Shown: piece after piece, positions 1 through 64,000 of the stretch | How the letters are laid out: the number at the start of each line of letters is the position of its first letter | Numbering within the stretch: the stretch's first letter is position 1 | IMG/VR virus record: IMGVR_UViG_3300020202_000061 | Coordinates: 124,001-188,000 of that record | DNA: 64,000 nucleotides | Direction: 5' to 3' (one strand) | Notes under the pieces: generated by a model | Told to the model about the DNA's origin: nothing | Database searches by the model: none | Seen by the model: only the letters and a program-made list of their open reading frames with translations | Program-made: the position numbers and the translations under genes

Positions 1-1805
1 GCCATGATCGCATCAGCCGCACCACCATTGATTCCGATATCCAAGGTTTCGATCTGATCCCAGACCGTGTTCACGTCCACGCTCGCACGCAGAACGCGGG
101 AATCCGCTGGAAGCGTTCCGACCACGACCGGACTCGAACTGTTGAAGTTCACCGTCACATACATGACTCGGACCGCAGGAACTTCAGCCCGAAGTTCAGA
201 TTTGATTGCAGCCCAGGTGGTCTTGCGGTTGTTGGTGCCGTTGAAATAGGGAAACTCGTCGGTATCCTCGATGGTGTTGTCCGAGGTCAATCCGGTGATG
301 TTCAGACCAATGGTCGGATTACCGCTGATGCCATCACCATTCGTGATGCTGACACCCTCAAGACCAGCACCACCCGCAGTGAGGGTGCGATTCGAATAGG
401 CAGCGTTACCAGTCTTCGCCACCATACCATTACCCAGCGCATCGAGCGCAGCTAACTCAGCCTGCTCCGATGCAGGGATGTCGGTGGTCGTGAGCAGACC
501 GATATCAGAGATGATATTGGCCCAGCTACGAAACTCTGGTTGATTCGAAGCACTTGCATCAAAGAACGGTACCGTATCAGTGGTGACCGTGACAGTGTCT
601 GCGAGACCCGCACGGGTGAAACTGAATGTCAGCGTGTCGGTTCCGGCCGTTCCATCGATCTGAATACCATCAGATGCGGCAAACGTCGCTGTGTCCGGTG
701 CCGCATCCGCCACAATTGATGTGCCATTGGAGTTGCCACTCGGGGTAATCGTACCGAAGGCGTTAGTCGAACCTGCCGTCGCGATCTCACTCACCAAGTA
801 GTACTCGTTGGCACCACTCGTAGCGTTGTAGACGGGGATACGGTCGTTTGGATCAACCGCATCGGAACGAGCAGCAAGACCATTGATGTTGAGACCAATA
901 GTCGGGTTACCAGAAACTCCAGTTCCATTCGACACTGATAGTCCGGCGAGGTTACCCGCGCCATTTGCGGTAATCGTACGAGCAGCATAAGCGGCATCAC
1001 CGGTCTTCGCGACCATGCCAGCAGCCAGAGCATCGAGTGCGGCCAATTCTGCCTGCTCGGTCGCGGGGATGTCTGCTGTGGTCAGGATGCCCAGATCACT
1101 GATGAAATCGGCAACCGTAGTTTTGGATTCGTTGGTCAAGCTGGCATCGTAGAACGCCAAGGTATCACCGGAGACAATCGTGTTGGTGCCCAACCCGTTG
1201 AAGTCGAGTTGGAAATCAGAACCAACCAGTGTGATACCATTGCTGGCCGTGAAATTACCGGCCGAACTGAATTGGACCCAAACGACCGGGTCGGTGCCCA
1301 GAACATCACTGGAATTGAATGTGGTAACGAATCCCTTGTCGCCGTTTACAGTGCCTTCTTCGACGAATACGAATGCCGCAGCAAGCTTACCAGCGGTATT
1401 TGCATCCGTGGCGCGGGTCGGAGCACCACTAGCGTTGACCGTGTAGATACCATTGGTTTCCGGAGCCGCCTGATTCTTGATCAGAATGCGGTCGTTCGTG
1501 GCCAATACCACACCGTCGATGGTGTCACCGTTCTCGAAGCTGCTCGCCAGGGTTCCTGCAATGGTCGTTGCAGCACGAACTGCTTCCTTCGGACTCGCTC
1601 CCTGCACAAGCCCATCGACATATGCTTTGGAGGCGGCATCGTTGGGATCGGTCGGTGCAGTTGCCACACGCAGATTCACGTAGCTCGAATCGGTCCGATC
1701 ACGCGAGTTGAAATGGTCGGTGACCCAGGTCAGACGACCACCACCCTTGCCGTACTGGACATCCGAACCGATACCGATGAGGCCGAATTTCTTGTGGTTA
1801 GACAT
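1..1805 (-). CDS. Virion structural/fibre protein, 3' end truncated by window edge (MSNHKKFGLIGIGSDVQYGKGG...)
   Basis: Not in the ORF track (no stop inside window). ATG at 1805 with GAGGA RBS; open frame to position 1; contains AASKAYVDG, NDRILIKNQ..NGIY fibre-type motifs and an internal duplication (EQAELAALDAL..GMVAKTG..AY..RT). Confidence 0.75.
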   Translation of the reverse strand, partial: MSNHKKFGLIGIGSDVQYGKGGGRLTWVTDHFNSRDRTDSSYVNLRVATAPTDPNDAASKAYVDGLVQGASPKEAVRAATTIAGTLASSFENGDTIDGVVLATNDRILIKNQAAPETNGIYTVNASGAPTRATDANTAGKLAAAFVFVEEGTVNGDKGFVTTFNSSDVLGTDPVVWVQFSSAGNFTASNGITLVGSDFQLDFNGLGTNTIVSGDTLAFYDASLTNESKTTVADFISDLGILTTADIPATEQAELAALDALAAGMVAKTGDAAYAARTITANGAGNLAGLSVSNGTGVSGNPTIGLNINGLAARSDAVDPNDRIPVYNATSGANEYYLVSEIATAGSTNAFGTITPSGNSNGTSIVADAAPDTATFAASDGIQIDGTAGTDTLTFSFTRAGLADTVTVTTDTVPFFDASASNQPEFRSWANIISDIGLLTTTDIPASEQAELAALDALGNGMVAKTGNAAYSNRTLTAGGAGLEGVSITNGDGISGNPTIGLNITGLTSDNTIEDTDEFPYFNGTNNRKTTWAAIKSELRAEVPAVRVMYVTVNFNSSSPVVVGTLPADSRVLRASVDVNTVWDQIETLDIGINGGAADAIM

Positions 1806-1817
1806 CAGCGGTTATCC

Positions 1818-2579
1818 TCAGATGAGCCCAAATTCGGCGTAGATTCGAATTTGACCTTGTGTGCCTCCGTTCCCGTTGGGATCGGCATTGAACTGGGCTC
1901 TGATCTGTCCGTTACTGACCTGTGTGGCGGGGAGTTCCCGGATGTAGACCCCAGGGGTTCCGATATCCACATCAGTCTGTGCCATCAACGTGGTGAAACC
2001 ACCCGTGGCGACAATCGTCAGATCGGTGGCGAAGGGATCGTTGAACGGGGTCACAACCTCTACTACAACGCGCTCCACACGGGTGTTAGCGACCAGCGCA
2101 GTGCCCACGTTGTAGACGTTCGAACCGACATCAGCCGGATCGCTGAAACTGATCGTGCGGGCATACTGGCCCTTGTTGGAACCCGGTGGGTTTGAATATT
2201 CCAGAGCGGTTTCGCCCGCGTTGACCTTGATGAACTGCCCGGCATGACCGGTGAAGTCACCAGGACCATCCGGGAGCCCCTCGAACGAACCCGAGCTACT
2301 CGTGGGGGTCGTGGCCAAATCCCAAGCCGCACCGTTCCAGAGAAATCCAGCAGAGTCATTTGCAGGAATTGTGATCCCGTTGATCCGCACAGGATTGGTC
2401 GAACCCGTGGCGTTCTGGACCATGAAAAATTTGCCCACGTAGGAGCTAGGCAGGACGTGCAAGGCGCTCGGAATCGTCTGAAGGACCACGACACCAGCGT
2501 TGTGGTTGACCAGGGTCGATGTGAACGTGCCCAGTGCCGGATTTGAGAGTGTGGACCAACCGATGTAGTTGTTCGTCAT
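1818..2579 (-). CDS. Virion structural protein (253 aa)
   Basis: ORF track; TAAATA late-type promoter upstream (2603-2608); C-terminal beta-rich domain resembles the end of the adjacent ORF. Confidence 0.6.
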   Translation of the reverse strand: MTNNYIGWSTLSNPALGTFTSTLVNHNAGVVVLQTIPSALHVLPSSYVGKFFMVQNATGSTNPVRINGITIPANDSAGFLWNGAAWDLATTPTSSSGSFEGLPDGPGDFTGHAGQFIKVNAGETALEYSNPPGSNKGQYARTISFSDPADVGSNVYNVGTALVANTRVERVVVEVVTPFNDPFATDLTIVATGGFTTLMAQTDVDIGTPGVYIRELPATQVSNGQIRAQFNADPNGNGGTQGQIRIYAEFGLI

Positions 2580-2602
2580 GCGGGTTTCCCAAGATTACCG
2601 GG

Positions 2603-2608
2603 TATTTA
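2603..2608 (-). promoter_or_regulatory. TAAATA late-promoter motif (representative; also at 2636+, 4807+, 5294+, 9274+, 9583+, 24641+, 29363-, 30544-, 37505-, 40242-, 43690+, 47942-)
   Basis: Recurrent (C)TAAATA(C) just upstream of structural, lysis and head-protein genes; resembles the T4 gp55 late promoter TATAAATA. Confidence 0.7.
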
Positions 2609-2646
2609 GGAAACACCGGAGGTGCCCGAGGCTCGTAAATAATTGC

Positions 2647-2898
2647 ATGCTGATCATGCCCGAGCGCCTGACCACCATCACTATCCTCTACTGGAGGCCG
2701 GACTACCGCAGCCTCCTACAGGAATTCCTCTGGCAAACCCAAGACCTTCCACCTGAATTCCCCAGGATGATGAAATTCCTTGATCACTGGCGCACTCAGA
2801 TCGACGCGGTAATCCACCGGGTTAATCTCGCCTACGAGGGAAGGGATTCTCGAATTCGCAAGGTCGATGCAACATTTCTGATTGACAAACTCCAGTAA
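2647..2898 (+). CDS. usg: Usg-family protein
   Basis: LTTITILYWRPDYRSLLQEFLWQTQDLPPEFPRMMKFLDHW matches the alphaproteobacterial Usg pattern (LTTAEILY.MPD.P.LLQ.F.WQ..DLAP.FP.L..FLDFW); start at ATG 2647, 5 nt after TAAATA. Confidence 0.8.
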   Translation: MLIMPERLTTITILYWRPDYRSLLQEFLWQTQDLPPEFPRMMKFLDHWRTQIDAVIHRVNLAYEGRDSRIRKVDATFLIDKLQ

Positions 2899-2916
2899 TT
2901 CACCTAGGCTGGATGA

Positions 2917-3198
2917 ATGTCCAGATATCTTAGCTCACTGGAAGATGCAGAGATTTTCAACAGTACGCAGAGGTCGGAAGTGAGCAAAGAGCAGTGTTAT
3001 TTGATTTGGTTTGGTGGAACCGAACATGGTGCGTTTGGGCTAACGCCACAGGAGGCTGTGGCTAATTGGAAGCGCGACTATATCGCTGATTTCCTGGCTG
3101 AACATCCAGGTTCAACGCCACCAGTACTGCCCTCTCAGGTGCTGATTCAGCCCGACACCAGAGAATGGCATGAATGGGAAAGTATTGATGTTCCGTGA
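2917..3198 (+). CDS. Hypothetical protein
   Basis: ORF track; TTGACA-N17-TAGGCT promoter (2882-2910) 6 nt upstream. Confidence 0.6.
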   Translation: MSRYLSSLEDAEIFNSTQRSEVSKEQCYLIWFGGTEHGAFGLTPQEAVANWKRDYIADFLAEHPGSTPPVLPSQVLIQPDTREWHEWESIDVP

Positions 3199-3199
3199 T

Positions 3200-3349
3200 T
3201 TGAGCAAGAAGAAGGGTCGTCCCTGCCGCGCGTGGCCTCGGTGTGCCTGCATCATGCAGGGTCGCGAAGATGTCCATTGTCCGACCGAATACACGGTGGA
3301 CGGTCAGAAGATCGTCGTCACGCAGACCCGCACAGGAAGCTCCAAATGA
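3200..3349 (+). CDS. Small Cys-rich hypothetical protein (MSKKKGRPCRAWPRCAC...)
   Basis: TTG start right after previous stop, ATGA overlap with next gene. Confidence 0.45.
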   Translation: MSKKKGRPCRAWPRCACIMQGREDVHCPTEYTVDGQKIVVTQTRTGSSK

Positions 3350-3714
3350 CCCAACAATTCCACGCCCTCTGTTACTTCCTCACCCAGTCCGATTTTGACC
3401 GCCGCTGGCTCGAACAGGACTACTCGATCCACTTCATGGCCGAAGACCCTCAGGACGCCACCAGGGCGGTCTGGCGCTGGGTACAGGGTCGGATGCGGGC
3501 GATCCCTACCAGCTTCGGGAAGCCCGCCTGCATCAAGCTGTACCACTTCAACCCGAAGCCTATCGGCCAGGATGGGCAACTTGAGTCGGCCAACTTCCTT
3601 CCGTTCTACGAATGGAAATACGACTGGGTGGGATCGAGCATACCCGAGGAATTGGAACGACTCGGTATGATCGAGAAGGATCATCCTCGGATGGATGCGG
3701 ACGCCGGAGAGTAG
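3346..3714 (+). CDS. Hypothetical protein
   Basis: ORF track frame, start reassigned to ATG 3346 (AGGA RBS). Confidence 0.6.
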   Translation: MTQQFHALCYFLTQSDFDRRWLEQDYSIHFMAEDPQDATRAVWRWVQGRMRAIPTSFGKPACIKLYHFNPKPIGQDGQLESANFLPFYEWKYDWVGSSIPEELERLGMIEKDHPRMDADAGE

Positions 3715-3740
3715 TCTGCCTGGGCTCAATGCCCTACAGA

Positions 3741-3778
3741 GGCGGTGGGACGGAAATCTCCGTTCGGCCGCCATTTTT
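3741..3778 (+). terminator. Intrinsic terminator
   Basis: GGCGGT..GACGGA / TCCGTT..GCCGCC stem followed by ATTTTT. Confidence 0.55.
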
Positions 3779-3803
3779 GCTTTCTGGAATAAAAATTAAT
3801 CAG

Positions 3804-3833
3804 TTACCCACAGAGTTATGCACGGTATCCCCA
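3804..3833 (+). promoter_or_regulatory. Cluster of DnaA-box-like 9-mers
   Basis: TTACCCACA (3804), TTATGCACG (3816), GTATCCCCA (3825) versus consensus TTATNCACA, in an AT-rich intergenic gap. Confidence 0.4.
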
Positions 3834-3912
3834 TTGCTCATAAAGAAAGAATCAAGTAAGGTCCGGGGTGGGGGTTACCTGCAACCCAAGGGGGATTTCA
3901 GGGAGGGCATTT

Positions 3913-4200
3913 ATGCCTTTAACCGTCCATCCCCTCGTGGAAAACCATCTGGGGCGTATTGAACGCGCACGTCTGATCGAGACACGCCTGCTTGCGATGA
4001 ATGTCCCACCGGACGTGGGAGAGCGCCTCGCCCAGAACAAAGCCACTCTATTGAAGCCGGTTCTGGACGAGGCATTGTCGTGGCCGGTGGAGGCCCTGGT
4101 TGATCTTGTGCGGATCATTCCAGATATCGACTTGAAGATGATCCTATATCGTCATTTGATTGTCCATAACAATGTTAGGCTTGACATCGGAGTCTGCTAA
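3913..4200 (+). CDS. Hypothetical protein
   Basis: GGAGG RBS before ATG 3913. Confidence 0.55.
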   Translation: MPLTVHPLVENHLGRIERARLIETRLLAMNVPPDVGERLAQNKATLLKPVLDEALSWPVEALVDLVRIIPDIDLKMILYRHLIVHNNVRLDIGVC

Positions 4201-4211
4201 AGTGCAACCCC

Positions 4212-4240
4212 TTGACATTCTCAAGGGTTTGCCTTAAATA
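4212..4240 (+). promoter_or_regulatory. Hybrid promoter TTGACA-N17-TAAATA for tmRNA
   Basis: Exact spacing; same design at 54045-54073 (tRNA cluster) and 5628-5656. Confidence 0.7.
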
Positions 4241-4246
4241 GGTCTT

Positions 4247-4515
4247 GTGACGTTGAAGCGTTGAAGAACGCTACTCTGGACCTGGGGGCGGTACCCAGCG
4301 GCTCCACCAAAATGCCCTCGGGCGCTATGGGGCCGAAACAGGATCGACAGGTAGTCAGTAGGCACGTGGAGTCATCCGGCGGAAGCTCGGTTAACGCAAC
4401 ACAAACAGTAATTGCCAACGATAACTTCGTTGCGGACGAGGGTTTCCGTATGGCCGCCTAAGGCGGTCCTCGGTAATCCAAATCCATCGCCCGGTGGGCG
4501 GGAAACAGAAACACC
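4247..4515 (+). ncRNA. ssrA: Circularly permuted two-piece tmRNA (alphaproteobacterial type); tag ANDNFVADEGFRMAA
   Basis: Acceptor piece first: T-arm CTGGG-GGCGGTA-CCCAG then CGGCTCC-A-CCA (ends 4309); 19-nt spacer; coding piece starts GGGGCCGAAACAGGATCGAC (4329). GGGGCCG/CGGCTCC gives the G3:U70 Ala determinant; tag 4414-4461; 3' GGAAACAGAA motif. Outer ends approximate. Confidence 0.93.
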
Positions 4516-4545
4516 AGAGAGCCGCCTTCGGGCGGCTCTCTTTTT
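4516..4545 (+). terminator. Intrinsic terminator of tmRNA
   Basis: AGAGAGCCGCC-TTCG-GGCGGCTCTCT followed by TTTT. Confidence 0.9.
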
Positions 4546-4561
4546 GTGTGGGATTACGGAA

Positions 4562-4768
4562 ATGCAAAAGTATCAACTCTGGTATAACGAAAAGACACAG
4601 ACCTATGCGATGCTCTACGGGAAGCGCCTGAATGAGCCGCTGATCGCTCGTACCTCGACCCTGTTCCATGAGTTCCAGGCCGAATCCTTGCGGCAAGCCG
4701 GACTAATCAGTTCCCGCGCCATCGCCGCCCATAAGCAGCGCTTGGCCAACCGAAAGAGGGTGGCGTAA
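4562..4768 (+). CDS. Hypothetical protein
   Basis: ATG 4562 in ORF-track frame. Confidence 0.55.
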   Translation: MQKYQLWYNEKTQTYAMLYGKRLNEPLIARTSTLFHEFQAESLRQAGLISSRAIAAHKQRLANRKRVA

Positions 4769-4836
4769 TTTTCCGCGAAATTTAACACCATTCTGGAGTT
4801 CTCCTGTAAATAGATAATATTAATAGGAGAACCCCC

Positions 4837-5139
4837 ATGGCCTCGTACGCGACCGAACGTAAGATCAGAATCATCAAGGAAAAGCTCGGACCTGACTGGG
4901 AGACCTACACCCAGGGCAAGCGGATCGACGCTGCCTACAACGAACTCGTAGGGGATTCCCGCAAGAACCTCTTCTGCAAGCTTCGCCCCGAGACCAAGGC
5001 CAAGTTGGATGAGATGGTCCGGGACAACGACACGAAGATGGCCGAATTCATTGAGAGCCTGATCGAACGCGAATACGACCGCTTCACCCAAGCCAAAACC
5101 CGCAAAACCGAAGACCTCGCCGCCCGGTTCACTCGGTAA
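4837..5139 (+). CDS. Ribbon-helix-helix (CopG/Arc-like) DNA-binding protein
   Basis: KNLFCKLRPETKAKLDEMVRDNDTKMAEFIESLIERE strand-helix-helix pattern; AGGAG RBS. Confidence 0.55.
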   Translation: MASYATERKIRIIKEKLGPDWETYTQGKRIDAAYNELVGDSRKNLFCKLRPETKAKLDEMVRDNDTKMAEFIESLIEREYDRFTQAKTRKTEDLAARFTR

Positions 5140-5145
5140 ACCACC

Positions 5146-5301
5146 CAGTATGATGGTATTGGTTTTCTAATACCATCATACTGAATCTGATTGTTAGGGA
5201 ATCTCAAGTAGTATGTGAGTTTTTCTCACACAAGCATATCAGATATGCTTGTATTACATTGATATTTCTATTGTATTAGTCAATACAAGTATCTAAATAC
5301 T
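5146..5301. repeat. AT-rich cluster of inverted repeats
   Basis: CAGTATGATGGTATT/AATACCATCATACTG (15 bp perfect), TGTGAG/CTCACA, ACAAGCATATC/GATATGCTTGT, TTGTATT/AATACAA, AGTAT/ATACT. Confidence 0.8.
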
Positions 5302-5319
5302 CTCTGTGGAAAGCAAACC

Positions 5320-5490
5320 ATGATGAACTGGCTCAAACGAGTTGGTCGTGAGTTGCTGATGACATCGAGGGAGCGCCAGGAGCAGGCATTCCTCGGGCAG
5401 GCGGTAGACCTAGCGGATTTGGAGTGGCGCATGAAAGAGATTCAATCGGGCCGCTTCATTTGCAAACCTTATGAGCGTTGCTACAGATGA
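5320..5490 (+). CDS. DUF3563-like small protein
   Basis: 56 aa, ERQEQAFLGQAVDLADLEWRMKEI resembles the DUF3563 pattern (E..EAYL..S.D..DLERRMR); below ORF-track cutoff. Confidence 0.6.
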   Translation: MMNWLKRVGRELLMTSRERQEQAFLGQAVDLADLEWRMKEIQSGRFICKPYERCYR

Positions 5491-5657
5491 TCTGGGGCAA
5501 AGCTGTGGGTCTGCTCGGGTTCATGCCGTCGCGACCGAGAGACGAGGTGGATCGCTTTTTCGACCTCGAATATCGTCGTGAATCAGCAGACTATCGTGAC
5601 GTTCTGAATCGCGAATTCCGAAAGGGGTTGAAAAACTCCTCGGAAACCGCTAAGTAA
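5487..5657 (+). CDS. Small hypothetical protein (56 aa)
   Basis: ATGA overlap with previous ORF. Confidence 0.45.
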   Translation: MIWGKAVGLLGFMPSRPRDEVDRFFDLEYRRESADYRDVLNREFRKGLKNSSETAK

Positions 5658-5662
5658 GAACC

Positions 5663-5768
5663 AAGCGACAACGACAATTTGTTCCTCCTAGCCGCGTAAG
5701 CGGCTGGATGGGTGATCCACCTGGAAACAGAACGGGTATGATGGGCGAGGAGAAATCCTCGCCTTTTT
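5663..5768 (+). ncRNA. Stand-alone tmRNA mRNA-like-domain RNA (tag-like frame DNDNLFLLAA*)
   Basis: GACAACGACAAT..GCCGCGTAA tag-like frame, stop-codon hairpin CTAGCCGC-GTAA-GCGGCTGG, ACCTGGAAACAGAA motif like the 3' end of alpha tmRNA coding pieces; promoter TTGAAA-N17-TAAGTA; terminator GGCGAGGA-GAAA-TCCTCGCC-TTTTT. Confidence 0.6.
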
Positions 5769-5811
5769 CATTTCTCTTGACATTTCCCGGAGTTTCTATG
5801 ATATTGGAGGA

Positions 5812-6225
5812 ATGAGCGAGAAAACCCCAGAGATCACCCGCACCATGGACGAGAAGGAATGGCTAGAAACCGGCCATACCCTGGGGATGCATGAGGTGCT
5901 TCACGCGGTTTCCATAGTCAGATATGTGGCGAAGCGCTACCTCCAGGAGCACCCGGCGGTGCAGGAGGTTCCCTTGATCAAGTCACACATCGACCGCATC
6001 TGCTCGGCTCTGGCTCGACTCTATCAAGACGTAGGTTCGTGGCCGGAATTCTTAGCCACCCCGGATGTTACTCTGGAGAATGCCGAGCGCATTGCCAATG
6101 CTATGCGCGATACTCTCGCCTCATCCACGTCCGAGCAGTTCCTCACCAGTCGTGAGGAACTGCTCGGTGTGCTCCGTTTGATGGAGGCGTACATTCTGGC
6201 TACGCCCCGAAAGGATCAGGCATGA
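5812..6225 (+). CDS. Hypothetical protein
   Basis: ORF track; TTGACA promoter and GGAGG RBS. Confidence 0.65.
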   Translation: MSEKTPEITRTMDEKEWLETGHTLGMHEVLHAVSIVRYVAKRYLQEHPAVQEVPLIKSHIDRICSALARLYQDVGSWPEFLATPDVTLENAERIANAMRDTLASSTSEQFLTSREELLGVLRLMEAYILATPRKDQA

Positions 6226-6545
6226 CCTGGATGGTCGAGTCCGACATCCGTATCGATCTGGTCCGACAAGACCAGCCGATGAGCGTGATGACCATGCTGA
6301 TTACCACCGGCACTGTAGTGGACGGACCCAGGGTTCCGCCGAAGCAGTTCGTCGATCTCATGGTTCGCCATTTCAAGTCTCATGCCCTGGTCAATCCCAC
6401 CGAGGACGCACTCACCGCATTCCCTGGCGATGCCATCTACGTGAACGGGGTGTTCCACGATCAGATTCGTCCCGATGACCTCAAGAAGGTCGAACAACCC
6501 AAGGTTCTCGACTACGAGGATTACCCAAGTTTCCGGGTGCACTGA
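6222..6545 (+). CDS. Hypothetical protein
   Basis: ORF track; ATGA overlap. Confidence 0.6.
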   Translation: MTWMVESDIRIDLVRQDQPMSVMTMLITTGTVVDGPRVPPKQFVDLMVRHFKSHALVNPTEDALTAFPGDAIYVNGVFHDQIRPDDLKKVEQPKVLDYEDYPSFRVH

Positions 6546-6712
6546 TGGAGAAATTCCTGATCGTCGGGAGCATCGTGCTGACCCTGGGTATTGTTGCGCT
6601 AGGCGGCATTCAAAAGGCCATACGCGAGGTCAATGCTGGACCGGTTCCAACTCTCGCTCCGCAACTCAAACCCGATGCCGGACCATTAGCGCCCGGTTGG
6701 AGCTACGAATAA
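6545..6712 (+). CDS. Small membrane-anchored protein
   Basis: MEKFLIVGSIVLTLGIVALGG hydrophobic N-terminus; TGATG and TAATG couplings. Confidence 0.5.
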   Translation: MEKFLIVGSIVLTLGIVALGGIQKAIREVNAGPVPTLAPQLKPDAGPLAPGWSYE

Positions 6713-7134
6713 TGGACAACTTCCGTATCGACGTGACCAGTAAGGGTGCACCTGCCCTGGTGCAAGTTCTCAGGCTGATCGAACTGAATGAGGGCAGGCT
6801 GCGCGTGCATGGATTCCGTCTGGAGAAGGGCGAGTTCGAGACTGGATCGAGTCGTACATATGTGCCAACCGAGCGCATCATCCTCTACAAGACCCGTCCG
6901 AGCCATCCTCATGAGGGATTCACCCCGTTGCCCGCGCCGATCAACCTGGAAATGGCGGTGGCCATGGTCATGTCCTGGTTGGAATTCGAGGACACCCAAT
7001 ACGGGCCAGAACTCGATCACGACGGCTCCAACAGCCGTGGCTGGCGTGCCTACAACGAGAACTGGGGCCACGTCCATGGGGAATGGGAAGCGTTTGTCGC
7101 AGTCGAACCCCATTGGGCGTGGCACGGCAAATGA
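6712..7134 (+). CDS. Hypothetical phage protein
   Basis: Start reassigned to ATG 6712 (MDNFRIDV...); DHDGS..GW..YNE.WGHV motif. Confidence 0.65.
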   Translation: MDNFRIDVTSKGAPALVQVLRLIELNEGRLRVHGFRLEKGEFETGSSRTYVPTERIILYKTRPSHPHEGFTPLPAPINLEMAVAMVMSWLEFEDTQYGPELDHDGSNSRGWRAYNENWGHVHGEWEAFVAVEPHWAWHGK

Positions 7135-7415
7135 CCATCCCTCGTCTCAATCCGGCCGATTTCCTCCCACTGGTTCTGCTCCAGGGTATTGCCCTGTACA
7201 TAATCCAGCCTTGGTGGAAAGCCTTATTGGTGATTCCCGCACTGTTTGCTGTGGCATTGCCTGCGATCTTATATGAGCGCGAATACGTACGTCGTCGCAT
7301 GCAAGGCGAACCCACACTTTGGATCAGTCTGGGTATCAGCTTGTATTTCGTTCTGATGTTGCTCGGACTCGCCGTTCTCCATTGGCAGCGAGCGATGGAG
7401 TCCGTCTATGGCTAG
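7131..7415 (+). CDS. Membrane protein
   Basis: Three hydrophobic segments; ATGA overlap. Confidence 0.6.
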   Translation: MTIPRLNPADFLPLVLLQGIALYIIQPWWKALLVIPALFAVALPAILYEREYVRRRMQGEPTLWISLGISLYFVLMLLGLAVLHWQRAMESVYG

Positions 7416-7905
7416 AGCCAAGAAGTATCCGCAGGTCGGGGTCAGTGTGTTTCTGTTCGGTGAGATCGAGCAGAAGTTATGCGTGCTGATGAGCCTGAAA
7501 AAGATTGGCAATCACAAGGGCTATCTGATCCTGCCCGGTGGCCATTTGGAGTTCCAGGAATCCTTGGAGGACTGCGCTCGCCGTGAGGTCCAGGAAGAAA
7601 CCGGCGTGGGTATCTGGAAAAACCACATCAAGATGGTCGCGATGTGCCAAGACATCCACCGATCGAACGAGAATCACTACCTGAATGTATTTTTCAGAAC
7701 CAGCCTGACCGATAAGCAGGTCAAACAAGTCTGCAATCCCGAGCCTCACAAGCACTCGGATTGGCAGTGGATCACCTGTGATGACCTTGTCTCTGACAAG
7801 GTCAAGAAGATCGCTCCCAGCACCCTGGAGGTGATCCGCAACAACGACCGTTACGAGATCGGAGAACCGGTTTCGCTCTACCCACTACGCTGGAGGAATG
7901 CGTGA
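7408..7905 (+). CDS. Nudix hydrolase (MutT/NUDT15-like)
   Basis: Nudix box GGHLEFQESLEDCARREVQEETGV; PQVGV and N.EP.K..W.W motifs. Confidence 0.9.
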   Translation: MARAKKYPQVGVSVFLFGEIEQKLCVLMSLKKIGNHKGYLILPGGHLEFQESLEDCARREVQEETGVGIWKNHIKMVAMCQDIHRSNENHYLNVFFRTSLTDKQVKQVCNPEPHKHSDWQWITCDDLVSDKVKKIAPSTLEVIRNNDRYEIGEPVSLYPLRWRNA

Positions 7906-8010
7906 TGTTCAACATGTGGACCTTTGCCGCTGTGGTGGCGGTCTGCATCACGGCCTACTCGATTGTTGAGTTACAGCCGTTCTGTCGTTAATCCCAGGAA
8001 AGGAATGAAT

Positions 8011-8319
8011 ATGTTCGGGAATCTTATCAGGAACACCGTGGGCGCGGTCGCCGACATCGCCGAAGCCGGTCTGAATGTGGCCACGGCCGTGGCCAAGCCC
8101 GTGGTGAATGCCACGGTCGAAACCGCCAAGGCCGGAATCGAACTCGCTACCCCGCTGGTCGAGGTCGCCGTGGATGCGACCAAGGCTGGTGTGGAAGTTG
8201 CGACCGATCTGGCCAAACCCGTGGTCGATCTCACCGTCGAGGCCGCCGATACCGTGGTCGAGGCCGGTGCGGAAGTAGCACGCGATATCCGCGATGCTAC
8301 CCGCTCGCTCAAGGACTAA
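8011..8319 (+). CDS. Ala/Val/Thr-rich amphipathic repeat protein
   Basis: AGGA RBS; repeated AG.xVAT..AKPVV..TVE units. Confidence 0.6.
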   Translation: MFGNLIRNTVGAVADIAEAGLNVATAVAKPVVNATVETAKAGIELATPLVEVAVDATKAGVEVATDLAKPVVDLTVEAADTVVEAGAEVARDIRDATRSLKD

Positions 8320-8368
8320 AGAGGCCATACTCTAATCGTCTGAGGTTCTGAAACAGGAGAAATAAGTC

Positions 8369-8671
8369 ATGGGAATGTCCTTTCACGTGATCGCCGAGCG
8401 CGAACGTGACGCCGAGTTCCAACGCATGTTCGAGGTCCTTCGTGTATGCAAGGAAAACGACGTGTCCGTGCCCCCGGAGGTCGTCAAGTTCTTCGGTGAG
8501 AAAAATATCGAGAACTACGATGATGTCGAAACCATTGCGGATGCTGCCGTGGAGGTGGACATCGACAAGCTCGTGAAGGTGGTCCAGGGCGATTATTTCG
8601 AGGATCGTACCCTCGATCTCAAGGACCTCCCCGCCTCGGTCAAGCGGTTGAAGTTTCGCGTCAGCGCATGA
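8369..8671 (+). CDS. Hypothetical protein
   Basis: ORF track; AGGAG RBS. Confidence 0.65.
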   Translation: MGMSFHVIAERERDAEFQRMFEVLRVCKENDVSVPPEVVKFFGEKNIENYDDVETIADAAVEVDIDKLVKVVQGDYFEDRTLDLKDLPASVKRLKFRVSA

Positions 8672-8889
8672 TCGATCTGATCCAGATCGTCACCTCGGTG
8701 GCGGAATATCACTACGAGGTTACCGGCATTGCTGGTGCAATCCTCGCCGGAATCCTCATGGTGTTTGCGGTGATCTGGATGATCATCATATGGTTTGCGG
8801 TGATGCTGGCTCTGATCATTGGATTCGGGTGGCCTTTCATCTTGCTGGCCCTGATCATCTACATTATTGTTTGGATGATAAAAAGATGA
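8668..8889 (+). CDS. Small membrane protein
   Basis: Long hydrophobic stretch; ATGA overlap. Confidence 0.55.
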   Translation: MIDLIQIVTSVAEYHYEVTGIAGAILAGILMVFAVIWMIIIWFAVMLALIIGFGWPFILLALIIYIIVWMIKR

Positions 8890-8964
8890 AGAAAATTTGG
8901 GAAATGATCGGTGCTGGTATCGAAGTGATTTTCAACTTCGGAAGTTTGGATTAGAGGTGTCGCG

Positions 8965-9276
8965 ATGTGGTGGATTTTGGAATTCCTGGCAAATCCCTGG
9001 TTGATCTGGATCATGGTCGGGATTCTAGCCGTCGCCTTGATCGCGATGGTGGCGGAATTCCTGCTGGAAGCCTTCTCTGATTCTCCTCTATTCCATATGC
9101 TTGGACATTCGTGGTCCGTGAACAAGTGGGAGCCTGAGACGCGCCGAGCCATGCGCTGGGTCATGCCCTTGTGGATGATCTGGACCTTCTTGACATATGT
9201 TCCGGTCGCCATCATTTTGGGTACTCTTATTGGACTCGATGCCCTAAAGGACTCGATCAAGTCCTTTACCAAGTAA
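8965..9276 (+). CDS. Membrane protein
   Basis: Two hydrophobic segments; GAGG RBS. Confidence 0.6.
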   Translation: MWWILEFLANPWLIWIMVGILAVALIAMVAEFLLEAFSDSPLFHMLGHSWSVNKWEPETRRAMRWVMPLWMIWTFLTYVPVAIILGTLIGLDALKDSIKSFTK

Positions 9277-9284
9277 ATACCATC

Positions 9285-9317
9285 ATGAACAAGAACCTGC
9301 ACCGCACCTCCATATGA
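9285..9317 (+). CDS. Putative leader peptide MNKNLHRTSI (last codon ATA) upstream of tRNA-Ile(UAU)
   Basis: ATG 5 nt after TAAATA (same spacing as other apparent leaderless genes here); ATA-TGA overlaps a small terminator hairpin. Confidence 0.5.
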   Translation: MNKNLHRTSI

Positions 9318-9336
9318 CTCCCACTCAGGAGTTTTT
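9316..9336 (+). terminator. Small attenuator-like terminator immediately before tRNA-Ile
   Basis: (G)ACTCC-CACTCA-GGAGT(T) then TTT; weak stem. Confidence 0.45.
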
Positions 9337-9426
9337 GGGCGTGTGGTGTAATGGCAGCACAGCGGTCTTATAAGCCGTTCGTTCCGGACTGGAGCATAGA
9401 GACGGGTTCGATTCCCTCCACGCCTA
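9337..9426 (+). tRNA. tRNA-Ile(UAU) with long variable arm
   Basis: Acceptor GGGCGTG/CACGCCT, A73; anticodon loop CTTATAA; V-arm GTTCCG-GAC-TGGAGC; T-loop TTCGATT with bulged T-stem; CCA not encoded (CCG). Confidence 0.8.
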
Positions 9427-9430
9427 CCGA

Positions 9431-9451
9431 GGCCCCCTAGTGGGGCCTTTT
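9431..9451 (+). terminator. Intrinsic terminator after tRNA-Ile
   Basis: GGCCCC-CTAGT-GGGGCC-TTTT. Confidence 0.75.
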
Positions 9452-9459
9452 CTGCGTCT

Positions 9460-9543
9460 AAACCTAATTTTGGTGCAGCAGAAAAACCTAATTCCAGCAC
9501 AATAAACTCGAACCCGTACAACACAATAAACGCGAAACCGTAC
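9460..9543. repeat. Direct repeats with 24-nt period
   Basis: AAACCTAATT at 9460 and 9484; CACAATAAAC(T/G)CGAA(C/A)CCGTAC at 9498 and 9522. Confidence 0.7.
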
Positions 9544-9656
9544 GAAACCCCAGGGTTCGTCCCAGAGCCTGATCGTCTGTCCTAAATATTCCTGATCTTT
9601 TTACGTGGCTTAAGCCGCGCACGGGCCTTGTGCCCGATCAGGAGGAACTGACGGTT

Positions 9657-12600
9657 ATGGCTACGTTCAATAACCTCGATGGTACTATGCGCCCAACTTT
9701 CCAGATCGGAAAGGGTGGCCCCAAGCTCAACAACAACACCGGAACCATCGAAGCCAGGAACAACGCGAACTCCGCATACGCTCCGTTCCAGTCCAGCACG
9801 ATCACCCTGAATGGGGGCTCCTCCAGCACCACAGCATTAAATTTTGCATCCGATCCCAACACCGGTCTCTACCGGAGTGGTGCGGATGTTCTGATTCTCA
9901 CCGCAGGTGGTTCCGATCTGGTCACGGTGCAGTTGCCGGGTGCGACCAATTCCTCCGTCGTATTTGGTGGTGGTGCGGCGATTACGCTGCCCAGAGGTAA
10001 CACGGCGGCTCAGCCGAGCACGCCCGTCAACGGTATGATCCGTTACAACACGCAGACTGAACGATTCGAAGGTCGTGAGAACGGTGCGTGGGTGAACGTG
10101 ATCAGCGCGGGCAATGCCGTGCGTATCGCGGATACCGATTCGGATACCGTGATCGACACAGAGAGTTCACCGGACGAAGACATTATTCGTTTTAGCACCG
10201 GAGACAGTCCGGTCGGATACGGAGCGATTGCCAACATCATGACCTTGGCGAGTTCCGGCTGGATCATCAGTCTGGGAACCGCTGATACCGCAACGACTGT
10301 TGGCGCTCCCATCAGTATGACGGCGGGTACCGGCAACACCACGGGTGTTGGTGGTACGGTCACGATCAACGCCGGACAAGGTGGTGCGACTGCTGTTGGC
10401 GGCGCTATCACCATCAGCGGTGGTAGTGGTGGAAGCACTTCCGGCGCTGGTGGCGCAGTCACGGTGCGTGGTGGTACGGCCACTGCGGGTGCAGGTGGTG
10501 CAGTCACCGTCCAGGGCCGTGATGGTGTGGGCACCAACATGGCCGGTGGTAACGTAACAATCCAGGCCGGAGCCGCGACTGGTTCTGGCACTCCCGGACA
10601 GATCAGCCTGGATGGAACTGCGAGTGCGGTTCGTGTCCCGCTGGGTGTGGCGGCGGATGAAGCCGCTCTGACCACGAACGGTCAGATCAGATACGACACC
10701 GGCATCAATCGTTTCCGTGTTCGTCAGGGTGGTGCTTGGGGAAGTCTCGTTGTGGGCAATCCCGGTGTCCTCTCGGATGCCGATGGCGACACCATGATTC
10801 AGGTCGAAGAGAGCGCGGACGATGACACGATCCGATTCGACCTCGGTGATAGTCCGGCCGGATATGGGTCCATCCAGAACGCCCTGGTCATGTCCAGTGC
10901 CGGTTTTCACATCAACATGGGTGTGGCAGATGTAGCGACCACAGTTGGCGCTCGGATTGGCATCAGTGCGGGTCAAGGAAATACTTCAGGTGCTGGTGGA
11001 GCTATCGACATCTTTGCAGGTTCTGGTGGAAGCACCGGCACTGGTGGTGTTCTCACTCTGGCTGGTGGGGCCGGAGGAAGCACGAGTGGTGCTGGCGGCA
11101 ATGTAGAGATTCACGCTGGTGATGCGACCACATTGGGTGGTGGTGGCACTCTCACTATGACCGGTGGTAACGCGGTCGGTGGTAATAATTCGGGCGGCAC
11201 TATCACGATCACCGGAGGAACCCCGACCGGAACTGGGCAAGCAGGTTCCGTCAATATTACGGGTGGTGCCCTTGCGGGTGCTGGCACGCCCGGTTCGATC
11301 AGTATCAATGCGGGCGCGGGTAACGGCTCGACCACAGGCGGTACGATCTCGATCAACGCCGGTAACGGTGGCACGACCGGTGCAGGCGCGGTGGTCACGA
11401 TCAGTGGTGGTGCGGGCGGCTCCACGAGTGGTGCTGGTGGTGCTGTAACCCTTCAGGGTGGTGCTCCGACGACTTCCGGAGCGGGTGGCGCGGTCAACAT
11501 CACCGGACGTAACGCACTTGCCTCAAACAACGCGGGTGGCGCGGTCACGATCCTGGCGGGCAATGCCACGGGCACTGGTGTGGCAGGCTCGATCAGTCTC
11601 ACCGCAGGTGCGCTGGGCGGTGCAGGTACTGCGGGCGCGATCACTATCACAGCAGGTGCTGGCAACGGCGCGACCACAGGTGGCGGTCTCACGATGTCCG
11701 CCGGTAGCGGTGGATCGACCGGGGTTGGTGCGGCCACGATCCTCAATGGCGGTCCGGGTGGCACGACCTCAGGCGCTGGTGGCACGGTCACGATTCAGGG
11801 TGGTCTGCCGGTGGCAGGCGCAGGTGGCGCAGTCACCGTCCAGGGACGTGGTGGTGTCGGCACGAACCAAGCTGGTGGTGCGCTGAGCCTGTTGGCTGGG
11901 GCTGCGACCGGTACCGGTGTGGCTGGCTCTATCACGATCACGGGTGGTGCGTTGGGCGGTGCTGGCACTGCGGGAGCCGTCAATATCACGGGCGGTGCAG
12001 GCAACACCGGAACGACTGGTGGTGCGATGACGATCACTGCCGGTAACGGCGGTACGACCGGTGCGGGTGCGATTACCACGATCTCAGGCGGGCCGGGTGG
12101 TTCTACATCGGGTGCGGGTGGTGCGATCACCGTGCAGGGTGGTCTCCCGGTGGACGGAAATGGCGGCGCTGCGACTCTGGCCGGACGCAATGGCGTCGGC
12201 ACGAACCGTACAGGTGGCGCAGTCAGTATCACCTCGGGTAACGGAACCGGTACTGGTGGTTCAGGAAACATTTCTATCACTGCTGGAGCCCTGGCGGGTG
12301 CTGGTACTCCCGGAGTGATCTCGATCACCGGAGCAGCCGGATCGGGTGCGACCACAGGCGGAGCCGTCAATATCACGGGTGGTTCGGGTGGTACGACCGG
12401 TGTGGGCGCGAACATCGTGTTCACAGCGGGTCCAGGTGGCTCCACGAGTGGTGCTGGTGGTGCTGTAACCCTTCAGGGTGGAACCGCCACAGATGGCAAT
12501 GGCGGTGCGGTCAGTGTGATCGGTCGCGATGGCGTCGGCACCAACCGTAATGGCGGCTCGATCACGATCACCGCAGGTAGTCCAACCGGATCGGGCACGG

Positions 12601-14366
12601 CCGGAACAATTCAGAATGTCGTCGCCGGAACCACACTGATCACGGTGCAGGCCCACGGCACGCAGAATTCCTCAGTCATCTTCGGTGGAACCGCCGCGAT
12701 CACTCTCCCAATTGGAACCACGGCGCAGCGTCCGCAAACCCCGGTCAATGGAATGATTCGCTACAACAGCGAGACCGGTAAGCTCGAAGGTCGCGAGGGT
12801 GGTGCATGGCAGGACCTCGTCAATCTGGGCGGTGCCGTTCAGGTTCAGATCAGAGACGCAGATTCCGATACCTCTGTGAACACCGAGTTGAACGCGGATG
12901 AAGACATCATCCGATTCAACACCGGAGATACTCCTGCCGGATACGGTGCAGTCACCAACATCATGACGCTCGCATCGAGTGGCCTCACGGTGGCCATGGG
13001 TACGGCAGATGTGGCCGCCACTGTGGGTGCCCCGATCAGCCTGACAGCGGGAACCGGAAACACCACGGGTGTTGGCGGTGCTCTGACGATCACGGCTGGA
13101 CAGGGCGGAGCCACGGGTGCGGGTGGTGTTCTGACCCTGGACGGTGGTGCGGGTGGTGTAACGAGCGGTGCTGGTGGAAACGTCCAGGTCCGTGGTGGTG
13201 TCGCAACGACATCTGGTGCGGGCGGATCGGTTACGATCTCGGGTCGCGTAGGTGTGGGAACGAACCAGAACGGTGGTGGAGTAACGATCACCGGAGGCAA
13301 CCCCACTGGTACGGGAACTCCCGGATCGGTCGCGATCACCGCAGGTGCCCTACAGGGTGCGGGAACAGCGGCTACGATCACTCTCACGGGTGGTGCTGGA
13401 AATGGTGCGACCTCGGGAGGCGCGGTCAATCTGATTGGTGGAACTGGTGGCACAACAGGCGCAGGCGCGGGTGTCTCGCTCACGGGTGGTGCTGGTGGTT
13501 CAACGAGCGGTGCCGCAGGTGGTGTCAGTCTAAGCGGTGGAGTTCCGGTCGATGGCAATGGTGGGGCAATCGCTCTAACCGGATCGGCTGGTATCGGTAC
13601 GAATCGTGCTGGTGGGTCGATCACTCTGACTGCGGGAGCCAGTACTGGATCGGGTGCGGTCGGAATCATTACACTGACCGGAACTGAATCGGCGGTTGTG
13701 GTTCCGATTGGAACCAACGCGGGTGAAGCCGCGCTCACCACGAACGGTATGCTCCGTTATGACAGCGGCACTAACCGCTTGCGTCTGCGTCAGGGTGGCA
13801 CATGGCAGAACGTCGTCGTCGGAACCGGAGGTTCGCTCTACTTCGACGATGATGGTGGTACACCCACAGATGCGCCGAGCGCGACCGGTACGGATTCCAT
13901 CGCCATTGGTGATGGTGCGGTAGCCAACAATTACGGACAGCTTGCCTTCGCCAACGGCAAATTCACCACGGCTGGTGATTTCAAGACCAGCATGTATGTG
14001 CTCCGCAACACCACGATCAATGCGACCCAGACTGAACTCTTCCGGGACGCGACCTCTCAGAGAATGGTGCTGTCCAACGATAGCACTTGGAAGTTCCGCA
14101 TCGACGTGGTGGCACGTCGTACGGATGCAGATGGGGAATCCGCTGCCTATCAGTTCGAGGGTTGTATCGACCGCAATACGAACGCGGCGAGCACGGCAAT
14201 TGTCGGAAACGTCATCAAGAATATCGTCGCCGAAGACATCACTGCCTGGGATGTGGAGGTGAATGCGGACACCACCAACGGATCACTGCGCATCCAGGTG
14301 ACGGGCGAAGCCGCGAAGACGATCCGTTGGGTTGCCTTTGTGAGCACGGTCGAGGTCATCGGATAA
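9657..14366 (+). CDS. Giant Gly-rich virion fibre protein 1
   Basis: GGAGG RBS before ATG 9657; TAAATA promoter; many GG.(V/I)T(I/L).GG repeats; LP.GTTAQRP..GMIRYN fibre motifs. Confidence 0.8.
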   Translation: MATFNNLDGTMRPTFQIGKGGPKLNNNTGTIEARNNANSAYAPFQSSTITLNGGSSSTTALNFASDPNTGLYRSGADVLILTAGGSDLVTVQLPGATNSSVVFGGGAAITLPRGNTAAQPSTPVNGMIRYNTQTERFEGRENGAWVNVISAGNAVRIADTDSDTVIDTESSPDEDIIRFSTGDSPVGYGAIANIMTLASSGWIISLGTADTATTVGAPISMTAGTGNTTGVGGTVTINAGQGGATAVGGAITISGGSGGSTSGAGGAVTVRGGTATAGAGGAVTVQGRDGVGTNMAGGNVTIQAGAATGSGTPGQISLDGTASAVRVPLGVAADEAALTTNGQIRYDTGINRFRVRQGGAWGSLVVGNPGVLSDADGDTMIQVEESADDDTIRFDLGDSPAGYGSIQNALVMSSAGFHINMGVADVATTVGARIGISAGQGNTSGAGGAIDIFAGSGGSTGTGGVLTLAGGAGGSTSGAGGNVEIHAGDATTLGGGGTLTMTGGNAVGGNNSGGTITITGGTPTGTGQAGSVNITGGALAGAGTPGSISINAGAGNGSTTGGTISINAGNGGTTGAGAVVTISGGAGGSTSGAGGAVTLQGGAPTTSGAGGAVNITGRNALASNNAGGAVTILAGNATGTGVAGSISLTAGALGGAGTAGAITITAGAGNGATTGGGLTMSAGSGGSTGVGAATILNGGPGGTTSGAGGTVTIQGGLPVAGAGGAVTVQGRGGVGTNQAGGALSLLAGAATGTGVAGSITITGGALGGAGTAGAVNITGGAGNTGTTGGAMTITAGNGGTTGAGAITTISGGPGGSTSGAGGAITVQGGLPVDGNGGAATLAGRNGVGTNRTGGAVSITSGNGTGTGGSGNISITAGALAGAGTPGVISITGAAGSGATTGGAVNITGGSGGTTGVGANIVFTAGPGGSTSGAGGAVTLQGGTATDGNGGAVSVIGRDGVGTNRNGGSITITAGSPTGSGTAGTIQNVVAGTTLITVQAHGTQNSSVIFGGTAAITLPIGTTAQRPQTPVNGMIRYNSETGKLEGREGGAWQDLVNLGGAVQVQIRDADSDTSVNTELNADEDIIRFNTGDTPAGYGAVTNIMTLASSGLTVAMGTADVAATVGAPISLTAGTGNTTGVGGALTITAGQGGATGAGGVLTLDGGAGGVTSGAGGNVQVRGGVATTSGAGGSVTISGRVGVGTNQNGGGVTITGGNPTGTGTPGSVAITAGALQGAGTAATITLTGGAGNGATSGGAVNLIGGTGGTTGAGAGVSLTGGAGGSTSGAAGGVSLSGGVPVDGNGGAIALTGSAGIGTNRAGGSITLTAGASTGSGAVGIITLTGTESAVVVPIGTNAGEAALTTNGMLRYDSGTNRLRLRQGGTWQNVVVGTGGSLYFDDDGGTPTDAPSATGTDSIAIGDGAVANNYGQLAFANGKFTTAGDFKTSMYVLRNTTINATQTELFRDATSQRMVLSNDSTWKFRIDVVARRTDADGESAAYQFEGCIDRNTNAASTAIVGNVIKNIVAEDITAWDVEVNADTTNGSLRIQVTGEAAKTIRWVAFVSTVEVIG

Positions 14367-14379
14367 GGAATGAACAGAT

Positions 14380-17300
14380 ATGACTATCAATATTAATCAT
14401 CAGACCGAAACCATCACGTCGAACACGATCATCACATTTGGTGATTCGAACGCGATCATCCTACCCACGGGTAACACGGCGGCACAGCCCAGCACGGATG
14501 GTGCGATCCGCTACAACTCACAGACCTCCAAGTTGGAAGGTCGTGAAGGTGGTGTCTGGGGCAACCTGATCAGTGCTTCGTCTACACCGATTCTGATCCG
14601 GGATGCCGACGCGGATACGCGTGTTCGAGTGGAAGCCTCTGCTGACGAGGATATCATCCGATTCGACACCGGAGATACTCCGGCTGGATACGGTGCGGTC
14701 GCCAACATCATGACGCTCGCATCGAGCGGGTGGACCGTCGCCATGGGTACGGCAGATGTGGCCGCCACCAATGGTGCTCAGATCAGCCTGACAGCGGGTC
14801 ATGGAAACACTTCTGGTGGTGGTGGTTTCCTAATCCTTCAGGCTGGTGATGGCGGCTCAACTGGTTCTGGGGGTAGTGCGTCTCTTCAAGGAGGAACTGG
14901 TGGTGCGACATCTGGTGCAGGTGGTGATGTCACGGTTCGCGGTGGTAATTCGGCAGATGGCAATGGCGGGTCGGTTCAGGTTTCCGGTCGTAATGCAGCG
15001 GGAACAAATCGCACGGGCGGTAGTGTTTCGATTTTCGGTGGTAATGCTACTGGCACTGGTGCTGGTGGTAACGTAACGATTTCAGGCGGTGCCCTAGCGG
15101 GTGTTGGATCGGGTGGATTGATTTCTATTACCGGAGGTGTTGGTTCGGGATCGACCTCAGGTGGCTCGGTCACAATTACTGCGGGCTCGGGTGGAATTTC
15201 TGGTCTGGGCGCAACAACAATCGTTCAGGGCGGACCGGGTGGCACGACCTCGGGTGCAGGTGGTGTTCTGACTCTGCGTGGTGGTTCGGCCACGGATGGT
15301 AGTGGTGGTGCCGTCTCACTGATTGGACGCGATGGCACCGGCACAAACCGTGCGGGTGGTAACGCCAGCATTTCCGCTGGTAACGCTACGGGCACCGGAA
15401 ATGCCGGACAAGTCATTATCACGGGTGGTGCGCTGGCTGGTGCTGGCACACCCGGTGATGTCAACATCACTGGTGGTGCCGGACAAGGCGCAAATGTCGG
15501 TGGCAACGTAAACATCACAGGCGGTAATGGTGGTGCGACTGCCATTGGTGCGAACGTTGTTGTTGATGCCGGTCCTGGTGGTTCTACGACGGGTAGTGGC
15601 GGAACTCTATTCTTGCGTGGCGGCTCGGCCACGGATGGTAATGGTGGCTCGATCACCGTGCAGGGTCGTGATGGGACAGGCACGAACCGCGATGGTGGTA
15701 ATGTCACTATACAGGCTGGCAACTTCACTGGTTCGGGCGCTCGCGGCATCATCACTCTGACCGGTACTGATACGGCTGTGGTGTTGCCGGTCGGAACTGC
15801 GGGTGCGGAAGCTTCTCTCACCACAAACGGTATGCTCCGTTACGACAGCGGCACTGGAAAGTTTCGTGCCCGTCAGGCCGGAACCTGGGTGGACGTGATC
15901 AGTGCGGGTTCGACCCCGGCATTCATCGTGGACACCGATGGCGACACTCGTGTGCACACCGAGGCCAGTGCCGACGAGGATATCATCCGCTTCAACGTGG
16001 GTGATTCGCCTGTCGGATATGGTGCGGTCGCCAACATCATGACGCTCGCATCGAGCGGGTGGACCGTCGCCATGGGTACGGCTGATACGGCTGCGACTGC
16101 TGGTGCCCCTATCTCGATTACTGGTGGAACCGGAAACACGTCGGGAGCGGGTGGTAATACCTCACTACGTGCTGGTCAAGGTGGAGCGTCGGGAATTGGA
16201 GGAAGCCTTTTCCTAACTGGTGGTGCTGGTGGTGCTACCGGAGCCGGTGGTGAAATCATTGTTGAGGCCGGACCTGGGGGTACGACCAGCGGTAACGGTG
16301 GTGTTCTTACCTTGCGTGGAGGAAATCCCACCGATGGCAACGGTGGTGGCGTCACCATCTCCGGTCGTACCGGACAAGGCACCAATCGTGCGGGTGGTGG
16401 AATAACCCTTACCGGTGGAACCTCATCAGGTTCGGGTACTGCTGGTGCAATCAGTATCACTGCTGGTTTCGGTGGTACTGGTGCTGGTGGCACAGTCACG
16501 ATCACTGGTGGTACGGCTGGTACAGGAAACGTTGGTGGTGCGGTCACGATCAGTGGTGGCACTGGACAAGGTGCTGGTGCTGGTGGTGCAACCATCATTC
16601 AGGGTGGTGCAGCCGGAGCTACTGGTGCTGGTGGTTTGATCACCGTGCGTGGTGGAACCGCGACCGATGGTAATGGAGGTGGCGTTGTAGTTGAAGGACG
16701 CCCTGGGGTGGGTACCAACCGCAATGGCGGTCAGGTCAATATCACTGGAGGCAACCCGACCGGAACCGGAAATGCTGGAATCATCAGCATCGTTGGTGGC
16801 GCTCTTCAGGGTGTAGGTGCACCGGGAACCGTGTCGATCACGGGTGGTGCAGGCAATGGCTCCACGGGCGGTGGATCGGTCGATATCATTGGTGGTTCTG
16901 GAGGCACAACCGGCATTGGTGCAAATGTCACGATCACTGCTGGCCCTGGTGGTTCCACATCGGGTGCTGGTGGTATCGCATCACTTCGTGGTGGTCTGCC
17001 CGTGGATGGCAACGGTGGCGATGTACAGGTGCTTGGCCGTAACGCTGTTGGAACGAATCGCAATGGCGGCAACGTCACAATCACCTCAGGCAACGCTACG
17101 GGTACAGGCTCGGGCGGTGCGATCAGTATTACTGGCGGTGCGCTGGCTGGTGCTGGAATAGCGAATGACGTGTCGATCACAGGTGGTGCAGGTTCAGGTG
17201 CGACCACTGGGGGCGGAATTACGATTACGGCTGGCTCGGGTGGTTCGACCGGAGCCGGAGCAGATATCACCATTCAAGGTGGTCCGGGAGGCTCTACGTC

Positions 17301-19770
17301 AGGTCAGGGTGGTGCGGTTACGGTTCGTGGTGGTTCACCTACGAGCGGTGCTGGTGGTGGCGTCAATATCCTTGGAAGAAATGCAGTCACTTCTGGTGAT
17401 GGTGGACACATCGTTATTACGGGTGGTGCTGGAGCCGGAGCCCGGAACTCAGGAAATGTTTTCATTACGGGTGGTGTAGGATTTGGCTCTACGACGGGCG
17501 GTCTTATTACGATCACGGCGGGTTCAGGTGGCGCGACCGGAACCGGTGCGACCACAATCTTGCAAGGTGGTCCTGGTGGATCAACATCAGGTTCTGGTGG
17601 CGCGGTTACGGTTCGTGGTGGTTCATCCACGAGTGGTGCGGCGGGTTCTGTCACGGTTATCGGTGGAACTCCTGTTGCGGGTGCTGGTGGTGCAGTCAAC
17701 ATCACCGGCTCGGCCGGTGTAGGTACGAACCAGAACGGTGGCAACATCGTCATCACAGCGGGTGCTGCTACTGGCTCTGGCACTAACGGTATCATCACCC
17801 TGACAGGTACTGAGTCCGCAGTTGTGGTTCCAATCGGAACCAACTCTGCTGAGGCTGTTCTGACCACGAACGGCTCCATCCGTTACGACTCGGGCACAAA
17901 CAAGTTCCGTGGTCGTCAAGCTGGTGCATGGGTCGATATCATTACCGCAGGCGGTGGTGGCAACAACATCTCCGATGCTGATGGCGATACTCGTATCCGC
18001 ACGGAAGCCTCTGCTGACGAAGACATCATCCGATTCGACACCGGAGATACTCCGGCCGGATATGGCTCTGTCACCAATATCATGACTCTTGCGAGTTCAG
18101 GTTGGACCGTCGCCATGGGTACGGCAGACGTGGCCGCCACTGTGGGTGCTCCAATCCGGATCACTGCTGGTACCGGAAACACTTCGGGAGCAGGTGGCGC
18201 GATCTCTTTGATTGCCGGAACCGGTGGTGTCACGGGTGTGGGTGGTAATTTGAATCTGGATGCTGGCGCAGGCGGCACTACGAGCGGTGCTGGTGGCTCA
18301 GTGATCGTACGCGGTGGCACGGTCACCGATGGTAATGGTGGTGGTATTCAAATTCTCGGTCGTGCAGGCATTGGCACAAACCGTAATGGCGGTACAGTTC
18401 TGATTCAGGCTGGTGATTCTACCGGTTCTGGAACCGCAGGTTCGATTACGATTCAGTCTGGAACTAGTGCGGGCTCTGCCGCAGGTGGTTCGTTGACTCT
18501 GAACGCTGGTATTGGTGGTGCGACAGGAACCGGTGGTCAGACCGTCGTTGAAGGTGGCTCTGGTGGAGGCACTTCCGGTAACGGTGGCACGGTTACCGTT
18601 CGTGGTGGAACTGCGTCGGATGGCGATGGTGGTGCGGTTACCGTTCAGGGTCGTAATGGTGTGGGCACAAATCGTGCGGGTGGAAATCTATCGTTGTTCG
18701 GTGGAAATCCAACAGGTACGGGCGCTGCCGGATCAATAACAATCACCGCTGGTAGCTTACAGGGTGCGGGCACAGCAGGCACTGTGTCCATCGCAGGTGG
18801 TGCAGGTAACTCAGGCACGACTGGTGGTGTTGTCACGCTGACCGGTGGTAGTGGTGGCTCGACCGGTACAGGTGCAGCGGTTACTCTTCGGGGTGGTCCT
18901 GGTGGATCGACCACAGGCGCTGGTGGGGTGATCACCGTTCAAGGTGGTCTTCCGGTGGATGGAAATGGTGGTGGTGTCAGCATCACCGGTCGCAATGGTG
19001 TGGGCACGAACCGCAACGGTGGATCGGTTACGATCACCGCTGGAAGCCCAACCGGATCAGGCACAACCGGCATCATCACTCTGTCTGGTTCTGAATCCAC
19101 CGTTGTAGTTCCGATTGGAACGAACGGTGCAGAAGCCTCTCTGACTACAAACGGTTCGATTCGCTACGACAGCGGTACGAACAAGTTCCGTGTCCGCGAG
19201 GGCGGTACCTGGAAGGACATGGTGTCCGGTGGTGGTGCGGGAACTCCGTACATCGATGATGATGGAACGAGTCCGGTTGATCTACCGAGCGCAACTGGAT
19301 CGAAAGCCTTGGCTATCGGTGATGGTGCGGTAGCCGGGACAGCCGGACAGTTTGCATTCGCCAACGGCAAATTCACTACAGCAGGTGATTGCAAGGTCAG
19401 CATGTACATTTTGCGTGCTCAGACGACCAATGCAACACAAACCGAAATGACCGCTCCTGCACGCCTCGTTTTGGCGAACGATTCGACATGGGCATTCGAA
19501 GCGAAGATCGTTGGTCGTCGCACGGATGTGGATGGTGAATACTACATGGAAGAATTCATTGGAGTAATCTTACGTAATACAAACGCCGCTTCTACAAGTA
19601 TTCCGCAGGCACTTTCAGCAAATAAATACGCCGATAGTAGCAGTGCTGCTTGGAGTGTCGCCGTGGATGCAGATACGACCAACGGATCACTGCGCATCCA
19701 AGTCACCGGACAGGCTGCAAAGACCATCAACTGGGTTGCGTTTGTTCAAGCAATTGAAGTGATCGGATAA
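14380..19770 (+). CDS. Giant Gly-rich virion fibre protein 2 (paralog of 1)
   Basis: 1796 aa; same repeat modules and shared C-terminal DTTNGSLRIQVTG..EVIG domain. Confidence 0.8.
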   Translation: MTININHQTETITSNTIITFGDSNAIILPTGNTAAQPSTDGAIRYNSQTSKLEGREGGVWGNLISASSTPILIRDADADTRVRVEASADEDIIRFDTGDTPAGYGAVANIMTLASSGWTVAMGTADVAATNGAQISLTAGHGNTSGGGGFLILQAGDGGSTGSGGSASLQGGTGGATSGAGGDVTVRGGNSADGNGGSVQVSGRNAAGTNRTGGSVSIFGGNATGTGAGGNVTISGGALAGVGSGGLISITGGVGSGSTSGGSVTITAGSGGISGLGATTIVQGGPGGTTSGAGGVLTLRGGSATDGSGGAVSLIGRDGTGTNRAGGNASISAGNATGTGNAGQVIITGGALAGAGTPGDVNITGGAGQGANVGGNVNITGGNGGATAIGANVVVDAGPGGSTTGSGGTLFLRGGSATDGNGGSITVQGRDGTGTNRDGGNVTIQAGNFTGSGARGIITLTGTDTAVVLPVGTAGAEASLTTNGMLRYDSGTGKFRARQAGTWVDVISAGSTPAFIVDTDGDTRVHTEASADEDIIRFNVGDSPVGYGAVANIMTLASSGWTVAMGTADTAATAGAPISITGGTGNTSGAGGNTSLRAGQGGASGIGGSLFLTGGAGGATGAGGEIIVEAGPGGTTSGNGGVLTLRGGNPTDGNGGGVTISGRTGQGTNRAGGGITLTGGTSSGSGTAGAISITAGFGGTGAGGTVTITGGTAGTGNVGGAVTISGGTGQGAGAGGATIIQGGAAGATGAGGLITVRGGTATDGNGGGVVVEGRPGVGTNRNGGQVNITGGNPTGTGNAGIISIVGGALQGVGAPGTVSITGGAGNGSTGGGSVDIIGGSGGTTGIGANVTITAGPGGSTSGAGGIASLRGGLPVDGNGGDVQVLGRNAVGTNRNGGNVTITSGNATGTGSGGAISITGGALAGAGIANDVSITGGAGSGATTGGGITITAGSGGSTGAGADITIQGGPGGSTSGQGGAVTVRGGSPTSGAGGGVNILGRNAVTSGDGGHIVITGGAGAGARNSGNVFITGGVGFGSTTGGLITITAGSGGATGTGATTILQGGPGGSTSGSGGAVTVRGGSSTSGAAGSVTVIGGTPVAGAGGAVNITGSAGVGTNQNGGNIVITAGAATGSGTNGIITLTGTESAVVVPIGTNSAEAVLTTNGSIRYDSGTNKFRGRQAGAWVDIITAGGGGNNISDADGDTRIRTEASADEDIIRFDTGDTPAGYGSVTNIMTLASSGWTVAMGTADVAATVGAPIRITAGTGNTSGAGGAISLIAGTGGVTGVGGNLNLDAGAGGTTSGAGGSVIVRGGTVTDGNGGGIQILGRAGIGTNRNGGTVLIQAGDSTGSGTAGSITIQSGTSAGSAAGGSLTLNAGIGGATGTGGQTVVEGGSGGGTSGNGGTVTVRGGTASDGDGGAVTVQGRNGVGTNRAGGNLSLFGGNPTGTGAAGSITITAGSLQGAGTAGTVSIAGGAGNSGTTGGVVTLTGGSGGSTGTGAAVTLRGGPGGSTTGAGGVITVQGGLPVDGNGGGVSITGRNGVGTNRNGGSVTITAGSPTGSGTTGIITLSGSESTVVVPIGTNGAEASLTTNGSIRYDSGTNKFRVREGGTWKDMVSGGGAGTPYIDDDGTSPVDLPSATGSKALAIGDGAVAGTAGQFAFANGKFTTAGDCKVSMYILRAQTTNATQTEMTAPARLVLANDSTWAFEAKIVGRRTDVDGEYYMEEFIGVILRNTNAASTSIPQALSANKYADSSSAAWSVAVDADTTNGSLRIQVTGQAAKTINWVAFVQAIEVIG

Positions 19771-19790
19771 TAATAGAGGGTATTTGATAG

Positions 19791-21923
19791 ATGTCTATCA
19801 GAGTAGATTCAGTCACTAATACGTTAACTGCGGTTAACCAGACTATTGGCAGCATTAATGGAGGAAACATCACTCTGCGTGGTGGAAACGCTACTAGCAC
19901 AGGCACTCCCGGAGCACTCACACTTACTGCGGGTACGGCTGTGGACGCAAATGGTGGCGTGGTTAGCATCACCGCGTCGGCAGGTGTAGGCACCAATCGA
20001 AACGGTGGAGCAATCTCGTTCACCGCTGGTGCTGCTACGGGTTCGGGCACTGGTGGCAATATCACCTTCACTGCGGGAAATGTCGGATCGAGTGGTGTTG
20101 GTGGTGTTATCACCGTGACTGGTGGTGCAGGAAATGGCGCGATCAGTGGGGGTGCTGTCACATTTATTGGTGGCTCGGGTACGGGAACCGGTGCTGGTGG
20201 TCCTGTTGAGATTCGTGGAGGTCCAGGAGGAGCAACCAGTGGTGATGGTGGTAGTGTTCTACTATTCGGTGGCATTCCTGTGAATGGTGCTGGTGGCTCA
20301 ATCTTTCTCACTGGAGAAGATGGTGTTGGAACAAATCAGGGTGGTGGTGGAGTCACCATCCAGGGTGGCTCGGGTACGGGAAGCGGTGCTGGTGGTAGTA
20401 TTAACTTCATTTTGGGTGGGGGGGGTACTTCTGGTGCTCCTGGTACGTTCCAAATTCTTGGCGGTACTGGTGGGCGGACTGGTGGTGCGGTCAACATCAG
20501 TGCGGGTCCGGGTTCTACTACTGGTGCTGGTGGGTCGATCACAATCACATCGGGTGCTGGTGGGTCAACCTCGGGCAACGCAGGCAGTGTAAGTGTTCTG
20601 GGTGGAACAGCCACCAATGGCAATGGTGGTGCAGTCACCATTCAAGGTCGTGCTGGTACAGGAACGAATCGTGCTGGTGGCAATGTTTCGATTACAGCAG
20701 GTAATGCCACAGGTACAGGAGCGGCCGGATCGATCACCATTCAAGGCGGTGCACTTGGAGGTGCAGGTACTACTGAGGGTGATGTGATCATCACTGCTGG
20801 TGCAGGAAACGGGTCTACGCAGGGTGGTATTGTCGAGATTATCGGTGGTTCGGGTGGATCAACGGGTGTTGGCGCATCTGTGACGGTTCGAGGTGGCCCA
20901 GGTGGTTTGTCCTCTGGTGCTGGTGGAGGGGTCAGTATTATCGGTGGTACACCAGTTTCGGGCGTGGGTGGTAACGTCAGTATTGTTGGGTCGAATGGAG
21001 TCGGAACCAATCAAAACGGTGGAAATGTGGTTCTTACAACTGGTGTAGGAACTGGAACCGGTGTTGGTACTGGAATCATTGATTGTAATAGTCTTACGGC
21101 ATTAACGCTCCCATCAGGGACGAGTGCTCAACGTCCATCTTCACCAGTAGATGGCATGATTCGTTACAACACCAGTTCAAGTGTTGTGGAAGTGTACGAG
21201 GAGAATAATTGGGTATCAGTAGCCGCTCCTTTTAACCTCATGCGCGGACGGGCTCTTTTGTTTGATGACTTCATCGGAACTCCAACAGGAACCGGTGGTG
21301 TCGTATTTCCAGGAAGTTCATTTGGTGGAAGCGTAACTGGAACCGGTGCCGCGTTTACTGCGGTTGCGGCAAACGCGACCAATCAGTGTGGTCTTCTTCA
21401 GATGTCCACTGGCACGACTACCACGGGTCGCGCTTCATTCATGGCTTCGCCAAATATTATCGCTTTCGGTGGTGGTAAGTGGGTGCTGGAAGCGAGGATA
21501 TCGATTTCGAACCTCTCGGATGCGACCAACGAGTATGATTTTCACATTGGATTCATCGATAGTTTGACGGTGGCTCCGAGCGGTGCGGCGCAGGATGTGA
21601 TCTGCTTCACCTACGACCGCAATGTTTCGACGAACTGGATTAGACGTACCGCGAGCAACGGCACAAACACGGCCACCGCGAGCGGTACGGCTGTTGCCAC
21701 CGGATTTCAGACGCTTCGTATTGAAGTAAATGTAGGTGGTACTATCGCTGAATTCTTTGTGAACGGGGTTTCTATCGGTTCTAATAATACGAACGTCCCC
21801 ACCGGAACAGCGCGAGCGACCAGTGTTGGTGCTTTCCTGATCAAGTCAGCCAGTACCACCGCCAGAACTGTTCTAATCGATTATATGAACGTGTCTTCAG
21901 ATTTTACTACAGCCAGGGGCTAA
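19791..21923 (+). CDS. Gly-rich fibre protein 3 with C-terminal beta-sandwich (lectin-like) domain
   Basis: Same repeats; C-terminal FDDF...F.VNG...IDY pattern. Confidence 0.7.
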   Translation: MSIRVDSVTNTLTAVNQTIGSINGGNITLRGGNATSTGTPGALTLTAGTAVDANGGVVSITASAGVGTNRNGGAISFTAGAATGSGTGGNITFTAGNVGSSGVGGVITVTGGAGNGAISGGAVTFIGGSGTGTGAGGPVEIRGGPGGATSGDGGSVLLFGGIPVNGAGGSIFLTGEDGVGTNQGGGGVTIQGGSGTGSGAGGSINFILGGGGTSGAPGTFQILGGTGGRTGGAVNISAGPGSTTGAGGSITITSGAGGSTSGNAGSVSVLGGTATNGNGGAVTIQGRAGTGTNRAGGNVSITAGNATGTGAAGSITIQGGALGGAGTTEGDVIITAGAGNGSTQGGIVEIIGGSGGSTGVGASVTVRGGPGGLSSGAGGGVSIIGGTPVSGVGGNVSIVGSNGVGTNQNGGNVVLTTGVGTGTGVGTGIIDCNSLTALTLPSGTSAQRPSSPVDGMIRYNTSSSVVEVYEENNWVSVAAPFNLMRGRALLFDDFIGTPTGTGGVVFPGSSFGGSVTGTGAAFTAVAANATNQCGLLQMSTGTTTTGRASFMASPNIIAFGGGKWVLEARISISNLSDATNEYDFHIGFIDSLTVAPSGAAQDVICFTYDRNVSTNWIRRTASNGTNTATASGTAVATGFQTLRIEVNVGGTIAEFFVNGVSIGSNNTNVPTGTARATSVGAFLIKSASTTARTVLIDYMNVSSDFTTARG

Positions 21924-21937
21924 GGATAAACTGATAA

Positions 21938-24052
21938 ATGGCGATTAAGTTTGATCATATTCAGGGGATAGTTCAGGGACTCGATGGTCACGCCGGGTCC
22001 ACTTCTGGTGCGAATTTGACCCTCAAGGGTGGGAATGCGACGAGCACTGGAACAGTCGGAACTTTGACGTTGGAGTCCGGAACTCCCAATGATGAAAACG
22101 GTGGGTCCATCGCGGTAAGCTCAACCTCTGGTGTTGGAACGAATCGTTCCGGTGGTAACCTCACGATCACCGCTGGTAATCCCACCGGGTCTGGTACGGG
22201 TGGTACAATCTCGATTACCGCCGGTCAGGCCGGGTCATCCGGGACCGCAGGTAATATCACATTTCAGGTTGGGACCCTCGTTGATTCCGCACAGGTTCCG
22301 AAGGCATTCATCAGGGGTGGCTCGGGAGGAACTACGGGAATCGGAGCAGATACAATTCTCCGAGGTGGTCCTGGAGGAGCAACCAGTGGTGCTGGTGGAA
22401 ATGTCACCTTGATAGGTGGAATTCCTGTGAGTGGTTTTGGTGGTTCGGTTCAAGCTAACGCAGCTAATGGTGTTTCCAATAGTGCCGGAGGTAACATCAC
22501 CATTGAAACAGGAAATTCAACCGGGACCGGAGTTGCCGGAGGAGTCCTTTTAGTTGGCGGAGACTCTCCTACCGGTACGGGTGGGGGCGTTACTTTGCAA
22601 GCGATTTTCACAAACTCAGGTGGCACATTTACGATTACAGCGGGAACTCCCGCATCGACGACTGGAACCGGTGGAAATATTTTCATCTCGGGTGGTGAAG
22701 GCGGATCGACCTCAGGTAATGGTGGTGCGATTACTGTCCAAGGTGGTACGGCGACCAATGGTAATGGTGGTGATGTTTCTGTTACTGGAGGAAATGGAAT
22801 CGGGACTAATCGTTCAGGTGGTGAAATCACTATAGATGCAGGTGATGCTACCGGAACCGGTGCTGCTGGGCGCGTCCTTATTACCGCTGGAAACAAGGGA
22901 GGTGCCGGAACTGGTGGCTCTGTGACTATCAATGGTGGGGCAGGCAATGGCGCGACAAACGGAGGCGTTGTTACGATTACTGGAGGTACGAATACCTCCA
23001 GTACTTCTACTGCTACCGTGATCATCAGAGGAGGTCCTGGTGGCACGTCCTCGGGTGCCGCAGGTAGTGTTACCATTACTGGTGGAACTCCAGTCTCTGG
23101 TGCAGGTGGTAATGTCAATCTCACAGCCTCTGATGGGGTTGGAACTAATCAGTTTGGTGGTAATATTTTTATAGCCAATGGTAGCGCAACCGGTACAGGA
23201 ATCTCTGGTGTGATTACCTGTAATAGCCTTACCGCGATTAAGATGCCATCTGGGACATCTGCTCAACGTCCGAATACTGTAGTCTTGGAGGATGCTCAAG
23301 TTCGATATAATACGACTCCAAACTCGCTCCAGTATTATGACAGTACAAACAGAGAATTTTGGTACACGGTTGGTCATCCTGCCCGGAGTATGCGTGTAAC
23401 ATCGTGGATTGCGGAAGAGTTTAACGGACTGATCGTAACCGCGAACACTGCTCCATCAGATTCACAACTCACACCAGCTATCACCGGTAATGGAACAATT
23501 ACAAATCTCGCTTCGGATGGGACTAACCAATGCGGGGTAGTTAGATTTGCTGGAATCGCAGGTGCAGGAACAGGAGGATCGGCCCGACTCTCAACACCCA
23601 TTAATTTACTTATGTTTGGGGATGGTATTTGGATACTGGAAGCATCTCTAAGAATGGATACTGGTGGAGATAATGAGACTAATTTTGCCTTTGGTTTTTC
23701 TGATAACACTAATCCTTTTGGTGCTAATAATGGAGCGTATTTCGTTAAATCGGTTTCAAGTCCCAATCTTTTTGCTCAAAATGAAAGTGGTGGTGTGACA
23801 CGGAGCACTAATGTAGGTGTGGTGGGCGATATTGCTTCCTTTACGAGATTAACGATTATTGTTAATGTTGATGCATCATCCGTTTCATACTATCGTAACG
23901 GCATATTATTGACCTCTATTGCTACGAATATTCCGACCGATCCTGTTGGAGTTACTGTACATTTTACTGCTAACAATACGGGTCTGGCAACAGAGCGTAC
24001 TTTTGACATTGATTATCTCTCTTTGACCTCGTATTTCACTACTCTCAGGTAA
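21938..24052 (+). CDS. Gly-rich fibre protein 4 (paralog of 3)
   Basis: Same architecture; divergent, more AT-rich C-terminal domain. Confidence 0.7.
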   Translation: MAIKFDHIQGIVQGLDGHAGSTSGANLTLKGGNATSTGTVGTLTLESGTPNDENGGSIAVSSTSGVGTNRSGGNLTITAGNPTGSGTGGTISITAGQAGSSGTAGNITFQVGTLVDSAQVPKAFIRGGSGGTTGIGADTILRGGPGGATSGAGGNVTLIGGIPVSGFGGSVQANAANGVSNSAGGNITIETGNSTGTGVAGGVLLVGGDSPTGTGGGVTLQAIFTNSGGTFTITAGTPASTTGTGGNIFISGGEGGSTSGNGGAITVQGGTATNGNGGDVSVTGGNGIGTNRSGGEITIDAGDATGTGAAGRVLITAGNKGGAGTGGSVTINGGAGNGATNGGVVTITGGTNTSSTSTATVIIRGGPGGTSSGAAGSVTITGGTPVSGAGGNVNLTASDGVGTNQFGGNIFIANGSATGTGISGVITCNSLTAIKMPSGTSAQRPNTVVLEDAQVRYNTTPNSLQYYDSTNREFWYTVGHPARSMRVTSWIAEEFNGLIVTANTAPSDSQLTPAITGNGTITNLASDGTNQCGVVRFAGIAGAGTGGSARLSTPINLLMFGDGIWILEASLRMDTGGDNETNFAFGFSDNTNPFGANNGAYFVKSVSSPNLFAQNESGGVTRSTNVGVVGDIASFTRLTIIVNVDASSVSYYRNGILLTSIATNIPTDPVGVTVHFTANNTGLATERTFDIDYLSLTSYFTTLR

Positions 24053-24127
24053 AACTTGAAACCCCAAAGATTCCCCACCATATGAGAGACGCTCGGGATT
24101 CCGGGCGTTTTTCAGTTGGGGGAATAG

Positions 24128-24643
24128 TTGTTGAAATGGTGGCGAGGGCTCGCCGCGATCCTGCGATTTTTGGATCAGGTGACACCGTGGGAGTTCGTCC
24201 GTGTCATTAAGGATCGCGAGACGAACGATGATTATCTGGTTCGACATTATGTGTTCAACACGAGATGGCTGGCGGAGCATTTGGCTCGCCATATCCACCC
24301 GTGGTTCCATAAACTCTCCTACAGGGTGACCCTACATCGTACGTTGCGCTCGGATTTTGACGCCGCCCTCCATGATCATCCATGGAATTGGGGTTCGCGA
24401 ATCCTTGAAGGCGGCTATCTCGAACATACTCCGGAGGGAGTGTTCTGGCGTGATCCCCAACAGGGCTGGCGCTGGCGTAAGGCTGAGGATTTCCATCGAT
24501 TGGAACTCGCGCCCGACATCAACCCGGATCAGACCTGGAGCCTGTTCGTGATGGGTCCGCGCCGCAAGGACTGGGGATTTTTGAGTCCGACTGGGTGGGT
24601 TCAGTGGGAAACCTACTTGAATTCTCGGAAACTCCCTGGCTAA
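24128..24643 (+). CDS. Cupin-fold protein
   Basis: LHDHPW...IL.GGY.E...FHRLEL...W.LFVMGP...WGF motif. Confidence 0.65.
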   Translation: MLKWWRGLAAILRFLDQVTPWEFVRVIKDRETNDDYLVRHYVFNTRWLAEHLARHIHPWFHKLSYRVTLHRTLRSDFDAALHDHPWNWGSRILEGGYLEHTPEGVFWRDPQQGWRWRKAEDFHRLELAPDINPDQTWSLFVMGPRRKDWGFLSPTGWVQWETYLNSRKLPG

Positions 24644-24651
24644 ATATCTGA

Positions 24652-25023
24652 ATGAACCAGACTTTACTTCGAGACCTATTGGACCTGCGTATGGCGATGC
24701 TGGCTGCGGCCCAACCAGATACGGCATACGACCTCAATCAATATGAGCAGCGCAAGGAGAAATCGAACCTTGCAGGGCATTGTGCAGCCGTAGCTCATGT
24801 GGTACAGCAGCAGTTTGGTGGAGATATTATTGCGGGACAAGTTCAGGGCGAACTTCACTATTGGAATCGTCTTCCGGATGGATTAGAGGTGGATTTGAGT
24901 TCGGACCAGTTTGGTGGGGATGGATTGAATCCGTTGGTCACCGGTCGCCGTGTACCAACCAGAAAGACCGTGAATCCACGATTCGTCAAGTTTGCCCATC
25001 GAGTTGGCGAACATAAAGGTTGA
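24652..25023 (+). CDS. YunG-like protein
   Basis: GHC..VA.VVQ..FGG.I...HYWNRL.DG.EVDL..QF. Confidence 0.65.
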   Translation: MNQTLLRDLLDLRMAMLAAAQPDTAYDLNQYEQRKEKSNLAGHCAAVAHVVQQQFGGDIIAGQVQGELHYWNRLPDGLEVDLSSDQFGGDGLNPLVTGRRVPTRKTVNPRFVKFAHRVGEHKG

Positions 25024-25077
25024 CAACCTCGTAAAATTCTTGATATCCTTGGGTATTACCAACGAAGGGGGTACCCG

Positions 25078-26523
25078 GTGTCAAAGACCCAGGATATCGA
25101 CGAGAAAACCAAGAAAGAGCGGGAAAAGTTTACCGGGCTGGATTGGGCCTGCATTCCTAGCACCTTGGTACCGCTGCTCGAATATCTGCTCGGTGAACAG
25201 AAGCGGGATGGGAGTTGGAAGCCCGCAGCGAACGTGATGATTTGGGGCGCTCCTGGCATCGGCAAGACCGACATCGTTCGACAGACCGCTCGCTCCTGGG
25301 GCTATTCTACGGTGGCTCTCCATCTGCCCCAGTACGATCCCACTGACATCAAGGGTATCGCCGTCCGTATGGAGGATGGCTCGGTTCGGTGGATGAACAC
25401 CAGTTACCTGCCACAGCAGGTGGTGAAGCGGGTCATCGAGGATACCAAGTCGGTCGGTGTGGATTTCAAGGTGGTCAATCCGGACCGCGATCTGTGGGTG
25501 CGTCTGGTCGATGCCAAGGGGCGCACGGTCCACGCCTGGAACAACGACAAGCGATATCCCGGACTCCGTATGGATGGGGTCCAGATGACCATGACTGAGC
25601 GCACCACCGACGAACACGACCATTTCAAGCTGTTCACGGTGACCTCGAAGTCCTCTCTCAAAGGCTATCGGATCGAAGTGATCGAGAAGGTCATTCTGTT
25701 CCTGGATGAGTTGTCGGCGGCCGATCCGGGCACACAGAACGCTGCACTCCAACTTGTCTTGGATCGCCGTGTCAACGAGTATGACGTGCCCGAGGGTGTG
25801 CCCATCGTGGCCGCAGGCAATCGTGAGAGCGACGGCGCGTTTGTCCAGCAGATGAGCTTGCCCTTGGCGAACCGCTTCTGCCATATCAAGCTGATGCCCT
25901 CGGTGGACGATTTCGTCTCTTACGCGCTCAAGATTGGTTGCCATCCGGATATCGTCTCCCATCTGTATGACTCCGGTAGCAACTCCCTGCTCAAGGTGGA
26001 CGCTGACGCTCTGGCTGACGGCAACATGGGGTTCCCAAGCCCGCGCATCTGGATCAAGTTCTCTGAGCAGTATGACGATGCGCTCCCCGATGATATGATC
26101 AATCGGATGGCTGTGGGGTTCGTCGGCGTCCTGGAAGCGGCGAATTTCTCGATCTTCCGGAAAGTCAGCACGAAGCTGCCCAGCACCGAGGCGATCCTTC
26201 GGGGTCAGGACGTGTCCGACAAGATGCACGGCTTGGATCGGGTCGCTTACAACAACTTGGTCATGCGCTTGCTGTCCAAGCTCAAGGACTACCACACCAA
26301 TTACTACAAACCGGGTGTCCATGAGAATGATCAGGTCCAGGAGTGGCAGACCGCCGTCAACTCGGCGTTCACATTTATTCCGAAATTCCTCGGAGCCGAG
26401 ATCAGCGCATTCGTGGCGTTCCTCATTCCCGGCCTTATCCCGATGGAACATCTGCGCAGCGATGCGTTCGAGAAGTTCTGCAATAAGTACGTGGACATGT
26501 ATCAGAGGGTGAACCGGTTTTGA
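25078..26523 (+). CDS. MoxR-type AAA+ ATPase
   Basis: Walker A GAPGIGKT, Walker B ILFLDE, AAGNR sensor, LANRF arginine finger, SPR.W. Confidence 0.9.
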   Translation: MSKTQDIDEKTKKEREKFTGLDWACIPSTLVPLLEYLLGEQKRDGSWKPAANVMIWGAPGIGKTDIVRQTARSWGYSTVALHLPQYDPTDIKGIAVRMEDGSVRWMNTSYLPQQVVKRVIEDTKSVGVDFKVVNPDRDLWVRLVDAKGRTVHAWNNDKRYPGLRMDGVQMTMTERTTDEHDHFKLFTVTSKSSLKGYRIEVIEKVILFLDELSAADPGTQNAALQLVLDRRVNEYDVPEGVPIVAAGNRESDGAFVQQMSLPLANRFCHIKLMPSVDDFVSYALKIGCHPDIVSHLYDSGSNSLLKVDADALADGNMGFPSPRIWIKFSEQYDDALPDDMINRMAVGFVGVLEAANFSIFRKVSTKLPSTEAILRGQDVSDKMHGLDRVAYNNLVMRLLSKLKDYHTNYYKPGVHENDQVQEWQTAVNSAFTFIPKFLGAEISAFVAFLIPGLIPMEHLRSDAFEKFCNKYVDMYQRVNRF

Positions 26524-27980
26524 GCAATCCACTGAGTCCGAGCGAGCAAACGGTCATCGCCGATCAGGTTAAACAGGCGATGACCCTGCTCACCAAATGC
26601 CCATTGGGCAAGACGTTCAAGGACAACACCTACTATGATGAGGATGCTTATCAGAGGATGGTGGCGGCCAAGACCAGCCTGCTCTATCGTCATCCTCTGT
26701 TCGGGGTGTTGTCCATCGCACTGGTTCTGGTCGAGGATACGACCGGGATCATCGGCACGATGGCGACCGATGGGAAGCATATCTTCTACAGTGCGAAATT
26801 CGTCAATTCGCTGAGCGATGCAAGCTGCGAGTTTGCCGTTGCCCATGAAATCTACCACTGTATTTTCCGCCACTGTGGTCATGTCACGGAGTCGCGTGCC
26901 TTCGACAAGGATATGCGAATTTGGGGCTATGCCACGGACTATGTGATCAACGCGGACCTGAAAGAGGCGAACGTCGGTAAGTTCATCACCGAGATCAAAA
27001 TTCTCTATCGTGCCGAATATCTCGGATGGTCGAGCGAGGAGGTCTATGAGGACCTCAAGAAGAACCCGGAGAAGATGAATTCCAACCAGGGTGATAGTTC
27101 TGATAAGAACGGTACACCTCAGGCTGGTCAAGGTGGATCGGGTGATGCCCCGGATGGTCCCCACGACAAGCATATCCAGGTCGAGGTCATCCCGGACGAG
27201 GACGAGGGCAAGCAGCCCAAGGTCGAGCAGGATGGGTCTGAGATCAAGGTCAGGATGACCCAATCCGAATATGACAAGCTGCGTCAGTCCTGGAACGAGC
27301 AGCTACAGCAGGCGGCCGTGGCCCATCGTGAGGCTCAGCAAAGTCGTGGTGTGGGCTCGATCCCGGCCGGTATGGAGCGCATGCTCGATCACCTGCGTAC
27401 GCCACAGGTGAATTGGAAGGACGTGCTTCGTCGGTTTGTCCGACAGGTCAAACGCCGTGGCTACTCCTACATGAAGCTGAACAAGAACATGTTCCCGCTC
27501 GGCATCAGCATTCCCGGTTATCGCAGGATGATCAACGAACTGGATATTGTGGTCGGGATCGATGCCTCGGGTAGCGTCAGCGAGGAACAGCTTCGCGATT
27601 TTGCAACAGAGCTTCTCGGTATGCTCCAGGCATTCGACAGTTATCATGTCCTGGCCATGTGCTGGGAGTTCCTGGTTATGGAGGAGTCTGTCACCTGGAT
27701 CACACGCCAGAACATTGCGAAGAAACCCATGGATAGTCTGATCCCGTTCTTGAAGGTGATGGCGGGCGGTGGTGGGACTGATCCCAACTCGTGCTTCGAG
27801 TGGCTCAAGCGCAACAAGATGAAACCCAAGCTGCTCGTGATGTTCACGGATGGCGAAATTGGCTCGAACTGGGGCGATCCTAAATACTGTCCGACGCTGT
27901 GGATCATCCACAACTCGAACAAAAAGATCAAAGCCCCATTCGGACACACCGTGCATTATGAGCCAAAACAAACAGCCTAG
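26520..27980 (+). CDS. HExxH metallopeptidase-like + vWA domain protein (DUF2201-type MoxR partner)
   Basis: TMATDG, HEIYH, DYVIN; MIDAS DASGS, GGGT, FTDG. Confidence 0.85.
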   Translation: MSNPLSPSEQTVIADQVKQAMTLLTKCPLGKTFKDNTYYDEDAYQRMVAAKTSLLYRHPLFGVLSIALVLVEDTTGIIGTMATDGKHIFYSAKFVNSLSDASCEFAVAHEIYHCIFRHCGHVTESRAFDKDMRIWGYATDYVINADLKEANVGKFITEIKILYRAEYLGWSSEEVYEDLKKNPEKMNSNQGDSSDKNGTPQAGQGGSGDAPDGPHDKHIQVEVIPDEDEGKQPKVEQDGSEIKVRMTQSEYDKLRQSWNEQLQQAAVAHREAQQSRGVGSIPAGMERMLDHLRTPQVNWKDVLRRFVRQVKRRGYSYMKLNKNMFPLGISIPGYRRMINELDIVVGIDASGSVSEEQLRDFATELLGMLQAFDSYHVLAMCWEFLVMEESVTWITRQNIAKKPMDSLIPFLKVMAGGGGTDPNSCFEWLKRNKMKPKLLVMFTDGEIGSNWGDPKYCPTLWIIHNSNKKIKAPFGHTVHYEPKQTA

Positions 27981-28947
27981 CGTCTCCTGGCGCACTCCGT
28001 TCCTCGATCTCGAATATGAGATCGCGCAGAAGGTCGGGCACTATGTGGTGACCTGCGAGGAGTATGCGTATTCGGATGATCATGGTCATTTGTTTGAGGA
28101 AATCTCCAAGGGTTATCATCTTCCCATCAAGTTGATCACGAACGACGGCAATGAGATCAGTTGGTGGACGAATGGAGTCAATCACAATCCGGATGGACCG
28201 GCGATTAATTTCCGGTACGGAGATCGGAAGATTGATATCATCTACAAGACTCCGGACGGAACCATCCACAATCCTGGTGGTCCGGCATGGATTCATCGTG
28301 ATGAAAACATCTACGAGGAAATCTGGACCAATCATTTGGGTCGGAAACATCGTGAAGAAGGACCCGCCTATACCCACATCACCTACAAGCGTGATGGTCG
28401 GGAGATCGTTCCGTTTTTCCCCGATCTTAAGGGCACCTACGGGATGGAGTTTTTTCGACCTGATGAGACGTTCGAACAGGTCCATGAAGAACTTTATGAG
28501 TGGGTTGAGCACGGCGCAACGACAAAGCGTATGACTCAGAAGCTGACTCTCTCACAGAAGTTCCTGGTTGCGGATGATGACCAGAATTTGGATTTTGAGG
28601 AGCGTAGCCATATCGAATCCATCACCTGGGAGTTCTTCGAACCGGTTCAGCGCACCGAAGAGAGTGATCCTCTTCTGCATCGTGTGAATGGTCCCGCCAT
28701 GATCGTGTTTCGGGATATCTTCATGGTCAATCGTGGGGGCCAGACCAAGATAATCCATCAGCATCGGCCAGACTATCGTTGGTACGTGGGTGGTGAACCC
28801 CTAGCAGGGGTGGAGAAGTTCCTCAAGCAGGCTCGGATCGATCTGAAAACGAATGATCCTGAGAAGTCCTTTTTCAGGTCTGCCCAGGATCACATGATCT
28901 TCATGAGTCGGATCAACGATCTGAAAACGTCGATTCGGTTTGCTTAA
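27958..28947 (+). CDS. Hypothetical protein with H(R/N)xxGPA repeats
   Basis: HNPDGPA, HNPGGPA, HREEGPA, HRVNGPA. Confidence 0.65.
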   Translation: MSQNKQPSVSWRTPFLDLEYEIAQKVGHYVVTCEEYAYSDDHGHLFEEISKGYHLPIKLITNDGNEISWWTNGVNHNPDGPAINFRYGDRKIDIIYKTPDGTIHNPGGPAWIHRDENIYEEIWTNHLGRKHREEGPAYTHITYKRDGREIVPFFPDLKGTYGMEFFRPDETFEQVHEELYEWVEHGATTKRMTQKLTLSQKFLVADDDQNLDFEERSHIESITWEFFEPVQRTEESDPLLHRVNGPAMIVFRDIFMVNRGGQTKIIHQHRPDYRWYVGGEPLAGVEKFLKQARIDLKTNDPEKSFFRSAQDHMIFMSRINDLKTSIRFA

Positions 28948-29318
28948 CCGAGATAGCGCTGAACCAGCCAGTATCCAAATACACCTAGGCCGGAGCCCAG
29001 GACGAGACCAATCATACCAGCCCATACCACAAACATACTCAACACCTTGTAACCGCGCTGGGCGTCCAGACGGACCCACTCGGAACCAAGGTTCTTGCGC
29101 TCGTGGAAAATCGGACTCGCTTCGTAGTCCTGGAAGTGCTGATCCATTGCTGGATCGAACCATCCGAACAGATTCTCGGTGCGTGCCCTGTCCTGCTGGC
29201 TTGCCGGGGCATCACTGAATCCATCGGTCATGGCCTTCCACACCCAGGACCAAGCCCGTTTAGCACCGTCCCAGACAACACGTGGAATCAACCACTTCTT
29301 GCGTGCGTTCGACATCAT
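28944..29318 (-). CDS. Membrane protein
   Basis: C-terminal TM segment; GGAGG RBS; TAAATA upstream. Confidence 0.55.
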   Translation of the reverse strand: MMSNARKKWLIPRVVWDGAKRAWSWVWKAMTDGFSDAPASQQDRARTENLFGWFDPAMDQHFQDYEASPIFHERKNLGSEWVRLDAQRGYKVLSMFVVWAGMIGLVLGSGLGVFGYWLVQRYLG

Positions 29319-29365
29319 TTGTGAATCCCTCCTTCCTCGGTTCCTGATGGAACTCTTGGAGGTAT

Positions 29366-30004
29366 TTAGGACCCAAACTGACGCTTAAACTCCGCAGCAA
29401 TGTCGCCGCTATGGAAAGGAAGCACACGAAGCACTCGATTCAGATGCTTGCAGACAACACCACGTTGCGTGGGATTGCGCTCACCAGGGTAGCGTTCTTC
29501 CGGGAAGATAGCCGCATCCAATTGCGCGAGAATTTGCTGGTAGCCCCAGTAGAGAAAGCTGGGATCGGTGCAGTGTAGGCGAAGGTTCCCGACCCACAGA
29601 ATCATGCGGGCCTTCTCGTTGGCCTTGAGGTCGGCATCCTGACCGACTTGTTCCCACTCATCGAACTTGATCAGGCATTTGTAGACGATACCATTCTCGT
29701 CGTATTCCCGCGAGTTCACGTCGAATATCATGGTGTCTCCATCGAATCCGGCCAACCTGATTCCTTTGAGTTCGTTCGCACGAACATTCTGGTTCAGGAA
29801 GTTGCCGTCGATGAACATGGCGATCTCTTTGTAGGTGGCCTCGTAGAGCGGACGTAGCTCTTTCAGGTCCACCAATAAACCGGGTTGAGCAAGCTTGTTG
29901 ATCTCACTCGGAATGTCCTTGTGCTCGATCAGCAAGTCGTGACGACACTGATTGTGGCAAAACATTCCGTGAATATGACTTGGACGAATCGTGTCTACTT
30001 TCAT
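29366..30004 (-). CDS. Hypothetical protein with SWIM-like Zn motif
   Basis: HCTDPSFLYWG...NP..RG.VCKHL..VL. Confidence 0.6.
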   Translation of the reverse strand: MKVDTIRPSHIHGMFCHNQCRHDLLIEHKDIPSEINKLAQPGLLVDLKELRPLYEATYKEIAMFIDGNFLNQNVRANELKGIRLAGFDGDTMIFDVNSREYDENGIVYKCLIKFDEWEQVGQDADLKANEKARMILWVGNLRLHCTDPSFLYWGYQQILAQLDAAIFPEERYPGERNPTQRGVVCKHLNRVLRVLPFHSGDIAAEFKRQFGS

Positions 30005-30534
30005 GGGAGTTGGTTCTTCCAGGCTTCGATCCGGTCGTTGTGGGAATCGGTCGTGTCGTGAATGGTTGGGTCCGGGTTCGCAGCATTGCCTAACGCTCCG
30101 TATGCCCGATAATCATCATTCCCGTACATCCGACCATATCCGGATTCCTGACCGGTCCCGATCCGCAGCCCCTTCCGGGTCTTTCCACGGAAGTCGCGCA
30201 TGGCCTTGGTCGTGGCCCAGCTACCGACCACCATGAAGATCAACAGCCAGACATTCTCCGGGGTCAAGTCAATGGCCTTTGCCCAGGCCGTAAAACCCTC
30301 CACGTCGAAGATTGGCCAAGCCATGATCGCCATGGCCCCGAACAGCATAAGCAGCCTTGGCAGGCGGGAAATCCCGCTTATGGCACGATCAAAACGAGTC
30401 TGCGGCTGAGCGACCTCATCCGGACGCTCCCCAGCGGTCATTCCACCCATGATATTCCCACCCATGGACTGAACTATCTGCCAGCCCTGACTAAGCATGC
30501 CCATACCTGGAAACGGCACATCGATTACCCTCAC
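30001..30534 (-). CDS. Holin, GTA 3TM type
   Basis: FDRAI.G..RLPR.L..FG...W..FD..F..A..L.PE.VWLL..VVG.W resembles the GTA holin family; TAAATA upstream. Confidence 0.65.
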   Translation of the reverse strand: MRVIDVPFPGMGMLSQGWQIVQSMGGNIMGGMTAGERPDEVAQPQTRFDRAISGISRLPRLLMLFGAMAIMAWPIFDVEGFTAWAKAIDLTPENVWLLIFMVVGSWATTKAMRDFRGKTRKGLRIGTGQESGYGRMYGNDDYRAYGALGNAANPDPTIHDTTDSHNDRIEAWKNQLP

Positions 30535-30567
30535 CTGTCCGGGTATTTAGGCGAAAATATTCTTGAA

Positions 30568-32868
30568 CTATTTGCCCTGGATGAACTTCTTCCGGAGAGT
30601 CCGGATGGTGTGGGCGGATTTCGGGTCCTTGAGGAGAGCCGCCAATCCGAAATGCAACGGCTGGGGCCACTCACCCGGATAAACCCAGGTTGAAGTTTCC
30701 GTTTCCCAATCCAGGACGGGTTCGAATTCGTTCTGGACCACAGCTAGGAAATTGTAGTAATGGAATTCACCCCGCTTGAACACATAGAGTGGGATCATCT
30801 GTACCGGACCACGATATCCAGCTTCTTCCTGGACCTCGCGCTGAGCGGCCTCGATGGGGTTTTCACCCCGGTCGATAGCGCCACCCCAGGTCCCCCAAGT
30901 GTGAGGTTGTTCGACATGACCCGTGGTGCGGCCGGGTGGTGGTCGTTTGGAGCGAAACGGCAGTAGGATGCGACCCGTGTCTTTGGCTATTATGATGCAA
31001 CCAGCACCACGGCGACCCCAAAATCCGGTTTGACGGAGTGCTTCACCGTGGTCCTGATCGTCTCTCACAACCTCGCGGAGATTTTGGATGGTCCGTGGAA
31101 TACGTCCGGTCTTCATGAACTGCTGGACACCTACACCCTTGATGTCGTGCCATTTCCCATCTACTACCAAACCGATTTGGGTGATCGGTTGTTCATGGTG
31201 CTTAGCAATCCATTGTGCGGTCAAGGCACCATCTCGGGGACTCGCTGCATCTATGGACAATTGTCCACGGTTATTGAATCCGACACGCACCCATCCCTGA
31301 CTGTTTGCGTATTCCACGACATCATCAGTCCGGGTGAATCCTGGACCTGCTTTCCAGTTAGCACCAAACAATGAGAGATTTTTCAGGAACACGTCGTAAT
31401 GGTGTGAGGCGTCTGGGTCCGCCTCGGGATCACTTAGACCCCAATCCACTGTGAGATGTTGTCCAGTGCTGGGTTTGAACCAGTAGCCTATAGTGTGGAA
31501 TTCGGTGGTTTTGCCCTTGTCGATGATCGGATAGAGTTTACCTATGGGATTGGCGGTTTCCGCAGCCATTCTACGGCCGATGGGTTCACTAGGTTGGATC
31601 ACCCATTCACCCTTGGGAGTCATTACTCCGGGGAAATGACTCGATGAGATGCGCTCGTAATACTGATCCATGAAGTCATCCGGAACCTTGCCGTAGTGCA
31701 GGATCAGAGGGCGGTCAAACGGACCAGCCTTGGACTCCTCGTCCCAGAGTTGGAGGATGCAGATAATCTTTTGAGCCCCACGGAATCCGATAACGTATTC
31801 GGTGCGTAGAGTATGAGCACCTGCTCCACCCTCGGGCTTGTAGGCGGAGGCTTTATAGCGACGGGTGAGCAAATCAATTGCTCTGGCGTAGTTGTCCTCG
31901 GCTACATTCGTTGGCGGTATTTCTGGTTGGTTTTTGATCTTTCTCAGATGATAAGCGATCCCGTAGAGACTTCCGCGAGCAGATTTTTCCATGGCGTGCG
32001 AAATGATACGCATGAGGAAAGCTTCAAACACCATATCGGTGAGCTTTCGATTGAGTGGTCCGGTCCCTTCTAGTAGATCGTGAAGCGATTTGGCGAACAC
32101 CTCTAACATCTGTTCACGATATTGCGGATCATCATAGTAGTACATCGCAGCCACACCATAAGCATCTCTGGCCAAACCAGGATGCACTTTGTGAATCATC
32201 TCGGCGAAAGCACGTGGAATTACATTGGTCTGACTATCCTCATCGGCTAGACCGGCTTGTTCCCGGATCATCGCACACACGATCATCGGGTAGGAGTTGA
32301 ACTTACGCATGGCGCTGGTTGAACTACTCCAGGCGGTCATCATGTTGGTGGACCAATACGATCCGCCAATACTAGCACGGCTTGGAAAGGCTTCACTACC
32401 GGGGTCCTTATCGCGATCCCAATACTTGGCAGGCGGATTCGGCACCACACCATGTGTCATGATCGAACGCAAGGCGTGTGTGGTGGTACCGTGGTACATG
32501 ATGATGGGCTTGCGAAACTGAGCCTCTTTGATCTCGGTGCGACCATGAAATACGTCTTCACTATCGTAGTAGTTCGTATCGACCATGTGGTCTTTGTCTT
32601 TGAAATAGTCCGCGAGCCTAACGGCTTTTGCAGCTTCTTCACGATCCAAGAATTCTCCGGTATCCGTGTAAAATCCCTCGATCACATCATCCCCTAGCAT
32701 GAATTCAAACTCGTCGTAGTCGGTTTCGGGATTCATTCCAAGGTCCTTCATGGCCTGGATCATGGCATCCCGATGAACCGTCTTGGCTTTTCCGATGATG
32801 CGATCCTCTGGTGTGTAAAGGAATGCCACACCTTCGATCTTGGCCTCTAACAGATCGGTCAGCTTCAT
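30568..32868 (-). CDS. Multi-domain putative head-packaged polyprotein: ART-like domain, repeated unknown domain, C-terminal Nudix hydrolase
   Basis: MKLTDLLE start; IMYHGTT; Nudix box GGAIDRGENPIEAAQREVQEEAGY; IKE and LRE at domain boundaries. Confidence 0.7.
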   Translation of the reverse strand: MKLTDLLEAKIEGVAFLYTPEDRIIGKAKTVHRDAMIQAMKDLGMNPETDYDEFEFMLGDDVIEGFYTDTGEFLDREEAAKAVRLADYFKDKDHMVDTNYYDSEDVFHGRTEIKEAQFRKPIIMYHGTTTHALRSIMTHGVVPNPPAKYWDRDKDPGSEAFPSRASIGGSYWSTNMMTAWSSSTSAMRKFNSYPMIVCAMIREQAGLADEDSQTNVIPRAFAEMIHKVHPGLARDAYGVAAMYYYDDPQYREQMLEVFAKSLHDLLEGTGPLNRKLTDMVFEAFLMRIISHAMEKSARGSLYGIAYHLRKIKNQPEIPPTNVAEDNYARAIDLLTRRYKASAYKPEGGAGAHTLRTEYVIGFRGAQKIICILQLWDEESKAGPFDRPLILHYGKVPDDFMDQYYERISSSHFPGVMTPKGEWVIQPSEPIGRRMAAETANPIGKLYPIIDKGKTTEFHTIGYWFKPSTGQHLTVDWGLSDPEADPDASHHYDVFLKNLSLFGANWKAGPGFTRTDDVVEYANSQGWVRVGFNNRGQLSIDAASPRDGALTAQWIAKHHEQPITQIGLVVDGKWHDIKGVGVQQFMKTGRIPRTIQNLREVVRDDQDHGEALRQTGFWGRRGAGCIIIAKDTGRILLPFRSKRPPPGRTTGHVEQPHTWGTWGGAIDRGENPIEAAQREVQEEAGYRGPVQMIPLYVFKRGEFHYYNFLAVVQNEFEPVLDWETETSTWVYPGEWPQPLHFGLAALLKDPKSAHTIRTLRKKFIQGK

Positions 32869-33758
32869 GCCTGATGATCCTCGGCCGCGCCACGAGTTCT
32901 CTGAGTCCTACCCTGGCCTCGGTTCAGAACTTCCTTGGCTCTGATCTTGTCGAGCAGACCCGGTAGGCTGCGCATGAACTGCTGATCATTCCGGGCATTC
33001 TGATTGAATGAGTCATGGGTGAGTTTGACCGGGTCCTTTGAGAGATCAATACCCTCAGGCGTCCGGTTGGAAACCCAAATCAGATAGAGGTCCTTGCCCC
33101 GACGCGGACTCACGAATACAGCCTCACAACGATAGGGATTACCACCCTTGGTCTGCCACACGCGCATAGCCTCGGCCATGTCCTTGAAGATGGAGGAGGC
33201 ACCATACACGGTCAGAGTGTTGCGGAAAAACGCCCCATCGTAGCCCTGAATGGTCCATTCCTCGTTGGTGTGTTTCCCGGCTTTCTCCCACATGGTCTTC
33301 TTGATGAAGTTCATGTCAGTGTAGTCCTGACGGTAGATGTGGGAGGAGTTTGGCATGCCTCCGGAATGTCCAGCCTGAGCCCACCCGGCATTTTGCTCTT
33401 GCCGCTCACGCTCACGGTTCTGCTGCTCACGACGGGCATCCGCAGCACGCCAAAAATCATCCCAGGCTTTCTTCTTGCCGGGATCGGATGGACGACCACC
33501 CGGATAGTTCCAATATTCGGAATTCGGTGTAGTCTCGTTGTGGACTCCATCCTTGATCAATCCGTATGCCTGATTGATTTGTTTGGCCAGAGCCTCGTTG
33601 CCACCGCGATCCGGATGGTTATGGAAGATGATTCTGCGGTAGGCCCGTTTGATATCGGCCGGGGTCTTGCCCTGGGGATCGAAACCCGCGTTGGTGAAAA
33701 CCTCCACGGCTTGAGCCACGGTCATCTCTTTGAGGATACGGAGTTCGTTCAGTTTCAT
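32865..33758 (-). CDS. J-domain (DnaJ-like) protein
   Basis: IKRAYRR..HNHPDRGG....KQINQAY (HPD motif); MKLNEL start. Confidence 0.8.
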   Translation of the reverse strand: MKLNELRILKEMTVAQAVEVFTNAGFDPQGKTPADIKRAYRRIIFHNHPDRGGNEALAKQINQAYGLIKDGVHNETTPNSEYWNYPGGRPSDPGKKKAWDDFWRAADARREQQNRERERQEQNAGWAQAGHSGGMPNSSHIYRQDYTDMNFIKKTMWEKAGKHTNEEWTIQGYDGAFFRNTLTVYGASSIFKDMAEAMRVWQTKGGNPYRCEAVFVSPRRGKDLYLIWVSNRTPEGIDLSKDPVKLTHDSFNQNARNDQQFMRSLPGLLDKIRAKEVLNRGQGRTQRTRGAAEDHQA

Positions 33759-36700
33759 GATAGTGATTTCCTCAGAGCGGTCCCCTCTGGTGTGGTATTG
33801 GTCCAGACCAGCTTCTCCTGGGGAAACTCCTTCTGCAATTCCTTGACCAATGCGGTGCCGATTCCACGACGCTGGAACTCCGGTTCCACCTGTATATAGT
33901 TGATGAAAATTTTCCCCTGATACTGTGTCCAGTTCAGACGACCCGCAACCCGCCTGGGTGGCCAGAGGTCCCCGGCGGTGGAGCGGTCGTAGAAATAGAT
34001 GGTCCCATCGGTCTGACCATGGTGGTGACCGGTCACATCGTTATGGAAGCTATACTGCTGGGGTAGGTCTGCACTTTCCACTACCTGCTTGAGGCTTTCG
34101 TGCTCGGCTTCCTGTTGGGCGATGAACTGCTTCAGTGGCATCTTGGGTAGACCCTGAACCTGTTGGTTCATATTGTGGGACTTCCAGAGTTCTTTCCAAT
34201 GCAACATTCTGGCTTTGGTGAATGGAATCCCATACACGTTGAGACCCTGCTGCTCCATCGCCTTCATTTCGGCATACCGAATCGGAGGCATATCGTGTTC
34301 GGCACGCATGCGATTTCCGATGGCCTCGTGCTGCTCCTCCGCACGTTTCTTCAGGAACATGGCGCGATCTTCAGGAGACCAATAGGTCTGTTTCTGCTCT
34401 CCCTTGAGACGCTCGAAACGACGAACGATGTCCGAGACGATCTGATCCAGACGAGCCGAACCACTGTACTCTTTCACCTCAATATCACCAACTTCCGTAC
34501 GGACATTCACCTCAATCACGTGATTGGTGTGTTTGCGGTCGTACTTGTGAGGCTTCTCCATGGCGGGACGTTGATTATAGTAGTTGTTGGGGCGTTCGAT
34601 CTGGATTTCGATACGACGACCCGCTTTGGTCCAGAGATAGGCCCAGCCCATAAGATTCGAGGTTTCGGTTTTGTCGGTGAGTTTGTCATCCAGGGCGTTC
34701 GCGATCTTCCGGGCAAACTTCCTAATAAACTCCCTGTTATGACCGGGCTGGTTGATGGTCATGTGATCGGCCTCACCACGACCCGGACGTAAATCATAGG
34801 TCTCAATCACTTTGAAGCTGGCGCGGGTCAAGAAGATGATCTGCTCGGGCTCTCGCTCATTGATCGCGCCGGTCCCCTCATCGATTACCGCATCATATCC
34901 AGCCTTCAGCAAGAGTTGAGTTTGTTCCTTGGCCGAGCGCATGGGCCACTTCTTGGTGCCCCAGCCGTCCTCGGTGGTTTCACCCTCGTGGTTGATCTGG
35001 AATGCCCGCATGAACGTGTTTACTGGGGCATACTTGCCGGTCCACTGATAGTTACGCTTGATCCAGCGCAGGTCTTTATCGGATACGTTGAGACCCATCC
35101 GCCACAGCATGTTGCGGACACGACCCCAACCGAGATTGTTCAACTCTTTTAGACGAAGTGGATTCCTCGCAGTGTTCTGGAGCACACGCACGTAGCGGGC
35201 CGCAGCCCCATACCAGATGTCGGCGGGATGCCGCAGCACATACTTCAGAGGGTAACCATAGACTCCCATGGGGTCAGTGTGATTGGGCTTGTCATAGGCG
35301 GAGCGATCCAGCTTGTCGTTCCGGAAATTCCGGAACTGCACGTAGTAGTGCTCCGGATTGATTTCCTTCTTGCGGACCATGTTGCGATACTTGCGATGGA
35401 ACGCCTCGAAGCGCTCCGGGAACATGTCCTGGTAATGGACCTCGTTGAGTTGTCCCTCATTGATGCCGGACCGGAGAAACTTGGTGAGTGCGGCATACCC
35501 GTCCAGGGTGATACCCTTGTGGAACTCTCCTTGTATACCGATGTTGACACGCTCGGTTTCGCGAGGATCGATCATACGCTTGTTCATCAGAGCACGAATC
35601 GTAGCCTGGGCATCCAACATCGTGGGGGCATCGATCATCAGTTTCGAGCCCACGATGGAACCGCGCGTCCAACCATTCTCGTAAGCCTGACGATAACGTT
35701 CCTCATCCATGAGGTCGCCCAGGTCTACCCCTTCAGGGGCTTTGATCCCATACTTGTCAGGTTCCGCAAAGAGCTTCTGCTCGTGATGTGGTTCCGCATA
35801 GATGTCGGCAGTATCATTCAGGAATGGGTGCCACTGTTCGAGCTTACCACTCCTGGCGTGATACCAGAACTTGGTGATATTCGGATTGATGTCGCTTTCA
35901 CTGAGGAACTGACTGATCTCTCCTGGCGACCGATAAAGCATGCTACCTACATCCGCCATATCCACGAGAAGATTATCGATGGTTCTGCGATCAATCAGTT
36001 TTCGACTGATAAGGTAGCGTAAAGTAGCCTGAGCTTCGACTTTGTTGTTGGAATCCAGATAAAGATCACCCCGACTCTTGATAACTCCACGAACCCAACC
36101 ATCCTCGGCGGCCTCCACGGAATAGTCGGCTCCGGTTTTACCTTCCCGATAATCCAGTCCGAACTTGGCGGGATCAGCCATTAAAGCTTCATCATGGTGG
36201 GGTCCGCCTGAATCGACATTACTGAAACGAACGGTCCATGGTACGAACTGCTTGGTTCGAACGTTGAACCAAAACTTGGTCGCAACACGAACCTCCTCAG
36301 TGAGTGATTCGGCCACCTTGCGCTTGAACGGGACGAACAAGGGATTCTCGGATGCGACGGGAGCGACCTTCTTGAACTTGGTGTGACCACCATGTCGAGG
36401 GTTTGGGAATCCCTCATCGTGAACCTGCTCGGGCCAATCGATCTGACCATGCGAGTAGGGCCACAATCCGAGACGCTCCAGGACACGCTTTAGTTTAGAC
36501 CCGGTCAGGATGAAATCACCCTGTTGACGACGATCCGTATAGTAGTCTCCCGACTCGACGCCACCGCCGCCATCCTCATTATCATAATCGTCGGGATCAC
36601 GATGTTTGAAATCGTCCTCGGCATGCTTTAGAACGACTAATGCGCCGTGATTCAGGAATTCTTGCGGGGTGATCGTGCGCTTTCCGAGTTTCGTCGCAAC

Positions 36701-36940
36701 GTGATGGACAATCGCATTCAGGGCTTTGCCAAGCTCGGGCTTATCGGCGGCGAACACCAACGGGTAATAGCCCATCTCTCGGGCATCCGCTTCTCCACCC
36801 AATCCGTACGCGTCCTGGACGAAATCACCCACACGCGGCTCCAATCCCCATCGCTGCACACTGGGATCACGCGCCACATCCAGTGTGGTGCCATGGTAGA
36901 GGGTGCGTGGCATACTCTCGTGCAGGTCGGTCAGCTTCAT
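33755..36940 (-). CDS. Multi-domain putative head-packaged polyprotein: ART-like N-terminus, two copies of an unknown domain, C-terminal GNAT
   Basis: MKLTDLHE start; TLYHGTT; IQVEPEFQRRGIGTALV...TPEG GNAT motif A; LTE, LSE, INE/LNE, VVE at domain boundaries. Confidence 0.7.
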   Translation of the reverse strand: MKLTDLHESMPRTLYHGTTLDVARDPSVQRWGLEPRVGDFVQDAYGLGGEADAREMGYYPLVFAADKPELGKALNAIVHHVATKLGKRTITPQEFLNHGALVVLKHAEDDFKHRDPDDYDNEDGGGGVESGDYYTDRRQQGDFILTGSKLKRVLERLGLWPYSHGQIDWPEQVHDEGFPNPRHGGHTKFKKVAPVASENPLFVPFKRKVAESLTEEVRVATKFWFNVRTKQFVPWTVRFSNVDSGGPHHDEALMADPAKFGLDYREGKTGADYSVEAAEDGWVRGVIKSRGDLYLDSNNKVEAQATLRYLISRKLIDRRTIDNLLVDMADVGSMLYRSPGEISQFLSESDINPNITKFWYHARSGKLEQWHPFLNDTADIYAEPHHEQKLFAEPDKYGIKAPEGVDLGDLMDEERYRQAYENGWTRGSIVGSKLMIDAPTMLDAQATIRALMNKRMIDPRETERVNIGIQGEFHKGITLDGYAALTKFLRSGINEGQLNEVHYQDMFPERFEAFHRKYRNMVRKKEINPEHYYVQFRNFRNDKLDRSAYDKPNHTDPMGVYGYPLKYVLRHPADIWYGAAARYVRVLQNTARNPLRLKELNNLGWGRVRNMLWRMGLNVSDKDLRWIKRNYQWTGKYAPVNTFMRAFQINHEGETTEDGWGTKKWPMRSAKEQTQLLLKAGYDAVIDEGTGAINEREPEQIIFLTRASFKVIETYDLRPGRGEADHMTINQPGHNREFIRKFARKIANALDDKLTDKTETSNLMGWAYLWTKAGRRIEIQIERPNNYYNQRPAMEKPHKYDRKHTNHVIEVNVRTEVGDIEVKEYSGSARLDQIVSDIVRRFERLKGEQKQTYWSPEDRAMFLKKRAEEQHEAIGNRMRAEHDMPPIRYAEMKAMEQQGLNVYGIPFTKARMLHWKELWKSHNMNQQVQGLPKMPLKQFIAQQEAEHESLKQVVESADLPQQYSFHNDVTGHHHGQTDGTIYFYDRSTAGDLWPPRRVAGRLNWTQYQGKIFINYIQVEPEFQRRGIGTALVKELQKEFPQEKLVWTNTTPEGTALRKSLS

Positions 36941-36942
36941 CC

Positions 36943-37479
36943 TTAGCCCCTCGGCGGTACCGGTAGGCGGAACCGCTCCGCACGACGCAGCCAGCCCTTC
37001 AGAAACACCTGCTGTTTCGGATCATTCGCGGCGATCTGCTGGAAGAACTTGATGCGCTCGTCCACGATGGCGTTCTGGAAGTATGGACCCATCGCCTGCT
37101 GGGCGGCAATCGCACGGTCACGGCTTTGCGGACCTAGGATGCCGTCCTGATCGACCGGACCAAACCCTGCGAGGTTGATCACCCTCTGCATGATCCGGAT
37201 CGCCTTACGTGGCCCGTGGTTGATCCGCATGTCCAGGATCAGGGTCATCGGGGGATTCGGCAGGGTGTGGATGCGTGGGTCCGTCAGGTATCGCTTCTCA
37301 TAGATTTCACGAGCCTCACCCTCGGTGAGCTTCTTTACGTCGTCAATCCGGGCCGGACGATGCAACCATTCCCGCAGGGTTTTCTGGGTGATTCCGAAAT
37401 TTGTCGGCCCACCTCTGTCATTGGGATGATTGACATACCCACCCTCATGCCTCAAAACCTCACTGATTGGATCGACCAT
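36943..37479 (-). CDS. Endolysin, glycoside hydrolase family 108 with peptidoglycan-binding domain
   Basis: HEGGYVNHPNDRGGPTNFGIT; DGILGP; Q..FLKGW.RR; TAAATA upstream. Confidence 0.92.
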   Translation of the reverse strand: MVDPISEVLRHEGGYVNHPNDRGGPTNFGITQKTLREWLHRPARIDDVKKLTEGEAREIYEKRYLTDPRIHTLPNPPMTLILDMRINHGPRKAIRIMQRVINLAGFGPVDQDGILGPQSRDRAIAAQQAMGPYFQNAIVDERIKFFQQIAANDPKQQVFLKGWLRRAERFRLPVPPRG

Positions 37480-37668
37480 AGCTGTTTTCTCCCAGATTCC
37501 CAGGTATTTAGGACTCCGGGAGGTTAAAATGAAAACCCGAATACTGTGTGATATGTGTCACGAAAAAAGTATGGTAAACCCCTGATTTGTTTGTTGACAG
37601 GAGAAAAACCCTGGGGTATTCTCTGCTGGCCCACGCTGTGTGGGTAACCGAATGGAGAGCGCAAGCAA

Positions 37669-38538
37669 ATGAAGCGTATTCTTTTCTCGGCCATGTTGGT
37701 CCTGGGTGCCCTCGCGGTTACCCCGGCAATGGCCTCAGGCAACCATCACAACAATGGTTGTGACGGCGGAAACAACTCCTGCAATACTACGACCAACACC
37801 ACGAACAACACCACCAATAACCAGGGCGGCCAAGGCGGCGCTGGTGGTCAGGGTGGTGCGGGCGGCCAGGGCGGCACTGGTGTCGGTGTCGGCGTGGGCG
37901 TGGGAATCGGTGTGGGTCAGGGCGGAAACGCCACGAACTCCAACACCAACAACGCCAACAACACCAACACGAACACCCAGGGCCAGGGTCAAACCCAGGG
38001 CCAGGGTCAGTCCCAGTCGAACTCGAACGTCGTCACCAACGTGAACGGCCAGAACCAGAACCAGTCCAACTCCAACAACAACTCCGACACCAACAACAAC
38101 GACGTGTCGGTGAACGTCGAAGGGGCCGACGTGGAGGCCGCCGCCAACGCGGTGCCGGTCTACAACAGTCCCATCGTCGCCAGCGAGGACACCTGCATGG
38201 GCTCGATCAGTGGCGGCGCGGGCTTCGGCGCGATGTCGTTCACGGTCGGCGTCACCATCGGTTCGACCTACACCGATGAGAACTGCCAGAACCTCAAGTG
38301 GTATCGCGAGTTCGCCAAGTCCGGTCTGGACAAGGCCGCGATGAGCATCGCCTGTCAGGCGAACGATGGTCGCAACGTGGTCGCCCTGGAAGCGCAGGGT
38401 TTCGACTGCGGCGATCTGACCGGCGGCACGGTTCAGGTGTCGGCGGTTTCCGTGAAGGATGCCGTGCAGACGGCGTCGGCGGCTCCGGCTGAGGACAAGG
38501 TCATCAATCCGACTCACAAGCGCGGCAACAACAAGTAA
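37669..38538 (+). CDS. Secreted Asn/Gln/Gly-rich low-complexity protein
   Basis: Signal peptide (AMA site), N/T/Q/G tracts, Cys-containing C-terminal domain; own promoter and terminator. Confidence 0.75.
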   Translation: MKRILFSAMLVLGALAVTPAMASGNHHNNGCDGGNNSCNTTTNTTNNTTNNQGGQGGAGGQGGAGGQGGTGVGVGVGVGIGVGQGGNATNSNTNNANNTNTNTQGQGQTQGQGQSQSNSNVVTNVNGQNQNQSNSNNNSDTNNNDVSVNVEGADVEAAANAVPVYNSPIVASEDTCMGSISGGAGFGAMSFTVGVTIGSTYTDENCQNLKWYREFAKSGLDKAAMSIACQANDGRNVVALEAQGFDCGDLTGGTVQVSAVSVKDAVQTASAAPAEDKVINPTHKRGNNK

Positions 38539-38565
38539 GCAGCGCCTCGGCGTCGGGAAAAGGGT

Positions 38566-38591
38566 GAAAGGGCGGCTTCGGCCGCCCTTTC
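38566..38591 (+). terminator. Hairpin/terminator
   Basis: GAAAGGGCGGC-TTCG-GCCGCCCTTTC. Confidence 0.7.
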
Positions 38592-38633
38592 CATTTGTCT
38601 CCCAGCAGCCTATATAGGTTGGGGGATTTTTGT

Positions 38634-39512
38634 ATGAAATTCGATCTTATCAGTGATTTCCACGTCGAAATGAATGATCCGTTCTCGACCCAATCCACGT
38701 GGCGTGACGGTGATCCGACCTTCTATAATTGGCCGAGACAGAAGAAGTCCGATGTCCTGGTGATCGCGGGGGATTCCTCGAACCGTCCAGAATTCACTAT
38801 AGAAGTGGTGAAAGAGGCCCGAGCCTATTACGAGTCGGTGCTGTTCGTTGATGGCAACCACGAGCACTACGTGGGCTATCAGAACCATTCTCGCACGGTC
38901 GGCCGCAACATGAACGAGTTGAGGAAGTTCGCCACGGAAACCCCTGGGGTAACCTATTTGGATGGTGAGATCACGGCTCGTTTCGGCTCGACCCTGGTGA
39001 TCGGAGCGAATGGTTGGTACGACTGGAAAGGCAATCAGATTCTGTCTCGTGAAATGCAGCACATGTACTGGAAGTCGGATTCCAACGATGCTACCTGCAT
39101 CCGTTTCGATCCGGATGGGTATGCGGACAAACTCGCTCGGTCGCATGCGGATCAGCTTGTGGCTCATGTCACAGCAGCCCAATCTGATGAGGCGGTGGAT
39201 AAAATCCTCGTCATTACCCATACCATCCCCAACCTCAAAGGAATCGTTCCTGATTCACACCGTTGGGGGTATTTGAACGGGTCCTATGCGAATACCGAAA
39301 TGCAACGCGTGGTCAAGGCGGATACGGCGAAGAAAATCAAGATTTGGGTTTACGGGCACACCCATTTCCTGTATGATTTCGTCGATCAGGGGGTGCGTTA
39401 TGTGACGAATCCCCGTGGTTATCGCGGTGAGAAGCGCAGCCCGGATTTCACCGGGATCAAGCAGATCGATCTCGATGACATCGGTTCAGCATTTGGGGGA
39501 ATTGATGTGTGA
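38634..39512 (+). CDS. Calcineurin-like metallophosphoesterase
   Basis: SDFH, AGD, GNHE, TH, GHTH, NPRGY motifs. Confidence 0.9.
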   Translation: MKFDLISDFHVEMNDPFSTQSTWRDGDPTFYNWPRQKKSDVLVIAGDSSNRPEFTIEVVKEARAYYESVLFVDGNHEHYVGYQNHSRTVGRNMNELRKFATETPGVTYLDGEITARFGSTLVIGANGWYDWKGNQILSREMQHMYWKSDSNDATCIRFDPDGYADKLARSHADQLVAHVTAAQSDEAVDKILVITHTIPNLKGIVPDSHRWGYLNGSYANTEMQRVVKADTAKKIKIWVYGHTHFLYDFVDQGVRYVTNPRGYRGEKRSPDFTGIKQIDLDDIGSAFGGIDV

Positions 39513-39711
39513 TTATGCCGAACGCCCGTTGAACCCGTCTGAGGCTGAATTGGTTCGTGCCGGAGCCATCATCAGCCGCTATCAAGAGGGAGACCTGTTC
39601 TCCCGAATCAAGGCGATCCACGCGGGTATCTCGATGGCTTTCGGCACTCCTATGCCCACGGATGAGGAGCTTCGAGCCCTCATGGACGTGATCACGCCAG
39701 AGGATCAGTAA
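39505..39711 (+). CDS. Hypothetical protein
   Basis: Start at ATG 39505 overlapping previous gene. Confidence 0.5.
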   Translation: MCDYAERPLNPSEAELVRAGAIISRYQEGDLFSRIKAIHAGISMAFGTPMPTDEELRALMDVITPEDQ

Positions 39712-40234
39712 ACACCGGGGTTTCGCCTCGGAATAGGATGTTGGCGTCCTTGAAATCATCCATGCATCCGCGTGCGCGAGGCGCTTGTTTGGTCGAATAG
39801 ATCAGGTTAAGCGCCTCGACCATTTTGGGGAATTTCTGAGTCCACTCTGCGTGGTGCTCAATTATGAATTCCGCACGATCTGGTCGTTTCCGTTCGAGCG
39901 CGTCATAGTAGGACGTGATGAAGTTGTAGAGAGGAAACGGAATCTCCCTTATTTTTAGCGGCTCTAGGCGTTGAGCCACGTAGGCATCACTGAGCCAAAC
40001 CAGCTTCCCGATGATGCGGGGCATATGTGGGTTGTCCGCGTTGGCGCGTGCCACCTTGAGGAACTCGAAGTAGCAGTTGTCATAGGTCGCGAACACCTTG
40101 AGCACATACTTCGCGCCGGGTTTTTGCCAAACCGCACCATGGAATCCCTGGCCCAACCCCTGGTATCCGGCGTCAATCAAACGCTGGTCGATCTGGTTGA
40201 ACCGCTGAGGACGGGTGAGTTCGAATAACTTCAT
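39692..40234 (-). CDS. Minimal protein kinase-like protein
   Basis: LGQGFHGAVW, VLKVF, DFKDANIL, TDP; MKLFEL start 7 nt after TAAATA. Confidence 0.75.
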   Translation of the reverse strand: MKLFELTRPQRFNQIDQRLIDAGYQGLGQGFHGAVWQKPGAKYVLKVFATYDNCYFEFLKVARANADNPHMPRIIGKLVWLSDAYVAQRLEPLKIREIPFPLYNFITSYYDALERKRPDRAEFIIEHHAEWTQKFPKMVEALNLIYSTKQAPRARGCMDDFKDANILFRGETPVFTDPLA

Positions 40235-40301
40235 GGTATTCTATTTATTTCCTTGACGTTTTTCACAATATCTGGTATAAACGGCCATCAGGAGGACACC
40301 G

Positions 40302-40844
40302 ATGGCCACAGGCACCCGTTACGTTCCGATCCAGATCAGCCAGATGCAGGCGGTCCTGGAGCATGACATGGGTTTCGTCCGTGCCGACGAGAGCACGTCC
40401 TGGGAGGCTATCTGGACCCGTCAGGTCGCCACCAAGGGTGGTCGCACGTTTCCCTATTCGGTCAAGGTCTATTCCAGCGTGGACCTGCGCACCAACGTGA
40501 GCCGCGACTCCGGCGAGGACGCGATCCGTCTGGTTCTCAAGGACGACATTACTGGCTACGCCGTGAAGGCGGCTGAGAAGCGGGTGTTCCGCACGAAGTC
40601 CGCCCTGATCAATCTGCGCGAGCGTGCGCGTGAACTCTTCCAGGAAGTCGTTGACGGTCCTCATTGCCCGAAGTGCGGAGCCCTGATGAAGGCCCGCCAG
40701 GGCGGGCCGGGCAAGCATTGGTTCCTCGGTTGCACCCATTACAACCCAGACAAGTCCTGGCACTGCACGGGCACGCGCCGGGTCAGTGATATCACCCCGG
40801 AGCAGAAGGTCGCCATGGGTATCCCCACCGATACCACGTCATGA
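40302..40844 (+). CDS. Protein with topoisomerase-type C4 zinc ribbon
   Basis: CPKCGALM..R......FLGC..Y....C; sigma70 promoter and GGAGG RBS. Confidence 0.7.
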   Translation: MATGTRYVPIQISQMQAVLEHDMGFVRADESTSWEAIWTRQVATKGGRTFPYSVKVYSSVDLRTNVSRDSGEDAIRLVLKDDITGYAVKAAEKRVFRTKSALINLRERARELFQEVVDGPHCPKCGALMKARQGGPGKHWFLGCTHYNPDKSWHCTGTRRVSDITPEQKVAMGIPTDTTS

Positions 40845-41047
40845 GCCGATTGCGGGGGATGTTCGCGGCCGTCAACGGGTGCAAGATCGAGGCACTGAAC
40901 CGGACGGCCACACTGGTGCGGAAGGAAATGGGCTCCTACTATCAGGAGAACCCGTTCAGTTTGGCCGATGATGAGAATCGCGCCGGATGGAAACGCGCCC
41001 GAAAGGACGGTTGGCGAGTCCGGCCGGTGATGGTGACGGTGAAATGA
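40841..41047 (+). CDS. Hypothetical protein
   Basis: ATGA coupling. Confidence 0.55.
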   Translation: MSRLRGMFAAVNGCKIEALNRTATLVRKEMGSYYQENPFSLADDENRAGWKRARKDGWRVRPVMVTVK

Positions 41048-41316
41048 GCCAATGGCGGAATATCGCGTCCGCGCCTAAGGATCGCCGCATTCTGTGTTGG
41101 GCTCCGGACTGGGCCGAGGGTATCGAGGGAAAGCTCGACGCCGCCATGTTTCTGGTCTGGAAAACCAACCCCCGCATCACCAGATGGCATAACGAGGGGA
41201 AATACCTGGAATACTCCGAGAGCTATTACGGGGTTCCCGACGAGCTAGACGATTACGAGTTGGCGTTACCCGGTGGGGGTCCGACTCTGTGGTTCGACAT
41301 ACCCGCGCCGGAATGA
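41044..41316 (+). CDS. Small phage protein (W..I..APKD type)
   Basis: MSQWRNIASAPKD...PT.W..P. Confidence 0.6.
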   Translation: MSQWRNIASAPKDRRILCWAPDWAEGIEGKLDAAMFLVWKTNPRITRWHNEGKYLEYSESYYGVPDELDDYELALPGGGPTLWFDIPAPE

Positions 41317-41325
41317 GAGGGATTT

Positions 41326-41589
41326 ATGCCGTTCAGTTTGCCCAAGGATGATGGGCGCTTCAAAGTCGGGGATACAGCGTGGATTCACCTGGGCAACCCG
41401 GATGTCGAAAATGCCCGTGGCTTGCACGAGGCCAAGATCATCCACATGTTCGAACACCAAGGCCAGAGCCTGTATGTGCTGGAAGTGGACACTCCGATGG
41501 ACCCCTATCATGAGTGCCGCGAGTTCGGCACCATGTCGGATTCCCCGGACGAACCGATCATGTTCTATCGCGGATTCGCGAGCGCCTGA
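41326..41589 (+). CDS. Hypothetical protein
   Basis: ORF track; GAGG RBS. Confidence 0.6.
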   Translation: MPFSLPKDDGRFKVGDTAWIHLGNPDVENARGLHEAKIIHMFEHQGQSLYVLEVDTPMDPYHECREFGTMSDSPDEPIMFYRGFASA

Positions 41590-41978
41590 TGTTTCAGCGT
41601 CCTGATGATCGACATTTTGTTCGTGATGGCGATGACAACTCGGTCCAGAAGATCAACGATCTGACCGACAAGGCACTGCTCGATCTCATCACGAAGGTCG
41701 AACGTAATGCGGCTGTGCAGCACGACTACCAGATCGGTGAGGTTGAGCGGAATCTGAGCCGGGTTCAGGGAGAGGATGCTACCCGAATTCTCGAATCCGA
41801 CCTGCATCGGCTCCAGGACATGAGCGATCAGGAGTTTCTCCTGTCGTTCCCTCTCTACAACGCGCTCTTGGGTGAGGCTGTATTCCGTAAACTGATCAAT
41901 CCCGACGATTACGAGGACGACACGTGGTGGTACGAATCCGAGGACGACCGACCGATCCTTTACCGGTATCCGCTGTGA
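41589..41978 (+). CDS. Hypothetical protein
   Basis: TGATG coupling. Confidence 0.6.
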   Translation: MFQRPDDRHFVRDGDDNSVQKINDLTDKALLDLITKVERNAAVQHDYQIGEVERNLSRVQGEDATRILESDLHRLQDMSDQEFLLSFPLYNALLGEAVFRKLINPDDYEDDTWWYESEDDRPILYRYPL

Positions 41979-42331
41979 TGCCCCACCACTCTATGTGGCC
42001 CTATTGGGTGATTATTCCGGCCTGGGCCTTCACCATGGCGTTCTGCGGGTATGCTGTGGTCATGCCCCCGGCCGAGGCCGCCAGCACCCAGGCCCTAGAG
42101 GAAGTCCTTCCAGACCCACCGGGCGGGCTTTACGGGCTCCAACCGGAGCGAACCGATATCTCGGCCCAAGAATTCAAGCACGACTCCCTCTACATCCTGG
42201 GCAAGGCATTCGTGAAGCTCGGGGAGCAGGGTGTTAAATTTAATCCCGAGGACCGGGATTTCCGTCAGTGGGTGGAGGAGCGACTCTATCGGTATTATCG
42301 GAGTATCGGAGTGACTCCGCACGCCTACTAA
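41978..42331 (+). CDS. Hypothetical membrane-anchored protein
   Basis: TGATG coupling; N-terminal hydrophobic segment. Confidence 0.55.
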   Translation: MPHHSMWPYWVIIPAWAFTMAFCGYAVVMPPAEAASTQALEEVLPDPPGGLYGLQPERTDISAQEFKHDSLYILGKAFVKLGEQGVKFNPEDRDFRQWVEERLYRYYRSIGVTPHAY

Positions 42332-42334
42332 TTC

Positions 42335-42363
42335 TTGACAAATCCTTGAGTTTCTGGTAGACT
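42335..42363 (+). promoter_or_regulatory. Early sigma70-like promoter with conserved quasi-palindromic spacer (representative; also 4212, 5777, 42924, 54045, 60647, 61463)
   Basis: TTGACA-AATCCTTGAGTTTCTGG-TAGACT; spacer consensus approx AAACCCTRGGGTTT. Confidence 0.75.
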
Positions 42364-42389
42364 CCTCATTGAAATCAGGAGGCTGCGTA

Positions 42390-42647
42390 ATGGCGAACAA
42401 GGTCAAGCGCATCGGTGCGGGCGAATACACCGTCAGCAACGGCCAGTATGTGGTCGAGGTCACCAAGGTTGGACCCCGGAAGTGGTCGGCTCAGGCCCAG
42501 TGGGACCGCACCAAGGTTGGCTCCGAGCAGAAGTTCATCCGGGCCAAGCGAGTGGCAGTCCGGTTCCTGGACGCCGCTATCAACGACGAAATCCGCCGGA
42601 CACAGGCCGCCATCGCGGTGAGTCGCCGGGCGCTCGGCTTAGAGTAG
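42390..42647 (+). CDS. Hypothetical early protein
   Basis: GGAGG RBS; paralog of next ORF (KVKR.G.G.Y.V..G..VV.V.K...W.A.A.WDRT). Confidence 0.65.
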   Translation: MANKVKRIGAGEYTVSNGQYVVEVTKVGPRKWSAQAQWDRTKVGSEQKFIRAKRVAVRFLDAAINDEIRRTQAAIAVSRRALGLE

Positions 42648-42657
42648 AGCGCGGTCT

Positions 42658-42927
42658 ATGAAGCTCAAAGTCAAACATCAGATCGATGGGCGTTGGATTT
42701 GGGGTACTATGGTCATGAAGAATCTCAAGGTCAAACGTCATGGACCGGGTGATTATCATGTGACTGATGGGACCAACGTGGTCCAGGTCTACAAGCATGA
42801 GCAACGTTGGACGGCGGCGGCTCTATGGGACCGAACCCTCCAGAGCCCCTATGGGCGATTTCGGTTCTCCGAGGCCAAACGGGATGCCGTCAAGATGCTG
42901 GAGTCGAAAACTCCTGAATTTGCTTGA
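42658..42927 (+). CDS. Hypothetical early protein (paralog of 42390)
   Basis: Shared motif; true start may be 42709 or 42715. Confidence 0.6.
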   Translation: MKLKVKHQIDGRWIWGTMVMKNLKVKRHGPGDYHVTDGTNVVQVYKHEQRWTAAALWDRTLQSPYGRFRFSEAKRDAVKMLESKTPEFA

Positions 42928-42972
42928 CAATTCCTGGGGTTTCTGCTAGACTTCGCATCATCAGGAGGACCC

Positions 42973-43185
42973 ATGCCCTATTACACCGTTCGTGAATACA
43001 CTCTGGTCACTGGCTGGACCCACGACGAGCGTCCCAGTGGTCGGGCCGAGTTCGAAGGTCATATTGACCTGCAAGAGGCCATCAAAATGGCGGCCGACCG
43101 GATCAAGGTTGGTGATGGCGCTTATGTCGATGCCAAACATGTGGTCGAGGCCCAGGGCCTCCAATCCTGGTCCGGCAACACCTAG
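42973..43185 (+). CDS. Hypothetical early protein
   Basis: Promoter and AGGAGG RBS. Confidence 0.65.
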   Translation: MPYYTVREYTLVTGWTHDERPSGRAEFEGHIDLQEAIKMAADRIKVGDGAYVDAKHVVEAQGLQSWSGNT

Positions 43186-43196
43186 GAGCGCCCCGC

Positions 43197-43403
43197 ATGA
43201 GCGAATCTTGCAAACATTGTGGTGTGGTTTCCCGCAATCCATGCAGCCAATATACCGGGAGCAACCGTTTCGATGGTTGCTACAACCTATCTGAGGAACA
43301 ACAACTTTTGGCACTCTCGGCCGAGGGTGATGAACGCGCAACGAAAATGCTCGAATTGATGCGGGAAAACGCCGAATTGCGGGAGAGGAACCGACATGCG
43401 TGA
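43197..43403 (+). CDS. Small Cys-containing protein
   Basis: AGGAG RBS; CxxC. Confidence 0.55.
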   Translation: MSESCKHCGVVSRNPCSQYTGSNRFDGCYNLSEEQQLLALSAEGDERATKMLELMRENAELRERNRHA

Positions 43404-43662
43404 ATTCCCCCGTTGGAACCCCGAGGGTCGTGGCTGCAAGGGCGGCACCGGCCCGACTAAGGGCAAAAAGTCCTGCCTCTATCGGGTTCCATTCCCGAAT
43501 GGCACCGACGTGGACGTGCGCTCGTTCAAGGCTCAGGGCCAACTCGCGCACGCCGTGATCTACCTGCATGACGGCCAGTGGCACGCAAACGGTGTGTTCG
43601 ACGAACTTCCGGAGTGGGTCAAGGACGGCAATCGCACCGTCGTTCAAGCCTGTCGCCTCTAG
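43396..43662 (+). CDS. Hypothetical protein
   Basis: GAGG RBS. Confidence 0.55.
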   Translation: MREFPRWNPEGRGCKGGTGPTKGKKSCLYRVPFPNGTDVDVRSFKAQGQLAHAVIYLHDGQWHANGVFDELPEWVKDGNRTVVQACRL

Positions 43663-43719
43663 CCCGGCCTGACCCAGGCGTATCTTCCGTAAATACGTGT
43701 GATTTACGGGAGATACACC

Positions 43720-45321
43720 ATGGTAAAAGCTGTCGATATTCTTCGTCTGGTTCTGGAGAACTCCAAGGGGCGGGCTCACGCTCCGGGCGAGGTCAAGACC
43801 CCCAGCTACGACAACATCCACACCCCGGACAACCACAAGCGGAAATCCCGCGAGGTTCGGGCCAAGGGCCTGGGTGATCGTCCCGCACGGAAGAACGTCA
43901 AGCAGACCGAGAAGCCCAAGGGCATGGTCGATAACGGCGGCCCAGCCGCACCGGTCAAGATGAAGGAATCAGACGAGTACGCTTTGCGTGGTATGCCTGG
44001 AAGCACAAGAGAATTTTCTCATAATTTCAATCAAGGAAATTCAAATACTAAATTCTCAGGACCTTCCAAAATCACATACGAGCAGTGGAAGAACACGGTT
44101 AAGAAATTGTGGCCTGCTGCTCAGTTTCGCAAAGATTCCGTTCACGGCGATAGTTTCATTCATGAAGGTAAGCCTATTGCCAACTACAATAGTGGTGGTG
44201 TTTGGGTGAAAAAGCCCGGTTTCGTTGAGGCTCGGACCGCAGGCGCAAAGCGCCGCTACGGTCAGGGTAACAACGAGAATCAGGATGAGAACGCCATCGA
44301 CGATGGTAACGATGATCCGCGTGCGGTCCAGGAGACTCGGGGGAAGGTCGGGAAGCCCTCTACGAAGAAGCACAACCAGACCCAGGATCGGCCGAAGAAG
44401 CCTGCTGTGAAGGTCCAGGAAGGCGTCACCGATGCGGTGGCCGAGTTCCTCATGAAGATGTCCGGCCCCAAGGTGGGTCAGAAGCTCTACGCCGATCTCA
44501 AGACGGAGCGCCCTGATCTCTACCAGCAACTGGTGCAGACGTTCAAGCGCATGGCCGTGGGCACGGGTGGAGTCGGTGTGGTCCACGACGCCACGGCGTT
44601 CAAGAACATGATGAACGATCCCGAAGCGGTACAACTTGCCCGGCAACTGCGTCGGTGGGCAGCGGGTAAGCTCCGCAACAGTCCGGAGATTGTCGCTTGG
44701 CTCCAGCAGAAAGCTGAGAAGCTCAATGCCAAGGGTCTGAGCACGGTCGATCCATTGGGTGGTGACGACGAGGAAGAACTTAGGGATGCTGTGGGTAGCC
44801 CGAGTCAGTACCGTCCCGGCCTGGGTGAGAGCGCTCTGATGGGTCGTGAGACGATCCGTATTGTTTTGAAACTGCTCAATGCGGGTCTGATGAACGCGAT
44901 CTATGATCGGAAGCTCGGCATGGCTGCGCGTCAGATCATGAAGAACCCGAACGATCTCAGCCGGATCGAACCGGCCATGCAGATCATGCAGTTCGTCCGT
45001 AACAACGCCAAGACCCTGTCTCCGGAACTCCAGGCGGTTCTCAATCAGAACGTCATGCCCAAGGTTGCGGAGTCCAGCAAGACCTCCAAGAGCGCACCGG
45101 GCGAGATGCGGAAGCCTGCGGTCAAAACCGATGCCCCGGCCAAGTCCGCGAGCATGCGTTCGGGAAGTCTGACTCCGGAGAAGAAGGTTCCGGTTCGGGA
45201 CAAGAAGCCCGCCCTCAACAAGGATGCGGCCGAATTCGTCCGGGTCAGCGTGAAGAAGGTCGAGGAGGGCGTGAAGGCGCTCGCCGCAATGGGATTTCAG
45301 GTTCAAGGTTTGAAAAAGTAA
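43720..45321 (+). CDS. Late, charged low-complexity protein; putative prohead core/internal head protein
   Basis: TAAATA promoter; many hydrophobic-x-E sites (VLE, MKE, FVE, VQE x2, LGE, VAE, VEE). Confidence 0.55.
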   Translation: MVKAVDILRLVLENSKGRAHAPGEVKTPSYDNIHTPDNHKRKSREVRAKGLGDRPARKNVKQTEKPKGMVDNGGPAAPVKMKESDEYALRGMPGSTREFSHNFNQGNSNTKFSGPSKITYEQWKNTVKKLWPAAQFRKDSVHGDSFIHEGKPIANYNSGGVWVKKPGFVEARTAGAKRRYGQGNNENQDENAIDDGNDDPRAVQETRGKVGKPSTKKHNQTQDRPKKPAVKVQEGVTDAVAEFLMKMSGPKVGQKLYADLKTERPDLYQQLVQTFKRMAVGTGGVGVVHDATAFKNMMNDPEAVQLARQLRRWAAGKLRNSPEIVAWLQQKAEKLNAKGLSTVDPLGGDDEEELRDAVGSPSQYRPGLGESALMGRETIRIVLKLLNAGLMNAIYDRKLGMAARQIMKNPNDLSRIEPAMQIMQFVRNNAKTLSPELQAVLNQNVMPKVAESSKTSKSAPGEMRKPAVKTDAPAKSASMRSGSLTPEKKVPVRDKKPALNKDAAEFVRVSVKKVEEGVKALAAMGFQVQGLKK

Positions 45322-45373
45322 CGCTTGCCTCAGAACCAAATCCCCACCATATTTGGGGTTGGAAAGAAGAATA

Positions 45374-46960
45374 ATGGGGAATGCAGGTACTTTTGTCGGA
45401 GCCAAACTCACAGAGGATTGCGCAGATCGCCTGATTGAGTGGATGACCCAGCAGGGTATCCCGAATCCGACTCCCAAAGAGGAGCTTCACTGTACGGTCG
45501 TCTACTCGGAAGAGCGTGAGATCAAGATCACACCGCTCGCCTATGAGCCGCCGCTGGAGATCGATCCGCGATTGTTCAAGTTCAAGCACTTCGGCGAGAA
45601 CCGCGAAGTTCTGGTCCTGGCATTCGACCGGCCTGAACTCGCTTACCGACATAAGCTGCTTCGCGAGAAGTATAAGCTGGGCTGGAAGTTTCCCAGCTAC
45701 ATCCCGCACGTCACTCTGAGTTACAACGCTCCGGAGCACATCGAGGTGTTGCCGGATTTTCCGCTGGTGTTCCAGGGAGAAGAGGTTGGTGGGTTCAATC
45801 CACCGGAGGAGTCTGCTGCGGCCGAGCATCTGGAGAAGAACGAACTCAGTGAGTATTACGAGATCGTCAACGATGAGCCCGTGCGCAAGAAGAAGCGCCC
45901 AGAACCGCCGAAGAAGTTGATCGCGCAGAATCTCATAAAGTTGGGCCTGAAAGAGGATCGTCATCATGAGGACCATCCTCGTGTGCAGGAGCCGGGTCCA
46001 CAACAACTCTCGTATACGAGTTCGATGCGACAGAACGCTGTGGGACAGAAGTGTCAGGTCATCGTGCAGATGCCGGTGCAGGACTTCCTCCGTCTGACCA
46101 CGACGAATGACGCGGATATCGAGACGGTCTTCCGCAAGCAGGCTCATCCGCTGGATTCCTACAATCACTGGAACCGCATGGGCGATGAGCGTGAATACGC
46201 GTCCCAGGTCAATCAGGGCAAGACCTCACAGGATAAAGATTATCAGTGGGGACGGATCGTCGGTCCGTTCTTGCGCATCGACATTGAGCCGCCAGCGGGC
46301 ACCTTCGGTAAGGTCTCCGGCCACGAAGGTCGTCATCGAGCAGCAGCCGTGTGGAACGCCGGAGGTAAAGTGATCCCGGTCGCGTTGTGTCTGCGTCCCT
46401 TCAAGGGAATGTTCCCGAAGAGCTATGGACCCGAATACGAGGCACATCGGGAGCACATCCCGATGGCCGTGCACGGCCAGTTTCGTTCGATCAGTGTGAG
46501 CACGAGGAATTGGAAGGTGATCGAACCAGACCTGCTCAAGCCGTATCGTCGCACGAACGAATCAGTGCTGATGGAGGTCGCAGGCTCGTTCTCGTGGTTT
46601 CATCCTAAGACCGAGCAAGAGGTCACTGCGGAATTCGGAAAGAACGAACACTGGGACCTCGTCAAGGCGAATCCGACGAGGTTTGGCATGACTCGTGCGG
46701 AAGTGAATCAGCCTAATGCGCGGATCGATGATGTCTTCAAACATGGCTGGGTTCGAGTCAACTATTACAGAGGTGTCTGGTACTTTCATGGACAAACCGC
46801 TGCATTGGTGCAGGCCGCAGCCAAGCACTACGCGTGGGCACATGAAGGACTACACGAGGTGATTCTGGATATCGTCGAACCCAACTACAAGTCCTACACC
46901 CTGATGGGTCCGGCCATCGAAAAGTTTCTCAAGCACGGAGTGCTGCCGGAGTGGCGCTAA
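45374..46960 (+). CDS. acb1: Acb1/T4 gp57B-like 2H phosphodiesterase fused to a ParB/Srx-like domain and the repeated unknown domain
   Basis: GTFVGAK...IPNPTPKEELHCTVVYS...LVL.FD..EL..RH...YIPHVTLSY aligns by eye with T4 57B; GHEGRHRAAA ParB-like motif. Confidence 0.8.
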   Translation: MGNAGTFVGAKLTEDCADRLIEWMTQQGIPNPTPKEELHCTVVYSEEREIKITPLAYEPPLEIDPRLFKFKHFGENREVLVLAFDRPELAYRHKLLREKYKLGWKFPSYIPHVTLSYNAPEHIEVLPDFPLVFQGEEVGGFNPPEESAAAEHLEKNELSEYYEIVNDEPVRKKKRPEPPKKLIAQNLIKLGLKEDRHHEDHPRVQEPGPQQLSYTSSMRQNAVGQKCQVIVQMPVQDFLRLTTTNDADIETVFRKQAHPLDSYNHWNRMGDEREYASQVNQGKTSQDKDYQWGRIVGPFLRIDIEPPAGTFGKVSGHEGRHRAAAVWNAGGKVIPVALCLRPFKGMFPKSYGPEYEAHREHIPMAVHGQFRSISVSTRNWKVIEPDLLKPYRRTNESVLMEVAGSFSWFHPKTEQEVTAEFGKNEHWDLVKANPTRFGMTRAEVNQPNARIDDVFKHGWVRVNYYRGVWYFHGQTAALVQAAAKHYAWAHEGLHEVILDIVEPNYKSYTLMGPAIEKFLKHGVLPEWR

Positions 46961-47649
46961 CTATCGAGAATCGCAATAAGCGCGGGTGTGGCAACTGCAC
47001 CAAGTGCAAGTGCGGCACAGGCGTTTCTGGGCAGGTTCAACCGCGACAGGAACCGGGCCAATCCGAAGTTGATCTGCTTAGCGATCCACTCCAAGAACGT
47101 GGCGATCTCGTTCGCGATCAGATTTAGTATCTGACTGGCTAAACTTGATATCTGTCCAAGCACCGCTGTGAGTGCATTGGTGAGGTCTCCGACCAGATTG
47201 AGGATTGGCTGCAACAGGGATTGGATAGCCCGGAGAAGGGCTGCACCTGCACCGAGAATCCGACCGAGGAAATCCCGGATCAGAGCACAGGGATCGACGG
47301 TCCGCACCGTCGCAGATGCGGTTTGGATATTCAGGGTGTCATTGAGGTCAATCGCGGCTAGTGCCTGACCGATGTTCCGGGTTAATCCACCCCGAGTGGG
47401 ACTCGCACTGGCATCCCCGAAGACGAGTCGATTCGTGTGGGTTTGCAGACTACCGATCTGCGCCTGTAACGAAGTCAGTGCATCGGTGACGGTGGGATCG
47501 GTTGTTCTCGCCAGAGCCGAATTCACCATGCTTCCGGTTGATGCCGTACTCACGGGGTTCTTGATCATGGTCACGCCATCATTCAGACCCTTTGTGATCT
47601 CCACGGCTTTGCGAAGGAGTGGGGATTGATCTATTGGAAGTGCGGTCAT
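46957..47649 (-). CDS. Hypothetical helical protein, probably baseplate-associated
   Basis: Coupled to PAAR gene. Confidence 0.55.
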   Translation of the reverse strand: MTALPIDQSPLLRKAVEITKGLNDGVTMIKNPVSTASTGSMVNSALARTTDPTVTDALTSLQAQIGSLQTHTNRLVFGDASASPTRGGLTRNIGQALAAIDLNDTLNIQTASATVRTVDPCALIRDFLGRILGAGAALLRAIQSLLQPILNLVGDLTNALTAVLGQISSLASQILNLIANEIATFLEWIAKQINFGLARFLSRLNLPRNACAALALGAVATPALIAILDS

Positions 47650-47936
47650 GTCACGAATACATTCGGAGACCCGGCCGCTCTGGCGTGACCACAGGTATCA
47701 GGGTCTCCCTGGCGGTTTACCGGGATGTTGTTGATCAGCACCGTGAATGCGCCATTCGCGGTCTTCGGCAGACAAGTCGGAGCATGGGGTGGTATGAAAG
47801 GTGGGTGCGCGGTCACACACGAACCATTCACCCGGACCAGGAGATTGTTCGCGAATACGGTCTGTTGGAGCACGGCCTGGGTGACAGCACCTCCGGCAGT
47901 GTTCGGATCGGTTAGACGATGAACCATACGGGCCAT
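47646..47936 (-). CDS. PAAR spike-tip protein (T4 gp5.4-like)
   Basis: TVFANN...H...H....V.INN.PV.RQGD..CGH...GSPNVF. Confidence 0.88.
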   Translation of the reverse strand: MARMVHRLTDPNTAGGAVTQAVLQQTVFANNLLVRVNGSCVTAHPPFIPPHAPTCLPKTANGAFTVLINNIPVNRQGDPDTCGHARAAGSPNVFVT

Positions 47937-47944
47937 ACCCGTAT

Positions 47945-49231
47945 TTAGGGTCTAATCCAGCCCCTTGCTAGGGAGTTGACGGTCTGCTTAGCCCCAGCCC
48001 GAACCATAACCTCGCGCAGACGTTCCTTGAACGCGATGTTTTCCCAGCGGTCGGGATAGGTCAGGGTGAACTCACAGAGGGCCTGGATGTAGTCGTTCAG
48101 ACCATCCGGGTTCTTCTGATAATCCTTACCCCCACCAGAGCGATGTTCCAGGTAGCAGTAGGTGTTTATCTTCTCGTACTCGATGCTGCGATTGACGTGG
48201 CGATCCGCATTGGAATCGATCATATCGCAGACAAAACGGAATCCCCTATCGGTGTCGAGATCGTCCAGACAGATGTAATCGTAATTGCACAGACGCTTGA
48301 TCGTGTTCTCAACCTGACTGCGATTGTCCTTGTTGTGCTCATCCAGGCGACCGAACTGCTTCATGAACGAGAGATCATCGAACATCAGACCGATGTAGCA
48401 GGGGGAGTAATCATCACGGGTATAGTCGGGATGAGAGATGTTCACATGAATACCGCAATCATCCTGGGTCAGGAAACTGAATTCCTCCGTGGGCTCATCC
48501 AGAGCACGTAGGATCATCTTCGAATAGACCTGAGAGATCAGAGGATGACACGGAGGAGTGACCAGTTCCAGGCCATTGGCGGTGTGCCAGTTGAGTCCGT
48601 CCAGATCGAGCGATTCCTCTTTCATGTACCAGCCAGGATTTTTCTTGCCTGCCTCCCAATTGATACGGCGGCGACGATTTCCGGTGATGCAACGAGTGAT
48701 TCTCTGACCGATGACCTTTTCGAATTTGTCGGCCGCCGCATTGATCGCGTAGTTCCCGAACAGATGATACTGTTTGTGATCCTCTGCCATGTTGAAAGGG
48801 ATTTTCATGAAGAGCGGGTTCAGCTTCTTCGCGATGTAATCGAGGTCCTGGTTGTTCGCGAGCAGCGCATGAATCTCTTCGGTTCGATCCAGGAACTCCC
48901 CGTTGCGGTAGCGATAGAATTGCGCCCAATCGGGAACTCCTGCCATGGCCATATAACGGCCTGGAGTATTTTGACGGACGGCGGTTTTTTCGTTCACATC
49001 CAGGAAGCGTTTGCCCGAACGATACGAGTCAAACAAGGATAACGCGGACAGACGCGATTTGTACTGATCGTCATCCGAGTTCTTGTCCAGGCCCTGATAG
49101 AGTTTGCTCAATTCATAGGCAGTAAAACTACGCACGCGATGATACCGGCAAATATCCTCAGGGATATTGTCCAGGTTCAAAACCGCGATGAATTCGTATT
49201 CCAGACCTACGCGAAGATCATCGAACGCCAT
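47945..49231 (-). CDS. Putative amidoligase (COOH-NH2 ligase type 2)
   Basis: VGLEYE, LELVTP, CGIHVNIS, LEHRSGGG..Y. Confidence 0.7.
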   Translation of the reverse strand: MAFDDLRVGLEYEFIAVLNLDNIPEDICRYHRVRSFTAYELSKLYQGLDKNSDDDQYKSRLSALSLFDSYRSGKRFLDVNEKTAVRQNTPGRYMAMAGVPDWAQFYRYRNGEFLDRTEEIHALLANNQDLDYIAKKLNPLFMKIPFNMAEDHKQYHLFGNYAINAAADKFEKVIGQRITRCITGNRRRRINWEAGKKNPGWYMKEESLDLDGLNWHTANGLELVTPPCHPLISQVYSKMILRALDEPTEEFSFLTQDDCGIHVNISHPDYTRDDYSPCYIGLMFDDLSFMKQFGRLDEHNKDNRSQVENTIKRLCNYDYICLDDLDTDRGFRFVCDMIDSNADRHVNRSIEYEKINTYCYLEHRSGGGKDYQKNPDGLNDYIQALCEFTLTYPDRWENIAFKERLREVMVRAGAKQTVNSLARGWIRP

Positions 49232-49276
49232 ATCCCTCAGGTATGGCTGATTCCTCGTAGTTTCAAGGGATTTCGA

Positions 49277-49633
49277 TTATAATGGGGCGTACGGATAACG
49301 GAGAGAGGGAGACATTGATTCAGCAATCGCGACGATTTCGATCTGACGTTTTCTGCCAGCCTCGGCCATCCACATCAGATTGAAGTTTTCATCCCACGTC
49401 CACACCTCATGGGTTTCCAGAACGAGAAGTTCCTTGAGAAAGAGCCCCCTCGGGTCCACCCACTCCAATATGCGGAGTTGGAAATCCGAAATAGGTTTGC
49501 GGTAGGGAATCACCTTGCGTCCGACTTCCAGATCGACGAGGAGTTCGGGATGCTGATTCAGGATGTTTTTGATTCGATCCTGGACGAGATATGGAGCCCT
49601 ATAGAGTTCCAATAGATAATTGACTGTGCTCAT
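49277..49633 (-). CDS. Hypothetical protein
   Basis: ORF track. Confidence 0.5.
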   Translation of the reverse strand: MSTVNYLLELYRAPYLVQDRIKNILNQHPELLVDLEVGRKVIPYRKPISDFQLRILEWVDPRGLFLKELLVLETHEVWTWDENFNLMWMAEAGRKRQIEIVAIAESMSPSLRYPYAPL

Positions 49634-49675
49634 GTTCTAAAATCCTGGAGGCCGTTAAGGACCTCCAGGATTTCC

Positions 49676-50410
49676 CTACCTTTCGAGTTCGGTATCCCAG
49701 TAGAGGTAGTCGCGCCAGGAGTCATGGAGAAACCTGGGCGGATACTTCTTTCCCTTCTCGCGCAGTTCATACGCGGAAGGCTGGTAGGGCGGGCGGATCA
49801 GCCTGAGCGTCACCGGGTTGCCCTTCACATTGACCTTGAGCGTCCCATCCTTATTCAGGACACGGTCGCCTTTGGCCTCGTTCACGTCCTGGTCGGCCAT
49901 GACGATGTTGTCCCAGGAGGTCTTACCCCCACGAGAAGCCGGGTGGACGTGGTCGAACGTCAGTTTGTTCGCCGGGAGTTTCTTCCCGGTGTACTGGCAG
50001 GTGAAGTCGTCACGAAGCAGAATGTTGAACCTCGTGAACGGCACCATCACCGGCAGCGGCACCATTTCGGTGAACGCGACCACACTGGGCAGCGGATACT
50101 TTCCGTTGACCTTGATGTCCTCGTACACGTCCAGGACCGTGATGATGGACTTACCACCGTCTTTCACACGAGAATCACCCTTGGCGATCCAGAAGAAAAT
50201 CTGCGTCCACGGTGCGGTGCTCAGCGGGCAATAGCTCAGAGGCTGATAGTCCGCGTTCAGCAGCAGCGTACGATGCTTGTTCAGCATCGGATTCGCACGA
50301 GCCGCCTCTTCGAAGAATTTGTCTGTCTTGGCGTTCGCGACGAGATCGCCGACTTCCAGGAGTTCCTGGTCGGTGGGCATCTCGAACACGGGTTTCGGCT
50401 TCTCAGACAT
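49676..50410 (-). CDS. HNH endonuclease (alphaproteobacterial McrA-like type)
   Basis: LLLNADYQPLSY, FTRFNILLRD.F.CQY, LTFDHV.P.SRGG..W.N....N..KG, WRDYLYW. Confidence 0.88.
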   Translation of the reverse strand: MSEKPKPVFEMPTDQELLEVGDLVANAKTDKFFEEAARANPMLNKHRTLLLNADYQPLSYCPLSTAPWTQIFFWIAKGDSRVKDGGKSIITVLDVYEDIKVNGKYPLPSVVAFTEMVPLPVMVPFTRFNILLRDDFTCQYTGKKLPANKLTFDHVHPASRGGKTSWDNIVMADQDVNEAKGDRVLNKDGTLKVNVKGNPVTLRLIRPPYQPSAYELREKGKKYPPRFLHDSWRDYLYWDTELER

Positions 50411-50533
50411 TGTGGTTTCTCCTCAAGCGGTTATAAACGCTGGAGAACCACAAGTCAAGAAACTTGTGGATTCCCTAGTTGCTTGGTTTTCTCCAGAGTT
50501 TATTCATGGTTAGGGTATTCCTCCAGCAAATAT

Positions 50534-51070
50534 TTACTGATTGGGATACAGATTTTCCAATGATTTCTGTAGTTCTTCCAGTTGGAAGATCATTAGATCG
50601 GTCACATTCTGGAATGATGCCCAGAACAGCACATAATCGACCCAGAACCAGATCAGGCAGATGTAGGTCATGTAGTGGACCCATTGGTCGAAGCCGGTGA
50701 CGGTCCAGAACATCGCGGTAGTTTTGGGATCGAGCTTGTTCTTCTGACAGTGGTTCATCTTCCACCAATCACAATGATAGTGGATGAGGAACTCGAACAC
50801 GGCTGACCCTATCAATGCCCAGGCAACAAGACTTGGATATTGTTGGATTGGAGAGAGTCCGATCAGGACCAAATAGAAAAGGAACGATCCCAACACGTGC
50901 AGAGCGGAGTGAAGCAGACCTCCTGGATGTCCGTAGATGTGCTTGTTACGCCATTGATAAGGGGTCTGTGCGGGGAAGTCCAGAATGAAATGCTTGAGAC
51001 AGAGATACGCAAATCCTAGGATCGCAACCATATGGAAGCTGATCTGGTGTTCGATTAGGAAGTTCGACAT
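50534..51070 (-). CDS. DUF3307-like membrane protein
   Basis: KHFILDF..Q, HS..H, HYH.DW.K, G.DQW.H. Confidence 0.75.
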   Translation of the reverse strand: MSNFLIEHQISFHMVAILGFAYLCLKHFILDFPAQTPYQWRNKHIYGHPGGLLHSALHVLGSFLFYLVLIGLSPIQQYPSLVAWALIGSAVFEFLIHYHCDWWKMNHCQKNKLDPKTTAMFWTVTGFDQWVHYMTYICLIWFWVDYVLFWASFQNVTDLMIFQLEELQKSLENLYPNQ

Positions 51071-51077
51071 GGATCAC

Positions 51078-51368
51078 CTACTGGGGATCGACCGTGGCTG
51101 ACTGTGGTTCGTTGGTGTCGGTAGCAACCTCACCACGGCGTAATCTGCGTGTGGGCTCGGGACGTGGTGTGGTGGGCTGACGGGGATCGATCTTTTCCTG
51201 ATCGGTTTCGATCTCGACGATCAGTGCAGTATCCTCGTTGAACACGTCCTTCAGACTGGACTGGAAACTCTCACGCACATCGCTGGTGAGTGCGGTCGTG
51301 GTAGTGTCATCGCTGCGCACGATGCGGCTAAAGCGAACGGTCATGGTTTCGGTGACAAGCTTGGCCAT
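51078..51368 (-). CDS. Hypothetical protein
   Basis: ORF track; GGGG RBS. Confidence 0.55.
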   Translation of the reverse strand: MAKLVTETMTVRFSRIVRSDDTTTTALTSDVRESFQSSLKDVFNEDTALIVEIETDQEKIDPRQPTTPRPEPTRRLRRGEVATDTNEPQSATVDPQ

Positions 51369-51461
51369 AGAAATCCCCTGGTTTTACTCTTAAAGATTGG
51401 GCATCTTTGGAGTTTTTCAAGAAGTCTTGACGCGATCTGTGAGATTTGCTATATATTCGCC

Positions 51462-51830
51462 ACGACCGTGATGCCGGTGTGAGTCCGGTTCGCCCGAGGG
51501 CATCGCGCCCGGAGGCGGTAGCTCAAAAGGCCCATCTGCTACCACAGAGGGGCGAATAAACCCTGGTAGGGGAGAGCGCGGTCCCTTCTGCTGTTTGGTT
51601 CAGGTCATCGCGTTCACGTCGAAGCGGATACACCGGGCGAGCCTGCAATCCGTACGGGGCCTGCCAAGGGTCGCTAGACCAGTGGTGATCTGAACCAAGC
51701 AGCAATCGGCTAGTAGTCCTGGATCAGAATGCCAGGGCGAATACCGATACTCGTGTGGGTGCCCATCAATTCGTCACCTGAGGACGGAAGGCCGATGGGT
51801 AAACGGGAGCGTGTGTCAACGGCCCACACA
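51462..51830 (+). ncRNA. Unidentified ~370-nt structured RNA
   Basis: TTGACG-N17-TATATA promoter (51427-51455); no credible ORF; long helix TGCTGTTTGGTTCAGGTCATCGC / GTGGTGATCTGAACCAAGCAGCA and several other stems; ends approximate. Confidence 0.65.
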
Positions 51831-51884
51831 CCTTGATTCTCCAGGAATACGCACCATCTGATCCCCACGATTATGGGGGATTTC

Positions 51885-52247
51885 ATGCTGATTCGGATTC
51901 CAGAATTCAAGAACAAGGTCTATTGTCCGCTTCACGTCGTGAGCGTGTCCTGGTCCAAGACCGACCGTCATGGGTGGTGGGTAAATCACTGGTTTGTCAA
52001 TTTCTTTCGCCCCCTGATCGGACTCAAACCGAAGGAAAAGACTTGGATTCCAGATGAGTGGCACCAGTATCCGCCGACCGTCTATGTGAGGTATTCCTCG
52101 GAGGATCGGGACTACATAGAGTTCGAAATGGGACCCGATGGCGATGCCCAGGCCGAAGCCTGCTATCAGAGGATTATCTCCGAGGTCAACGAATTTTATC
52201 GCACGACTGGAATCAAAAAACCCCTTGACGGTTTGAGTTTGCTCTGA
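51885..52247 (+). CDS. Hypothetical protein
   Basis: GGGGG RBS before ATG 51885. Confidence 0.55.
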   Translation: MLIRIPEFKNKVYCPLHVVSVSWSKTDRHGWWVNHWFVNFFRPLIGLKPKEKTWIPDEWHQYPPTVYVRYSSEDRDYIEFEMGPDGDAQAEACYQRIISEVNEFYRTTGIKKPLDGLSLL

Positions 52248-52259
52248 TATAAGCCCGCC

Positions 52260-52396
52260 TCCCGACATGTCGGGAATGGTGATGAACGCACGTAGTAATC
52301 GTGTCGGAGGCCCCTAGGGGTCCGCCCTGAATGCCCTCGGTTCATAGCCTTGGGACTAAACTGGGAGTCGGGGTTACGGCCGACACATCGCTACCA
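52260..52396 (+). ncRNA. Unidentified ~140-nt structured RNA
   Basis: TTGACG-N17-TATAAG promoter (52225-52253); stems TCCCGAC/GTCGGGA, TGGTGATG/CATCGCTA, GTGTCGG/CCGACAC, GCCCTGA/TCGGGGT. Confidence 0.55.
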
Positions 52397-52469
52397 AGTT
52401 ATCCACAAGAAATTCTAAAATCGGTCACAAATCCCTTGGCCTTTTTTAGCGAACCGCATATATAGGGAT

Positions 52470-53281
52470 CGGCAGCGTGATGCCGTCAGCACAACCGGGG
52501 TGACCCGGCCAAAGCGGAGAAGGTCCCCACCAACCCCGCGCCTCGCAAGAGGAGCACTCACGCGACAACCCAGGTCTGCCCCAAAAGGGTGCATCGTGAG
52601 AGCGGTGCGAAACAGGACAAGGTGAGGTAGTCAAGCGGCCCTCAAAAGGGGTCGTCAGGTAGAGGTCGCACTCTACCGCTTCCTGCGAAACACCACCTGT
52701 GAGGACTCAAGGGAAGGGGTCGGGTTGACCGTTAGCGCGGGAAGGCTCGATTCCAGTCTGATGGGAGAGGTTCGGCTGTTCAAGGCTCGCCAGAAATGGA
52801 GGGTCACGTAGCCGGGCTAAGCTTCCAGAAAGACCGTTAGTAGGCCCGCAAGGTCGAAAGCAAAGCACGGGTGTATTCTGGCCGGGCAACCGGTTGGATC
52901 ACAGTCAGTGGCTCGTGTTTGGTGGTTCCGGTAGGCAATGGCTTTTGAACGGCCAATCCTATTGATGGAAACGGAAAAGGAAAGACCGCTGACAGCGTGG
53001 GCTGAAAGAGGCCAACGTCCCTCAGGGACACCACCGGGACCCCAAGTCCAGGTGGCATCTAGGGAAAGGGTCTATCGGGATTTTCGCGAGTCCAGGTAGG
53101 TTCAGGAACTGGAGAAGATGCCTACGTTAAGCGCAAATGCCAGCGCTCTATAAATGGGCGGCCTTGCTTGGCTACCAACGAAAGTTGGTGGATGAGGTTC
53201 GAAACCCGGTGTGCTTACCCATCGGGGAATAATGGATCGAAGGCCGAGTATGCCTCACCTTAGTCTAGGGTGGGGCTTTTT
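52470..53281 (+). ncRNA. GOLLD-like giant structured RNA (~810 nt)
   Basis: Size, phage/tRNA context, purine-rich with many GNRA and CAAAAG-capped hairpins; TAGTAGGCCCGCAAGGTCGAAAG and CTACCAAC-GAAA-GTTGGTGGAT..GGGGAATAAT elements resemble GOLLD as I recall it; terminal hairpin plus U-tract. Confidence 0.6.
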
Positions 53282-53319
53282 CTTTTGCAGAACTCTGAAA
53301 ATTCTGATATATCCTGGGG

Positions 53320-54048
53320 ATGTCCGACGAGAATCCCTTCGAGCACCTATCTGACTCGGAATTGATGGACCGTCTTGGTGTGTCCTGGAATTCCGTGCTG
53401 AACCTGCGTGCGCAGATCAAGAAGGCCAAGGAAGCTCTTCCGGCCGCGTCCGAGGAATTGGAACAGCTTGAACGGGAGGCGAGCAAGCGCAAACGCCGCG
53501 ATGAATGGCTGGCGAAGCAGCCCGAGTTCGAACGAGCCCGTCAGGACCCGGAGTGGCAGGCGTGGCGCGTGGCATTCCTAGCGCGGGCTCGGGCGGCCGA
53601 AATCAACACACTGAACCTTCCAACGCCGGGTTTGAATTTCGTCCATGAGGACGTGTCTCTGACAGACCTCAACCTGTTCATGGCTCCGATCCATCCCGAG
53701 GAAGAGTTCGTTCGGTTCGACAATTCCTGGACCATGGCCCAGGTTGTGGTGCACGTCGGTCTATTCCAGAGCCTGACTCAGGCCAGAAAGAACGGTTTCA
53801 ACAAGCCGATTCCCAGTGGTTTCTCCCAGCATGTGATGGGGAAGAAGAAAACCACGGTGTTCATTCTGAACCGCTTACCCAAAGAGCCTAAGCCCACGCG
53901 TAGCATGTCTTGGGTCTACCAGGGTGTCAGCTATACCTACGGAAATGGCTTTTACACCTGCACCTATCCCGATGGTATTTGGTCGGTCTCGTTCAATGGA
54001 GTGCATTTCGTAAATGGAAAAGTTGTGCGTTCGAAAAGAAACTCTTGA
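53320..54048 (+). CDS. Hypothetical protein with possible S4-like RNA-binding motif
   Basis: Coiled-coil N-terminus; MAQVVVHVGLFQSLTQARKNG resembles the S4 motif. Confidence 0.55.
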   Translation: MSDENPFEHLSDSELMDRLGVSWNSVLNLRAQIKKAKEALPAASEELEQLEREASKRKRRDEWLAKQPEFERARQDPEWQAWRVAFLARARAAEINTLNLPTPGLNFVHEDVSLTDLNLFMAPIHPEEEFVRFDNSWTMAQVVVHVGLFQSLTQARKNGFNKPIPSGFSQHVMGKKKTTVFILNRLPKEPKPTRSMSWVYQGVSYTYGNGFYTCTYPDGIWSVSFNGVHFVNGKVVRSKRNS

Positions 54049-54094
54049 CACACCCTGGGGTTTCGACTAAATACGTCCTGATCGCGAGATCAAC

Positions 54095-54207
54095 CCGATC
54101 ATAAGTTAACAAGCCGAGGGTTCGCTGTCCCATGACGATGGGAATGCACCTTAGCTAGACGACCAGCTTTTAACTGGTTAGTATGGGTCCGAGTCCCATT
54201 GGTCGGT
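54095..54207 (+). tRNA. tRNA-Lys(UUU)-like RNA with a ~40-nt hairpin inserted in the D-loop
   Basis: Acceptor CCGATCA/TGGTCGG; ACCAG-CTTTTAA-CTGGT; T-arm ATGGG-TCCGAGT-CCCAT; no CCA. Confidence 0.6.
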
Positions 54208-54210
54208 TAC

Positions 54211-54286
54211 GCCCCTGTAGCTCAGTGAATAGAGCGGCCGGTTTCTACCCGGTAGGTCGGGAGTTTGAATCTCTCCAGGGGTGCCA
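54211..54286 (+). tRNA. tRNA-Arg(UCU)
   Basis: GCCCCTG/CAGGGGT acceptor, loop TTTCTAC, encoded CCA. Confidence 0.9.
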
Positions 54287-54287
54287 A

Positions 54288-54364
54288 CCAGCGGTAGCTC
54301 AGAGACAGTAGAGCGCCGGAGTTAAATCTGGAGGTCGGGGGTTCAATTCCTTCCCGCTGGGCCA
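54288..54364 (+). tRNA. Atypical tRNA with 6-nt anticodon loop (GTTAAA); possibly Asn-derived
   Basis: CCAGCGG/CCGCTGG, G73, CCA; stem CCGGA/TCTGG closes only 6 nt. Confidence 0.65.
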
Positions 54365-54385
54365 TTTTGTAGAGGAAACACGACT

Positions 54386-54424
54386 ATGTTGTTGCGTGAA
54401 GAGGAATCGATGAAGGCTGTGTAA
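54386..54424 (+). CDS. Leader peptide MLLREEESMKAV (GAA-GAG-GAA) of the tRNA-Glu operon
   Basis: AGAGGA RBS 9 nt upstream; 3' end overlaps the antiterminator strand. Confidence 0.7.
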   Translation: MLLREEESMKAV

Positions 54425-54482
54425 TGTGACCAACATTGTTGGTGCACACGCAGCCGCCTGGAGAAATCCCGGCGGCTTTTTT
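54415..54482 (+). promoter_or_regulatory. Transcription attenuator: antiterminator 54415-54455 versus terminator 54452-54482
   Basis: GGCTGTGT pairs with ACGCAGCC around the GTG-ACCAAC/GTTGGT-G-CAC hairpin; terminator AGCCGCC-TGGA-GAAA-TCCC-GGCGGCT-TTTTT shares AGCC. Confidence 0.75.
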
Positions 54483-54490
54483 GTTGCTCT

Positions 54491-54567
54491 GTCCCTGTCG
54501 TCTAGCGGTCAAGGATGCCACCCTCTCAAGGTGGAGATCACGGGTTCGAATCCCGTCAGGGACGCCA
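54491..54567 (+). tRNA. tRNA-Glu(CUC)
   Basis: GTCCCTG/CAGGGAC, CCACC-CTCTCAA-GGTGG, TTCGAAT, CCA. Confidence 0.95.
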
Positions 54568-54581
54568 AGAATACGAACGAT

Positions 54582-54657
54582 GGCTCGTTCATCTAGTGGC
54601 CTAGGATACCGGACTTTCACTCCGGGTACACGGGTTCGACTCCCGTACGAGCTACCA
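54582..54657 (+). tRNA. tRNA-Glu(UUC)
   Basis: GGCTCGT/ACGAGCT, CCGGA-CTTTCAC-TCCGG, TTCGACT, CCA. Confidence 0.92.
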
Positions 54658-54659
54658 GA

Positions 54660-54734
54660 CGCCCATTCGTCTACTGCCTAGGACACTGGCCTTTCAAGCC
54701 AGGGGAAGGGGATGGATACCCCTATGGGCGACCA
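54660..54734 (+). tRNA. tRNA-Glu(UUC) with non-canonical T-loop
   Basis: CGCCCAT/ATGGGCG, CTGGC-CTTTCAA-GCCAG, T-loop ATGGATA, CCA. Confidence 0.85.
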
Positions 54735-54760
54735 GTTTCAGTTCCCGAACGGTAGTAGGG

Positions 54761-54837
54761 TGCTGGGGTGAAGCGGGGTTCGAGTCCCCAAGCGGATCGG
54801 TTCGACTCCGACTCGCGCAGGTGCAATATCCCCAGCG
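54761..54837 (+). ncRNA. tRNA-like element with two T-loop hairpins
   Basis: GCTGGGG/CCCCAGC closing stem; GGGG-TTCGAGT-CCCC and TCGG-TTCGACT-CCGA. Confidence 0.5.
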
Positions 54838-54841
54838 TTTT

Positions 54842-54922
54842 CCCCCGTGGGATTGCGGTTGGTGTGATCGCCGGTTTCTCAAATCGGAGCACAGATGGGT
54901 TCGACGCCCATACGGGGGACCA
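54842..54922 (+). tRNA. tRNA-Glu(CUC), divergent
   Basis: CCCCCGT/ACGGGGG, D-stem GATT/GATC, CCGGT-TTCTCAA-ATCGG, ATGGG-TTCGACG-CCCAT, CCA. Confidence 0.8.
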
Positions 54923-54965
54923 AAACTCCTAGACAAGATCGGGAAATCCTGGTATTACCGATCTC

Positions 54966-55319
54966 ATGCCGGTTCTCAAACATAAAATTCCCTGCAACCA
55001 GTGTCCGTTCCGACGCAAATCCGCGCCGGGCTATTTGGGTGCGGACACGCCGGAGCATTTCATTCAAACCACCCTGGCCGAGGCTCACATGCCCTGTCAT
55101 TGCGCCATCGACTACGAGCGCAAGGATTGGAAAACCCGACAGTATCCCAAGGCTGCTTTGTGCGCCGGGGCACTGACGTTCTTGAAAAACACCTGCAAAC
55201 TCCCACGTGATGAAGTGCTGCGTGAGGCCATGAAGGAAATTCCGGCAAATCATGCCGAGGTATTCTCGTTCGCTCCGCAGTTTCTGGAACACCACAACTC
55301 CCTGAAAGGACGCCGCTGA
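54966..55319 (+). CDS. Cys-rich hypothetical protein
   Basis: PCNQCPFR...CH...CAG. Confidence 0.65.
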   Translation: MPVLKHKIPCNQCPFRRKSAPGYLGADTPEHFIQTTLAEAHMPCHCAIDYERKDWKTRQYPKAALCAGALTFLKNTCKLPRDEVLREAMKEIPANHAEVFSFAPQFLEHHNSLKGRR

Positions 55320-55930
55320 TGTTCACGTTGATCGGACGCCTCGAATTCACCGGTTGGTTTAACCGGCCGTGGGCGCTGCACCCTCGTGATGGCGGTAAGG
55401 TATTCGATCTGTACTCTCTCATCAATGAGTCCCTCAAGGGTCTCAACGGCAAGCGGGTGACCATGGATTACAGTTTGTCCTCGCTTCACCTGAAACGGGA
55501 TGAGGAGTCGGAATTCGTTGTGGAGTATCGCGAGGATGAGATCGCCAGTCTGACCAAAGTCGAGGGCTTCGGTTTCACCAATCTTGGTGCGTATATCCCT
55601 CGTGCGTTCCAGACGTTCAACGGTCGCACGGTCTATTTCACCGCGCACGACGACGGTGGGTTTCAGATCACGCCGGATGACACCGAGGTCCTCAACGAGG
55701 TCTGGTTCGGCGGCGAGGGAAATCTGTGCCCGGTCGGCGACGATACGGTGAAGAACGTGTGCCGTCCTGGCACCACCGATACCTGTATCTTTCTGGTCGC
55801 GGGCGGTAATGGGTTCGAGTGTGCCAAATTCTGTTCCGCCACGGCGCGAACAATCCTTGACCGTCACCACAATCAAACGATGCGGGCGTCCCGTATCGGC
55901 AACTGCAAACTCATGGGAAGGAAGAAATAA
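55319..55930 (+). CDS. Hypothetical protein with C-terminal Cys cluster
   Basis: TGATG coupling. Confidence 0.65.
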   Translation: MFTLIGRLEFTGWFNRPWALHPRDGGKVFDLYSLINESLKGLNGKRVTMDYSLSSLHLKRDEESEFVVEYREDEIASLTKVEGFGFTNLGAYIPRAFQTFNGRTVYFTAHDDGGFQITPDDTEVLNEVWFGGEGNLCPVGDDTVKNVCRPGTTDTCIFLVAGGNGFECAKFCSATARTILDRHHNQTMRASRIGNCKLMGRKK

Positions 55931-56088
55931 TGGCCGCCAAGAACATGCCCTACCGCAAGCAGGCTCGTCGCCTGGGCGCGTTGAAGCGCTTCAAGATGAA
56001 AGAGTCCCGCAAGGGCGTGCAGTCCCTAGAGAACCGCAAGATCGAACTGGATCGGTTGACGGTCCTGGTCGGTAAGGGTTCTCACTAA
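55930..56088 (+). CDS. Small basic protein (52 aa)
   Basis: TAATG coupling; MAAKNMPYRKQARR... Confidence 0.5.
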   Translation: MAAKNMPYRKQARRLGALKRFKMKESRKGVQSLENRKIELDRLTVLVGKGSH

Positions 56089-56118
56089 ACCACCACGATC
56101 CATTGCCGGGAGACTGAC

Positions 56119-56361
56119 ATGCTGCTGACTGTGAACAACGACTCCACCAGTCGCCCTGGTCCAGACTTCGTGAAGAAGCTTCGGGAGTGCGATGACGTGC
56201 TCGAATACTCCGAGTGCGGCTGGTTCTGCGTGACGGGTTGGCGCACCGTCAATGGCGAACGGCGTCGGCACCTGCATGTCCATTTCAACTCGCGCGAGGA
56301 ATACCGGAACATGGTGGAGCCTCGGATCGACGAGTTCTTCACAGGACGGAGATATGGGTAA
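56119..56361 (+). CDS. Hypothetical protein
   Basis: GGAG RBS. Confidence 0.55.
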   Translation: MLLTVNNDSTSRPGPDFVKKLRECDDVLEYSECGWFCVTGWRTVNGERRRHLHVHFNSREEYRNMVEPRIDEFFTGRRYG

Positions 56362-56596
56362 ACTGATCGAGAAGGACGGCAAACACTACCGTCAACGTCG
56401 AGGCAAGCTCGTGGAGATTCCAGCCGAATGGGTCGGACAGGTTCCGCATCCACAAACCATTAACAAGCGTCCGAGCAAGCAAATCCACAAGCTGAGGAAG
56501 ATCGGCAAGCGCAGGAAGATCGGCAAGCGCAGGAAGAACGGTACCGTTCGGGATTCGAATGGACCGCGTCCTGGCACGGTGCCTCTGCAAGACTGA
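56354..56596 (+). CDS. Small very basic protein with RKIGKR tandem repeat
   Basis: GGAG RBS before ATG 56354; 18-nt repeat 56495-56537. Confidence 0.6.
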   Translation: MGKLIEKDGKHYRQRRGKLVEIPAEWVGQVPHPQTINKRPSKQIHKLRKIGKRRKIGKRRKNGTVRDSNGPRPGTVPLQD

Positions 56597-56608
56597 GGGG
56601 AAACAAGT

Positions 56609-57820
56609 ATGGCGAAGTTTGAAGTGCCCGTGGTTCGCGTTCGTGCGGTCGAGAAGCATCCGAACGCTGATCGACTCGATATCGTCCGTATCGGCGACTA
56701 CAACTGCATCAGCAACAAGAAAGAGGACGGCACGTCCAGGTATGCGCCGGGCGATCTCGTCGTCTACGTCCCGGAGGGTGCCATCGTTCCAGAGTGGTTG
56801 CTCCGCATGGGCTTCTGGAATGAAAAGACCAACATGGGTCTGCTCGCCGGACCTCAGGGCAATCGCGTGAAGGCGGTGACCCTGCGTGGGGTCATCAGCC
56901 AGGGCATTATGTTTCCGGTCAGCACTGGTGACGTGCAGGGCTTTCCCCTGGGTGATCCCAACATGAACGCGCCCTGGATCAGCGTTGAAGAGGGTCAGAA
57001 CCTCGCGACCGATCTCAACATCATCAAGTATGAGCCGGAGATTCCCGATTGCCTCAAAGGTTCGGTTGCGTCCTGCCACGGATGGACTCTCAAGGGCGAT
57101 CTGGAGAACGTCAAGAAGTTCCCCGACATCCTCCAAGAGGGTGAGGAAGTCGTGATGACCGAGAAGGTTCACGGCGTCTACATGCAGATCGGTTATGTAC
57201 CGAATTTGGAGTTCGAGATCGATGCCGACGAGAGCAATGGGCTCTACAAGGATGGCGATTGGTTCGTCACGTCCAAGGGTCTGGCCGAGGTCGGCATGGT
57301 ATTTCAGTTGAACGAGGAGAACGCTGAGAACCTCTACGTGAAGATGTTTCGCAAGATGAAGGAACGTCTGGAGTGGCTCTACAACGACATGTACGAGAAG
57401 TGGCAACAGACTCAGGATCGTTACTACCCGGAGAATCGCCCGTTCTACCTGATCGGTGAACTTTACGGGCCGGGCGTCCAGGACCTCCACTACAGTTTCC
57501 AGCAGGAGTTCGTCGCCCACGACATCTACATGGGTCAGCCCGGCAACGGTTGGTATCTGGATGAGGATCAGTTCGCCTATCATACCGAAAGGGCTCACAT
57601 CGACCGTGCGCCGGTCCTCTATAAGGGTCCGTTCTCGAAGGGGGTGATGCTCCAGCACACGAGTGGGCCAAGCGTCTTGGCTCTCGGAAAGCACATTCGT
57701 GAGGGACTGGTGGTGAAGCCCATGCAGAACCGCCGAGACGACCGGATCGGTCGCGTCATGCTGAAATCGGTCAGCGACGAATACTTGCTCCGTAAGGGAG
57801 ACGCTACGGAGTACGCATGA
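56609..57820 (+). CDS. RNA ligase, DRB0094/Rnl2-like family with N-terminal OB domain
   Basis: HPNADRL, YVPEG, LRG.ISQG, motif I EKVHG, GELYGPGVQ, REGLVVK, LKSVSDEYL. Confidence 0.9.
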   Translation: MAKFEVPVVRVRAVEKHPNADRLDIVRIGDYNCISNKKEDGTSRYAPGDLVVYVPEGAIVPEWLLRMGFWNEKTNMGLLAGPQGNRVKAVTLRGVISQGIMFPVSTGDVQGFPLGDPNMNAPWISVEEGQNLATDLNIIKYEPEIPDCLKGSVASCHGWTLKGDLENVKKFPDILQEGEEVVMTEKVHGVYMQIGYVPNLEFEIDADESNGLYKDGDWFVTSKGLAEVGMVFQLNEENAENLYVKMFRKMKERLEWLYNDMYEKWQQTQDRYYPENRPFYLIGELYGPGVQDLHYSFQQEFVAHDIYMGQPGNGWYLDEDQFAYHTERAHIDRAPVLYKGPFSKGVMLQHTSGPSVLALGKHIREGLVVKPMQNRRDDRIGRVMLKSVSDEYLLRKGDATEYA

Positions 57821-58332
57821 CGAACTGGGGCAAGATTTACCACCGGAAGGCTCGATTCACTAGGGATGAGGTTTATGGACGGTTTGGCTGTCCTCCGGCG
57901 AATCGTTCGAAGATCGTCGTCGATCTGCATGGTGAATGCACGTCAGTAAATCAACTTCGCCTGCGGGTGTTCTGGAACACCGGGTTTAGGTGTGTGGCGT
58001 GTTCAGCCGAACTGACCCATTTCTTCCAGGAGGCCCATGCCAACGACCCCAAGGTGAAATATCTGTTGGAGTTTCCTCCTGCCGGGGGTGGAAGTGGGAT
58101 TAAGTTTCATCTGAACGCTTATGGTCTGAACGAGTATGGTCATGAGGTCATGATGACCATCGACCATATTAAACCCCGGTGTCATGGCGGTAATAATCGC
58201 CTACACAACCTCACCACTCTTTGTTCGACCTGCAATGGAAAGAAGGGCGCAGACTTGAATTGGCTCAAAGACCTCCCACGTAATTCCCAGGGGTTTTTGG
58301 TGCCTCGCCCACATTTGCAGAATATTGAGTGA
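57817..58332 (+). CDS. HNH-motif protein
   Basis: CVAC; MTIDHIKP...GG.N...N...LC..CN..KG. Confidence 0.8.
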   Translation: MTNWGKIYHRKARFTRDEVYGRFGCPPANRSKIVVDLHGECTSVNQLRLRVFWNTGFRCVACSAELTHFFQEAHANDPKVKYLLEFPPAGGGSGIKFHLNAYGLNEYGHEVMMTIDHIKPRCHGGNNRLHNLTTLCSTCNGKKGADLNWLKDLPRNSQGFLVPRPHLQNIE

Positions 58333-59231
58333 TGTTCGATTCCATTGAAAAACCACCCGTGTGCGGAATCGCGTGCGGGGAAGCTGTCAATCTGCTCCGA
58401 GAGTATCCAGATGATTCGCTGGGTCTCGCCGTGACCAGTCCACCCTACAACATCAAGATGCCTTACGCGGATGGCGTCAGTGATAACCGCAGGGATTATG
58501 ACGAGTGGACTCTGGAATGGATCAGGGAAACCCTGCGCGTCTGCAAGGATGGGTTGATGATGAATCTCGCCCCATCGCCGAGCACGTCAACAAAGTTCTT
58601 CCGTGTGATGGGGCTGATCGCCCAACACTTTCATATCCAGAATTCTTGGGTTTGGGTGAAGTCGATCACCATTAATGAGACGACTTATGGGCATTTCAAG
58701 CCGGTGAATAGTGAATCTCATACGCATGTCTCGCACGAGCATGTCGTGTTGATTCAGAAGGACAAGAAGCACGAGGTCAAACTCGCTCGCAAGGCCATCG
58801 GCGTGCCCTACATGGATAAGTCCAACATCAAGCGTTTCAACCACGATTCCGATTTGCGTTGCCGTGGATCGACATGGTTTCTCCCCTACAAGACCCGACA
58901 GAAAAGCCTCGATCATCCTGCAACATATCCAGAGGATTTTGCTCGCATGATGATCCAGGTCGTGGACACCACGGGGATTGTGCTCGATCCCTTCGTCGGG
59001 TCAGGCACGACCATGGTTGCGGCTCACCAACTTGGGCTGCGCTCTATCGGATTCGACAAATCCCTAACCTATTGTGAAATGACTCGCGATAGGCTTGAGA
59101 AACTCCCGAATCCACCTAGATTGGCACTGCAAGGATTCGAGGATTCTCATGGAATTGATTGTCAAACCAACCCTCTACAAAAAGACTGCAACGGGGGCGA
59201 CTCAGATTTGGTATCAGGAGATCGAGGGTAA
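58332..59231 (+). CDS. DNA methyltransferase, N4C/N6A beta class
   Basis: TSPPYN, HPA.YP, VLDPFVGSGTT. Confidence 0.9.
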   Translation: MFDSIEKPPVCGIACGEAVNLLREYPDDSLGLAVTSPPYNIKMPYADGVSDNRRDYDEWTLEWIRETLRVCKDGLMMNLAPSPSTSTKFFRVMGLIAQHFHIQNSWVWVKSITINETTYGHFKPVNSESHTHVSHEHVVLIQKDKKHEVKLARKAIGVPYMDKSNIKRFNHDSDLRCRGSTWFLPYKTRQKSLDHPATYPEDFARMMIQVVDTTGIVLDPFVGSGTTMVAAHQLGLRSIGFDKSLTYCEMTRDRLEKLPNPPRLALQGFEDSHGIDCQTNPLQKDCNGGDSDLVSGDRG

Positions 59232-60291
59232 CAAATACCGCACCGTCTCCGGCCAACTCGATGGGCAGAAAGTCACCGCTGAATGGACCGTATGTGAGGG
59301 TAAGAACCTCGGTCGCGCCAACGCGACTACTCCAGAGCAGCAGGCCGGTCTGGAAGTGGAATCCAACTACAAGAAGAAGCTCGCCCAGGGCGGTTACTCG
59401 AACAGTGTCAACGAGATCGACACTCCGAACTACTTCAAGCCGATGCTGGCCAAGGACTATGATGACTATCCGGTCACGGAGGAAATGTGCCAGAAGGGAT
59501 TGGTCTATTCCCAGGCCAAGTATGACGGGGTTCGCTGCATCGCCACGGTCGATGGGTTGTGGTCGCGACAGGGCAAACCGATTCTATCGGTTCCCCACAT
59601 CAGCGAAGCACTGACTGAGTTCTTCCAGCACTTCCCGGACATGATCCTGGATGGTGAACTCTACGCGGATAAGTTCGCGAACGACTTCAATAAGATCATC
59701 AGCCTCGTGCGCAAGGCCAAACCCGGTTACGAGGATTTCAAAGCCAGTCGTGAGCACATCAAATATTTCAACTATGATCTGCCCGGTCACGGTGACATGA
59801 CGTTTGGCGAGCGCATCGCCCTGCGTGATGTCTACTACGAGAGTTTCCTCGGTCGCCAATCAGTTCTGCATCCGGTCGAGACCCACAAGGTCGAGAGCAT
59901 GCAGCATCTGGACAACCTCAATGATCTCTACCTCCAGGCCGGAATGGAAGGCCAGATGGTTCGCATTGATGGTTATCCCTACGAGAACAAGCGCGTCAAG
60001 CATCTGCTCAAGCGCAAGGTTTTCATGGAAAAGGAATTCCCCATTGACGATGTTGTTGAGGGTATCGGTAATCGAGCGGGTATGGCCGGGAACCTCACAT
60101 ATCGTCTGGAAGATGGTAGAACGTTTGACTCCGGAATTCGTGGAGGGGTTGACTTCTACAAGGAACTCCTCAAGAATAAGGCCAAATACATTGGCGGTCA
60201 GGGCACTGTCAGGTATTTCAATCTTACGCCGGACGGAATCCCAAGATTTCCCGTCACGGTCGCTGTGTTTGAGGGAGAGAGGGACACCTAA
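59149..60291 (+). CDS. ATP-dependent DNA ligase
   Basis: KPMLA, KYDGVR, LDGELY, EG.M.R, LLK.K, PRFP; GAGG RBS. Confidence 0.92.
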   Translation: MELIVKPTLYKKTATGATQIWYQEIEGNKYRTVSGQLDGQKVTAEWTVCEGKNLGRANATTPEQQAGLEVESNYKKKLAQGGYSNSVNEIDTPNYFKPMLAKDYDDYPVTEEMCQKGLVYSQAKYDGVRCIATVDGLWSRQGKPILSVPHISEALTEFFQHFPDMILDGELYADKFANDFNKIISLVRKAKPGYEDFKASREHIKYFNYDLPGHGDMTFGERIALRDVYYESFLGRQSVLHPVETHKVESMQHLDNLNDLYLQAGMEGQMVRIDGYPYENKRVKHLLKRKVFMEKEFPIDDVVEGIGNRAGMAGNLTYRLEDGRTFDSGIRGGVDFYKELLKNKAKYIGGQGTVRYFNLTPDGIPRFPVTVAVFEGERDT

Positions 60292-60650
60292 TGGACGACG
60301 AGAAGTCGAGTGCATTGTTCAAGCGATTTCCCGCACTCAAGGGAATCGAACATTATGGGATGGCTATCGGTGTTGGCTGGTATGCTCTTCTGGAACAATT
60401 GCTCACCGACATCGAGCGTCTGAACCCCACGGGGTTTGAGGTGCTCCAGATCAAAGAGAAGTTCGGTGGTCTCCGTTTCTATTTCCGCGTGGATGAGGAA
60501 TTCCAAGAACCTCTGAACAAGCTGGTTGCTGAGGCTGAACGTGTGGCTGATTGCACCTGTGAGGTTTGTGGTGAGGTCGGTAAGATTCGCACGGATCGTT
60601 CCTGGCTGAAAACCCTCTGCGATACCCACGCGGTCAAGAAGAACTCTTGA
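60291..60650 (+). CDS. Conserved phage hypothetical protein
   Basis: GW..L, QIKEKFGGLRFY, CE.CG..G, W.KTLC. Confidence 0.7.
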   Translation: MDDEKSSALFKRFPALKGIEHYGMAIGVGWYALLEQLLTDIERLNPTGFEVLQIKEKFGGLRFYFRVDEEFQEPLNKLVAEAERVADCTCEVCGEVGKIRTDRSWLKTLCDTHAVKKNS

Positions 60651-60705
60651 CAAACCCTGGGGTTTCCCCCACTGTAGAATTGTTCAACTCTAACTGGGGA
60701 ATCTC

Positions 60706-61185
60706 ATGACTTCGAGACAACTGACGGCTATCTGGGTTGCTGCGATAGCCTTGATCGTAGGGTTTGCATATTCGGCCCACTCTCAGGATCGCGTCGGCGA
60801 GGTCAGCACCACGTGGCGGATCGTTGGTCCCAACGACAAGGTGGTGATCGACCGCTACGACGATCCCAAGGTCGAGAACGCCTCCTGCTACGTCAGTCAC
60901 GCCGAGACGGGTGGTATCGGGGGCGCGATGGGTCTGGCCGAGGACCCCAGCCGATTCTCCATCGCCTGCCGCGCCACCGGCCCGGTCAAGATCACCGGGG
61001 ATATCGACCGAACCGCCGAGGGCGAGGTCATCTTCTCCGAGGATACGTCGGTCCTGTTCAAGGAAATGCGTGTGAGCCGCTTCTACGACGCCAGCAAGAA
61101 CGTGTTGGTCTATCTGGTCTGGTCCACCGAACTGATCGACGGTTCGCCCTTCAACAGCGTGACCGCGATCCCACTCACCGAATGA
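60706..61185 (+). CDS. creA: CreA-family periplasmic protein
   Basis: Signal peptide; DDPKV....CYVS.A.TGG..G..GLAED.S..SIACR..GP; S..FK...V.R.YD. Confidence 0.88.
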   Translation: MTSRQLTAIWVAAIALIVGFAYSAHSQDRVGEVSTTWRIVGPNDKVVIDRYDDPKVENASCYVSHAETGGIGGAMGLAEDPSRFSIACRATGPVKITGDIDRTAEGEVIFSEDTSVLFKEMRVSRFYDASKNVLVYLVWSTELIDGSPFNSVTAIPLTE

Positions 61186-61466
61186 TCAAGCCCGGCGATT
61201 GGGTGGTCTGGATCAAGGATCGCCACTACTTCGGAATTGTCCGTGATGTGTTCATGGATTCGAACGGGGAGTGGCGTATCAATCTTTATTGCTATGATTT
61301 CTATGGGATTTGTTTCGGGCGCTTTACCGATGCTGGCCCTGGGGATTGCATCGCATACGAGCCGGGTTTGGCCATGTCTGGCTTTGAACGAATTCAGGAG
61401 CCAAAATTCCCAATTCCTGATGAAAATTGGGAGACTTACCTGATTCCACCACCAATGTTTCCTTGA
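61182..61466 (+). CDS. Hypothetical protein
   Basis: ATGA coupling. Confidence 0.55.
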   Translation: MIKPGDWVVWIKDRHYFGIVRDVFMDSNGEWRINLYCYDFYGICFGRFTDAGPGDCIAYEPGLAMSGFERIQEPKFPIPDENWETYLIPPPMFP

Positions 61467-61514
61467 CAAACCCTAGGGTTCCTGGTATACTCCTCTTGTC
61501 AATCAGGAGGACTC

Positions 61515-62369
61515 ATGGCCCGTTATACCTACGACCAGTTGCTCCAGCAGATTACCGCCCATAAGGCCGCTGGCATGATCTGGAACCAGGAGCACGAGGC
61601 TCTCAAGTATAACATCGCATCGGTGTTCGAAGCCGAGCGTAACCAGTTCAAGAGCGGTGATTTCATGGATCGCGTCCGTAACTCGGACGACCGTGAGTCC
61701 ATTCCGAACCAACTCTACTGGGCCTACCCGTTCGAGGCTCGCCATGCTGGCGCTGGCCTCAAGAAGGCCGCCAAGCTGGACCAGACCAACTCAGACGTGA
61801 TCTCGTTCACCACGCTGATGAACCGTTGGAAGGTGCTGGCCGATGCCCAGGCCGAGTTGAAGCCGCTCATCGTGAAGGGCCGCAAGCCCTCGACCGAGCC
61901 TCGCCTGACCCCGGCCCGTACTCTGGACCACACCGGCACCTGCGCGATCTGCGGTCGGAACGTGAAGCTGAACGAGGGCGGTAAGATCGTCGCTCACGGC
62001 TACACCATCCGCTACGGTTTCCAACAGGGCAACTGCTTCGGTGTGGGCTTCGATCCCATCGAAGTCAGCCCGGAAGGTCTGCATGGCGCGTTGAAGGTGC
62101 TGACCGGCATCATCGAGCGCACCAAGATCGCGATCACCGAGGCCGAGCAGGACAAGCGCGAGGAATACCCGGATTACAGCGCCGGAACCAACATGTATGG
62201 TGGTGCGCTCAAGCAGGCCAAGCGTGGCGAGCCTAACTTTGAGCGGGCTCGCGAGCGGGCCATCCGCACCATGCAGGCCAACCTCAAGCAGGCTCTGCGC
62301 GACGAGGTTCACTGGAATGAGCGCATCGTCGAGTGGAAGCCCGGAACCCTTCCTGGAGAACGGAAATGA
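61515..62369 (+). CDS. Early hypothetical protein with Zn-binding motif
   Basis: GTCAICGR...AHGY....C; strong promoter and AGGAGG RBS. Confidence 0.7.
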   Translation: MARYTYDQLLQQITAHKAAGMIWNQEHEALKYNIASVFEAERNQFKSGDFMDRVRNSDDRESIPNQLYWAYPFEARHAGAGLKKAAKLDQTNSDVISFTTLMNRWKVLADAQAELKPLIVKGRKPSTEPRLTPARTLDHTGTCAICGRNVKLNEGGKIVAHGYTIRYGFQQGNCFGVGFDPIEVSPEGLHGALKVLTGIIERTKIAITEAEQDKREEYPDYSAGTNMYGGALKQAKRGEPNFERARERAIRTMQANLKQALRDEVHWNERIVEWKPGTLPGERK

Positions 62370-62656
62370 GCACCAAGAACGATCTCGCCCTCCCCTCGAT
62401 CCACGTGAACGGGACCAGTAAGGATGAACTGGTTCGTCAACTCTCTGAGGCGCATCTGCGCCTGCAACAGGCTCGTGAAGCGCTGATGCAGGCTGCGCCT
62501 CACCAGCGAGATTACTACGTGCAGAAGGATCAGGGTAACTATTACCGTGCCCGGAAACAGTACGAGGCCCGACTCCTCAAGATCGAGGAAGTGATGAGCG
62601 AACTGCTCGATCTCGGCATCCTCATTCAAGATGGTGGCCACAAGGCGGAGGAATAG
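62366..62656 (+). CDS. Hypothetical protein
   Basis: P.IH.NGTS..EL...P..RDYY. Confidence 0.65.
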   Translation: MSTKNDLALPSIHVNGTSKDELVRQLSEAHLRLQQAREALMQAAPHQRDYYVQKDQGNYYRARKQYEARLLKIEEVMSELLDLGILIQDGGHKAEE

Positions 62657-62798
62657 ATGACTCTGGCTGGCCTGATCAAACTGACCTACGTGGCCCAGGG
62701 CATGGCTGTGCTATTTGCGCTGCTTGCCGCATTCTCCCTCGGTATGGCCGTCAATGGTCGGAGTCGTGCTCGGCTCCGAACCCAACAGGAGCCCTAAC

Positions 62799-63065
62799 AT
62801 GGATCAGGCAACTCGCGACAAACACAACCTGGACCTCATGTTTGAGGCAACCAGAGCGCTGCGTCATGCGATTGCGCCCAACACACCGATCATCAAGATC
62901 GATGAGGCGTGCTTCGTATCGGCTCTTCATATGGCCGTGGTCCAACAGGACGTGGCGACCTTGGAGAAGATCGCCTACGACTGTCGCAAGAACCAGCAGC
63001 GTCTGGACAAGCTTCGGCTGTTGGTGAAGCGAATGGAGATCAACACGCGGGGGTATGCGATATGA
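62799..63065 (+). CDS. Hypothetical protein
   Basis: AGGAG RBS. Confidence 0.55.
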   Translation: MDQATRDKHNLDLMFEATRALRHAIAPNTPIIKIDEACFVSALHMAVVQQDVATLEKIAYDCRKNQQRLDKLRLLVKRMEINTRGYAI

Positions 63066-63313
63066 CCCCGGCCGAAGCCCGTTGGGAGCGCATAGCCAGG
63101 GTGACGTTCTTCGTCCTGGAAAAGACCGGCTCCGTGTTCGGGACGTGGCGCGGTCGGATGTCCGCGAAGGATCAACGCGCCCTGTTCGGCCAGTTCCTCG
63201 GCAAGGGTCTGATCGCGATCAACGGTGAGAAAGAGACAATCAAGCACACCCGTAAGGTCTGTTTCGGCTTGGACTTCGACACCACCCACGACATCGCCTG
63301 GAGGGACCTGTGA
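63062..63313 (+). CDS. Hypothetical protein
   Basis: ATGA coupling. Confidence 0.55.
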   Translation: MTPAEARWERIARVTFFVLEKTGSVFGTWRGRMSAKDQRALFGQFLGKGLIAINGEKETIKHTRKVCFGLDFDTTHDIAWRDL

Positions 63314-63390
63314 CCGCAATGCTTCGCTCGACTCTGGCCGCCGCTATTGGCTGGGCCGACCCCACTCAGCGTCATCTGGTGGAACCGCCG

Positions 63391-64000
63391 ATGAAGGATG
63401 GTGACTGGATGAAGCCGCTAGAGCGGGCCATCTTCATGGTGTTCGCCATGAACAAGACTGGTCCCAACGCAGACCTGCTGCGCCGAGCCGCCACCCAGTA
63501 TCTCCAAGGTGGTCGGATCGAATTCGACGATCCTGATCATCCTTCGGAGCATCTGGCCGAACAACCCTATCTGGAGTGTCTGGACTGGTACCGGAAGGAA
63601 CAGGAGCGCAAACAGCAGGTTCGGAACAAGCACGAACTGAGCCTCCAGCCTCTGGTTCTGACGCCAGAGCAGCAGGCCGAGATCATGAAGCCGGACTACG
63701 ATTTCCCTCGGTTGAAGAAAAACTCCAGCCGAGTCGTGGCCATGCTCTCGCATGTCATTCCGGAGATCGTGCACACCCACAGCAGTTGGGGTGCGATCTG
63801 GTCGAACAGCGCCAACACCAGCCACATCATGAATTCGATGGTTCGCCACGGAATTCTGGTGGTTGTCGAGGCCGTTCCCGACCGAAGCATCATGGCGGCC
63901 AAGGTCCGCAGCGGTCCGCAGTACGAGCGTGCCCTGGCTAAGTTCGGGATCAAGCCGGATTGGCGACCAACCGGAGTCAAAAAGGGTGTGAACTACGACT
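63391..64000 (+). CDS. Hypothetical protein, truncated at window edge
   Basis: Open frame from ATG 63391 to the end of the window. Confidence 0.5.
   Translation, partial: MKDGDWMKPLERAIFMVFAMNKTGPNADLLRRAATQYLQGGRIEFDDPDHPSEHLAEQPYLECLDWYRKEQERKQQVRNKHELSLQPLVLTPEQQAEIMKPDYDFPRLKKNSSRVVAMLSHVIPEIVHTHSSWGAIWSNSANTSHIMNSMVRHGILVVVEAVPDRSIMAAKVRSGPQYERALAKFGIKPDWRPTGVKKGVNYD

What the first reader, a model, noticed from the sequence alone, without database searches (positions are those of the whole stretch)
4212..4545. Phage-encoded circularly permuted (two-piece) tmRNA
Seen: acceptor-first gene order, G3:U70, 19-nt hairpin spacer, tag ANDNFVADEGFRMAA. Established: permuted ssrA is characteristic of Alphaproteobacteria (Caulobacter tag ANDNFAEEFAVAA), where tmRNA also affects replication timing. 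It points to the host class and is easily missed by annotation. The spacer and acceptor piece are very compact; no smpB is in the window.
Basis: partly seen in the sequence, partly recalled or inferred. Interest (0 to 1): 0.6.

Follow-up and report, generated by a model that had tools for sequence, protein, structure and literature searches.

The report
Jumbo-phage two-piece tmRNA gene
A 347-kb soil phage carries its own intact copy of the split (two-piece) ribosome-rescue RNA typical of Alphaproteobacteria. Phage genes of this kind are already known, but here it is conserved across a phage family and has the same promoter type as the phage's tRNA genes.

Summary
ARAGORN calls a permuted tmRNA at 4216-4552 (+) with the tag ANDNFVADEGFRMAA. 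Rfam scores it 113.6 bits (tmRNA_permuted, cut-off 47) and 108.5 bits (alpha_tmRNA, cut-off 50).

The window lies in a 347.5-kb IMG/VR jumbo myophage from soil. The phage has 55 tRNA genes, no SmpB and no integrase.

Eight further metagenome contigs of related phages carry the gene at the same place, in five sequence variants.
- 149 of 153 base-pair cells of the tRNA-like domain stay paired.
- 17 of 31 pairs show compensatory double changes.
- G3:U70 never varies.
- The 48-nt tag frame is nucleotide-identical in three of four relatives.

The gene has a promoter motif, TTGAC-N16-19-TAAATA. The motif occurs 18 times in the genome, and 15 of those lie just upstream of tRNA or tmRNA genes.

The cultured Sinorhizobium phage Phosso has an unannotated relative with the same promoter type and the same shortened P2 region. 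Four relatives that infect Gammaproteobacteria have no tmRNA.

Phage-encoded two-piece tmRNAs are already published, so this is a new member of a known kind. Processing and tagging remain untested, because no RNA data exist.

The parts
4207..4240 (+). Promoter: extended -35 (ACCCC TTGACA, 4207-4217), 17-nt spacer, -10 box TAAATA (4235-4240)
   Evidence: TTGAC-N16-19-TAAATA occurs twice in the window against 0.03 expected. It occurs 18 times in the genome, and 15 of the 16 + strand hits lie upstream of a tRNA or tmRNA gene. Both boxes are conserved in the relatives while the DNA around them is not. The generic sigma-70 scan did not flag it.
4247..4309 (+). Acceptor piece, about 63 nt: short 5' P2 strands, T arm (4282-4298), 3' acceptor strand CGGCUCC and encoded ACCA (4299-4309)
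   Evidence: Rfam model position 1 is 4247. It lies 6 nt after the -10 box, as for the phage tRNA genes. Pairings are supported by covariation. Ends are inferred, not mapped.
4310..4328 (+). Intervening segment, 19 nt, removed during processing; small hairpin with a CUCG loop
   Evidence: Sequence and fold. The relatives keep a hairpin with a UUCG loop on a different stem sequence. Length is within the bacterial range of 9-44 nt.
4329..4547 (+). Coding piece: 5' acceptor strand GGGGCCG (4329-4335), elbow AAACAGGAUCGAC (4336-4348), 3' P2 strands (4348-4375), PK1-region hairpin (4376-4390), tag frame, P5, 3' hairpin, terminator
   Evidence: The mature 3' end is unknown; the Rfam alpha model ends at 4520.
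4414..4461 (+). Tag reading frame: resume codon GCC, 15 codons (ANDNFVADEGFRMAA), stop TAA
   Evidence: ARAGORN and translation. The frame is 47/47 nt identical in three of four diverged relatives; L045 has one synonymous change and one R-to-A change.
4452..4468 (+). Helix P5: 7-bp hairpin with the stop codon in its loop
   Evidence: RNAalifold consensus; invariant in all five variants.
4488..4500 (+). 3' hairpin CGCCC-GGU-GGGCG, followed by the conserved AACAGAA tract
   Evidence: One compensatory C:G to U:A change in L044 and L045. The AACAGAA tract aligns to the alpha_tmRNA consensus.
4516..4547 (+). Intrinsic terminator: 11-bp GC-rich stem, UUCG loop, T-run
   Evidence: Terminator scan. 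The stem covaries in the relatives: 59 of 59 cells paired and 2 compensatory pairs.
4562..4768 (+). Conserved 68-aa ORF directly downstream (function unknown); the synteny anchor for the family
   Evidence: Homologues at 79-91% identity all lie just downstream of a permuted tmRNA wherever the upstream DNA is held. No Pfam or PHROG hit.
54045..54073 (+). Second copy of the same promoter motif in the window, upstream of the tRNA cluster at 54211-54922

Best explanation
This is a working, phage-encoded two-piece tmRNA (ssrA).

Proposed mechanism, all of it inferred:
1. The gene is transcribed from a promoter of the class that also precedes most of the phage's tRNA genes. The result is one precursor of about 300 nt that starts near 4247 and ends at the terminator at 4516-4547.
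2. Host tRNA-processing enzymes remove the 19-nt spacer. RNase P cuts before G4329, and 3' trimming leaves the encoded ACCA at 4309.
3. This gives an acceptor piece of about 63 nt and a coding piece of about 190-220 nt, held together by the acceptor stem and the P2 helices.
4. Host AlaRS charges the RNA through G3:U70.
5. With host SmpB and EF-Tu it enters stalled ribosomes. Translation resumes at GCC 4414 and appends ANDNFVADEGFRMAA.
6. The ribosome is released, and the tagged protein is presumably handed to host proteases.

The likely benefit is to keep ribosome rescue running during a long jumbo-phage infection, alongside the phage's near-complete tRNA set.

Shown here: the gene's anatomy, its conservation and covariation, its promoter class, and the absence of SmpB, ClpP and integrase from the phage genome.
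For: - The gene passes two independent detectors well above threshold.
- It sits in the middle of a 347.5-kb myophage genome. An independent soil metagenome holds the identical locus.
- Nine further metagenome contigs of related phages were fetched; the eight that reach upstream of the 68-aa ORF all carry the gene there.
- Across five distinct variants, 149 of 153 cells of the tRNA-like domain are standard pairs and 17 of 31 pairs have compensatory double changes. Controls with the partner slid by 1-3 columns give 47-63 of about 150 cells paired and at most 2 compensatory pairs.
- G3:U70, the elbow sequence, ACCA, the PK1-region hairpin, the resume context, P5 and the stop codon are conserved.
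- The tag frame is 47/47 nt identical in three relatives whose flanks are only about 80-88% identical.
- Promoter class: 18 genome hits, where the chance rate measured in the window (0.03 per 64 kb) predicts under one. Fifteen of the hits lie upstream of RNA genes, and the -10 box ends 5-23 nt before the RNA gene in 12 of those 15, 6 nt for the tmRNA.
- Terminator stem covaries.
- The phage also encodes a CCA-adding enzyme and a stand-alone GGQ/RF-1-domain protein, so it invests in translation upkeep.
- Phage-encoded tmRNAs, two-piece ones included, are documented (PMC9004378; PMC7162821; PMC11242549).
Against: - There is no RNA evidence. Only two DNA runs hold the locus, so expression, the transcript ends and cleavage into two pieces are unobserved.
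- The host is unknown, so compatibility with host SmpB, AlaRS and RNase P is assumed.
- The phage encodes no SmpB.
- PK1 as a true pseudoknot was not established; only its first hairpin is seen.
- Helix H2 has two mismatched pairs in the window's own copy, and a local hairpin could compete with it.
- The tag is longer (15 aa) than 27 of the 30 tags ARAGORN called in the comparison loci (10-13 aa for the usual ANDN...AA kind). It ends in RMAA rather than the usual LAA or VAA, so its proteolytic fate is uncertain. One bacterial tag in the sample does end in MAA.
- Invariance of the tag frame could partly reflect recent recombination rather than selection.
Confidence: 0.8

Rival explanations
1. 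Tag hijack. The RNA works as a tmRNA, but its purpose is to replace the host tag with a phage-specific one. Rescued proteins would then be routed differently: spared, sent to another adaptor or protease, or used to recycle host proteins into amino acids.
For: The 15-aa tag is nearly invariant in the phage family. It differs in length and in its middle and C-terminal residues from all 30 tags ARAGORN called in the comparison loci, 27 of them 10-13 aa. Buchholz et al. proposed selective tagging as one possible role for phage tmRNA (PMC9004378).
Against: The tag keeps the canonical ANDN start and the AA end that mark ordinary alphaproteobacterial tags. It resembles the Caulobacter tag AANDNFAEEFAVAA (string verified in the literature). 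A bacterial tag ending in MAA exists in the sample. The phage encodes no ClpP. No adaptor was looked for.
Confidence: 0.12
2. Inert passenger. The gene is host DNA captured by the phage, an attP-type remnant of integration into ssrA, or an assembly chimera, and has no function.
For: tmRNA genes are common integration sites, and prophage ends often carry ssrA fragments (PMC9004378). Two of three IMG/VR contigs that share the T-arm 32-mer have the tmRNA at a contig end.
Against: The gene is complete, lies 128 kb into the contig and is flanked by phage ORFs. The genome has no integrase. The locus is identical in a second study's metagenome and syntenic in eight contigs of related phages. There are 17 compensatory pairs and almost no broken pairs. 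The promoter is the phage's own stable-RNA class. No sampled bacterium matches beyond the 71-nt conserved core.
Confidence: 0.03
3. Decoy or inhibitor. The RNA binds host SmpB or ribosomes without productive tagging and so shuts down host trans-translation. This has been reported for the tmRNA-like RNA of mycobacteriophage DS6A, which lacks a tag frame.
For: The DS6A form inhibits endogenous tmRNA when expressed in E. coli (PMC11915505). The phage has no SmpB of its own, so it must compete for the host's.
Against: The resume codon, the 15-codon frame, the stop codon and P5 are all intact and strictly conserved. A decoy would have no need for them.
Confidence: 0.04

Closest known systems
Alphaproteobacterial two-piece tmRNA (Caulobacter crescentus ssrA; Rfam RF01849 alpha_tmRNA and RF04321 tmRNA_permuted)
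   Same: Permuted gene order, and a 32-nt T-arm/acceptor segment identical to some alphaproteobacterial MAGs. Also shared: G3:U70, encoded CCA, the elbow sequence, a short hairpin-bearing spacer, a tag of ANDNF...AA type similar to Caulobacter's, the AACAGAA 3' tract and overall gene length.
   Different: It is encoded by a phage with no SmpB. The acceptor piece is about 63 nt. It lacks the 5' hairpin and the conserved UAUGGCGAUAAAC-type P2 segment found in 24 of 32 bacterial loci. The tag is 15 aa and ends in RMAA. No sampled bacterial genome matches outside the 71-nt core.
Unannotated permuted tmRNA of Sinorhizobium phage Phosso (PV764938.1, 469 kb, soil). The related phage AP-J-162 is reported to have one tmRNA (PMC11242549).
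   Same: A jumbo myophage with a related capsid (58.8% identity). Alpha-type permuted tmRNA at 113 bits, the same TTGAC...TAAATA promoter directly upstream, and the same shortened P2 with a GUUGAU-like 5' segment.
   Different: The Phosso spacer is about 410 nt, against 19 nt here. Its tag is ANDNVSTKVALAA. No nucleotide-level match was found outside conserved cores.
Two-piece tmRNAs of marine phages (Methylophilales phage Melnitz, pelagimyophages; Buchholz et al. 2022, PMC9004378)
   Same: Phage-encoded, alpha-type, permuted and placed behind an early-type promoter. That survey found 53 unique two-piece forms among 402 tmRNA-bearing phages.
   Different: Those phages are marine T4-like phages of ordinary size, and Melnitz has a glutamine riboswitch at the 3' end. 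No riboswitch is detected here. This phage is from soil, whereas 50 of those 53 forms were from marine or aquatic phages.
tmRNA and SmpB genes of huge phages (Al-Shayeb et al. 2020, PMC7162821)
   Same: A phage of more than 200 kb with a large tRNA set and ribosome-rescue or termination factors.
   Different: This genome has the RNA but no SmpB. Instead it has a stand-alone GGQ-domain protein.
One-piece tmRNAs of cluster C mycobacteriophages, and the tag-less tmRNA-like RNA of phage DS6A
   Same: Phage-borne tmRNA genes in tRNA-rich myophages.
   Different: Those are the standard, unpermuted gene form from actinobacterial phages. DS6A lacks the tag frame and acts as an inhibitor, whereas here the frame is intact and conserved.

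Membership tests
tmRNA, permuted (two-piece) form (Rfam RF04321) | Covariance-model score above the curated gathering threshold | tested here: met
   113.6 bits against 47, full-length model match 1-213. Relatives score 102-107 bits.
tmRNA, permuted (two-piece) form (Rfam RF04321) | Circularly permuted gene order: 3' half of the tRNA-like domain with CCA first, then a spacer, then the 5' acceptor strand and the mRNA-like domain | tested here: met
   ARAGORN 'tmRNA*'. ACCA ends at 4309 and GGGGCCG starts at 4329.
tmRNA (any form) | tRNA-Ala-like acceptor stem of 7 bp with G3:U70, a T arm and a 3' CCA | tested here: met
   All 7 acceptor pairs and 5 T-stem pairs are kept in 5 variants, with 5 compensatory pairs. 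G:U at position 3 is invariant.
tmRNA (any form) | Tag reading frame that starts at an Ala resume codon and ends in a hydrophobic ...AA plus stop, with the stop codon in helix P5 | tested here: met
   GCC 4414 to TAA 4461, ANDNFVADEGFRMAA; P5 at 4452-4468.
tmRNA (any form) | Pseudoknot PK1 upstream of the resume codon | tested here: inconclusive
   A conserved hairpin at 4376-4390 occupies the PK1 position. The second stem of a pseudoknot was not identified, and the region never varies, so there is no covariation to test it.
tmRNA (any form) | Dedicated partner SmpB | tested here: not met
   No PF01668 match at E <= 1 in the 347.5-kb phage genome; the same search is positive in the bacterial control genomes. 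The host would have to supply it, as is usual for phage tmRNAs. This concerns the phage's self-sufficiency, not the identity of the RNA.
Two-piece tmRNA | Precursor cleaved into acceptor and coding RNAs; alanylation; tagging of non-stop products | not testable with these tools
   Only DNA runs hold the locus and no RNA run does.
Alphaproteobacterial subtype (Rfam RF01849) | Score above threshold and clade-specific sequence: GGCGGUA T loop, AACAGAA 3' tract, ANDN tag start | tested here: met
   108.5 bits against 50. The T-arm/acceptor 32-mer is identical to alphaproteobacterial MAGs. 191 of 401 sampled genomes of the class match the core.
Alphaproteobacterial subtype (Rfam RF01849) | Full-length P2 with a 5' hairpin on the acceptor piece | tested here: not met
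   The model alignment has a 13-nt deletion and mismatched pairs there. The bacterial P2 motif is present in 24 of 32 bacterial loci and in none of 6 phage loci.
Phage-encoded tmRNA | Located inside a bona fide phage genome, not at a prophage-host junction | tested here: met
   128 kb into a 347.5-kb contig that encodes sheath, capsid, portal and baseplate proteins. No integrase. Syntenic in related phage contigs.

The most novel reading that the evidence does not exclude
In this phage family the tmRNA may be modular: an invariant 'message' module (PK1 region, tag frame, P5) joined to an exchangeable tRNA-like module.

The tRNA-like module exists in at least two alleles:
- Type A has the canonical alpha T arm.
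- Type B has the T arm ACGGC-UGCGAA-GCCGU. It was not found at 80% identity or more in 401 sampled alphaproteobacterial genomes.

The alleles are swapped by recombination at a breakpoint inside the gene. The permuted gene order makes this possible, because it places the whole tRNA-like domain in one contiguous block.

The swapping would be adaptive. It could match different hosts' SmpB, RNase P or EF-Tu. Or it could escape a host nuclease or defence system that targets tRNA-like RNAs, by analogy with phage tRNAs that evade tRNA-cleaving defences.
Probability: 0.15. Interest if true: 0.65.

Novelty: new member of a known kind. Interest (0 to 1): 0.38.

Why it matters
This is a well-supported case of a phage carrying the RNA half of the bacterial ribosome-rescue system, in a soil jumbo phage rather than the marine phages where two-piece forms have mostly been reported.

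- The family alignment shows the gene is maintained by selection.
- The promoter result places it in one promoter class with most of the phage's tRNA genes, as part of one "translation upkeep" programme. That programme also includes a CCA-adding enzyme and a stand-alone GGQ-domain factor.
- The gene, its promoter type and the Phosso relative give a usable, though not decisive, pointer to an alphaproteobacterial host for an uncultured 347-kb phage.
- The unannotated Phosso gene shows that such genes are under-counted.
- Phosso is cultured, so it offers a practical system for testing what a phage tmRNA does.
- The split between an invariant tag module and two swappable tRNA-like modules is unexplained and deserves a follow-up.

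Tried and rejected
- Nucleotide searches of the gene and of window 1-20000 against 50,697 phage records found nothing useful. The only hit was 75 nt in an unannotated faecal phage contig.
- Exact tag-region patterns found nothing in viral contigs or genome contigs.
- The search for related loci with the 253-aa neighbour found no relatives.
- The generic sigma-70 scan missed the promoter, because its -10 box ends in A.
- Minimum-free-energy folds of the precursor or of the two pieces recover the T arm and acceptor stem but not P2. I did not rely on them.
- An alternative genetic code was considered because the genome has a tRNA(CUA), and rejected. Standard-code ORFs cover 95% of the genome, and TAG ends about 15% of crude ORFs.
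- Terminase_6C (PF17289) gave no hit. Phage identity rests on the sheath, capsid and portal instead.
- Laying reads gave no variation and no RNA. Both runs are DNA contigs identical to the window over the gene.
The best core matches (85-87% over 71 nt) have tags ANDNRAPVALAA and ANDNSREMAVAA.
- One genome of the 401-genome sample (G043) is flagged unpublished. It enters only the tally of 191/401, and no specific claim rests on it.
- Keiler et al. 2000 (PMC16621) is not held in the library. The sizes of the Caulobacter pieces were therefore not checked and are not used.
- I did not run the count of structure pairs, to avoid typing a long bracket string. The same counts were computed in a script.

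Full report
**1.

ARAGORN finds one tmRNA in the window. It is of the permuted kind, lies at 4216-4552 (+), and has the tag peptide ANDNFVADEGFRMAA. Rfam agrees with two models:
- tmRNA_permuted (RF04321) matches 4247-4461 at 113.6 bits, against a gathering score of 47.
- alpha_tmRNA (RF01849) matches 4208-4520 at 108.5 bits, against 50.

The sequence gives these parts:

| Part | Coordinates |
|---|---|
| T arm | 4282-4298 |
| 3' acceptor strand plus encoded ACCA | 4299-4309 |
| Spacer (19 nt, small hairpin) | 4310-4328 |
| 5' acceptor strand GGGGCCG (makes G3:U70) | 4329-4335 |
| Conserved elbow | 4336-4348 |
| Tag frame | 4414-4461 |
| P5 hairpin holding the stop codon | 4452-4468 |
| Intrinsic terminator | 4516-4547 |

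The gene fills the 361-bp gap between two small + strand ORFs that have no family match.

**2. It is in a phage**

The window is bases 124001-188000 of a 347,504-bp IMG/VR virus record, rated 90% complete by CheckV.
- The genome encodes a tail sheath, a major head protein, a portal and baseplate parts.
- It has 55 tRNA genes, all on the + strand.
- It has no integrase and no SmpB.
- The standard genetic code fits.
- The major capsid protein is about 60% identical to those of the roughly 350-kb GAP32/CBB-type phages of Gammaproteobacteria. It is 58.8% identical to that of Sinorhizobium phage Phosso.
- The DNA comes from soil. Two soil-metagenome runs from different studies hold it, and the second has a 1,201-nt contig identical over 3848-5048. 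No RNA run holds it.

**3. It is a conserved gene family, not a one-off**

A degenerate pattern for the tag found a second metagenome contig (L041) with the same tag on a diverged gene. Homologues of the 68-aa ORF just downstream, at 79-91% identity, led to eight more contigs from other samples. Every one that reaches upstream of the ORF has a permuted tmRNA there.

There are five distinct variants (alignments A3 and A4). In the RNAalifold consensus and in my own count:
- The tRNA-like domain has 31 pairs, and 149 of 153 cells form standard pairs.
- 17 pairs carry compensatory double changes.
- With the partner column slid by 1-3 positions, only 47-63 of about 150 cells pair, and at most 2 pairs look compensatory.
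- G3:U70 is invariant.
- The 3' hairpin and the terminator stem also covary.

This rules out a dead passenger or an assembly artefact.

**4. Promoter class**

The boxes TTGACA (4212-4217) and TAAATA (4235-4240), 17 nt apart, are conserved in the relatives while the DNA around them is not.
- TTGAC-N16-19-TAAATA occurs twice in the window against 0.03 expected. The second copy, at 54045-54073, precedes the tRNA cluster at 54211-54922.
- Genome-wide there are 18 copies. Fifteen of the 16 on the + strand lie upstream of a tRNA or tmRNA gene. Most share the prefix ACCYC.
- In 12 of those 15, the -10 box ends 5-23 nt before the RNA gene. For the tmRNA the distance is 6 nt if the RNA starts at Rfam model position 1, which is 4247.

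So the tmRNA shares one promoter class with most of the phage's tRNA genes, and the acceptor piece should start at about 4247. This is inferred, not mapped. The -10 box CTAAAT fits the Caulobacter RpoD -10 consensus GCtANAWC (PMC8144410).

**5. What is ordinary and what is not**

- Ordinary: the 19-nt spacer. Bacterial alphaproteobacterial loci have spacers of 9-44 nt, median 25, often with UUCG-type hairpins (the sample was chosen by BLAST and is therefore biased). Overall gene length and tag position also match the bacterial genes.
- Unusual: the acceptor piece is short. Twenty-four of 32 bacterial loci have a conserved P2 segment that starts 33-35 nt upstream of GGAC. In the 10 bacterial loci I inspected, a hairpin precedes it. 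In the phage the -10 box ends only 37 nt upstream of GGAC, and the segment is absent.
- Unusual: the tag has 15 residues, against 10-13 for 27 of the 30 tags ARAGORN called in the comparison loci; the other three are 20-33 residues. It most resembles the Caulobacter tag AANDNFAEEFAVAA (string checked).
- Not a recent capture: in 401 genomes sampled evenly from the class, none matches beyond a 71-nt core. The best are 85-87% identical there.

**6. An unexplained pattern**

Conservation is inverted relative to bacterial tmRNAs.
- The message module is essentially invariant: the PK1-region hairpin, the 48-nt tag frame and P5 never change. The tag frame is 47/47 nt identical in three of four relatives, although the flanks are only about 80-88% identical. 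The stretch between the PK1 hairpin and the resume codon does vary (about 80-85% identical), and two relatives carry an insertion there.
- The tRNA-like domain comes in two alleles. Type A (window, L042, L044) has the canonical alpha T arm. Type B (L045 and the L046 group) has the T arm ACGGC-UGCGAA-GCCGU.
- The best bacterial matches to type B are 72-78% identical over the core, and they still carry the canonical T arm.
- L044 and L045 encode the identical downstream protein. They are 94.5% identical from the PK1 region onward and 99% identical farther upstream, yet they carry different alleles. Recombination therefore exchanges the tRNA-like block at a breakpoint inside the gene.

The permuted gene order makes that block contiguous. 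Why two alleles persist is unknown.

**7. A cultured relative, and the host question**

Sinorhizobium phage Phosso (PV764938.1) has a permuted alpha-type tmRNA at 349596-350198 (-), scoring 113.3 bits. Its spacer is about 410 nt and its tag is ANDNVSTKVALAA.
- The GenBank record does not annotate it, and ARAGORN misses it.
- It has the same TTGAC...TAAATA motif directly upstream and the same short 5' region.
- The motif occurs 11 times in Phosso, against 0-1 times in four relatives that infect Gammaproteobacteria.
- Those four relatives have neither a permuted nor a standard tmRNA above threshold.

Together with the alpha-type RNA, this favours an alphaproteobacterial host. It does not prove one. 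Melnitz carries an alpha-type ssrA while infecting a non-alphaproteobacterial host (PMC9004378).

**8. Mechanism**

The best-supported reading is a functional two-piece tmRNA that depends on the host.
1. A precursor runs from the stable-RNA promoter to the terminator.
2. RNase P and 3' processing remove the spacer.
3. AlaRS charges the RNA through G3:U70.
4. Host SmpB and EF-Tu deliver it to stalled ribosomes.
5. Translation resumes at GCC 4414, the product is tagged and the ribosome is released.

The anatomy, the conservation and the promoter class are shown. Every biochemical step is inferred.

The phage also encodes a CCA-adding enzyme and a 143-aa stand-alone GGQ/RF-1-domain protein. Both fit a programme that keeps translation running.

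Rival readings are less likely, for the reasons given in their entries: tag hijack, decoy, and inert capture or attP remnant.

**9. Novelty**

Phage-encoded tmRNAs are established.
- Buchholz et al. found tmRNA genes in 402 of 18,146 phage genomes, with 53 unique two-piece forms, 50 of them from marine or aquatic phages.
- Huge phages carry tmRNA and SmpB.
- The soil Sinorhizobium jumbo phage AP-J-162 is reported to have one tmRNA.

This is therefore a new member of a known kind. The added value is the family-level covariation, the shared stable-RNA promoter, the shortened acceptor piece that Phosso shares, and the swappable tRNA-like module. Interest is moderate.

**Housekeeping**

One genome of the class sample (G043) is flagged unpublished and enters only the 191/401 tally.

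Noticed in passing
window 54211-54922 (promoter motif at 54045-54073): A tRNA cluster on the + strand: Arg(UCU), four Glu genes, and an odd tRNA at 54288-54364. ARAGORN gives the odd one a 6-nt anticodon loop ('ta'), and Rfam scores it as a tRNA at 45 bits. The cluster is preceded by the same promoter motif as the tmRNA.
   Followed up: partly
window 9337-9428: tRNA-Ile with anticodon UAU. It is 92 nt long and has an unusually long extra arm (Rfam tRNA 45.8 bits).
   Followed up: partly
outside the window: genome 218699-218776 (locus L055): A well-formed tRNA with anticodon CUA, amber-suppressor-like (ARAGORN labels it 'Pyl'). The genome otherwise reads well in the standard code, and TAG ends about 15% of crude ORFs. 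If it is active it would cause read-through, which could add to the load on ribosome rescue.
   Followed up: partly
outside the window: genome 299355-299786 (L060 1480-1911 +): A 143-aa stand-alone GGQ/RF-1-domain protein. It matches the C-terminal part of RF1/RF2 and lacks the codon-recognition domain, and it matches PHROG families described as 'RF-1 domain peptide chain release factor'. It may be a codon-independent peptidyl-tRNA hydrolase, and so a second rescue or termination factor beside the tmRNA.
   Followed up: partly
outside the window: genome 225138-226499 (L061): A CCA-adding enzyme (PolyA_pol domain, 116.6 bits) directly upstream of two tRNA-Met genes.
   Followed up: no
window 45353-46960: A 535-aa ORF whose N-terminal 140 residues match the anti-CBASS protein Acb1 (PF23474, 79.5 bits). 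The rest has no match.
   Followed up: no
window 56609-57820; 30568-32868; 25078-27980: An RNA ligase with an OB-fold domain close to the tRNA cluster. A 766-aa protein with a C-terminal NUDIX domain. An AAA ATPase next to a DUF2201 metallopeptidase/VWA protein, which is about 30% identical to proteins of Salicola phage SCTP-2 and of other jumbo phages of about 350 kb.
   Followed up: no
window 9630-14366 and 14380-19770: Two giant + strand ORFs (1,578 and 1,796 aa) in a stretch with raised G+C (up to 62%) and strong GC skew. They share a short domain found in PHROGs 2803 and 25721 (function unknown).
   Followed up: no
PV764938.1 349596-350198, minus strand (L059 997-1599): Sinorhizobium phage Phosso has a permuted alpha-type tmRNA with a spacer of about 410 nt. 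The GenBank record has no feature there, and ARAGORN does not find it.
   Followed up: yes
L042 about 2790-2820 and L044 about 2710-2735: Two relatives carry a 23-27-nt hairpin insertion immediately after the PK1-region hairpin of the tmRNA. The window and the type B relatives lack it.
   Followed up: no
window 4209-4227: A 7-bp inverted repeat overlaps the -35 box of the tmRNA promoter, and the terminator scan flags it as terminator-like. It may end the upstream ORF (3868-4200), or it may be chance.
   Followed up: no

What the first reader, a model, noticed from the sequence alone, without database searches (positions are those of the whole stretch)
5628..5768. Stand-alone mini tmRNA-tag RNA lacking the tRNA-like domain
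Seen: 1.2 kb after the real tmRNA is a unit with the same promoter design (TTGAAA-N17-TAAGTA), a tag-like frame DNDNLFLLAA*, a hairpin over the stop codon, ACCTGGAAACAGAA (the tmRNA has GGAAACAGAA at about 4501) and its own terminator, but no acceptor stem or T-arm. The tag is also in frame directly behind the TAA of ORF 5487-5657, so read-through would append EPSDNDNLFLLAA, an ssrA-like degron (1-in-3 chance by coincidence). Inference: a trans-acting alternative tag template, a decoy for tmRNA-binding or tmRNA-cleaving factors, or a retained relic.
Basis: partly seen in the sequence, partly recalled or inferred. Interest (0 to 1): 0.8.

Follow-up and report, generated by a model that had tools for sequence, protein, structure and literature searches.

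The report
Orphan tmRNA tag RNA gene
A clade of giant phages carries, beside a normal two-piece tmRNA, a separately promoted ~100-base RNA holding only the tag-coding half of a tmRNA; selection maintains it, and no such tRNA-less form turned up in what I searched.

Summary
The unit at 5628-5768 is real and is not a relic.

A covariance model built only from tmRNAs of unrelated phages matches it end to end (33 bits, E about 3e-7). That is a better match than the phage's own tmRNA 3' domain gets.

Seven sequence variants exist in related jumbo-phage contigs, always about 1.1-1.2 kb downstream of the intact permuted tmRNA where that region is present (five of the seven). Four features are kept:
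- a TTGA(C/A)-N17-TAxxxA promoter;
- a 10-codon tag (x-N-D-N-x-x-x-x-A-A-stop);
- a hairpin over the stop codon;
- a hairpin with CUG-GNRA-CAG in six of seven, plus a terminator in the six complete ones.

In five close variants, six of eight variable tag sites are synonymous third positions. The hairpins show compensatory changes. The unit is 82-90% identical where neighbouring four-fold sites are 42-59%.

In two distant relatives the promoter is intergenic and the tag cannot be reached from the upstream ORF, so read-through is rejected as the general mechanism. No bacterial tmRNA carries this tag.

How a frame without a tRNA-like domain is decoded is unresolved. I favour a tag template supplied in trans (about 0.4) over a decoy.

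The parts
5628..5633 (+). -35 element TTGAAA (TTGACT, TTGACG or TTGACA in relatives)
   Evidence: It is conserved with a constant 17-nt spacer whose sequence varies across seven variants. It belongs to a promoter class that is over-represented in the window.
5651..5656 (+). -10 element TAAGTA; it overlaps the TAA stop (5655-5657) of ORF 5487-5657
   Evidence: Relatives have TATAAA (L141) and TAATTA (L143) at the same distance, in intergenic DNA.
5663..5666 (+). Predicted 4-nt leader AAGC; predicted transcription start at A5663, position -4 from the first tag codon (inferred, not measured)
   Evidence: The first tag codon lies 10-11 nt after the -10 hexamer in all variants. A purine sits 7-8 nt after the -10 in each.
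5667..5699 (+). 10-codon tag frame DNDNLFLLAA plus TAA
   Evidence: The relatives encode GNDNSFLLAA, GNDNLLLQAA and ANDNVVSLAA, always 10 codons. N-D-N and A-A-stop are kept through synonymous changes.
5688..5707 (+). Hairpin over the stop codon (equivalent to tmRNA helix 5)
   Evidence: fold. In one search, three of its seven pairs change on both sides, and 95.6% of cells are paired.
5715..5737 (+). 3' hairpin: outer stem AUCC/GGGU, internal loop AC/AAC, inner CUG-GAAA-CAG. It contains the 14-mer ACCTGGAAACAGAA (5719-5732), which is invariant in the five close variants
   Evidence: The same motif closes the 3' domain of alpha-type permuted tmRNAs in many phage contigs. By reading, the outer stem covaries among variants: AUCC/GGGU, AAUC/GAUU, AGCCC/GGGCU, CCCG/UGGG.
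5743..5768 (+). Intrinsic terminator (9-bp stem, GAAA loop, T run)
   Evidence: In one search, three pairs change on both sides between the window clade and L141.
4208..4552 (+). Intact permuted (two-piece, alpha-type) tmRNA gene with tag ANDNFVADEGFRMAA; it is the context and the likely evolutionary source
   Evidence: It is conserved in the relatives.
5487..5657 (+). Real 56-aa protein gene whose variable C-terminal tail overlaps the unit's promoter; it is not part of the RNA
5320..5490 (+). DUF3563 protein gene; a DUF3563-like ORF lies upstream of the unit wherever that region is present

Best explanation
The unit is a small RNA gene of about 100 nt. It descends from the mRNA-like 3' domain of an alpha-type two-piece tmRNA. 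It probably arose when an insertion or partial duplication split the 3' end of the phage's tmRNA gene.

It is transcribed from its own sigma-70-type promoter and ended by its own terminator. The inferred RNA starts about 4 nt before a G-initial first codon. It then carries a 10-codon ssrA-type tag frame, a hairpin holding the stop codon, and the conserved CUG-GNRA-CAG hairpin of alpha-type tmRNAs. It has no tRNA-like domain, no helix 2 and no pseudoknot 1.

Shown:
- homology to the tmRNA 3' domain;
- conservation across a clade of jumbo phages;
- purifying selection on both the RNA structure and the encoded peptide.

Inferred:
- the frame is decoded on ribosomes as a second, shorter degron template during trans-translation;
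- the alanyl-tRNA-like domain and SmpB are supplied in trans by the phage's or the host's tmRNA, which would make this a third, unlinked piece of a split tmRNA.
For: Homology:
- A model built from 20 tmRNA 3' domains of unrelated phage contigs matches the unit over its full length (positions 1-113). Scores are 29.5-38.6 bits in the close variants, with E from 3e-6 to 9e-9. The family's own intact tmRNAs score only 22-23 bits.
- The more distant units L141 and L143 score 23 and 19 bits.
- The alignment places the unit's first codon on the resume codon.

Conservation:
- Seven variants were found (window, L123, L124, L127, L132, L141, L143). In the five where the upstream region is present, the unit lies about 1.1-1.2 kb downstream of an intact permuted tmRNA.

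Selection:
- The close variants are 82-90% identical over the unit. Four-fold degenerate sites of the adjacent ORFs are 42-59% identical for the same pairs.
- In the five close variants, 6 of 8 variable tag sites are third positions and all six are synonymous. Each of the two Ala codons uses four different third bases. The stop varies between TAA and TAG.
- In L127 and L132 the second Ala codon lies in the hairpin loop, yet GC is still kept.
- With the distant variants added, N-D-N, A-A-stop, the 10-codon length and a G-initial first codon all hold.
- The minus strand cannot explain the pattern.

Structure:
- 95.5% of cells are paired and 6 pairs change on both sides. None of 500 shuffles reaches this, and slid controls give 35-52%.

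Promoter:
- Hexamers and the 17-nt spacing are kept while the spacer sequence diverges. The promoter is intergenic in L141 and L143.
- The same promoter design drives the tmRNA and sits just upstream of the tRNA array. It occurs 5 times against 0.26 expected.

Context:
- Relatives encode a PDZ plus Peptidase_S41 protease near the tmRNA. In E. coli, enzymes of this family degrade proteins with ssrA-type C-termini (my knowledge).
Against: - No mechanism is known by which an RNA without a tRNA-like domain enters a stalled ribosome. In known tmRNAs the mRNA-like domain is covalently tethered to that domain.
- I found no conserved base pairing between the unit and the intact tmRNA. There is no second tRNA-like domain in the window.
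- The phage already has a complete tmRNA with its own conserved tag, so a second template looks redundant.
- The first codon is Gly or Asp in six of the seven variants, not the usual Ala.
- The outer stem of the 3' hairpin is only 3-5 bp.
- Two more distant relatives that have the tmRNA and the RHH-like gene lack the unit (L139, L137/L138).
- There are no expression data. The transcription start is predicted, not measured.
- Only seven variants exist, and five of them are close relatives.
Confidence: 0.4

Rival explanations
1. Decoy or sponge RNA. [quoted passage not shown] Candidates are RNase R, ribosomal protein S1, a ribosome-dependent endonuclease, or a host defence nuclease. This would protect the phage or host tmRNA, or reprogramme RNA decay. 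The RNA would not itself be a productive template.
For: - The unit keeps the elements downstream of the resume codon that alpha-type tmRNAs conserve most: the stop hairpin and the GNRA hairpin.
- It has its own promoter of the class that also drives the tmRNA and precedes the tRNA array.
- Phages are known to exploit tmRNA and tRNA fragments that bind RNase R (AcrIIIA1, PMC11662646).
- A phage tmRNA reduced to the tRNA-like domain alone inhibits host tmRNA (reported in PMC11915505).
- Ribosome-dependent toxins cleave the mRNA-like domain (PMC8265657).
Against: - A pure RNA mimic should not confine its substitutions to synonymous third codon positions. It should not keep Ala-Ala-stop where those bases lie in an unpaired loop, or hold exactly 10 codons.
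- No binding partner is identified.
Confidence: 0.25
2. Directly translated micro-peptide gene. The RNA would yield a free 10-13-residue degron-like peptide that competes for an adaptor, ClpX, or the PDZ domain of the phage S41 protease.
For: - There is peptide-level selection.
- A PDZ protease gene lies near the tmRNA in relatives.
Against: - No AUG, GUG or UUG start codon is shared by the variants.
- There is no Shine-Dalgarno sequence.
- The predicted leader is only about 4 nt.
Confidence: 0.08
3. Silent spare cassette. The unit is kept because recombination with the start of the intact tmRNA's tag (shared CAACGAYAAY...CGTT) can swap the tag and 3' domain of the tmRNA.
For: - The two tag starts share about 17 nt.
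- A recombination mosaic has a breakpoint at or inside the unit: L124 versus L127 versus L132.
- Other phages show insertions and duplicates at tmRNA 3' ends: L044 versus L091, and L047.
Against: - A silent cassette needs no promoter, yet the promoter is conserved, even in intergenic DNA.
- Selection on an unexpressed cassette would be weak.
Confidence: 0.08
4. C-terminal degron added to the protein of ORF 5487-5657 by read-through of its TAA, possibly helped by the odd tRNA at 54288-54364.
For: - The tag is in frame with no intervening stop in the five close variants.
- ARAGORN calls the tRNA at 54288-54364 'Stop|Leu', with a 6-nt anticodon loop.
Against: - In L141 the upstream ORF is unrelated, ends 49 nt before the tag, and is out of frame.
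- In L143 in-frame TAA and TAG codons lie between the ORF and the tag.
- UAA followed by G is a strong terminator context (my knowledge).
- There is no sign of TAA recoding in the window.
- Read-through does not explain the conserved RNA elements after the tag's stop codon, or the promoter.
Confidence: 0.03
5. Non-functional relic: either the displaced 3' fragment of a tmRNA gene left by an insertion or integration, or an attP-like copy of a host ssrA 3' end.
For: - This is probably how the unit arose. L044 carries a decayed duplicate of its tmRNA 3' end behind an inserted ORF, and L047 has its GNRA hairpin displaced by about 1 kb.
- Islands and prophages commonly leave such fragments (PMC4383910).
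Against: - The unit is 82-90% identical where neutral sites are 42-59%.
- Substitutions are synonymous and compensatory.
- No bacterial genome among 185,579 species representatives has a tmRNA with this tag.
- There is no block of identity with the intact gene.
- No integrase is among the called neighbours.
Confidence: 0.03

Closest known systems
Coding piece of alpha-type two-piece (permuted) tmRNA (Rfam RF01849 / RF04321)
   Same: - The tag frame has a G-initial first codon, N-D-N near the start and A-A-stop at the end.
- The stop codon sits in a hairpin (helix 5).
- The 3' hairpin is conserved, with CUG-GNRA-CAG and flanking AC/AA.
- The promoter is of the same design as the tmRNA promoter.
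- An A lies at -4 and a purine at -3 before the first codon.
   Different: - It lacks the 5' acceptor strand, the SmpB-binding region, helix 2 and pseudoknot 1, and no acceptor piece accompanies it.
- The RNA would begin about 4 nt before the frame.
- It scores far below the Rfam gathering thresholds (21 versus 84 bits).
tmRNAs without a tag frame (jakobid mitochondria, some plastids, mycobacteriophage DS6A; 'no CDS' forms in PMC11915505)
   Same: This is a natural tmRNA derivative that keeps only one of the two functional halves. A phage example exists, and it interferes with host trans-translation.
   Different: Those forms keep the tRNA-like half and lose the mRNA-like half. Here it is the reverse, and I found no report of that form.
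Displaced tmRNA-gene 3' fragments at the ends of islands and prophages integrated in ssrA (Islander, PMC4383910; PMC12595487)
   Same: A second copy of the 3' part of a tmRNA gene lies a short distance downstream of the intact gene. This is the likely mode of origin.
   Different: - The setting is a jumbo-phage genome, and no integrase is among the called neighbours.
- There is no identity block with the intact gene.
- The copy has its own promoter.
- It is kept under selection rather than decaying, in contrast to L044.
AcrIIIA1-bound tRNA/tmRNA fragments (PMC11662646)
   Same: A phage uses pieces of tmRNA as functional RNAs that bind RNase R.
   Different: Those fragments are cut from host RNAs by a phage protein. 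They are not encoded as a separate gene, and they carry no selected reading frame.

Membership tests
tmRNA (permuted / two-piece, alpha type) | tRNA-like domain: acceptor stem, T arm and CCA end | tested here: not met
   ARAGORN and Rfam find one tmRNA in the window, at 4208-4552. [quoted passage not shown] The beta_tmRNA alignment skips the 126-nt core.
tmRNA (permuted / two-piece, alpha type) | Tag reading frame with a G-initial resume codon that ends in a nonpolar A-A C-terminus | tested here: met
   All seven variants have 10 codons of the form x-N-D-N-x-x-x-x-A-A-stop, with first codon GAC, GGC or GCG.
tmRNA (permuted / two-piece, alpha type) | Stop codon held in helix 5 | tested here: met
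   Helix 2: 95.6% of cells paired, and 3 pairs change on both sides.
tmRNA (permuted / two-piece, alpha type) | Conserved 3' hairpin with ACCUGG(C/A)AACAGAA | tested here: met
   13 of 14 bases match the RF01849 consensus. The full-length match to model R1 scores 33.2 bits, E 2.7e-7. The motif marks tmRNA 3' ends in 60 of 120 viral-contig hits.
tmRNA (permuted / two-piece, alpha type) | Helix 2 and pseudoknot 1 linking the tag to the tRNA-like domain | tested here: not met
   The promoter's -10 hexamer lies 10-11 nt upstream of the first codon. Homology to tmRNA stops there.
tmRNA (permuted / two-piece, alpha type) | Score above the curated Rfam threshold | tested here: not met
   21.2 bits against a gathering score of 84 for RF01850. 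There is no match at gathering level.
Displaced tmRNA-gene fragment / att site of an integrative element | Block of sequence identity with the 3' end of the intact gene | tested here: not met
   Only a 10-mer is shared, which is at chance level.
Displaced tmRNA-gene fragment / att site of an integrative element | Neutral decay of the displaced copy | tested here: not met
   The unit is 82-90% identical against 42-59% at four-fold sites. Substitutions are synonymous and compensatory.
Displaced tmRNA-gene fragment / att site of an integrative element | Integrase next to the site, and a matching host ssrA | tested here: inconclusive
   No integrase domain appears among the called neighbours. No bacterial tmRNA has this tag in the species representatives. 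However, the rest of the 347-kb contig could not be read, and the host is unknown.
Programmed stop-codon read-through extension | Extension in frame with the upstream ORF and free of stops in all members | tested here: not met
   This holds in the five close variants. L141 is out of frame, and L143 has in-frame stops.
Independent small RNA gene | Own promoter and own intrinsic terminator, conserved in position | tested here: met
   Expression itself cannot be tested with these tools.

The most novel reading that the evidence does not exclude
The RNA is a third, physically unlinked piece of a split tmRNA. Stalled ribosomes that have accepted an alanyl tRNA-like domain with SmpB would load this free RNA, which has almost no leader, by its 5' end. 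The A at -4 would be the first nucleotide. The ribosomes would then translate its 10 codons. This would let the phage choose between two degrons, one perhaps aimed at its own PDZ/S41 protease.
Probability: 0.3. Interest if true: 0.95.

Novelty: new variant of a known kind. Interest (0 to 1): 0.8.

Why it matters
Every known tmRNA, whether one-piece, two-piece, intron-containing or tag-less, keeps the tRNA-like domain. Where a template exists, it is tethered to that domain. Here the template half alone is a separate gene, and selection maintains both its RNA folds and its encoded degron.

If the frame is decoded, trans-translation can use a template that is not attached to the tRNA-like domain. 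That would change how template loading and frame setting by SmpB are understood. It would also show that phages can retarget which proteins are destroyed, and by which protease.

Either reading can be tested directly, because the RNA is short and its parts are well defined.

Tried and rejected
**Recent duplication of the phage's own tmRNA.** Rejected. Local alignment finds only the 10-mer, which is no better than shuffled sequence.

**Copy of a host ssrA 3' end, or attP.**
- Two scans of 185,579 bacterial and archaeal species genomes were run.
- The DNA-level pattern gave nothing. The peptide-level pattern (NDNxFLLAA-stop) gave three chance hits that are not tmRNAs.

**Relatives in public collections.**
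- IMG/VR and JGI metagenome contigs returned only the source contig.
- GenBank phages gave no relative.
- Relatives came only from the large protein collection, through neighbouring genes.

**Other phages with similar units.**
- Model R1 was run over 119 viral loci. It found ordinary tmRNAs, a few coding-region chance hits (L041, L087, L049), and two cases of tmRNA 3' ends split by insertions (L044, L047). It found no second family with a selected tag.
- A pattern for 10-codon tags followed by the hairpin found only ordinary tmRNAs besides the source contig.

**Minus-strand coding as the cause of the third-position pattern.** Rejected. That frame is closed by stops and has no start codon.

**Base pairing between the unit and the intact tmRNA.** Duplex energies equal those of shuffled sequences. 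No complementary 7-mer recurs at homologous positions.

**TAA recoding.** There is no excess of ORFs merged across TAA.

**Protein-family searches of neighbours.** These gave only DUF3563, a weak ribbon-helix-helix match and NUDIX.

**Papers not held.** The two original papers on two-piece tmRNA structure are not in the library. The role of the GNRA hairpin therefore rests on my own alignments.

Full report
**Setting**

The window is bases 124,001-188,000 of a 347,504-bp viral contig, IMGVR_UViG_3300020202_000061, also recorded as Ga0196964_10000008. It looks like a jumbo phage:
- G+C is about 55%.
- It has a tRNA array, NUDIX genes and an Acb1-domain protein.
- It has no close relative among GenBank phages.

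At 4208-4552 lies an intact permuted, alpha-type tmRNA gene. It scores 108.5 bits against RF01849 and 113.6 bits against RF04321. Its tag is ANDNFVADEGFRMAA.

**The observation**

- TTGAAA (5628-5633), a 17-nt spacer, and TAAGTA (5651-5656);
- the TAA of ORF 5487-5657 at 5655-5657;
- the frame DNDNLFLLAA-stop at 5667-5699, in frame behind that TAA;
- a hairpin at 5688-5707 with the stop codon in its loop;
- ACCTGGAAACAGAA at 5719-5732;
- a terminator at 5743-5764 followed by a T run.

The predicted RNA folds markedly better than shuffled sequence: -43 kcal/mol, z = -4.3. No tRNA-like domain is present.

**Is it tmRNA-like beyond chance?**

Direct similarity to the phage's own tmRNA is not significant. 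However, three independent lines point to tmRNA:
- Rfam's beta_tmRNA model aligns the promoter region, tag, stop hairpin, following hairpin and terminator, while skipping its 126-nt tRNA-like core (E 1.2e-4).
- The alpha_tmRNA consensus ends in ACCuGGCAACAGAA, which the unit matches at 13 of 14 bases.
- A scan of viral contigs for that motif returned 120 loci, and 60 of them are 3' ends of permuted tmRNAs.

From 20 such loci, none related to this phage, I built covariance model R1, covering 12 nt before the tag to 22 nt past the motif. It matches the unit over its whole length at 33.2 bits, E 2.7e-7. It places the unit's first codon on the resume codon. The family's own intact tmRNA 3' domain scores only 23 bits.

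The alignment also shows what the motif is: an outer stem that covaries freely, then AC, then CUG-GNRA-CAG, then AA.

**Relatives**

Neighbouring proteins led to related contigs in the large protein collection. Seven distinct versions of the unit exist:

| Variant | Also seen as |
|---|---|
| Window | L125 |
| L123 | L133 |
| L124 (409-kb contig) | |
| L127 | L128, L129, L131 |
| L132 | |
| L141 (more distant) | L142 |
| L143 (more distant) | |

Wherever the upstream region is present, an intact permuted tmRNA lies about 1.1-1.2 kb upstream.

**Selection**

For most pairs of the five close variants, four-fold degenerate sites of the adjacent ORFs are only 42-59% identical. The unit is 82-90% identical for the same pairs.

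Within the 11 codons of those five variants, eight sites vary:
- Six are third positions and all six are synonymous. Each of the two Ala codons uses four different third bases, and the stop is TAA or TAG.
- Two are second positions, both in the window's lineage only.
- None is a first position.

In L127 and L132 the second Ala codon lies in the hairpin loop, where pairing cannot explain why GC is kept. A minus-strand frame cannot explain the pattern either, because it is closed by stops and has no start.

Adding L141 (GNDNLLLQAA) and L143 (ANDNVVSLAA) keeps four features constant: the 10-codon length, N-D-N, A-A-stop, and a G-initial first codon.

On the seven-sequence alignment, 95.5% of cells in four helices are paired and six pairs change on both sides. 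Three of those pairs are in the stop hairpin and three in the terminator. No shuffle out of 500 reaches this, and slid controls pair at 35-52%.

By reading, the outer stem of the 3' hairpin also covaries: AUCC/GGGU, AAUC/GAUU, AGCCC/GGGCU and CCCG/UGGG.

The unit is therefore not a relic. Both its folds and its frame are maintained.

**Promoter and read-through**

In the five close variants the promoter overlaps the variable C-terminal tail of ORF 5487-5657. The hexamers and the 17-nt spacing are kept while the spacer and the encoded residues change. For example, L132 has TTGACT, which changes Lys to Thr.

In the two distant relatives the promoter is intergenic:
- L141 has TTGACG-N17-TATAAA after an unrelated 118-aa ORF. 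That ORF's TGA lies 49 nt before the tag, which puts the tag out of frame.
- L143 has TTGACA-N17-TAATTA, with in-frame TAA and TAG codons between the upstream ORF and the tag.

Read-through is therefore rejected as the general mechanism. The in-frame position in the window is a coincidence.

The pattern TTGAM-N18-TAWDWA occurs five times in the window against 0.26 expected, always on the + strand. The hits include the tmRNA promoter (4212) and a site just upstream of the tRNA array (54045).

In all variants the first codon lies 10-11 nt after the -10 hexamer, and a purine lies 7-8 nt after it. The predicted RNA therefore starts at an A four bases before the frame. This is an inference. In tmRNAs the bases just upstream of the resume codon help SmpB set the frame (my knowledge). 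The phage tmRNAs aligned here mostly have U-A-R at -5 to -3, and the units have C-A-R.

**Origin**

Two other phage lineages show insertions into the 3' end of a permuted tmRNA gene:
- L044 differs from its relative L091 by an inserted small ORF. Downstream of the insert lies a decayed duplicate of the tmRNA 3' end.
- L047 (328-kb contig) has its canonical GNRA hairpin displaced about 1 kb, behind an inserted gene pair.

The unit probably began the same way. The intact tmRNA of this family has a divergent 3' domain, whereas the unit keeps the canonical one.

Recombination has since shuffled it. L124 and L127 share nearly identical upstream ORFs but carry different units. L127 and L132 show the reverse pattern.

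**How it works**

Shown: it is a conserved, tmRNA-derived gene running from its own promoter to its own terminator, and its frame evolves like a translated tag.

Not shown: transcription, and the route by which the frame is decoded.
- I found no conserved pairing with the intact tmRNA.
- There is no second tRNA-like domain in the window.
- No bacterial tmRNA carries this tag.
- No viral contig joins a tRNA-like domain to it.

I favour use as a second degron template with the tRNA-like domain and SmpB supplied in trans (0.4). The reason is that only decoding explains the codon pattern. Against this, the mechanistic gap is real.

A decoy for factors that bind the mRNA-like domain is the main rival (0.25). 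Phage use of tmRNA fragments to bind RNase R is a precedent (PMC11662646).

The context is suggestive. Relatives encode a PDZ/Peptidase_S41 protease close to the tmRNA, and also RNA-repair-type enzymes.

**Comparison and novelty**

Known tmRNA forms are standard, permuted, intron-containing and tag-less (PMC11915505). The tag-less forms keep the tRNA-like half. I found no report of the reverse form.

The unit fails the membership test for tmRNA: it has no tRNA-like domain, no helix 2, no pseudoknot 1, and a sub-threshold score. It meets every feature of the 3' domain. I class it as a new variant of a known kind.

Noticed in passing
window 54288-54364 (+): This tRNA has a 6-nt anticodon loop, GTTAAA. 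ARAGORN labels it 'tRNA-?(Stop|Leu)'. It could be an ochre suppressor, a Leu(UAA) tRNA or a defective copy. It sits 1 nt after tRNA-Arg(TCT). There is no sign of TAA recoding in the window.
   Followed up: partly
window 9337-9428 (+); also L123:4573-4663, L124:14059-14150, L141:6120-6194: A tRNA-Ile with anticodon TAT is 92 nt long here and appears to carry a long extra arm. It is conserved in the relatives, but is only 75 nt in L141.
   Followed up: no
window 5140-5319: The intergenic region upstream of the DUF3563 gene has a perfect 15-bp hairpin (5146-5183) and a perfect 11-bp palindrome (5230-5252), plus an overlapping 91% inverted repeat. Much of it is almost unchanged in L123, L124 and L125. 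It may hold a terminator plus operator sites for the adjacent ribbon-helix-helix-like protein.
   Followed up: partly
window 4480-4552 and relatives (alignment A5): The intact tmRNA of this family has lost the canonical CUG-GNRA-CAG hairpin. It keeps only GGAAACAGAA, preceded by a small hairpin that covaries (CGCCC/GGGCG versus CGCTC/GAGCG). The tRNA-like domain comes in two covarying types among the relatives, and the tag DNA is almost invariant.
   Followed up: partly
L047:2899-4260 (IMGVR_UViG_3300040801_001224, 328 kb): This is another jumbo phage. Its permuted tmRNA has the tag ENDEIFALAA. About 1 kb of inserted DNA follows (a minus-strand gene, a consensus promoter and a small ORF). After that comes a canonical GNRA hairpin, preceded by a degenerate tag-like stretch that the small ORF reads through.
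   Followed up: partly
L044:430-910 versus L091:1289-1460: An inserted small ORF splits the tmRNA 3' end in L044. The copy next to the conserved downstream flank is decayed, while the copy attached to the tmRNA is intact. This suggests the insert brought a replacement 3' end.
   Followed up: partly
L124:1345-4461; L141:439-1671; L137/L138:1-2046: Relatives carry several genes just upstream of the tmRNA region: a PDZ plus Peptidase_S41 (tail-specific-protease type) gene, an AAA_33 plus Metallophos protein, and a T4 Rnl1-like RNA ligase. L137 also has an IMPDH gene with faint intein hits.
   Followed up: no
window 54045-54073, 40253-40281, 51427-51455 (+): These are further members of the promoter class TTGAC-N17-TAxxxA. 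The first lies about 140 nt upstream of the tRNA array.
   Followed up: no
window 45353-46960 (+): A 535-aa protein has an N-terminal Acb1 (anti-CBASS) domain, E 2.6e-22.
   Followed up: no
L137/L138:4476-4911: A more distant relative has a permuted tmRNA for which ARAGORN proposes an implausible 31-residue tag, and model R1 matches only weakly (16.9 bits). Its mRNA-like domain may be atypical, and no separate tag unit was found there.
   Followed up: no

Follow-up and report, generated by a model that had tools for sequence, protein, structure and literature searches.

A ten-codon reading frame ending in AUA, predicted to pair with the start of a jumbo-phage tRNA-Ile(UAU), as a possible self-sensing leader

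A jumbo-phage gene for the tRNA that reads the rare isoleucine codon AUA is preceded by a ten-codon reading frame that ends in AUA and is predicted to pair with, and trap, the start of the tRNA. The tRNA may therefore be released only when ribosomes stall on that codon. This reading is plausible but unproven, as no related genome was found in which it could be tested. The gene lies in a stretch of 64,000 nucleotides (hereafter the window; positions 124,001 to 188,000 of IMG/VR record IMGVR_UViG_3300020202_000061). An earlier note had described a TAAATA promoter, an ATG five nucleotides later, a mini-ORF ending in ATA, a TGA overlapping a small hairpin followed by a T-run, the tRNA and a second terminator. 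We found every one of these elements on the + strand, and this observation is confirmed. The features of the locus are as follows.

8965-9276 (+): ORF of 103 amino acids, upstream of the leader.
9274-9279 (+): TAAATA, a -10-type promoter element (GTAAATA with G9273), whose TAA is also the stop codon of the 103-aa ORF.
9285-9317 (+): mini-ORF MNKNLHRTSI plus stop, with its ATG at 9285-9287, five bases after TAAATA; the predicted transcription start is A9285, which would make it a leaderless mRNA.
9298-9312 (+): 5' arm of a long predicted hairpin (the "anti-acceptor"), covering the last five codons of the mini-ORF.
9312-9314 (+): terminal sense codon ATA, cognate to the UAU anticodon, followed by TGA at 9315-9317.
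9316-9333 (+): small apical hairpin, GACUCC, 6-nt loop, GGAGUU (core stem ACTCC 9317-9321 / GGAGT 9328-9332), the terminator stem of the earlier note.
9332-9336 (+): run of five T abutting the first base of the tRNA, which could serve as a pause site, a weak terminator tract or a single-stranded RNase P leader.
9336-9350 (+): 3' arm of the long hairpin, U-1 plus tRNA nucleotides 1-14 (acceptor 5' strand, positions 8-9 and D-stem 5' strand).
9337-9428 (+): tRNA with anticodon UAU (9369-9371), discriminator A at 9426 and CC encoded, with a long variable arm and a bulged T stem.
9381-9395 (+): variable-arm hairpin, a 4-bp stem with the 7-nt loop CGGACUG.
9431-9452 (+): strong intrinsic terminator that closes the unit.

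We first examined the start of the mini-ORF. There is no Shine-Dalgarno sequence and no -35 box (the -35 region reads ACTCGA), a consensus scan called neither a promoter nor a terminator here, and a sigma-70-type promoter, with -35 and -10 hexamers at 16-18 nt spacing, was rejected. The reading frame is open upstream to GTG 9171. However, TAAATA-N5-ATG occurs 4 times in the window against 0.13 expected, and 0 of 100 shuffles reached 4. Among spacings 0-12 it was found only at spacing 5, apart from one N7 site. The other three copies head Pfam-positive genes (Usg-like, YunG and PAAR) that also lack a Shine-Dalgarno sequence, suggesting that the mini-ORF carries a specific, non-random and probably leaderless start module of this phage; translation of the mini-ORF has not been shown, which leaves undecided whether its start is a working one. 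TAAATA lies mostly in intergenic DNA and is the -10 of two perfect TTGACA-N17-TAAATA sites, in front of the tmRNA and the tRNA cluster. T4-type late promoters (TATAAATA, or CTAAATA in Aeh1; PMC1524935) need no -35 box and place the start site 6 nt after the motif, from which the start at A9285 was inferred. CTAAATA sites in the window are mostly intergenic, but the motif here has G rather than C/T before TAAATA, and its TAA is explained by the upstream stop codon. With start sites unmapped and the phage's sigma factor not assessed, assignment to this promoter type stays undecided.

The mini-ORF uses preferred codons except for its last one. ATA makes up 3.7 per 1000 codons and 6% of Ile codons in the long ORFs, whereas eight of the other codons rank first or second in their family and TCC ranks fourth of six. 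In random 60-nt sequence of this composition, an ATG ORF ending in ATA arose in 0.19% of trials, and one containing any ATA in 1.1%. Leader-peptide attenuators usually carry two or more cognate codons in tandem; here there is a single ATA, and this observation does not settle whether the leader qualifies as enriched. The phage hardly uses AUA, and its 1578-aa fibre gene has none. The amino-acid identity of AUA was not inferred from alignments, because confident genes hold too few AUA codons.

We next analyzed the RNA structure of the leader. The small hairpin is only -5.1 kcal/mol, or -6.4 kcal/mol with a G.U pair, much weaker than the evident terminators of this phage (-12.7 to -22.7 kcal/mol). 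Weak hairpin-plus-T4 sites occur in the window at the random rate (30 observed against 25 +/- 3.6); a narrower definition, which misses long stems and returned only two sites, both flanking the tRNA, is not relied on. Since the U5 tract is present but the 5-6 bp stem is weak, its standing as an intrinsic terminator is not settled by these data. By contrast, the terminator downstream of the tRNA reaches -12.9 to -15.2 kcal/mol (z = -2.27) and is followed by TTTTCT. The small hairpin is the tip of a predicted hairpin of about 20 bp (9298-9350, -28 kcal/mol, z = -5.5, 0 of 200 shuffles folding as well), and only 0.1% of all 53-nt windows fold as well. In this structure 9298-9312 pairs with 9336-9350 through 14 pairs with one C/C mismatch, including G.U pairs that make the helix specific to the + strand RNA. 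The duplex energy is -20.1 kcal/mol, reached by 1.75% of shuffles. In the transcript 9285-9428 the trapped fold is -48.3 kcal/mol against -38.8 kcal/mol for the cloverleaf state, a difference of 9.5 kcal/mol, with pair probabilities of 0.98-1.0, while the first 13 nt, which include the AUG, are unpaired. The probability that the leader pairs with tRNA nucleotides 1-12 is 0.91, ranking 2nd of 691 tRNA genes examined (median 0.005). These predictions ignore tRNA tertiary structure, modifications and RNase P binding, and about 1% of tRNA genes reach a leader-pairing probability of at least 0.75 in silico. No competing antiterminator was found: the long stem stacks coaxially under the small hairpin, and no alternative pairing of the 3' arm removes it, so that the mutually exclusive structures of a classical attenuator are absent. 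An origin of the leader as a duplicated tRNA 3' end was rejected, as the complementarity runs across positions 1-14, which no single tRNA segment matches.

The tRNA itself is unusual. ARAGORN calls tRNA-Ile(tat) at 9337-9428, and the Rfam tRNA model (RF00005) scores 45.8 bits (E = 1.4e-6) against a gathering score of 29, over model positions 1-71 (9337-9426). No T-box or other leader family matched in Rfam. The variable region is about 23 nt and forms a stem-loop (4-5 bp stem) between the anticodon and T arms, as in class II tRNAs, whose variable region exceeds 10 nt, and the T stem has a one-base bulge. The tRNA belongs to a widespread viral family of long-variable-arm tRNA(UAU), defined in this work by an anticodon stem-loop reading GGUCUUAUAAGCC, a pattern that finds 77 viral contigs, and by a covarying variable-arm helix. 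In that helix 98.8% of cells are paired, a percentage inflated because segments were chosen for at least 3 pairs, and the covariation score is 1.08 against 0.27 in shuffles. The variable arm of our tRNA has the same position and shape, but it lacks the GAU triplet that is otherwise invariant in the family loop: 20 of 21 distinct arms have GAU, whereas the tRNA studied here has GAC. Membership in the allo-tRNAs (Mukai et al. 2017; PMC5389517) was ruled out. These have 8/4 or 9/3 acceptor/T stems, a long D stem with a tetraloop, and G73 or U73, whereas here the acceptor stem has 7 bp (an eighth pair would be U-C), the T stem has 5 bp with one bulged C, the D stem has 4 bp with a 7-nt loop, and the discriminator is A73. 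The nematode nev-tRNA-Ile(UAU) (PMC3333845, PMC4300185) also combine a long variable arm with a UAU anticodon, and both groups were found in metagenomes and phages, but nev-tRNAs are eukaryotic and charged with leucine. The tRNA-Ile(UAU) of Mycoplasma mobile and lactic acid bacteria, which decode AUA without lysidine (PMC3575796), are ordinary class I tRNAs that work with an adapted IleRS; which enzyme charges the present tRNA is not known.

In order to find the locus in other genomes, we carried out several searches, none of which returned a diverged orthologue. A blastn search of 8600-10000 against GenBank phages gave no match. The 103-aa upstream protein has no relatives among 5.8 billion proteins, and a pattern scan of viral contigs found only itself. 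Four independent assemblies that carry the locus are identical, indicating that its oddities are not assembly errors but providing no evolutionary test of any element; conservation of the terminal ATA, which had been put forward in advance as a criterion for the proposal, could thus not be examined. A 20-mer of the anticodon arm, searched in metagenomes, recovered only the phage itself, ordinary short tRNA(UAU) genes and chance hits in coding sequences. Relatives of the fibre N-terminus are common but have no tRNA nearby, and a tRNA-Glu pattern found no relative of the Glu leader discussed below.

We also carried out the survey of phage tRNA upstream regions that the earlier note had suggested. 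In a permutation test over 701 such regions, cognate last codons were not enriched (p = 0.12-0.15). Within the tRNA(UAU) family, ATA-terminal ORFs occur in 8 of 52 contexts against 23 of 641 for other tRNAs, but this excess shrinks to p = 0.04 once tRNA clusters are controlled for. It is largely an excess of ATA-plus-stop hexamers, and includes a TATAAT box, real gene ends and an ORF inside a preceding tRNA. Among these 52 other contexts, none has the hairpin or the leader pairing. The same genome does contain a Glu-codon leader in front of four tRNA-Glu genes, with a Shine-Dalgarno sequence, EEE and a hairpin that competes with a strong terminator, which looks like a real attenuator.

Taken together, the earlier note's interpretation is only partly supported. 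It had proposed that a ribosome stalled on AUA would cover the terminator arm and allow read-through into a lysidine-independent AUA decoder, as part of a general design in which each backup tRNA is gated by a sensor for its own codon. A ribosome with AUA in its A site would indeed sit over the structure that precedes the tRNA. However, a ribosome at the UGA would cover the 5' arm of the small hairpin just as well, so that terminator masking alone discriminates poorly, and the stronger structure, a leader-tRNA helix sequestering the tRNA 5' strand, points to gating of tRNA folding and maturation. A general design across phages is not seen.

We tentatively propose stall-licensed tRNA folding instead, at less than even confidence, in a compact unit of about 165 nt comprising promoter, leaderless mini-ORF, structured leader, tRNA(UAU) and terminator. 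What the analysis demonstrates is that the sequence modules are present, that the start module is significantly enriched in this phage, and that the RNA structure, itself a prediction, is a statistical outlier; the mechanism that follows is inferred. Transcription would start at A9285, giving an RNA that begins with AUG and is translated without a Shine-Dalgarno sequence. Without a ribosome on the last codons, 9298-9312 would pair with tRNA bases 1-14 as soon as these are made, the small hairpin and U-run possibly adding a pause or some termination; the acceptor and D stems could then not form, and RNase P would have no substrate. A ribosome waiting at the rare AUA would cover roughly 9297-9325, including the whole trapping arm and the 5' arm of the small hairpin. 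If it waited the roughly 2 s that RNA polymerase needs to make the remaining 80 or so nucleotides, the tRNA would fold with its own 3' strand and RNase P would cut after U9336. When AUA is read quickly, the ribosome would terminate at UGA and leave, and the trap would form. The result would be a backup AUA decoder made only when AUA decoding fails, limiting the cost of a U34 tRNA that can misread AUG; tRNA(UAU) cannot tell AUA from AUG on E. coli ribosomes (PMC3575796). Besides the imperfect promoter, the single sensor codon, the little apparent need for AUA decoding, the restriction to one genome, the lack of a similar leader in any other member of the tRNA family and the aberrant T stem and variable loop of the tRNA, this model is weakened by the stop context, since UGA followed by C is a slow termination context in E. 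coli and would blur the difference between stalled and unstalled ribosomes.

Other explanations appear less likely than this one, but were not excluded. The nearest is an ordinary tRNA gene with a fortuitous ORF, made constitutively from its own TAAATA promoter or by read-through from the upstream operon, the small hairpin and U-run acting as a leaky terminator, a pause or a protective 3' end for the upstream mRNA after RNase P cleavage, and the terminal ATA and leader complementarity being coincidences. The missing Shine-Dalgarno sequence, the weak stem, the random rate of similar hairpins and the lack of enrichment across tRNA upstream regions agree with this view, as does the fact that the eight tRNA or tmRNA genes in the window offered several chances of a match; other phages also place hairpin-plus-T-runs directly before tRNAs without any cognate ORF. 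Yet several independent low-probability features would have to coincide within 60 nt: an ATG at exactly N5 after TAAATA (about 1 in 64 even if the promoter is granted), the ATA as last codon, and the hairpin involving tRNA nucleotides 1-14. A constitutive tRNA whose 5' strand is predicted to be sequestered by 9.5 kcal/mol also makes little sense.

It is also possible, though we consider it unlikely, that the long hairpin is functional independently of ribosomes, as a double-strand-specific nuclease site separating the upstream mRNA from the tRNA, a protective 5' structure, or a trap opened by a protein, a helicase or temperature; the mini-ORF may or may not be translated, and AUA would not be sensed. 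The strength of the hairpin as an outlier, the many other stable intergenic hairpins of this phage, and an internal loop whose 3' side (9334-9335) lies right next to the tRNA 5' end are compatible with this. However, cutting within or next to the helix would leave the tRNA 5' strand bound to the leader fragment (-20 kcal/mol), and this view does not explain why the 5' arm coincides with an ORF that carries the phage's start module and ends in the cognate rare codon. Least likely is that the tRNA-like gene is decaying or not used in translation, perhaps a relic or a decoy as was suggested for allo-tRNA(UAU), variants of which were inactive in E. coli (PMC5389517), in which case the leader pairing would have no regulatory meaning. 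The bulged T stem, the lost GAU and the rarity of AUA fit this, whereas the Rfam score well above threshold, the intact acceptor stem, anticodon stem-loop, T loop and discriminator A, the position between a promoter-like module and a strong terminator, and the identity of four assemblies do not.

The proposed arrangement can be compared with several known systems. Ribosome-mediated attenuation of amino-acid operons (trp, his, leu, thr, ilv, pheA) and of pheST likewise uses a short ORF, with codons for the molecule in short supply, upstream of a structured leader, and the position of the ribosome decides the fate of the downstream gene. Here, however, the regulated gene is the tRNA itself, the single sensor codon is the last sense codon, there is no terminator/antiterminator pair, the ORF appears to be leaderless, and the proposed output is tRNA folding and maturation rather than mainly termination. 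In stall-dependent switches (ermC, cat/cmlA leaders, tnaC) and pyrBI-type coupling, a single stall site near the end of a short leader ORF remodels or masks the RNA downstream, or a closely following ribosome prevents a hairpin from forming, but those systems sense drugs, tryptophan or UTP and control an mRNA, whereas here the trigger would be the decoding speed of one codon and the target a tRNA precursor. T-box riboswitches also give codon-specific feedback on tRNA status through a leader RNA, but bind uncharged tRNA directly through a specifier codon, regulate synthetase and amino-acid genes and need no ribosome. In T4-type late promoters and leaderless mRNAs a short -10-only motif lies at a fixed distance from the start site, and here the AUG sits at the predicted +1; the motif here reads GTAAATA, however, and the phage's sigma factor and start sites have not been mapped.

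tRNA genes are generally thought to be controlled at the promoter level and by processing, and we found no described case of a tRNA gated by a leader peptide that carries its own codon. If real, the locus would be a minimal feedback loop that measures the decoding speed of one codon and answers by releasing the matching tRNA, and it would add sequestration of a tRNA acceptor strand to the known terminator/antiterminator switch, as well as provide a compact codon-specific sensor for synthetic biology. Independently, the family of long-variable-arm tRNA(UAU) with a GAU loop raises the question of how such tRNAs are charged. More speculatively, and on present evidence unlikely though not excluded, this leader and the Glu-codon leader of the same genome would together define a class of codon-sensing attenuators that gate backup tRNAs, and such tRNAs might counter host depletion or cleavage of specific tRNAs. 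If real, the proposed control of this one tRNA would itself explain how a phage can carry a tRNA such as an unmodified UAU decoder, which misreads AUG, without paying the cost all the time, and would connect phage tRNA sets to host defences that deplete tRNAs.

We first examined whether the features described in the earlier note were present in the sequence. The window is part of an uncultured jumbo phage and lies on a 347.5 kb IMG/VR contig. A 103-aa protein encoded just upstream of the tRNA gene is also found on a 401 kb contig. On the + strand, a run of small genes ends with the membrane-like ORF encoding this protein, and the following elements were located:

8965-9276 (+), membrane-like ORF of 103 aa
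9274-9279 (+), TAAATA, whose TAA is the stop codon of that ORF
9285 (+), ATG of the mini-ORF
9285-9317 (+), mini-ORF MNKNLHRTSI, with ATA at 9312-9314 and TGA at 9315-9317
9317-9332 (+), stem ACTCC/GGAGT with a 6-nt loop and five T
9337-9428 (+), tRNA, with the anticodon TAT at 9369-9371
9431-9452 (+), strong hairpin plus T-run

The tRNA was confirmed by Rfam, with a score of 45.8 bits against a gathering score of 29, and four independent assemblies were identical across the region. The observation made in the earlier note is confirmed.

We next searched for transcription and translation start signals. A consensus scan did not reveal any sigma-70 promoter at this position, and no Shine-Dalgarno sequence is present. 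However, TAAATA is clearly the -10 element of this phage. The only two perfect TTGACA-N17-TAAATA promoters in the window, at 4212-4240 and 54045-54073 (+), are located in front of the two RNA transcription units, the tmRNA gene and the tRNA cluster. Most of the 18 TAAATA sites are intergenic, often as CTAAATA, and one lies 68 nt before the fibre gene. In this last region, direct repeats (AAACCTAATT twice, and a 24-nt unit twice; 9460-9595, +) are found between the tRNA terminator and a CTAAATAT motif at 9582-9589, 68 nt before the 1569-aa Gly-rich fibre gene, which starts at 9657 and contains no AUA codon. The arrangement TAAATA-N5-ATG occurs four times (2636-2649, 9274-9287 and 24641-24654 on the + strand, 47947-47934 on the - strand) whereas 0.13 occurrences were expected, and none of 100 shuffled sequences reached four. 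Among spacings of 0 to 12 nt it was found only at spacing 5, apart from one N7 site, indicating a strict gene-start module. The other three copies start genes whose Pfam domains begin at their N termini (Usg-like, YunG and PAAR), and none of these genes has a Shine-Dalgarno sequence. This suggests leaderless mRNAs produced from a promoter resembling T4 late promoters. T4-type late promoters place the start site 6 nt after the motif (PMC1524935), which would put +1 on A9285. We infer that the mini-ORF is the 5' end of a leaderless transcript and that it is probably translated, although the base preceding TAAATA is G rather than C or T and no transcript ends have been mapped. A perfect palindrome, AAAGGACT-N6-AGTCCTTT (9246-9267, +), lies inside the end of the 103-aa ORF and spans about -39 to -18 relative to the predicted start at 9285. 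It is unique in the window, folds at -9.5 kcal/mol as RNA, and could be an operator or an mRNA hairpin.

The small stem preceding the tRNA has a predicted energy of -5.1 kcal/mol, or -6.4 kcal/mol if a G.U pair is included, whereas the evident terminators of this phage range from -12.7 to -22.7 kcal/mol. Weak hairpins followed by four T occur in the window at the random rate; a narrower count of such sites was misleading and is not relied upon here. Folding of a longer segment showed that the small stem is the tip of a predicted 20-bp hairpin extending from 9298 to 9350, in which leader bases 9298-9312, corresponding to the last five codons of the mini-ORF, pair with U9336 and with bases 1-14 of the tRNA. 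This hairpin has a predicted energy of -28 kcal/mol (z = -5.5), none of 200 shuffled sequences folded as well, and only 0.1% of all 53-nt windows did so. The energy of the leader-tRNA duplex was -20.1 kcal/mol, a value reached by 1.75% of 2000 shuffles. For the transcript 9285-9428, the trapped fold was predicted at -48.3 kcal/mol, against -38.8 kcal/mol for the small hairpin plus the cloverleaf, with pair probabilities of about 1 for the trap and about 0 for the acceptor stem. The probability that the leader pairs with tRNA nucleotides 1-12 was 0.91, ranking second of 691, with a median of 0.005. The G.U pairs make the helix specific to the + strand RNA. These values are secondary-structure predictions only and do not take tRNA tertiary folding into account.

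We then considered the match between the last codon of the mini-ORF and the anticodon of the tRNA. ATA is among the rarest codons, accounting for 3.7 per 1000 codons and 6% of Ile codons in the long ORFs. Of the other codons of the mini-ORF, eight rank first or second in their family and TCC ranks fourth of six. In random 60-nt sequences of this composition, an ATG ORF ending in ATA appeared in 0.19% of trials, and an ORF containing any ATA in 1.1%. As there are eight RNA genes in the window, the match alone would be borderline, but its position inside a specific start module and on the trapping arm makes chance less likely.

A ribosome with AUA in its A site would cover roughly 9297-9325, including the whole trapping arm and the 5' arm of the small hairpin; this estimate is inferred from the established footprint geometry. 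The 3' acceptor strand of the tRNA is made about 85 nt later, and only a ribosome that dwells for about that long would let the cloverleaf form and RNase P cut after U9336. A ribosome reading AUA quickly would terminate at UGA and leave, and the trap would then form. In this model the small hairpin and the U-run may act as a pause or a partial terminator. The earlier note had proposed that the stalled ribosome masks a terminator arm. We retain its idea of a sensor for the tRNA's own codon but change the output from terminator masking to licensed folding, and its interpretation is partly supported. Terminator masking alone is unconvincing because the stem is weak, because a ribosome at UGA masks it just as well as one at AUA, and because no antiterminator exists. 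Whereas the sequence elements and the enrichment of the start module were observed directly, the helix is a prediction, and the start at A9285, the translation of the mini-ORF and the response to a stalled ribosome are inferences. We consider this model tentative.

The earlier note had named conservation of the terminal ATA in homologous loci as a test of its proposal. No diverged orthologue was found in any collection searched, so that nothing here has been tested by evolution. The note had also called for a survey of the regions upstream of phage tRNA genes. In 52 other contexts of this tRNA family, none had a similar hairpin or leader pairing, and many of these tRNAs sit directly behind another tRNA. 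ATA-terminal ORFs were somewhat more frequent upstream of these tRNAs (8 of 52, against 23 of 641), with p = 0.04 after controlling for clusters. However, this signal is mostly an ATA-plus-stop hexamer, and it includes a TATAAT box, real gene ends, and an ORF inside a preceding tRNA. Strong hairpin-plus-T-run elements placed 4-8 nt before a tRNA gene were found in other phages, in 5 of 695 upstream regions, for instance in the retrieved viral loci L004 (about 4920-4955), L046 (about 3040-3082), L065 (about 11610-11649) and L028 (upstream of 1054, - strand). In L046 and L065 these elements lie just downstream of, or overlap, a TTGACA-type promoter, and none has a cognate-codon ORF. There are three rival explanations. 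A fortuitous ORF in front of a constitutively made tRNA is unlikely but not far behind it, a hairpin acting independently of ribosomes is somewhat less likely, and a decaying tRNA, or one not used in translation, is the least likely of the three.

A second leader in the same window provides some context. At 54387-54425 (+), within a Glu leader spanning 54370-54490, an ORF MLLREEESMKAV follows a GAGGA Shine-Dalgarno sequence. A hairpin that includes the end of this ORF, GGCUGUG...CACGCAGCC, competes with the base of a strong terminator at 54452-54482 (-18.3 kcal/mol), which lies 10 nt before the first of four tRNA-Glu genes called by ARAGORN. It looks like a classical attenuator and raises the prior for the Ile leader, although no relatives of it were found either. 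The tRNA cluster also contains irregular tRNA-like genes, at 54148-54203, 54288-54364 and 54842-54922 (+): one has a 6-nt anticodon loop and is called 'tRNA-???' by ARAGORN, with an Rfam score of 45 bits, one is a sub-threshold tRNA-like stretch at 21.2 bits, and a fourth 'tRNA-Glu' is called by ARAGORN but gave no Rfam match at E <= 1. The phage further encodes a two-piece (permuted) tmRNA of the alphaproteobacterial type (4208-4552, +; Rfam 113.6 and 108.5 bits; tag ANDNFVADEGFRMAA). This hints at an alphaproteobacterial host, and the tmRNA could also rescue ribosomes stalled on leaders.

The tRNA itself has a 7-bp acceptor stem, a normal D arm, the anticodon loop CUUAUAA and the discriminator A73. 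Its variable region is about 23 nt long with a 4-5 bp hairpin, and its T stem has a bulged C. A pattern built on its anticodon arm revealed a widespread family of tRNA(UAU) genes with a long variable arm, present in 77 viral contigs (viral loci L002 and L004-L078) and also in genomes of Rhodobacter, Cereibacter and Lysinibacter, among others (genome loci L091, L095, L096, L098 and L102). Most members have A73 and an encoded CCA, and many have a D arm with a 4-nt loop and a 6-bp anticodon stem. In this family the variable-arm stem covaries strongly, and its 7-nt loop almost always reads YNGAUNN, with GAU in 20 of 21 distinct arms, whereas the window has GAC. The family is not allo-tRNA by definition, since it is 7/5 with A73. 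By contrast, the planctomycete hits to the same pattern (Planctomycetota genome loci L088 and L099) are 8/4 allo-tRNA(UAU)-like genes with G or C at the discriminator position and a different variable loop, and in L088 a perfect 9-bp hairpin joins the upstream DNA to the start of the called tRNA. We found no description of the GAU-loop family in the literature searched. The loop resembles the anticodon loop of the major tRNA-Ile, tRNA-Ile(GAU). As E. coli IleRS charges UAU tRNAs poorly (PMC3575796), we conjecture that the loop may be an added identity element.

Of the readings considered, the one we hold most likely, although tentatively, is a ribosome-mediated attenuation that differs from those already described in acting on a tRNA. 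It rests on one genome and on predicted structure. A reason for the phage to gate this tRNA is that tRNA(UAU) cannot tell AUA from AUG on E. coli ribosomes (PMC3575796), and in this view the tRNA would be allowed to fold only when a ribosome dwells on the codon that it reads.
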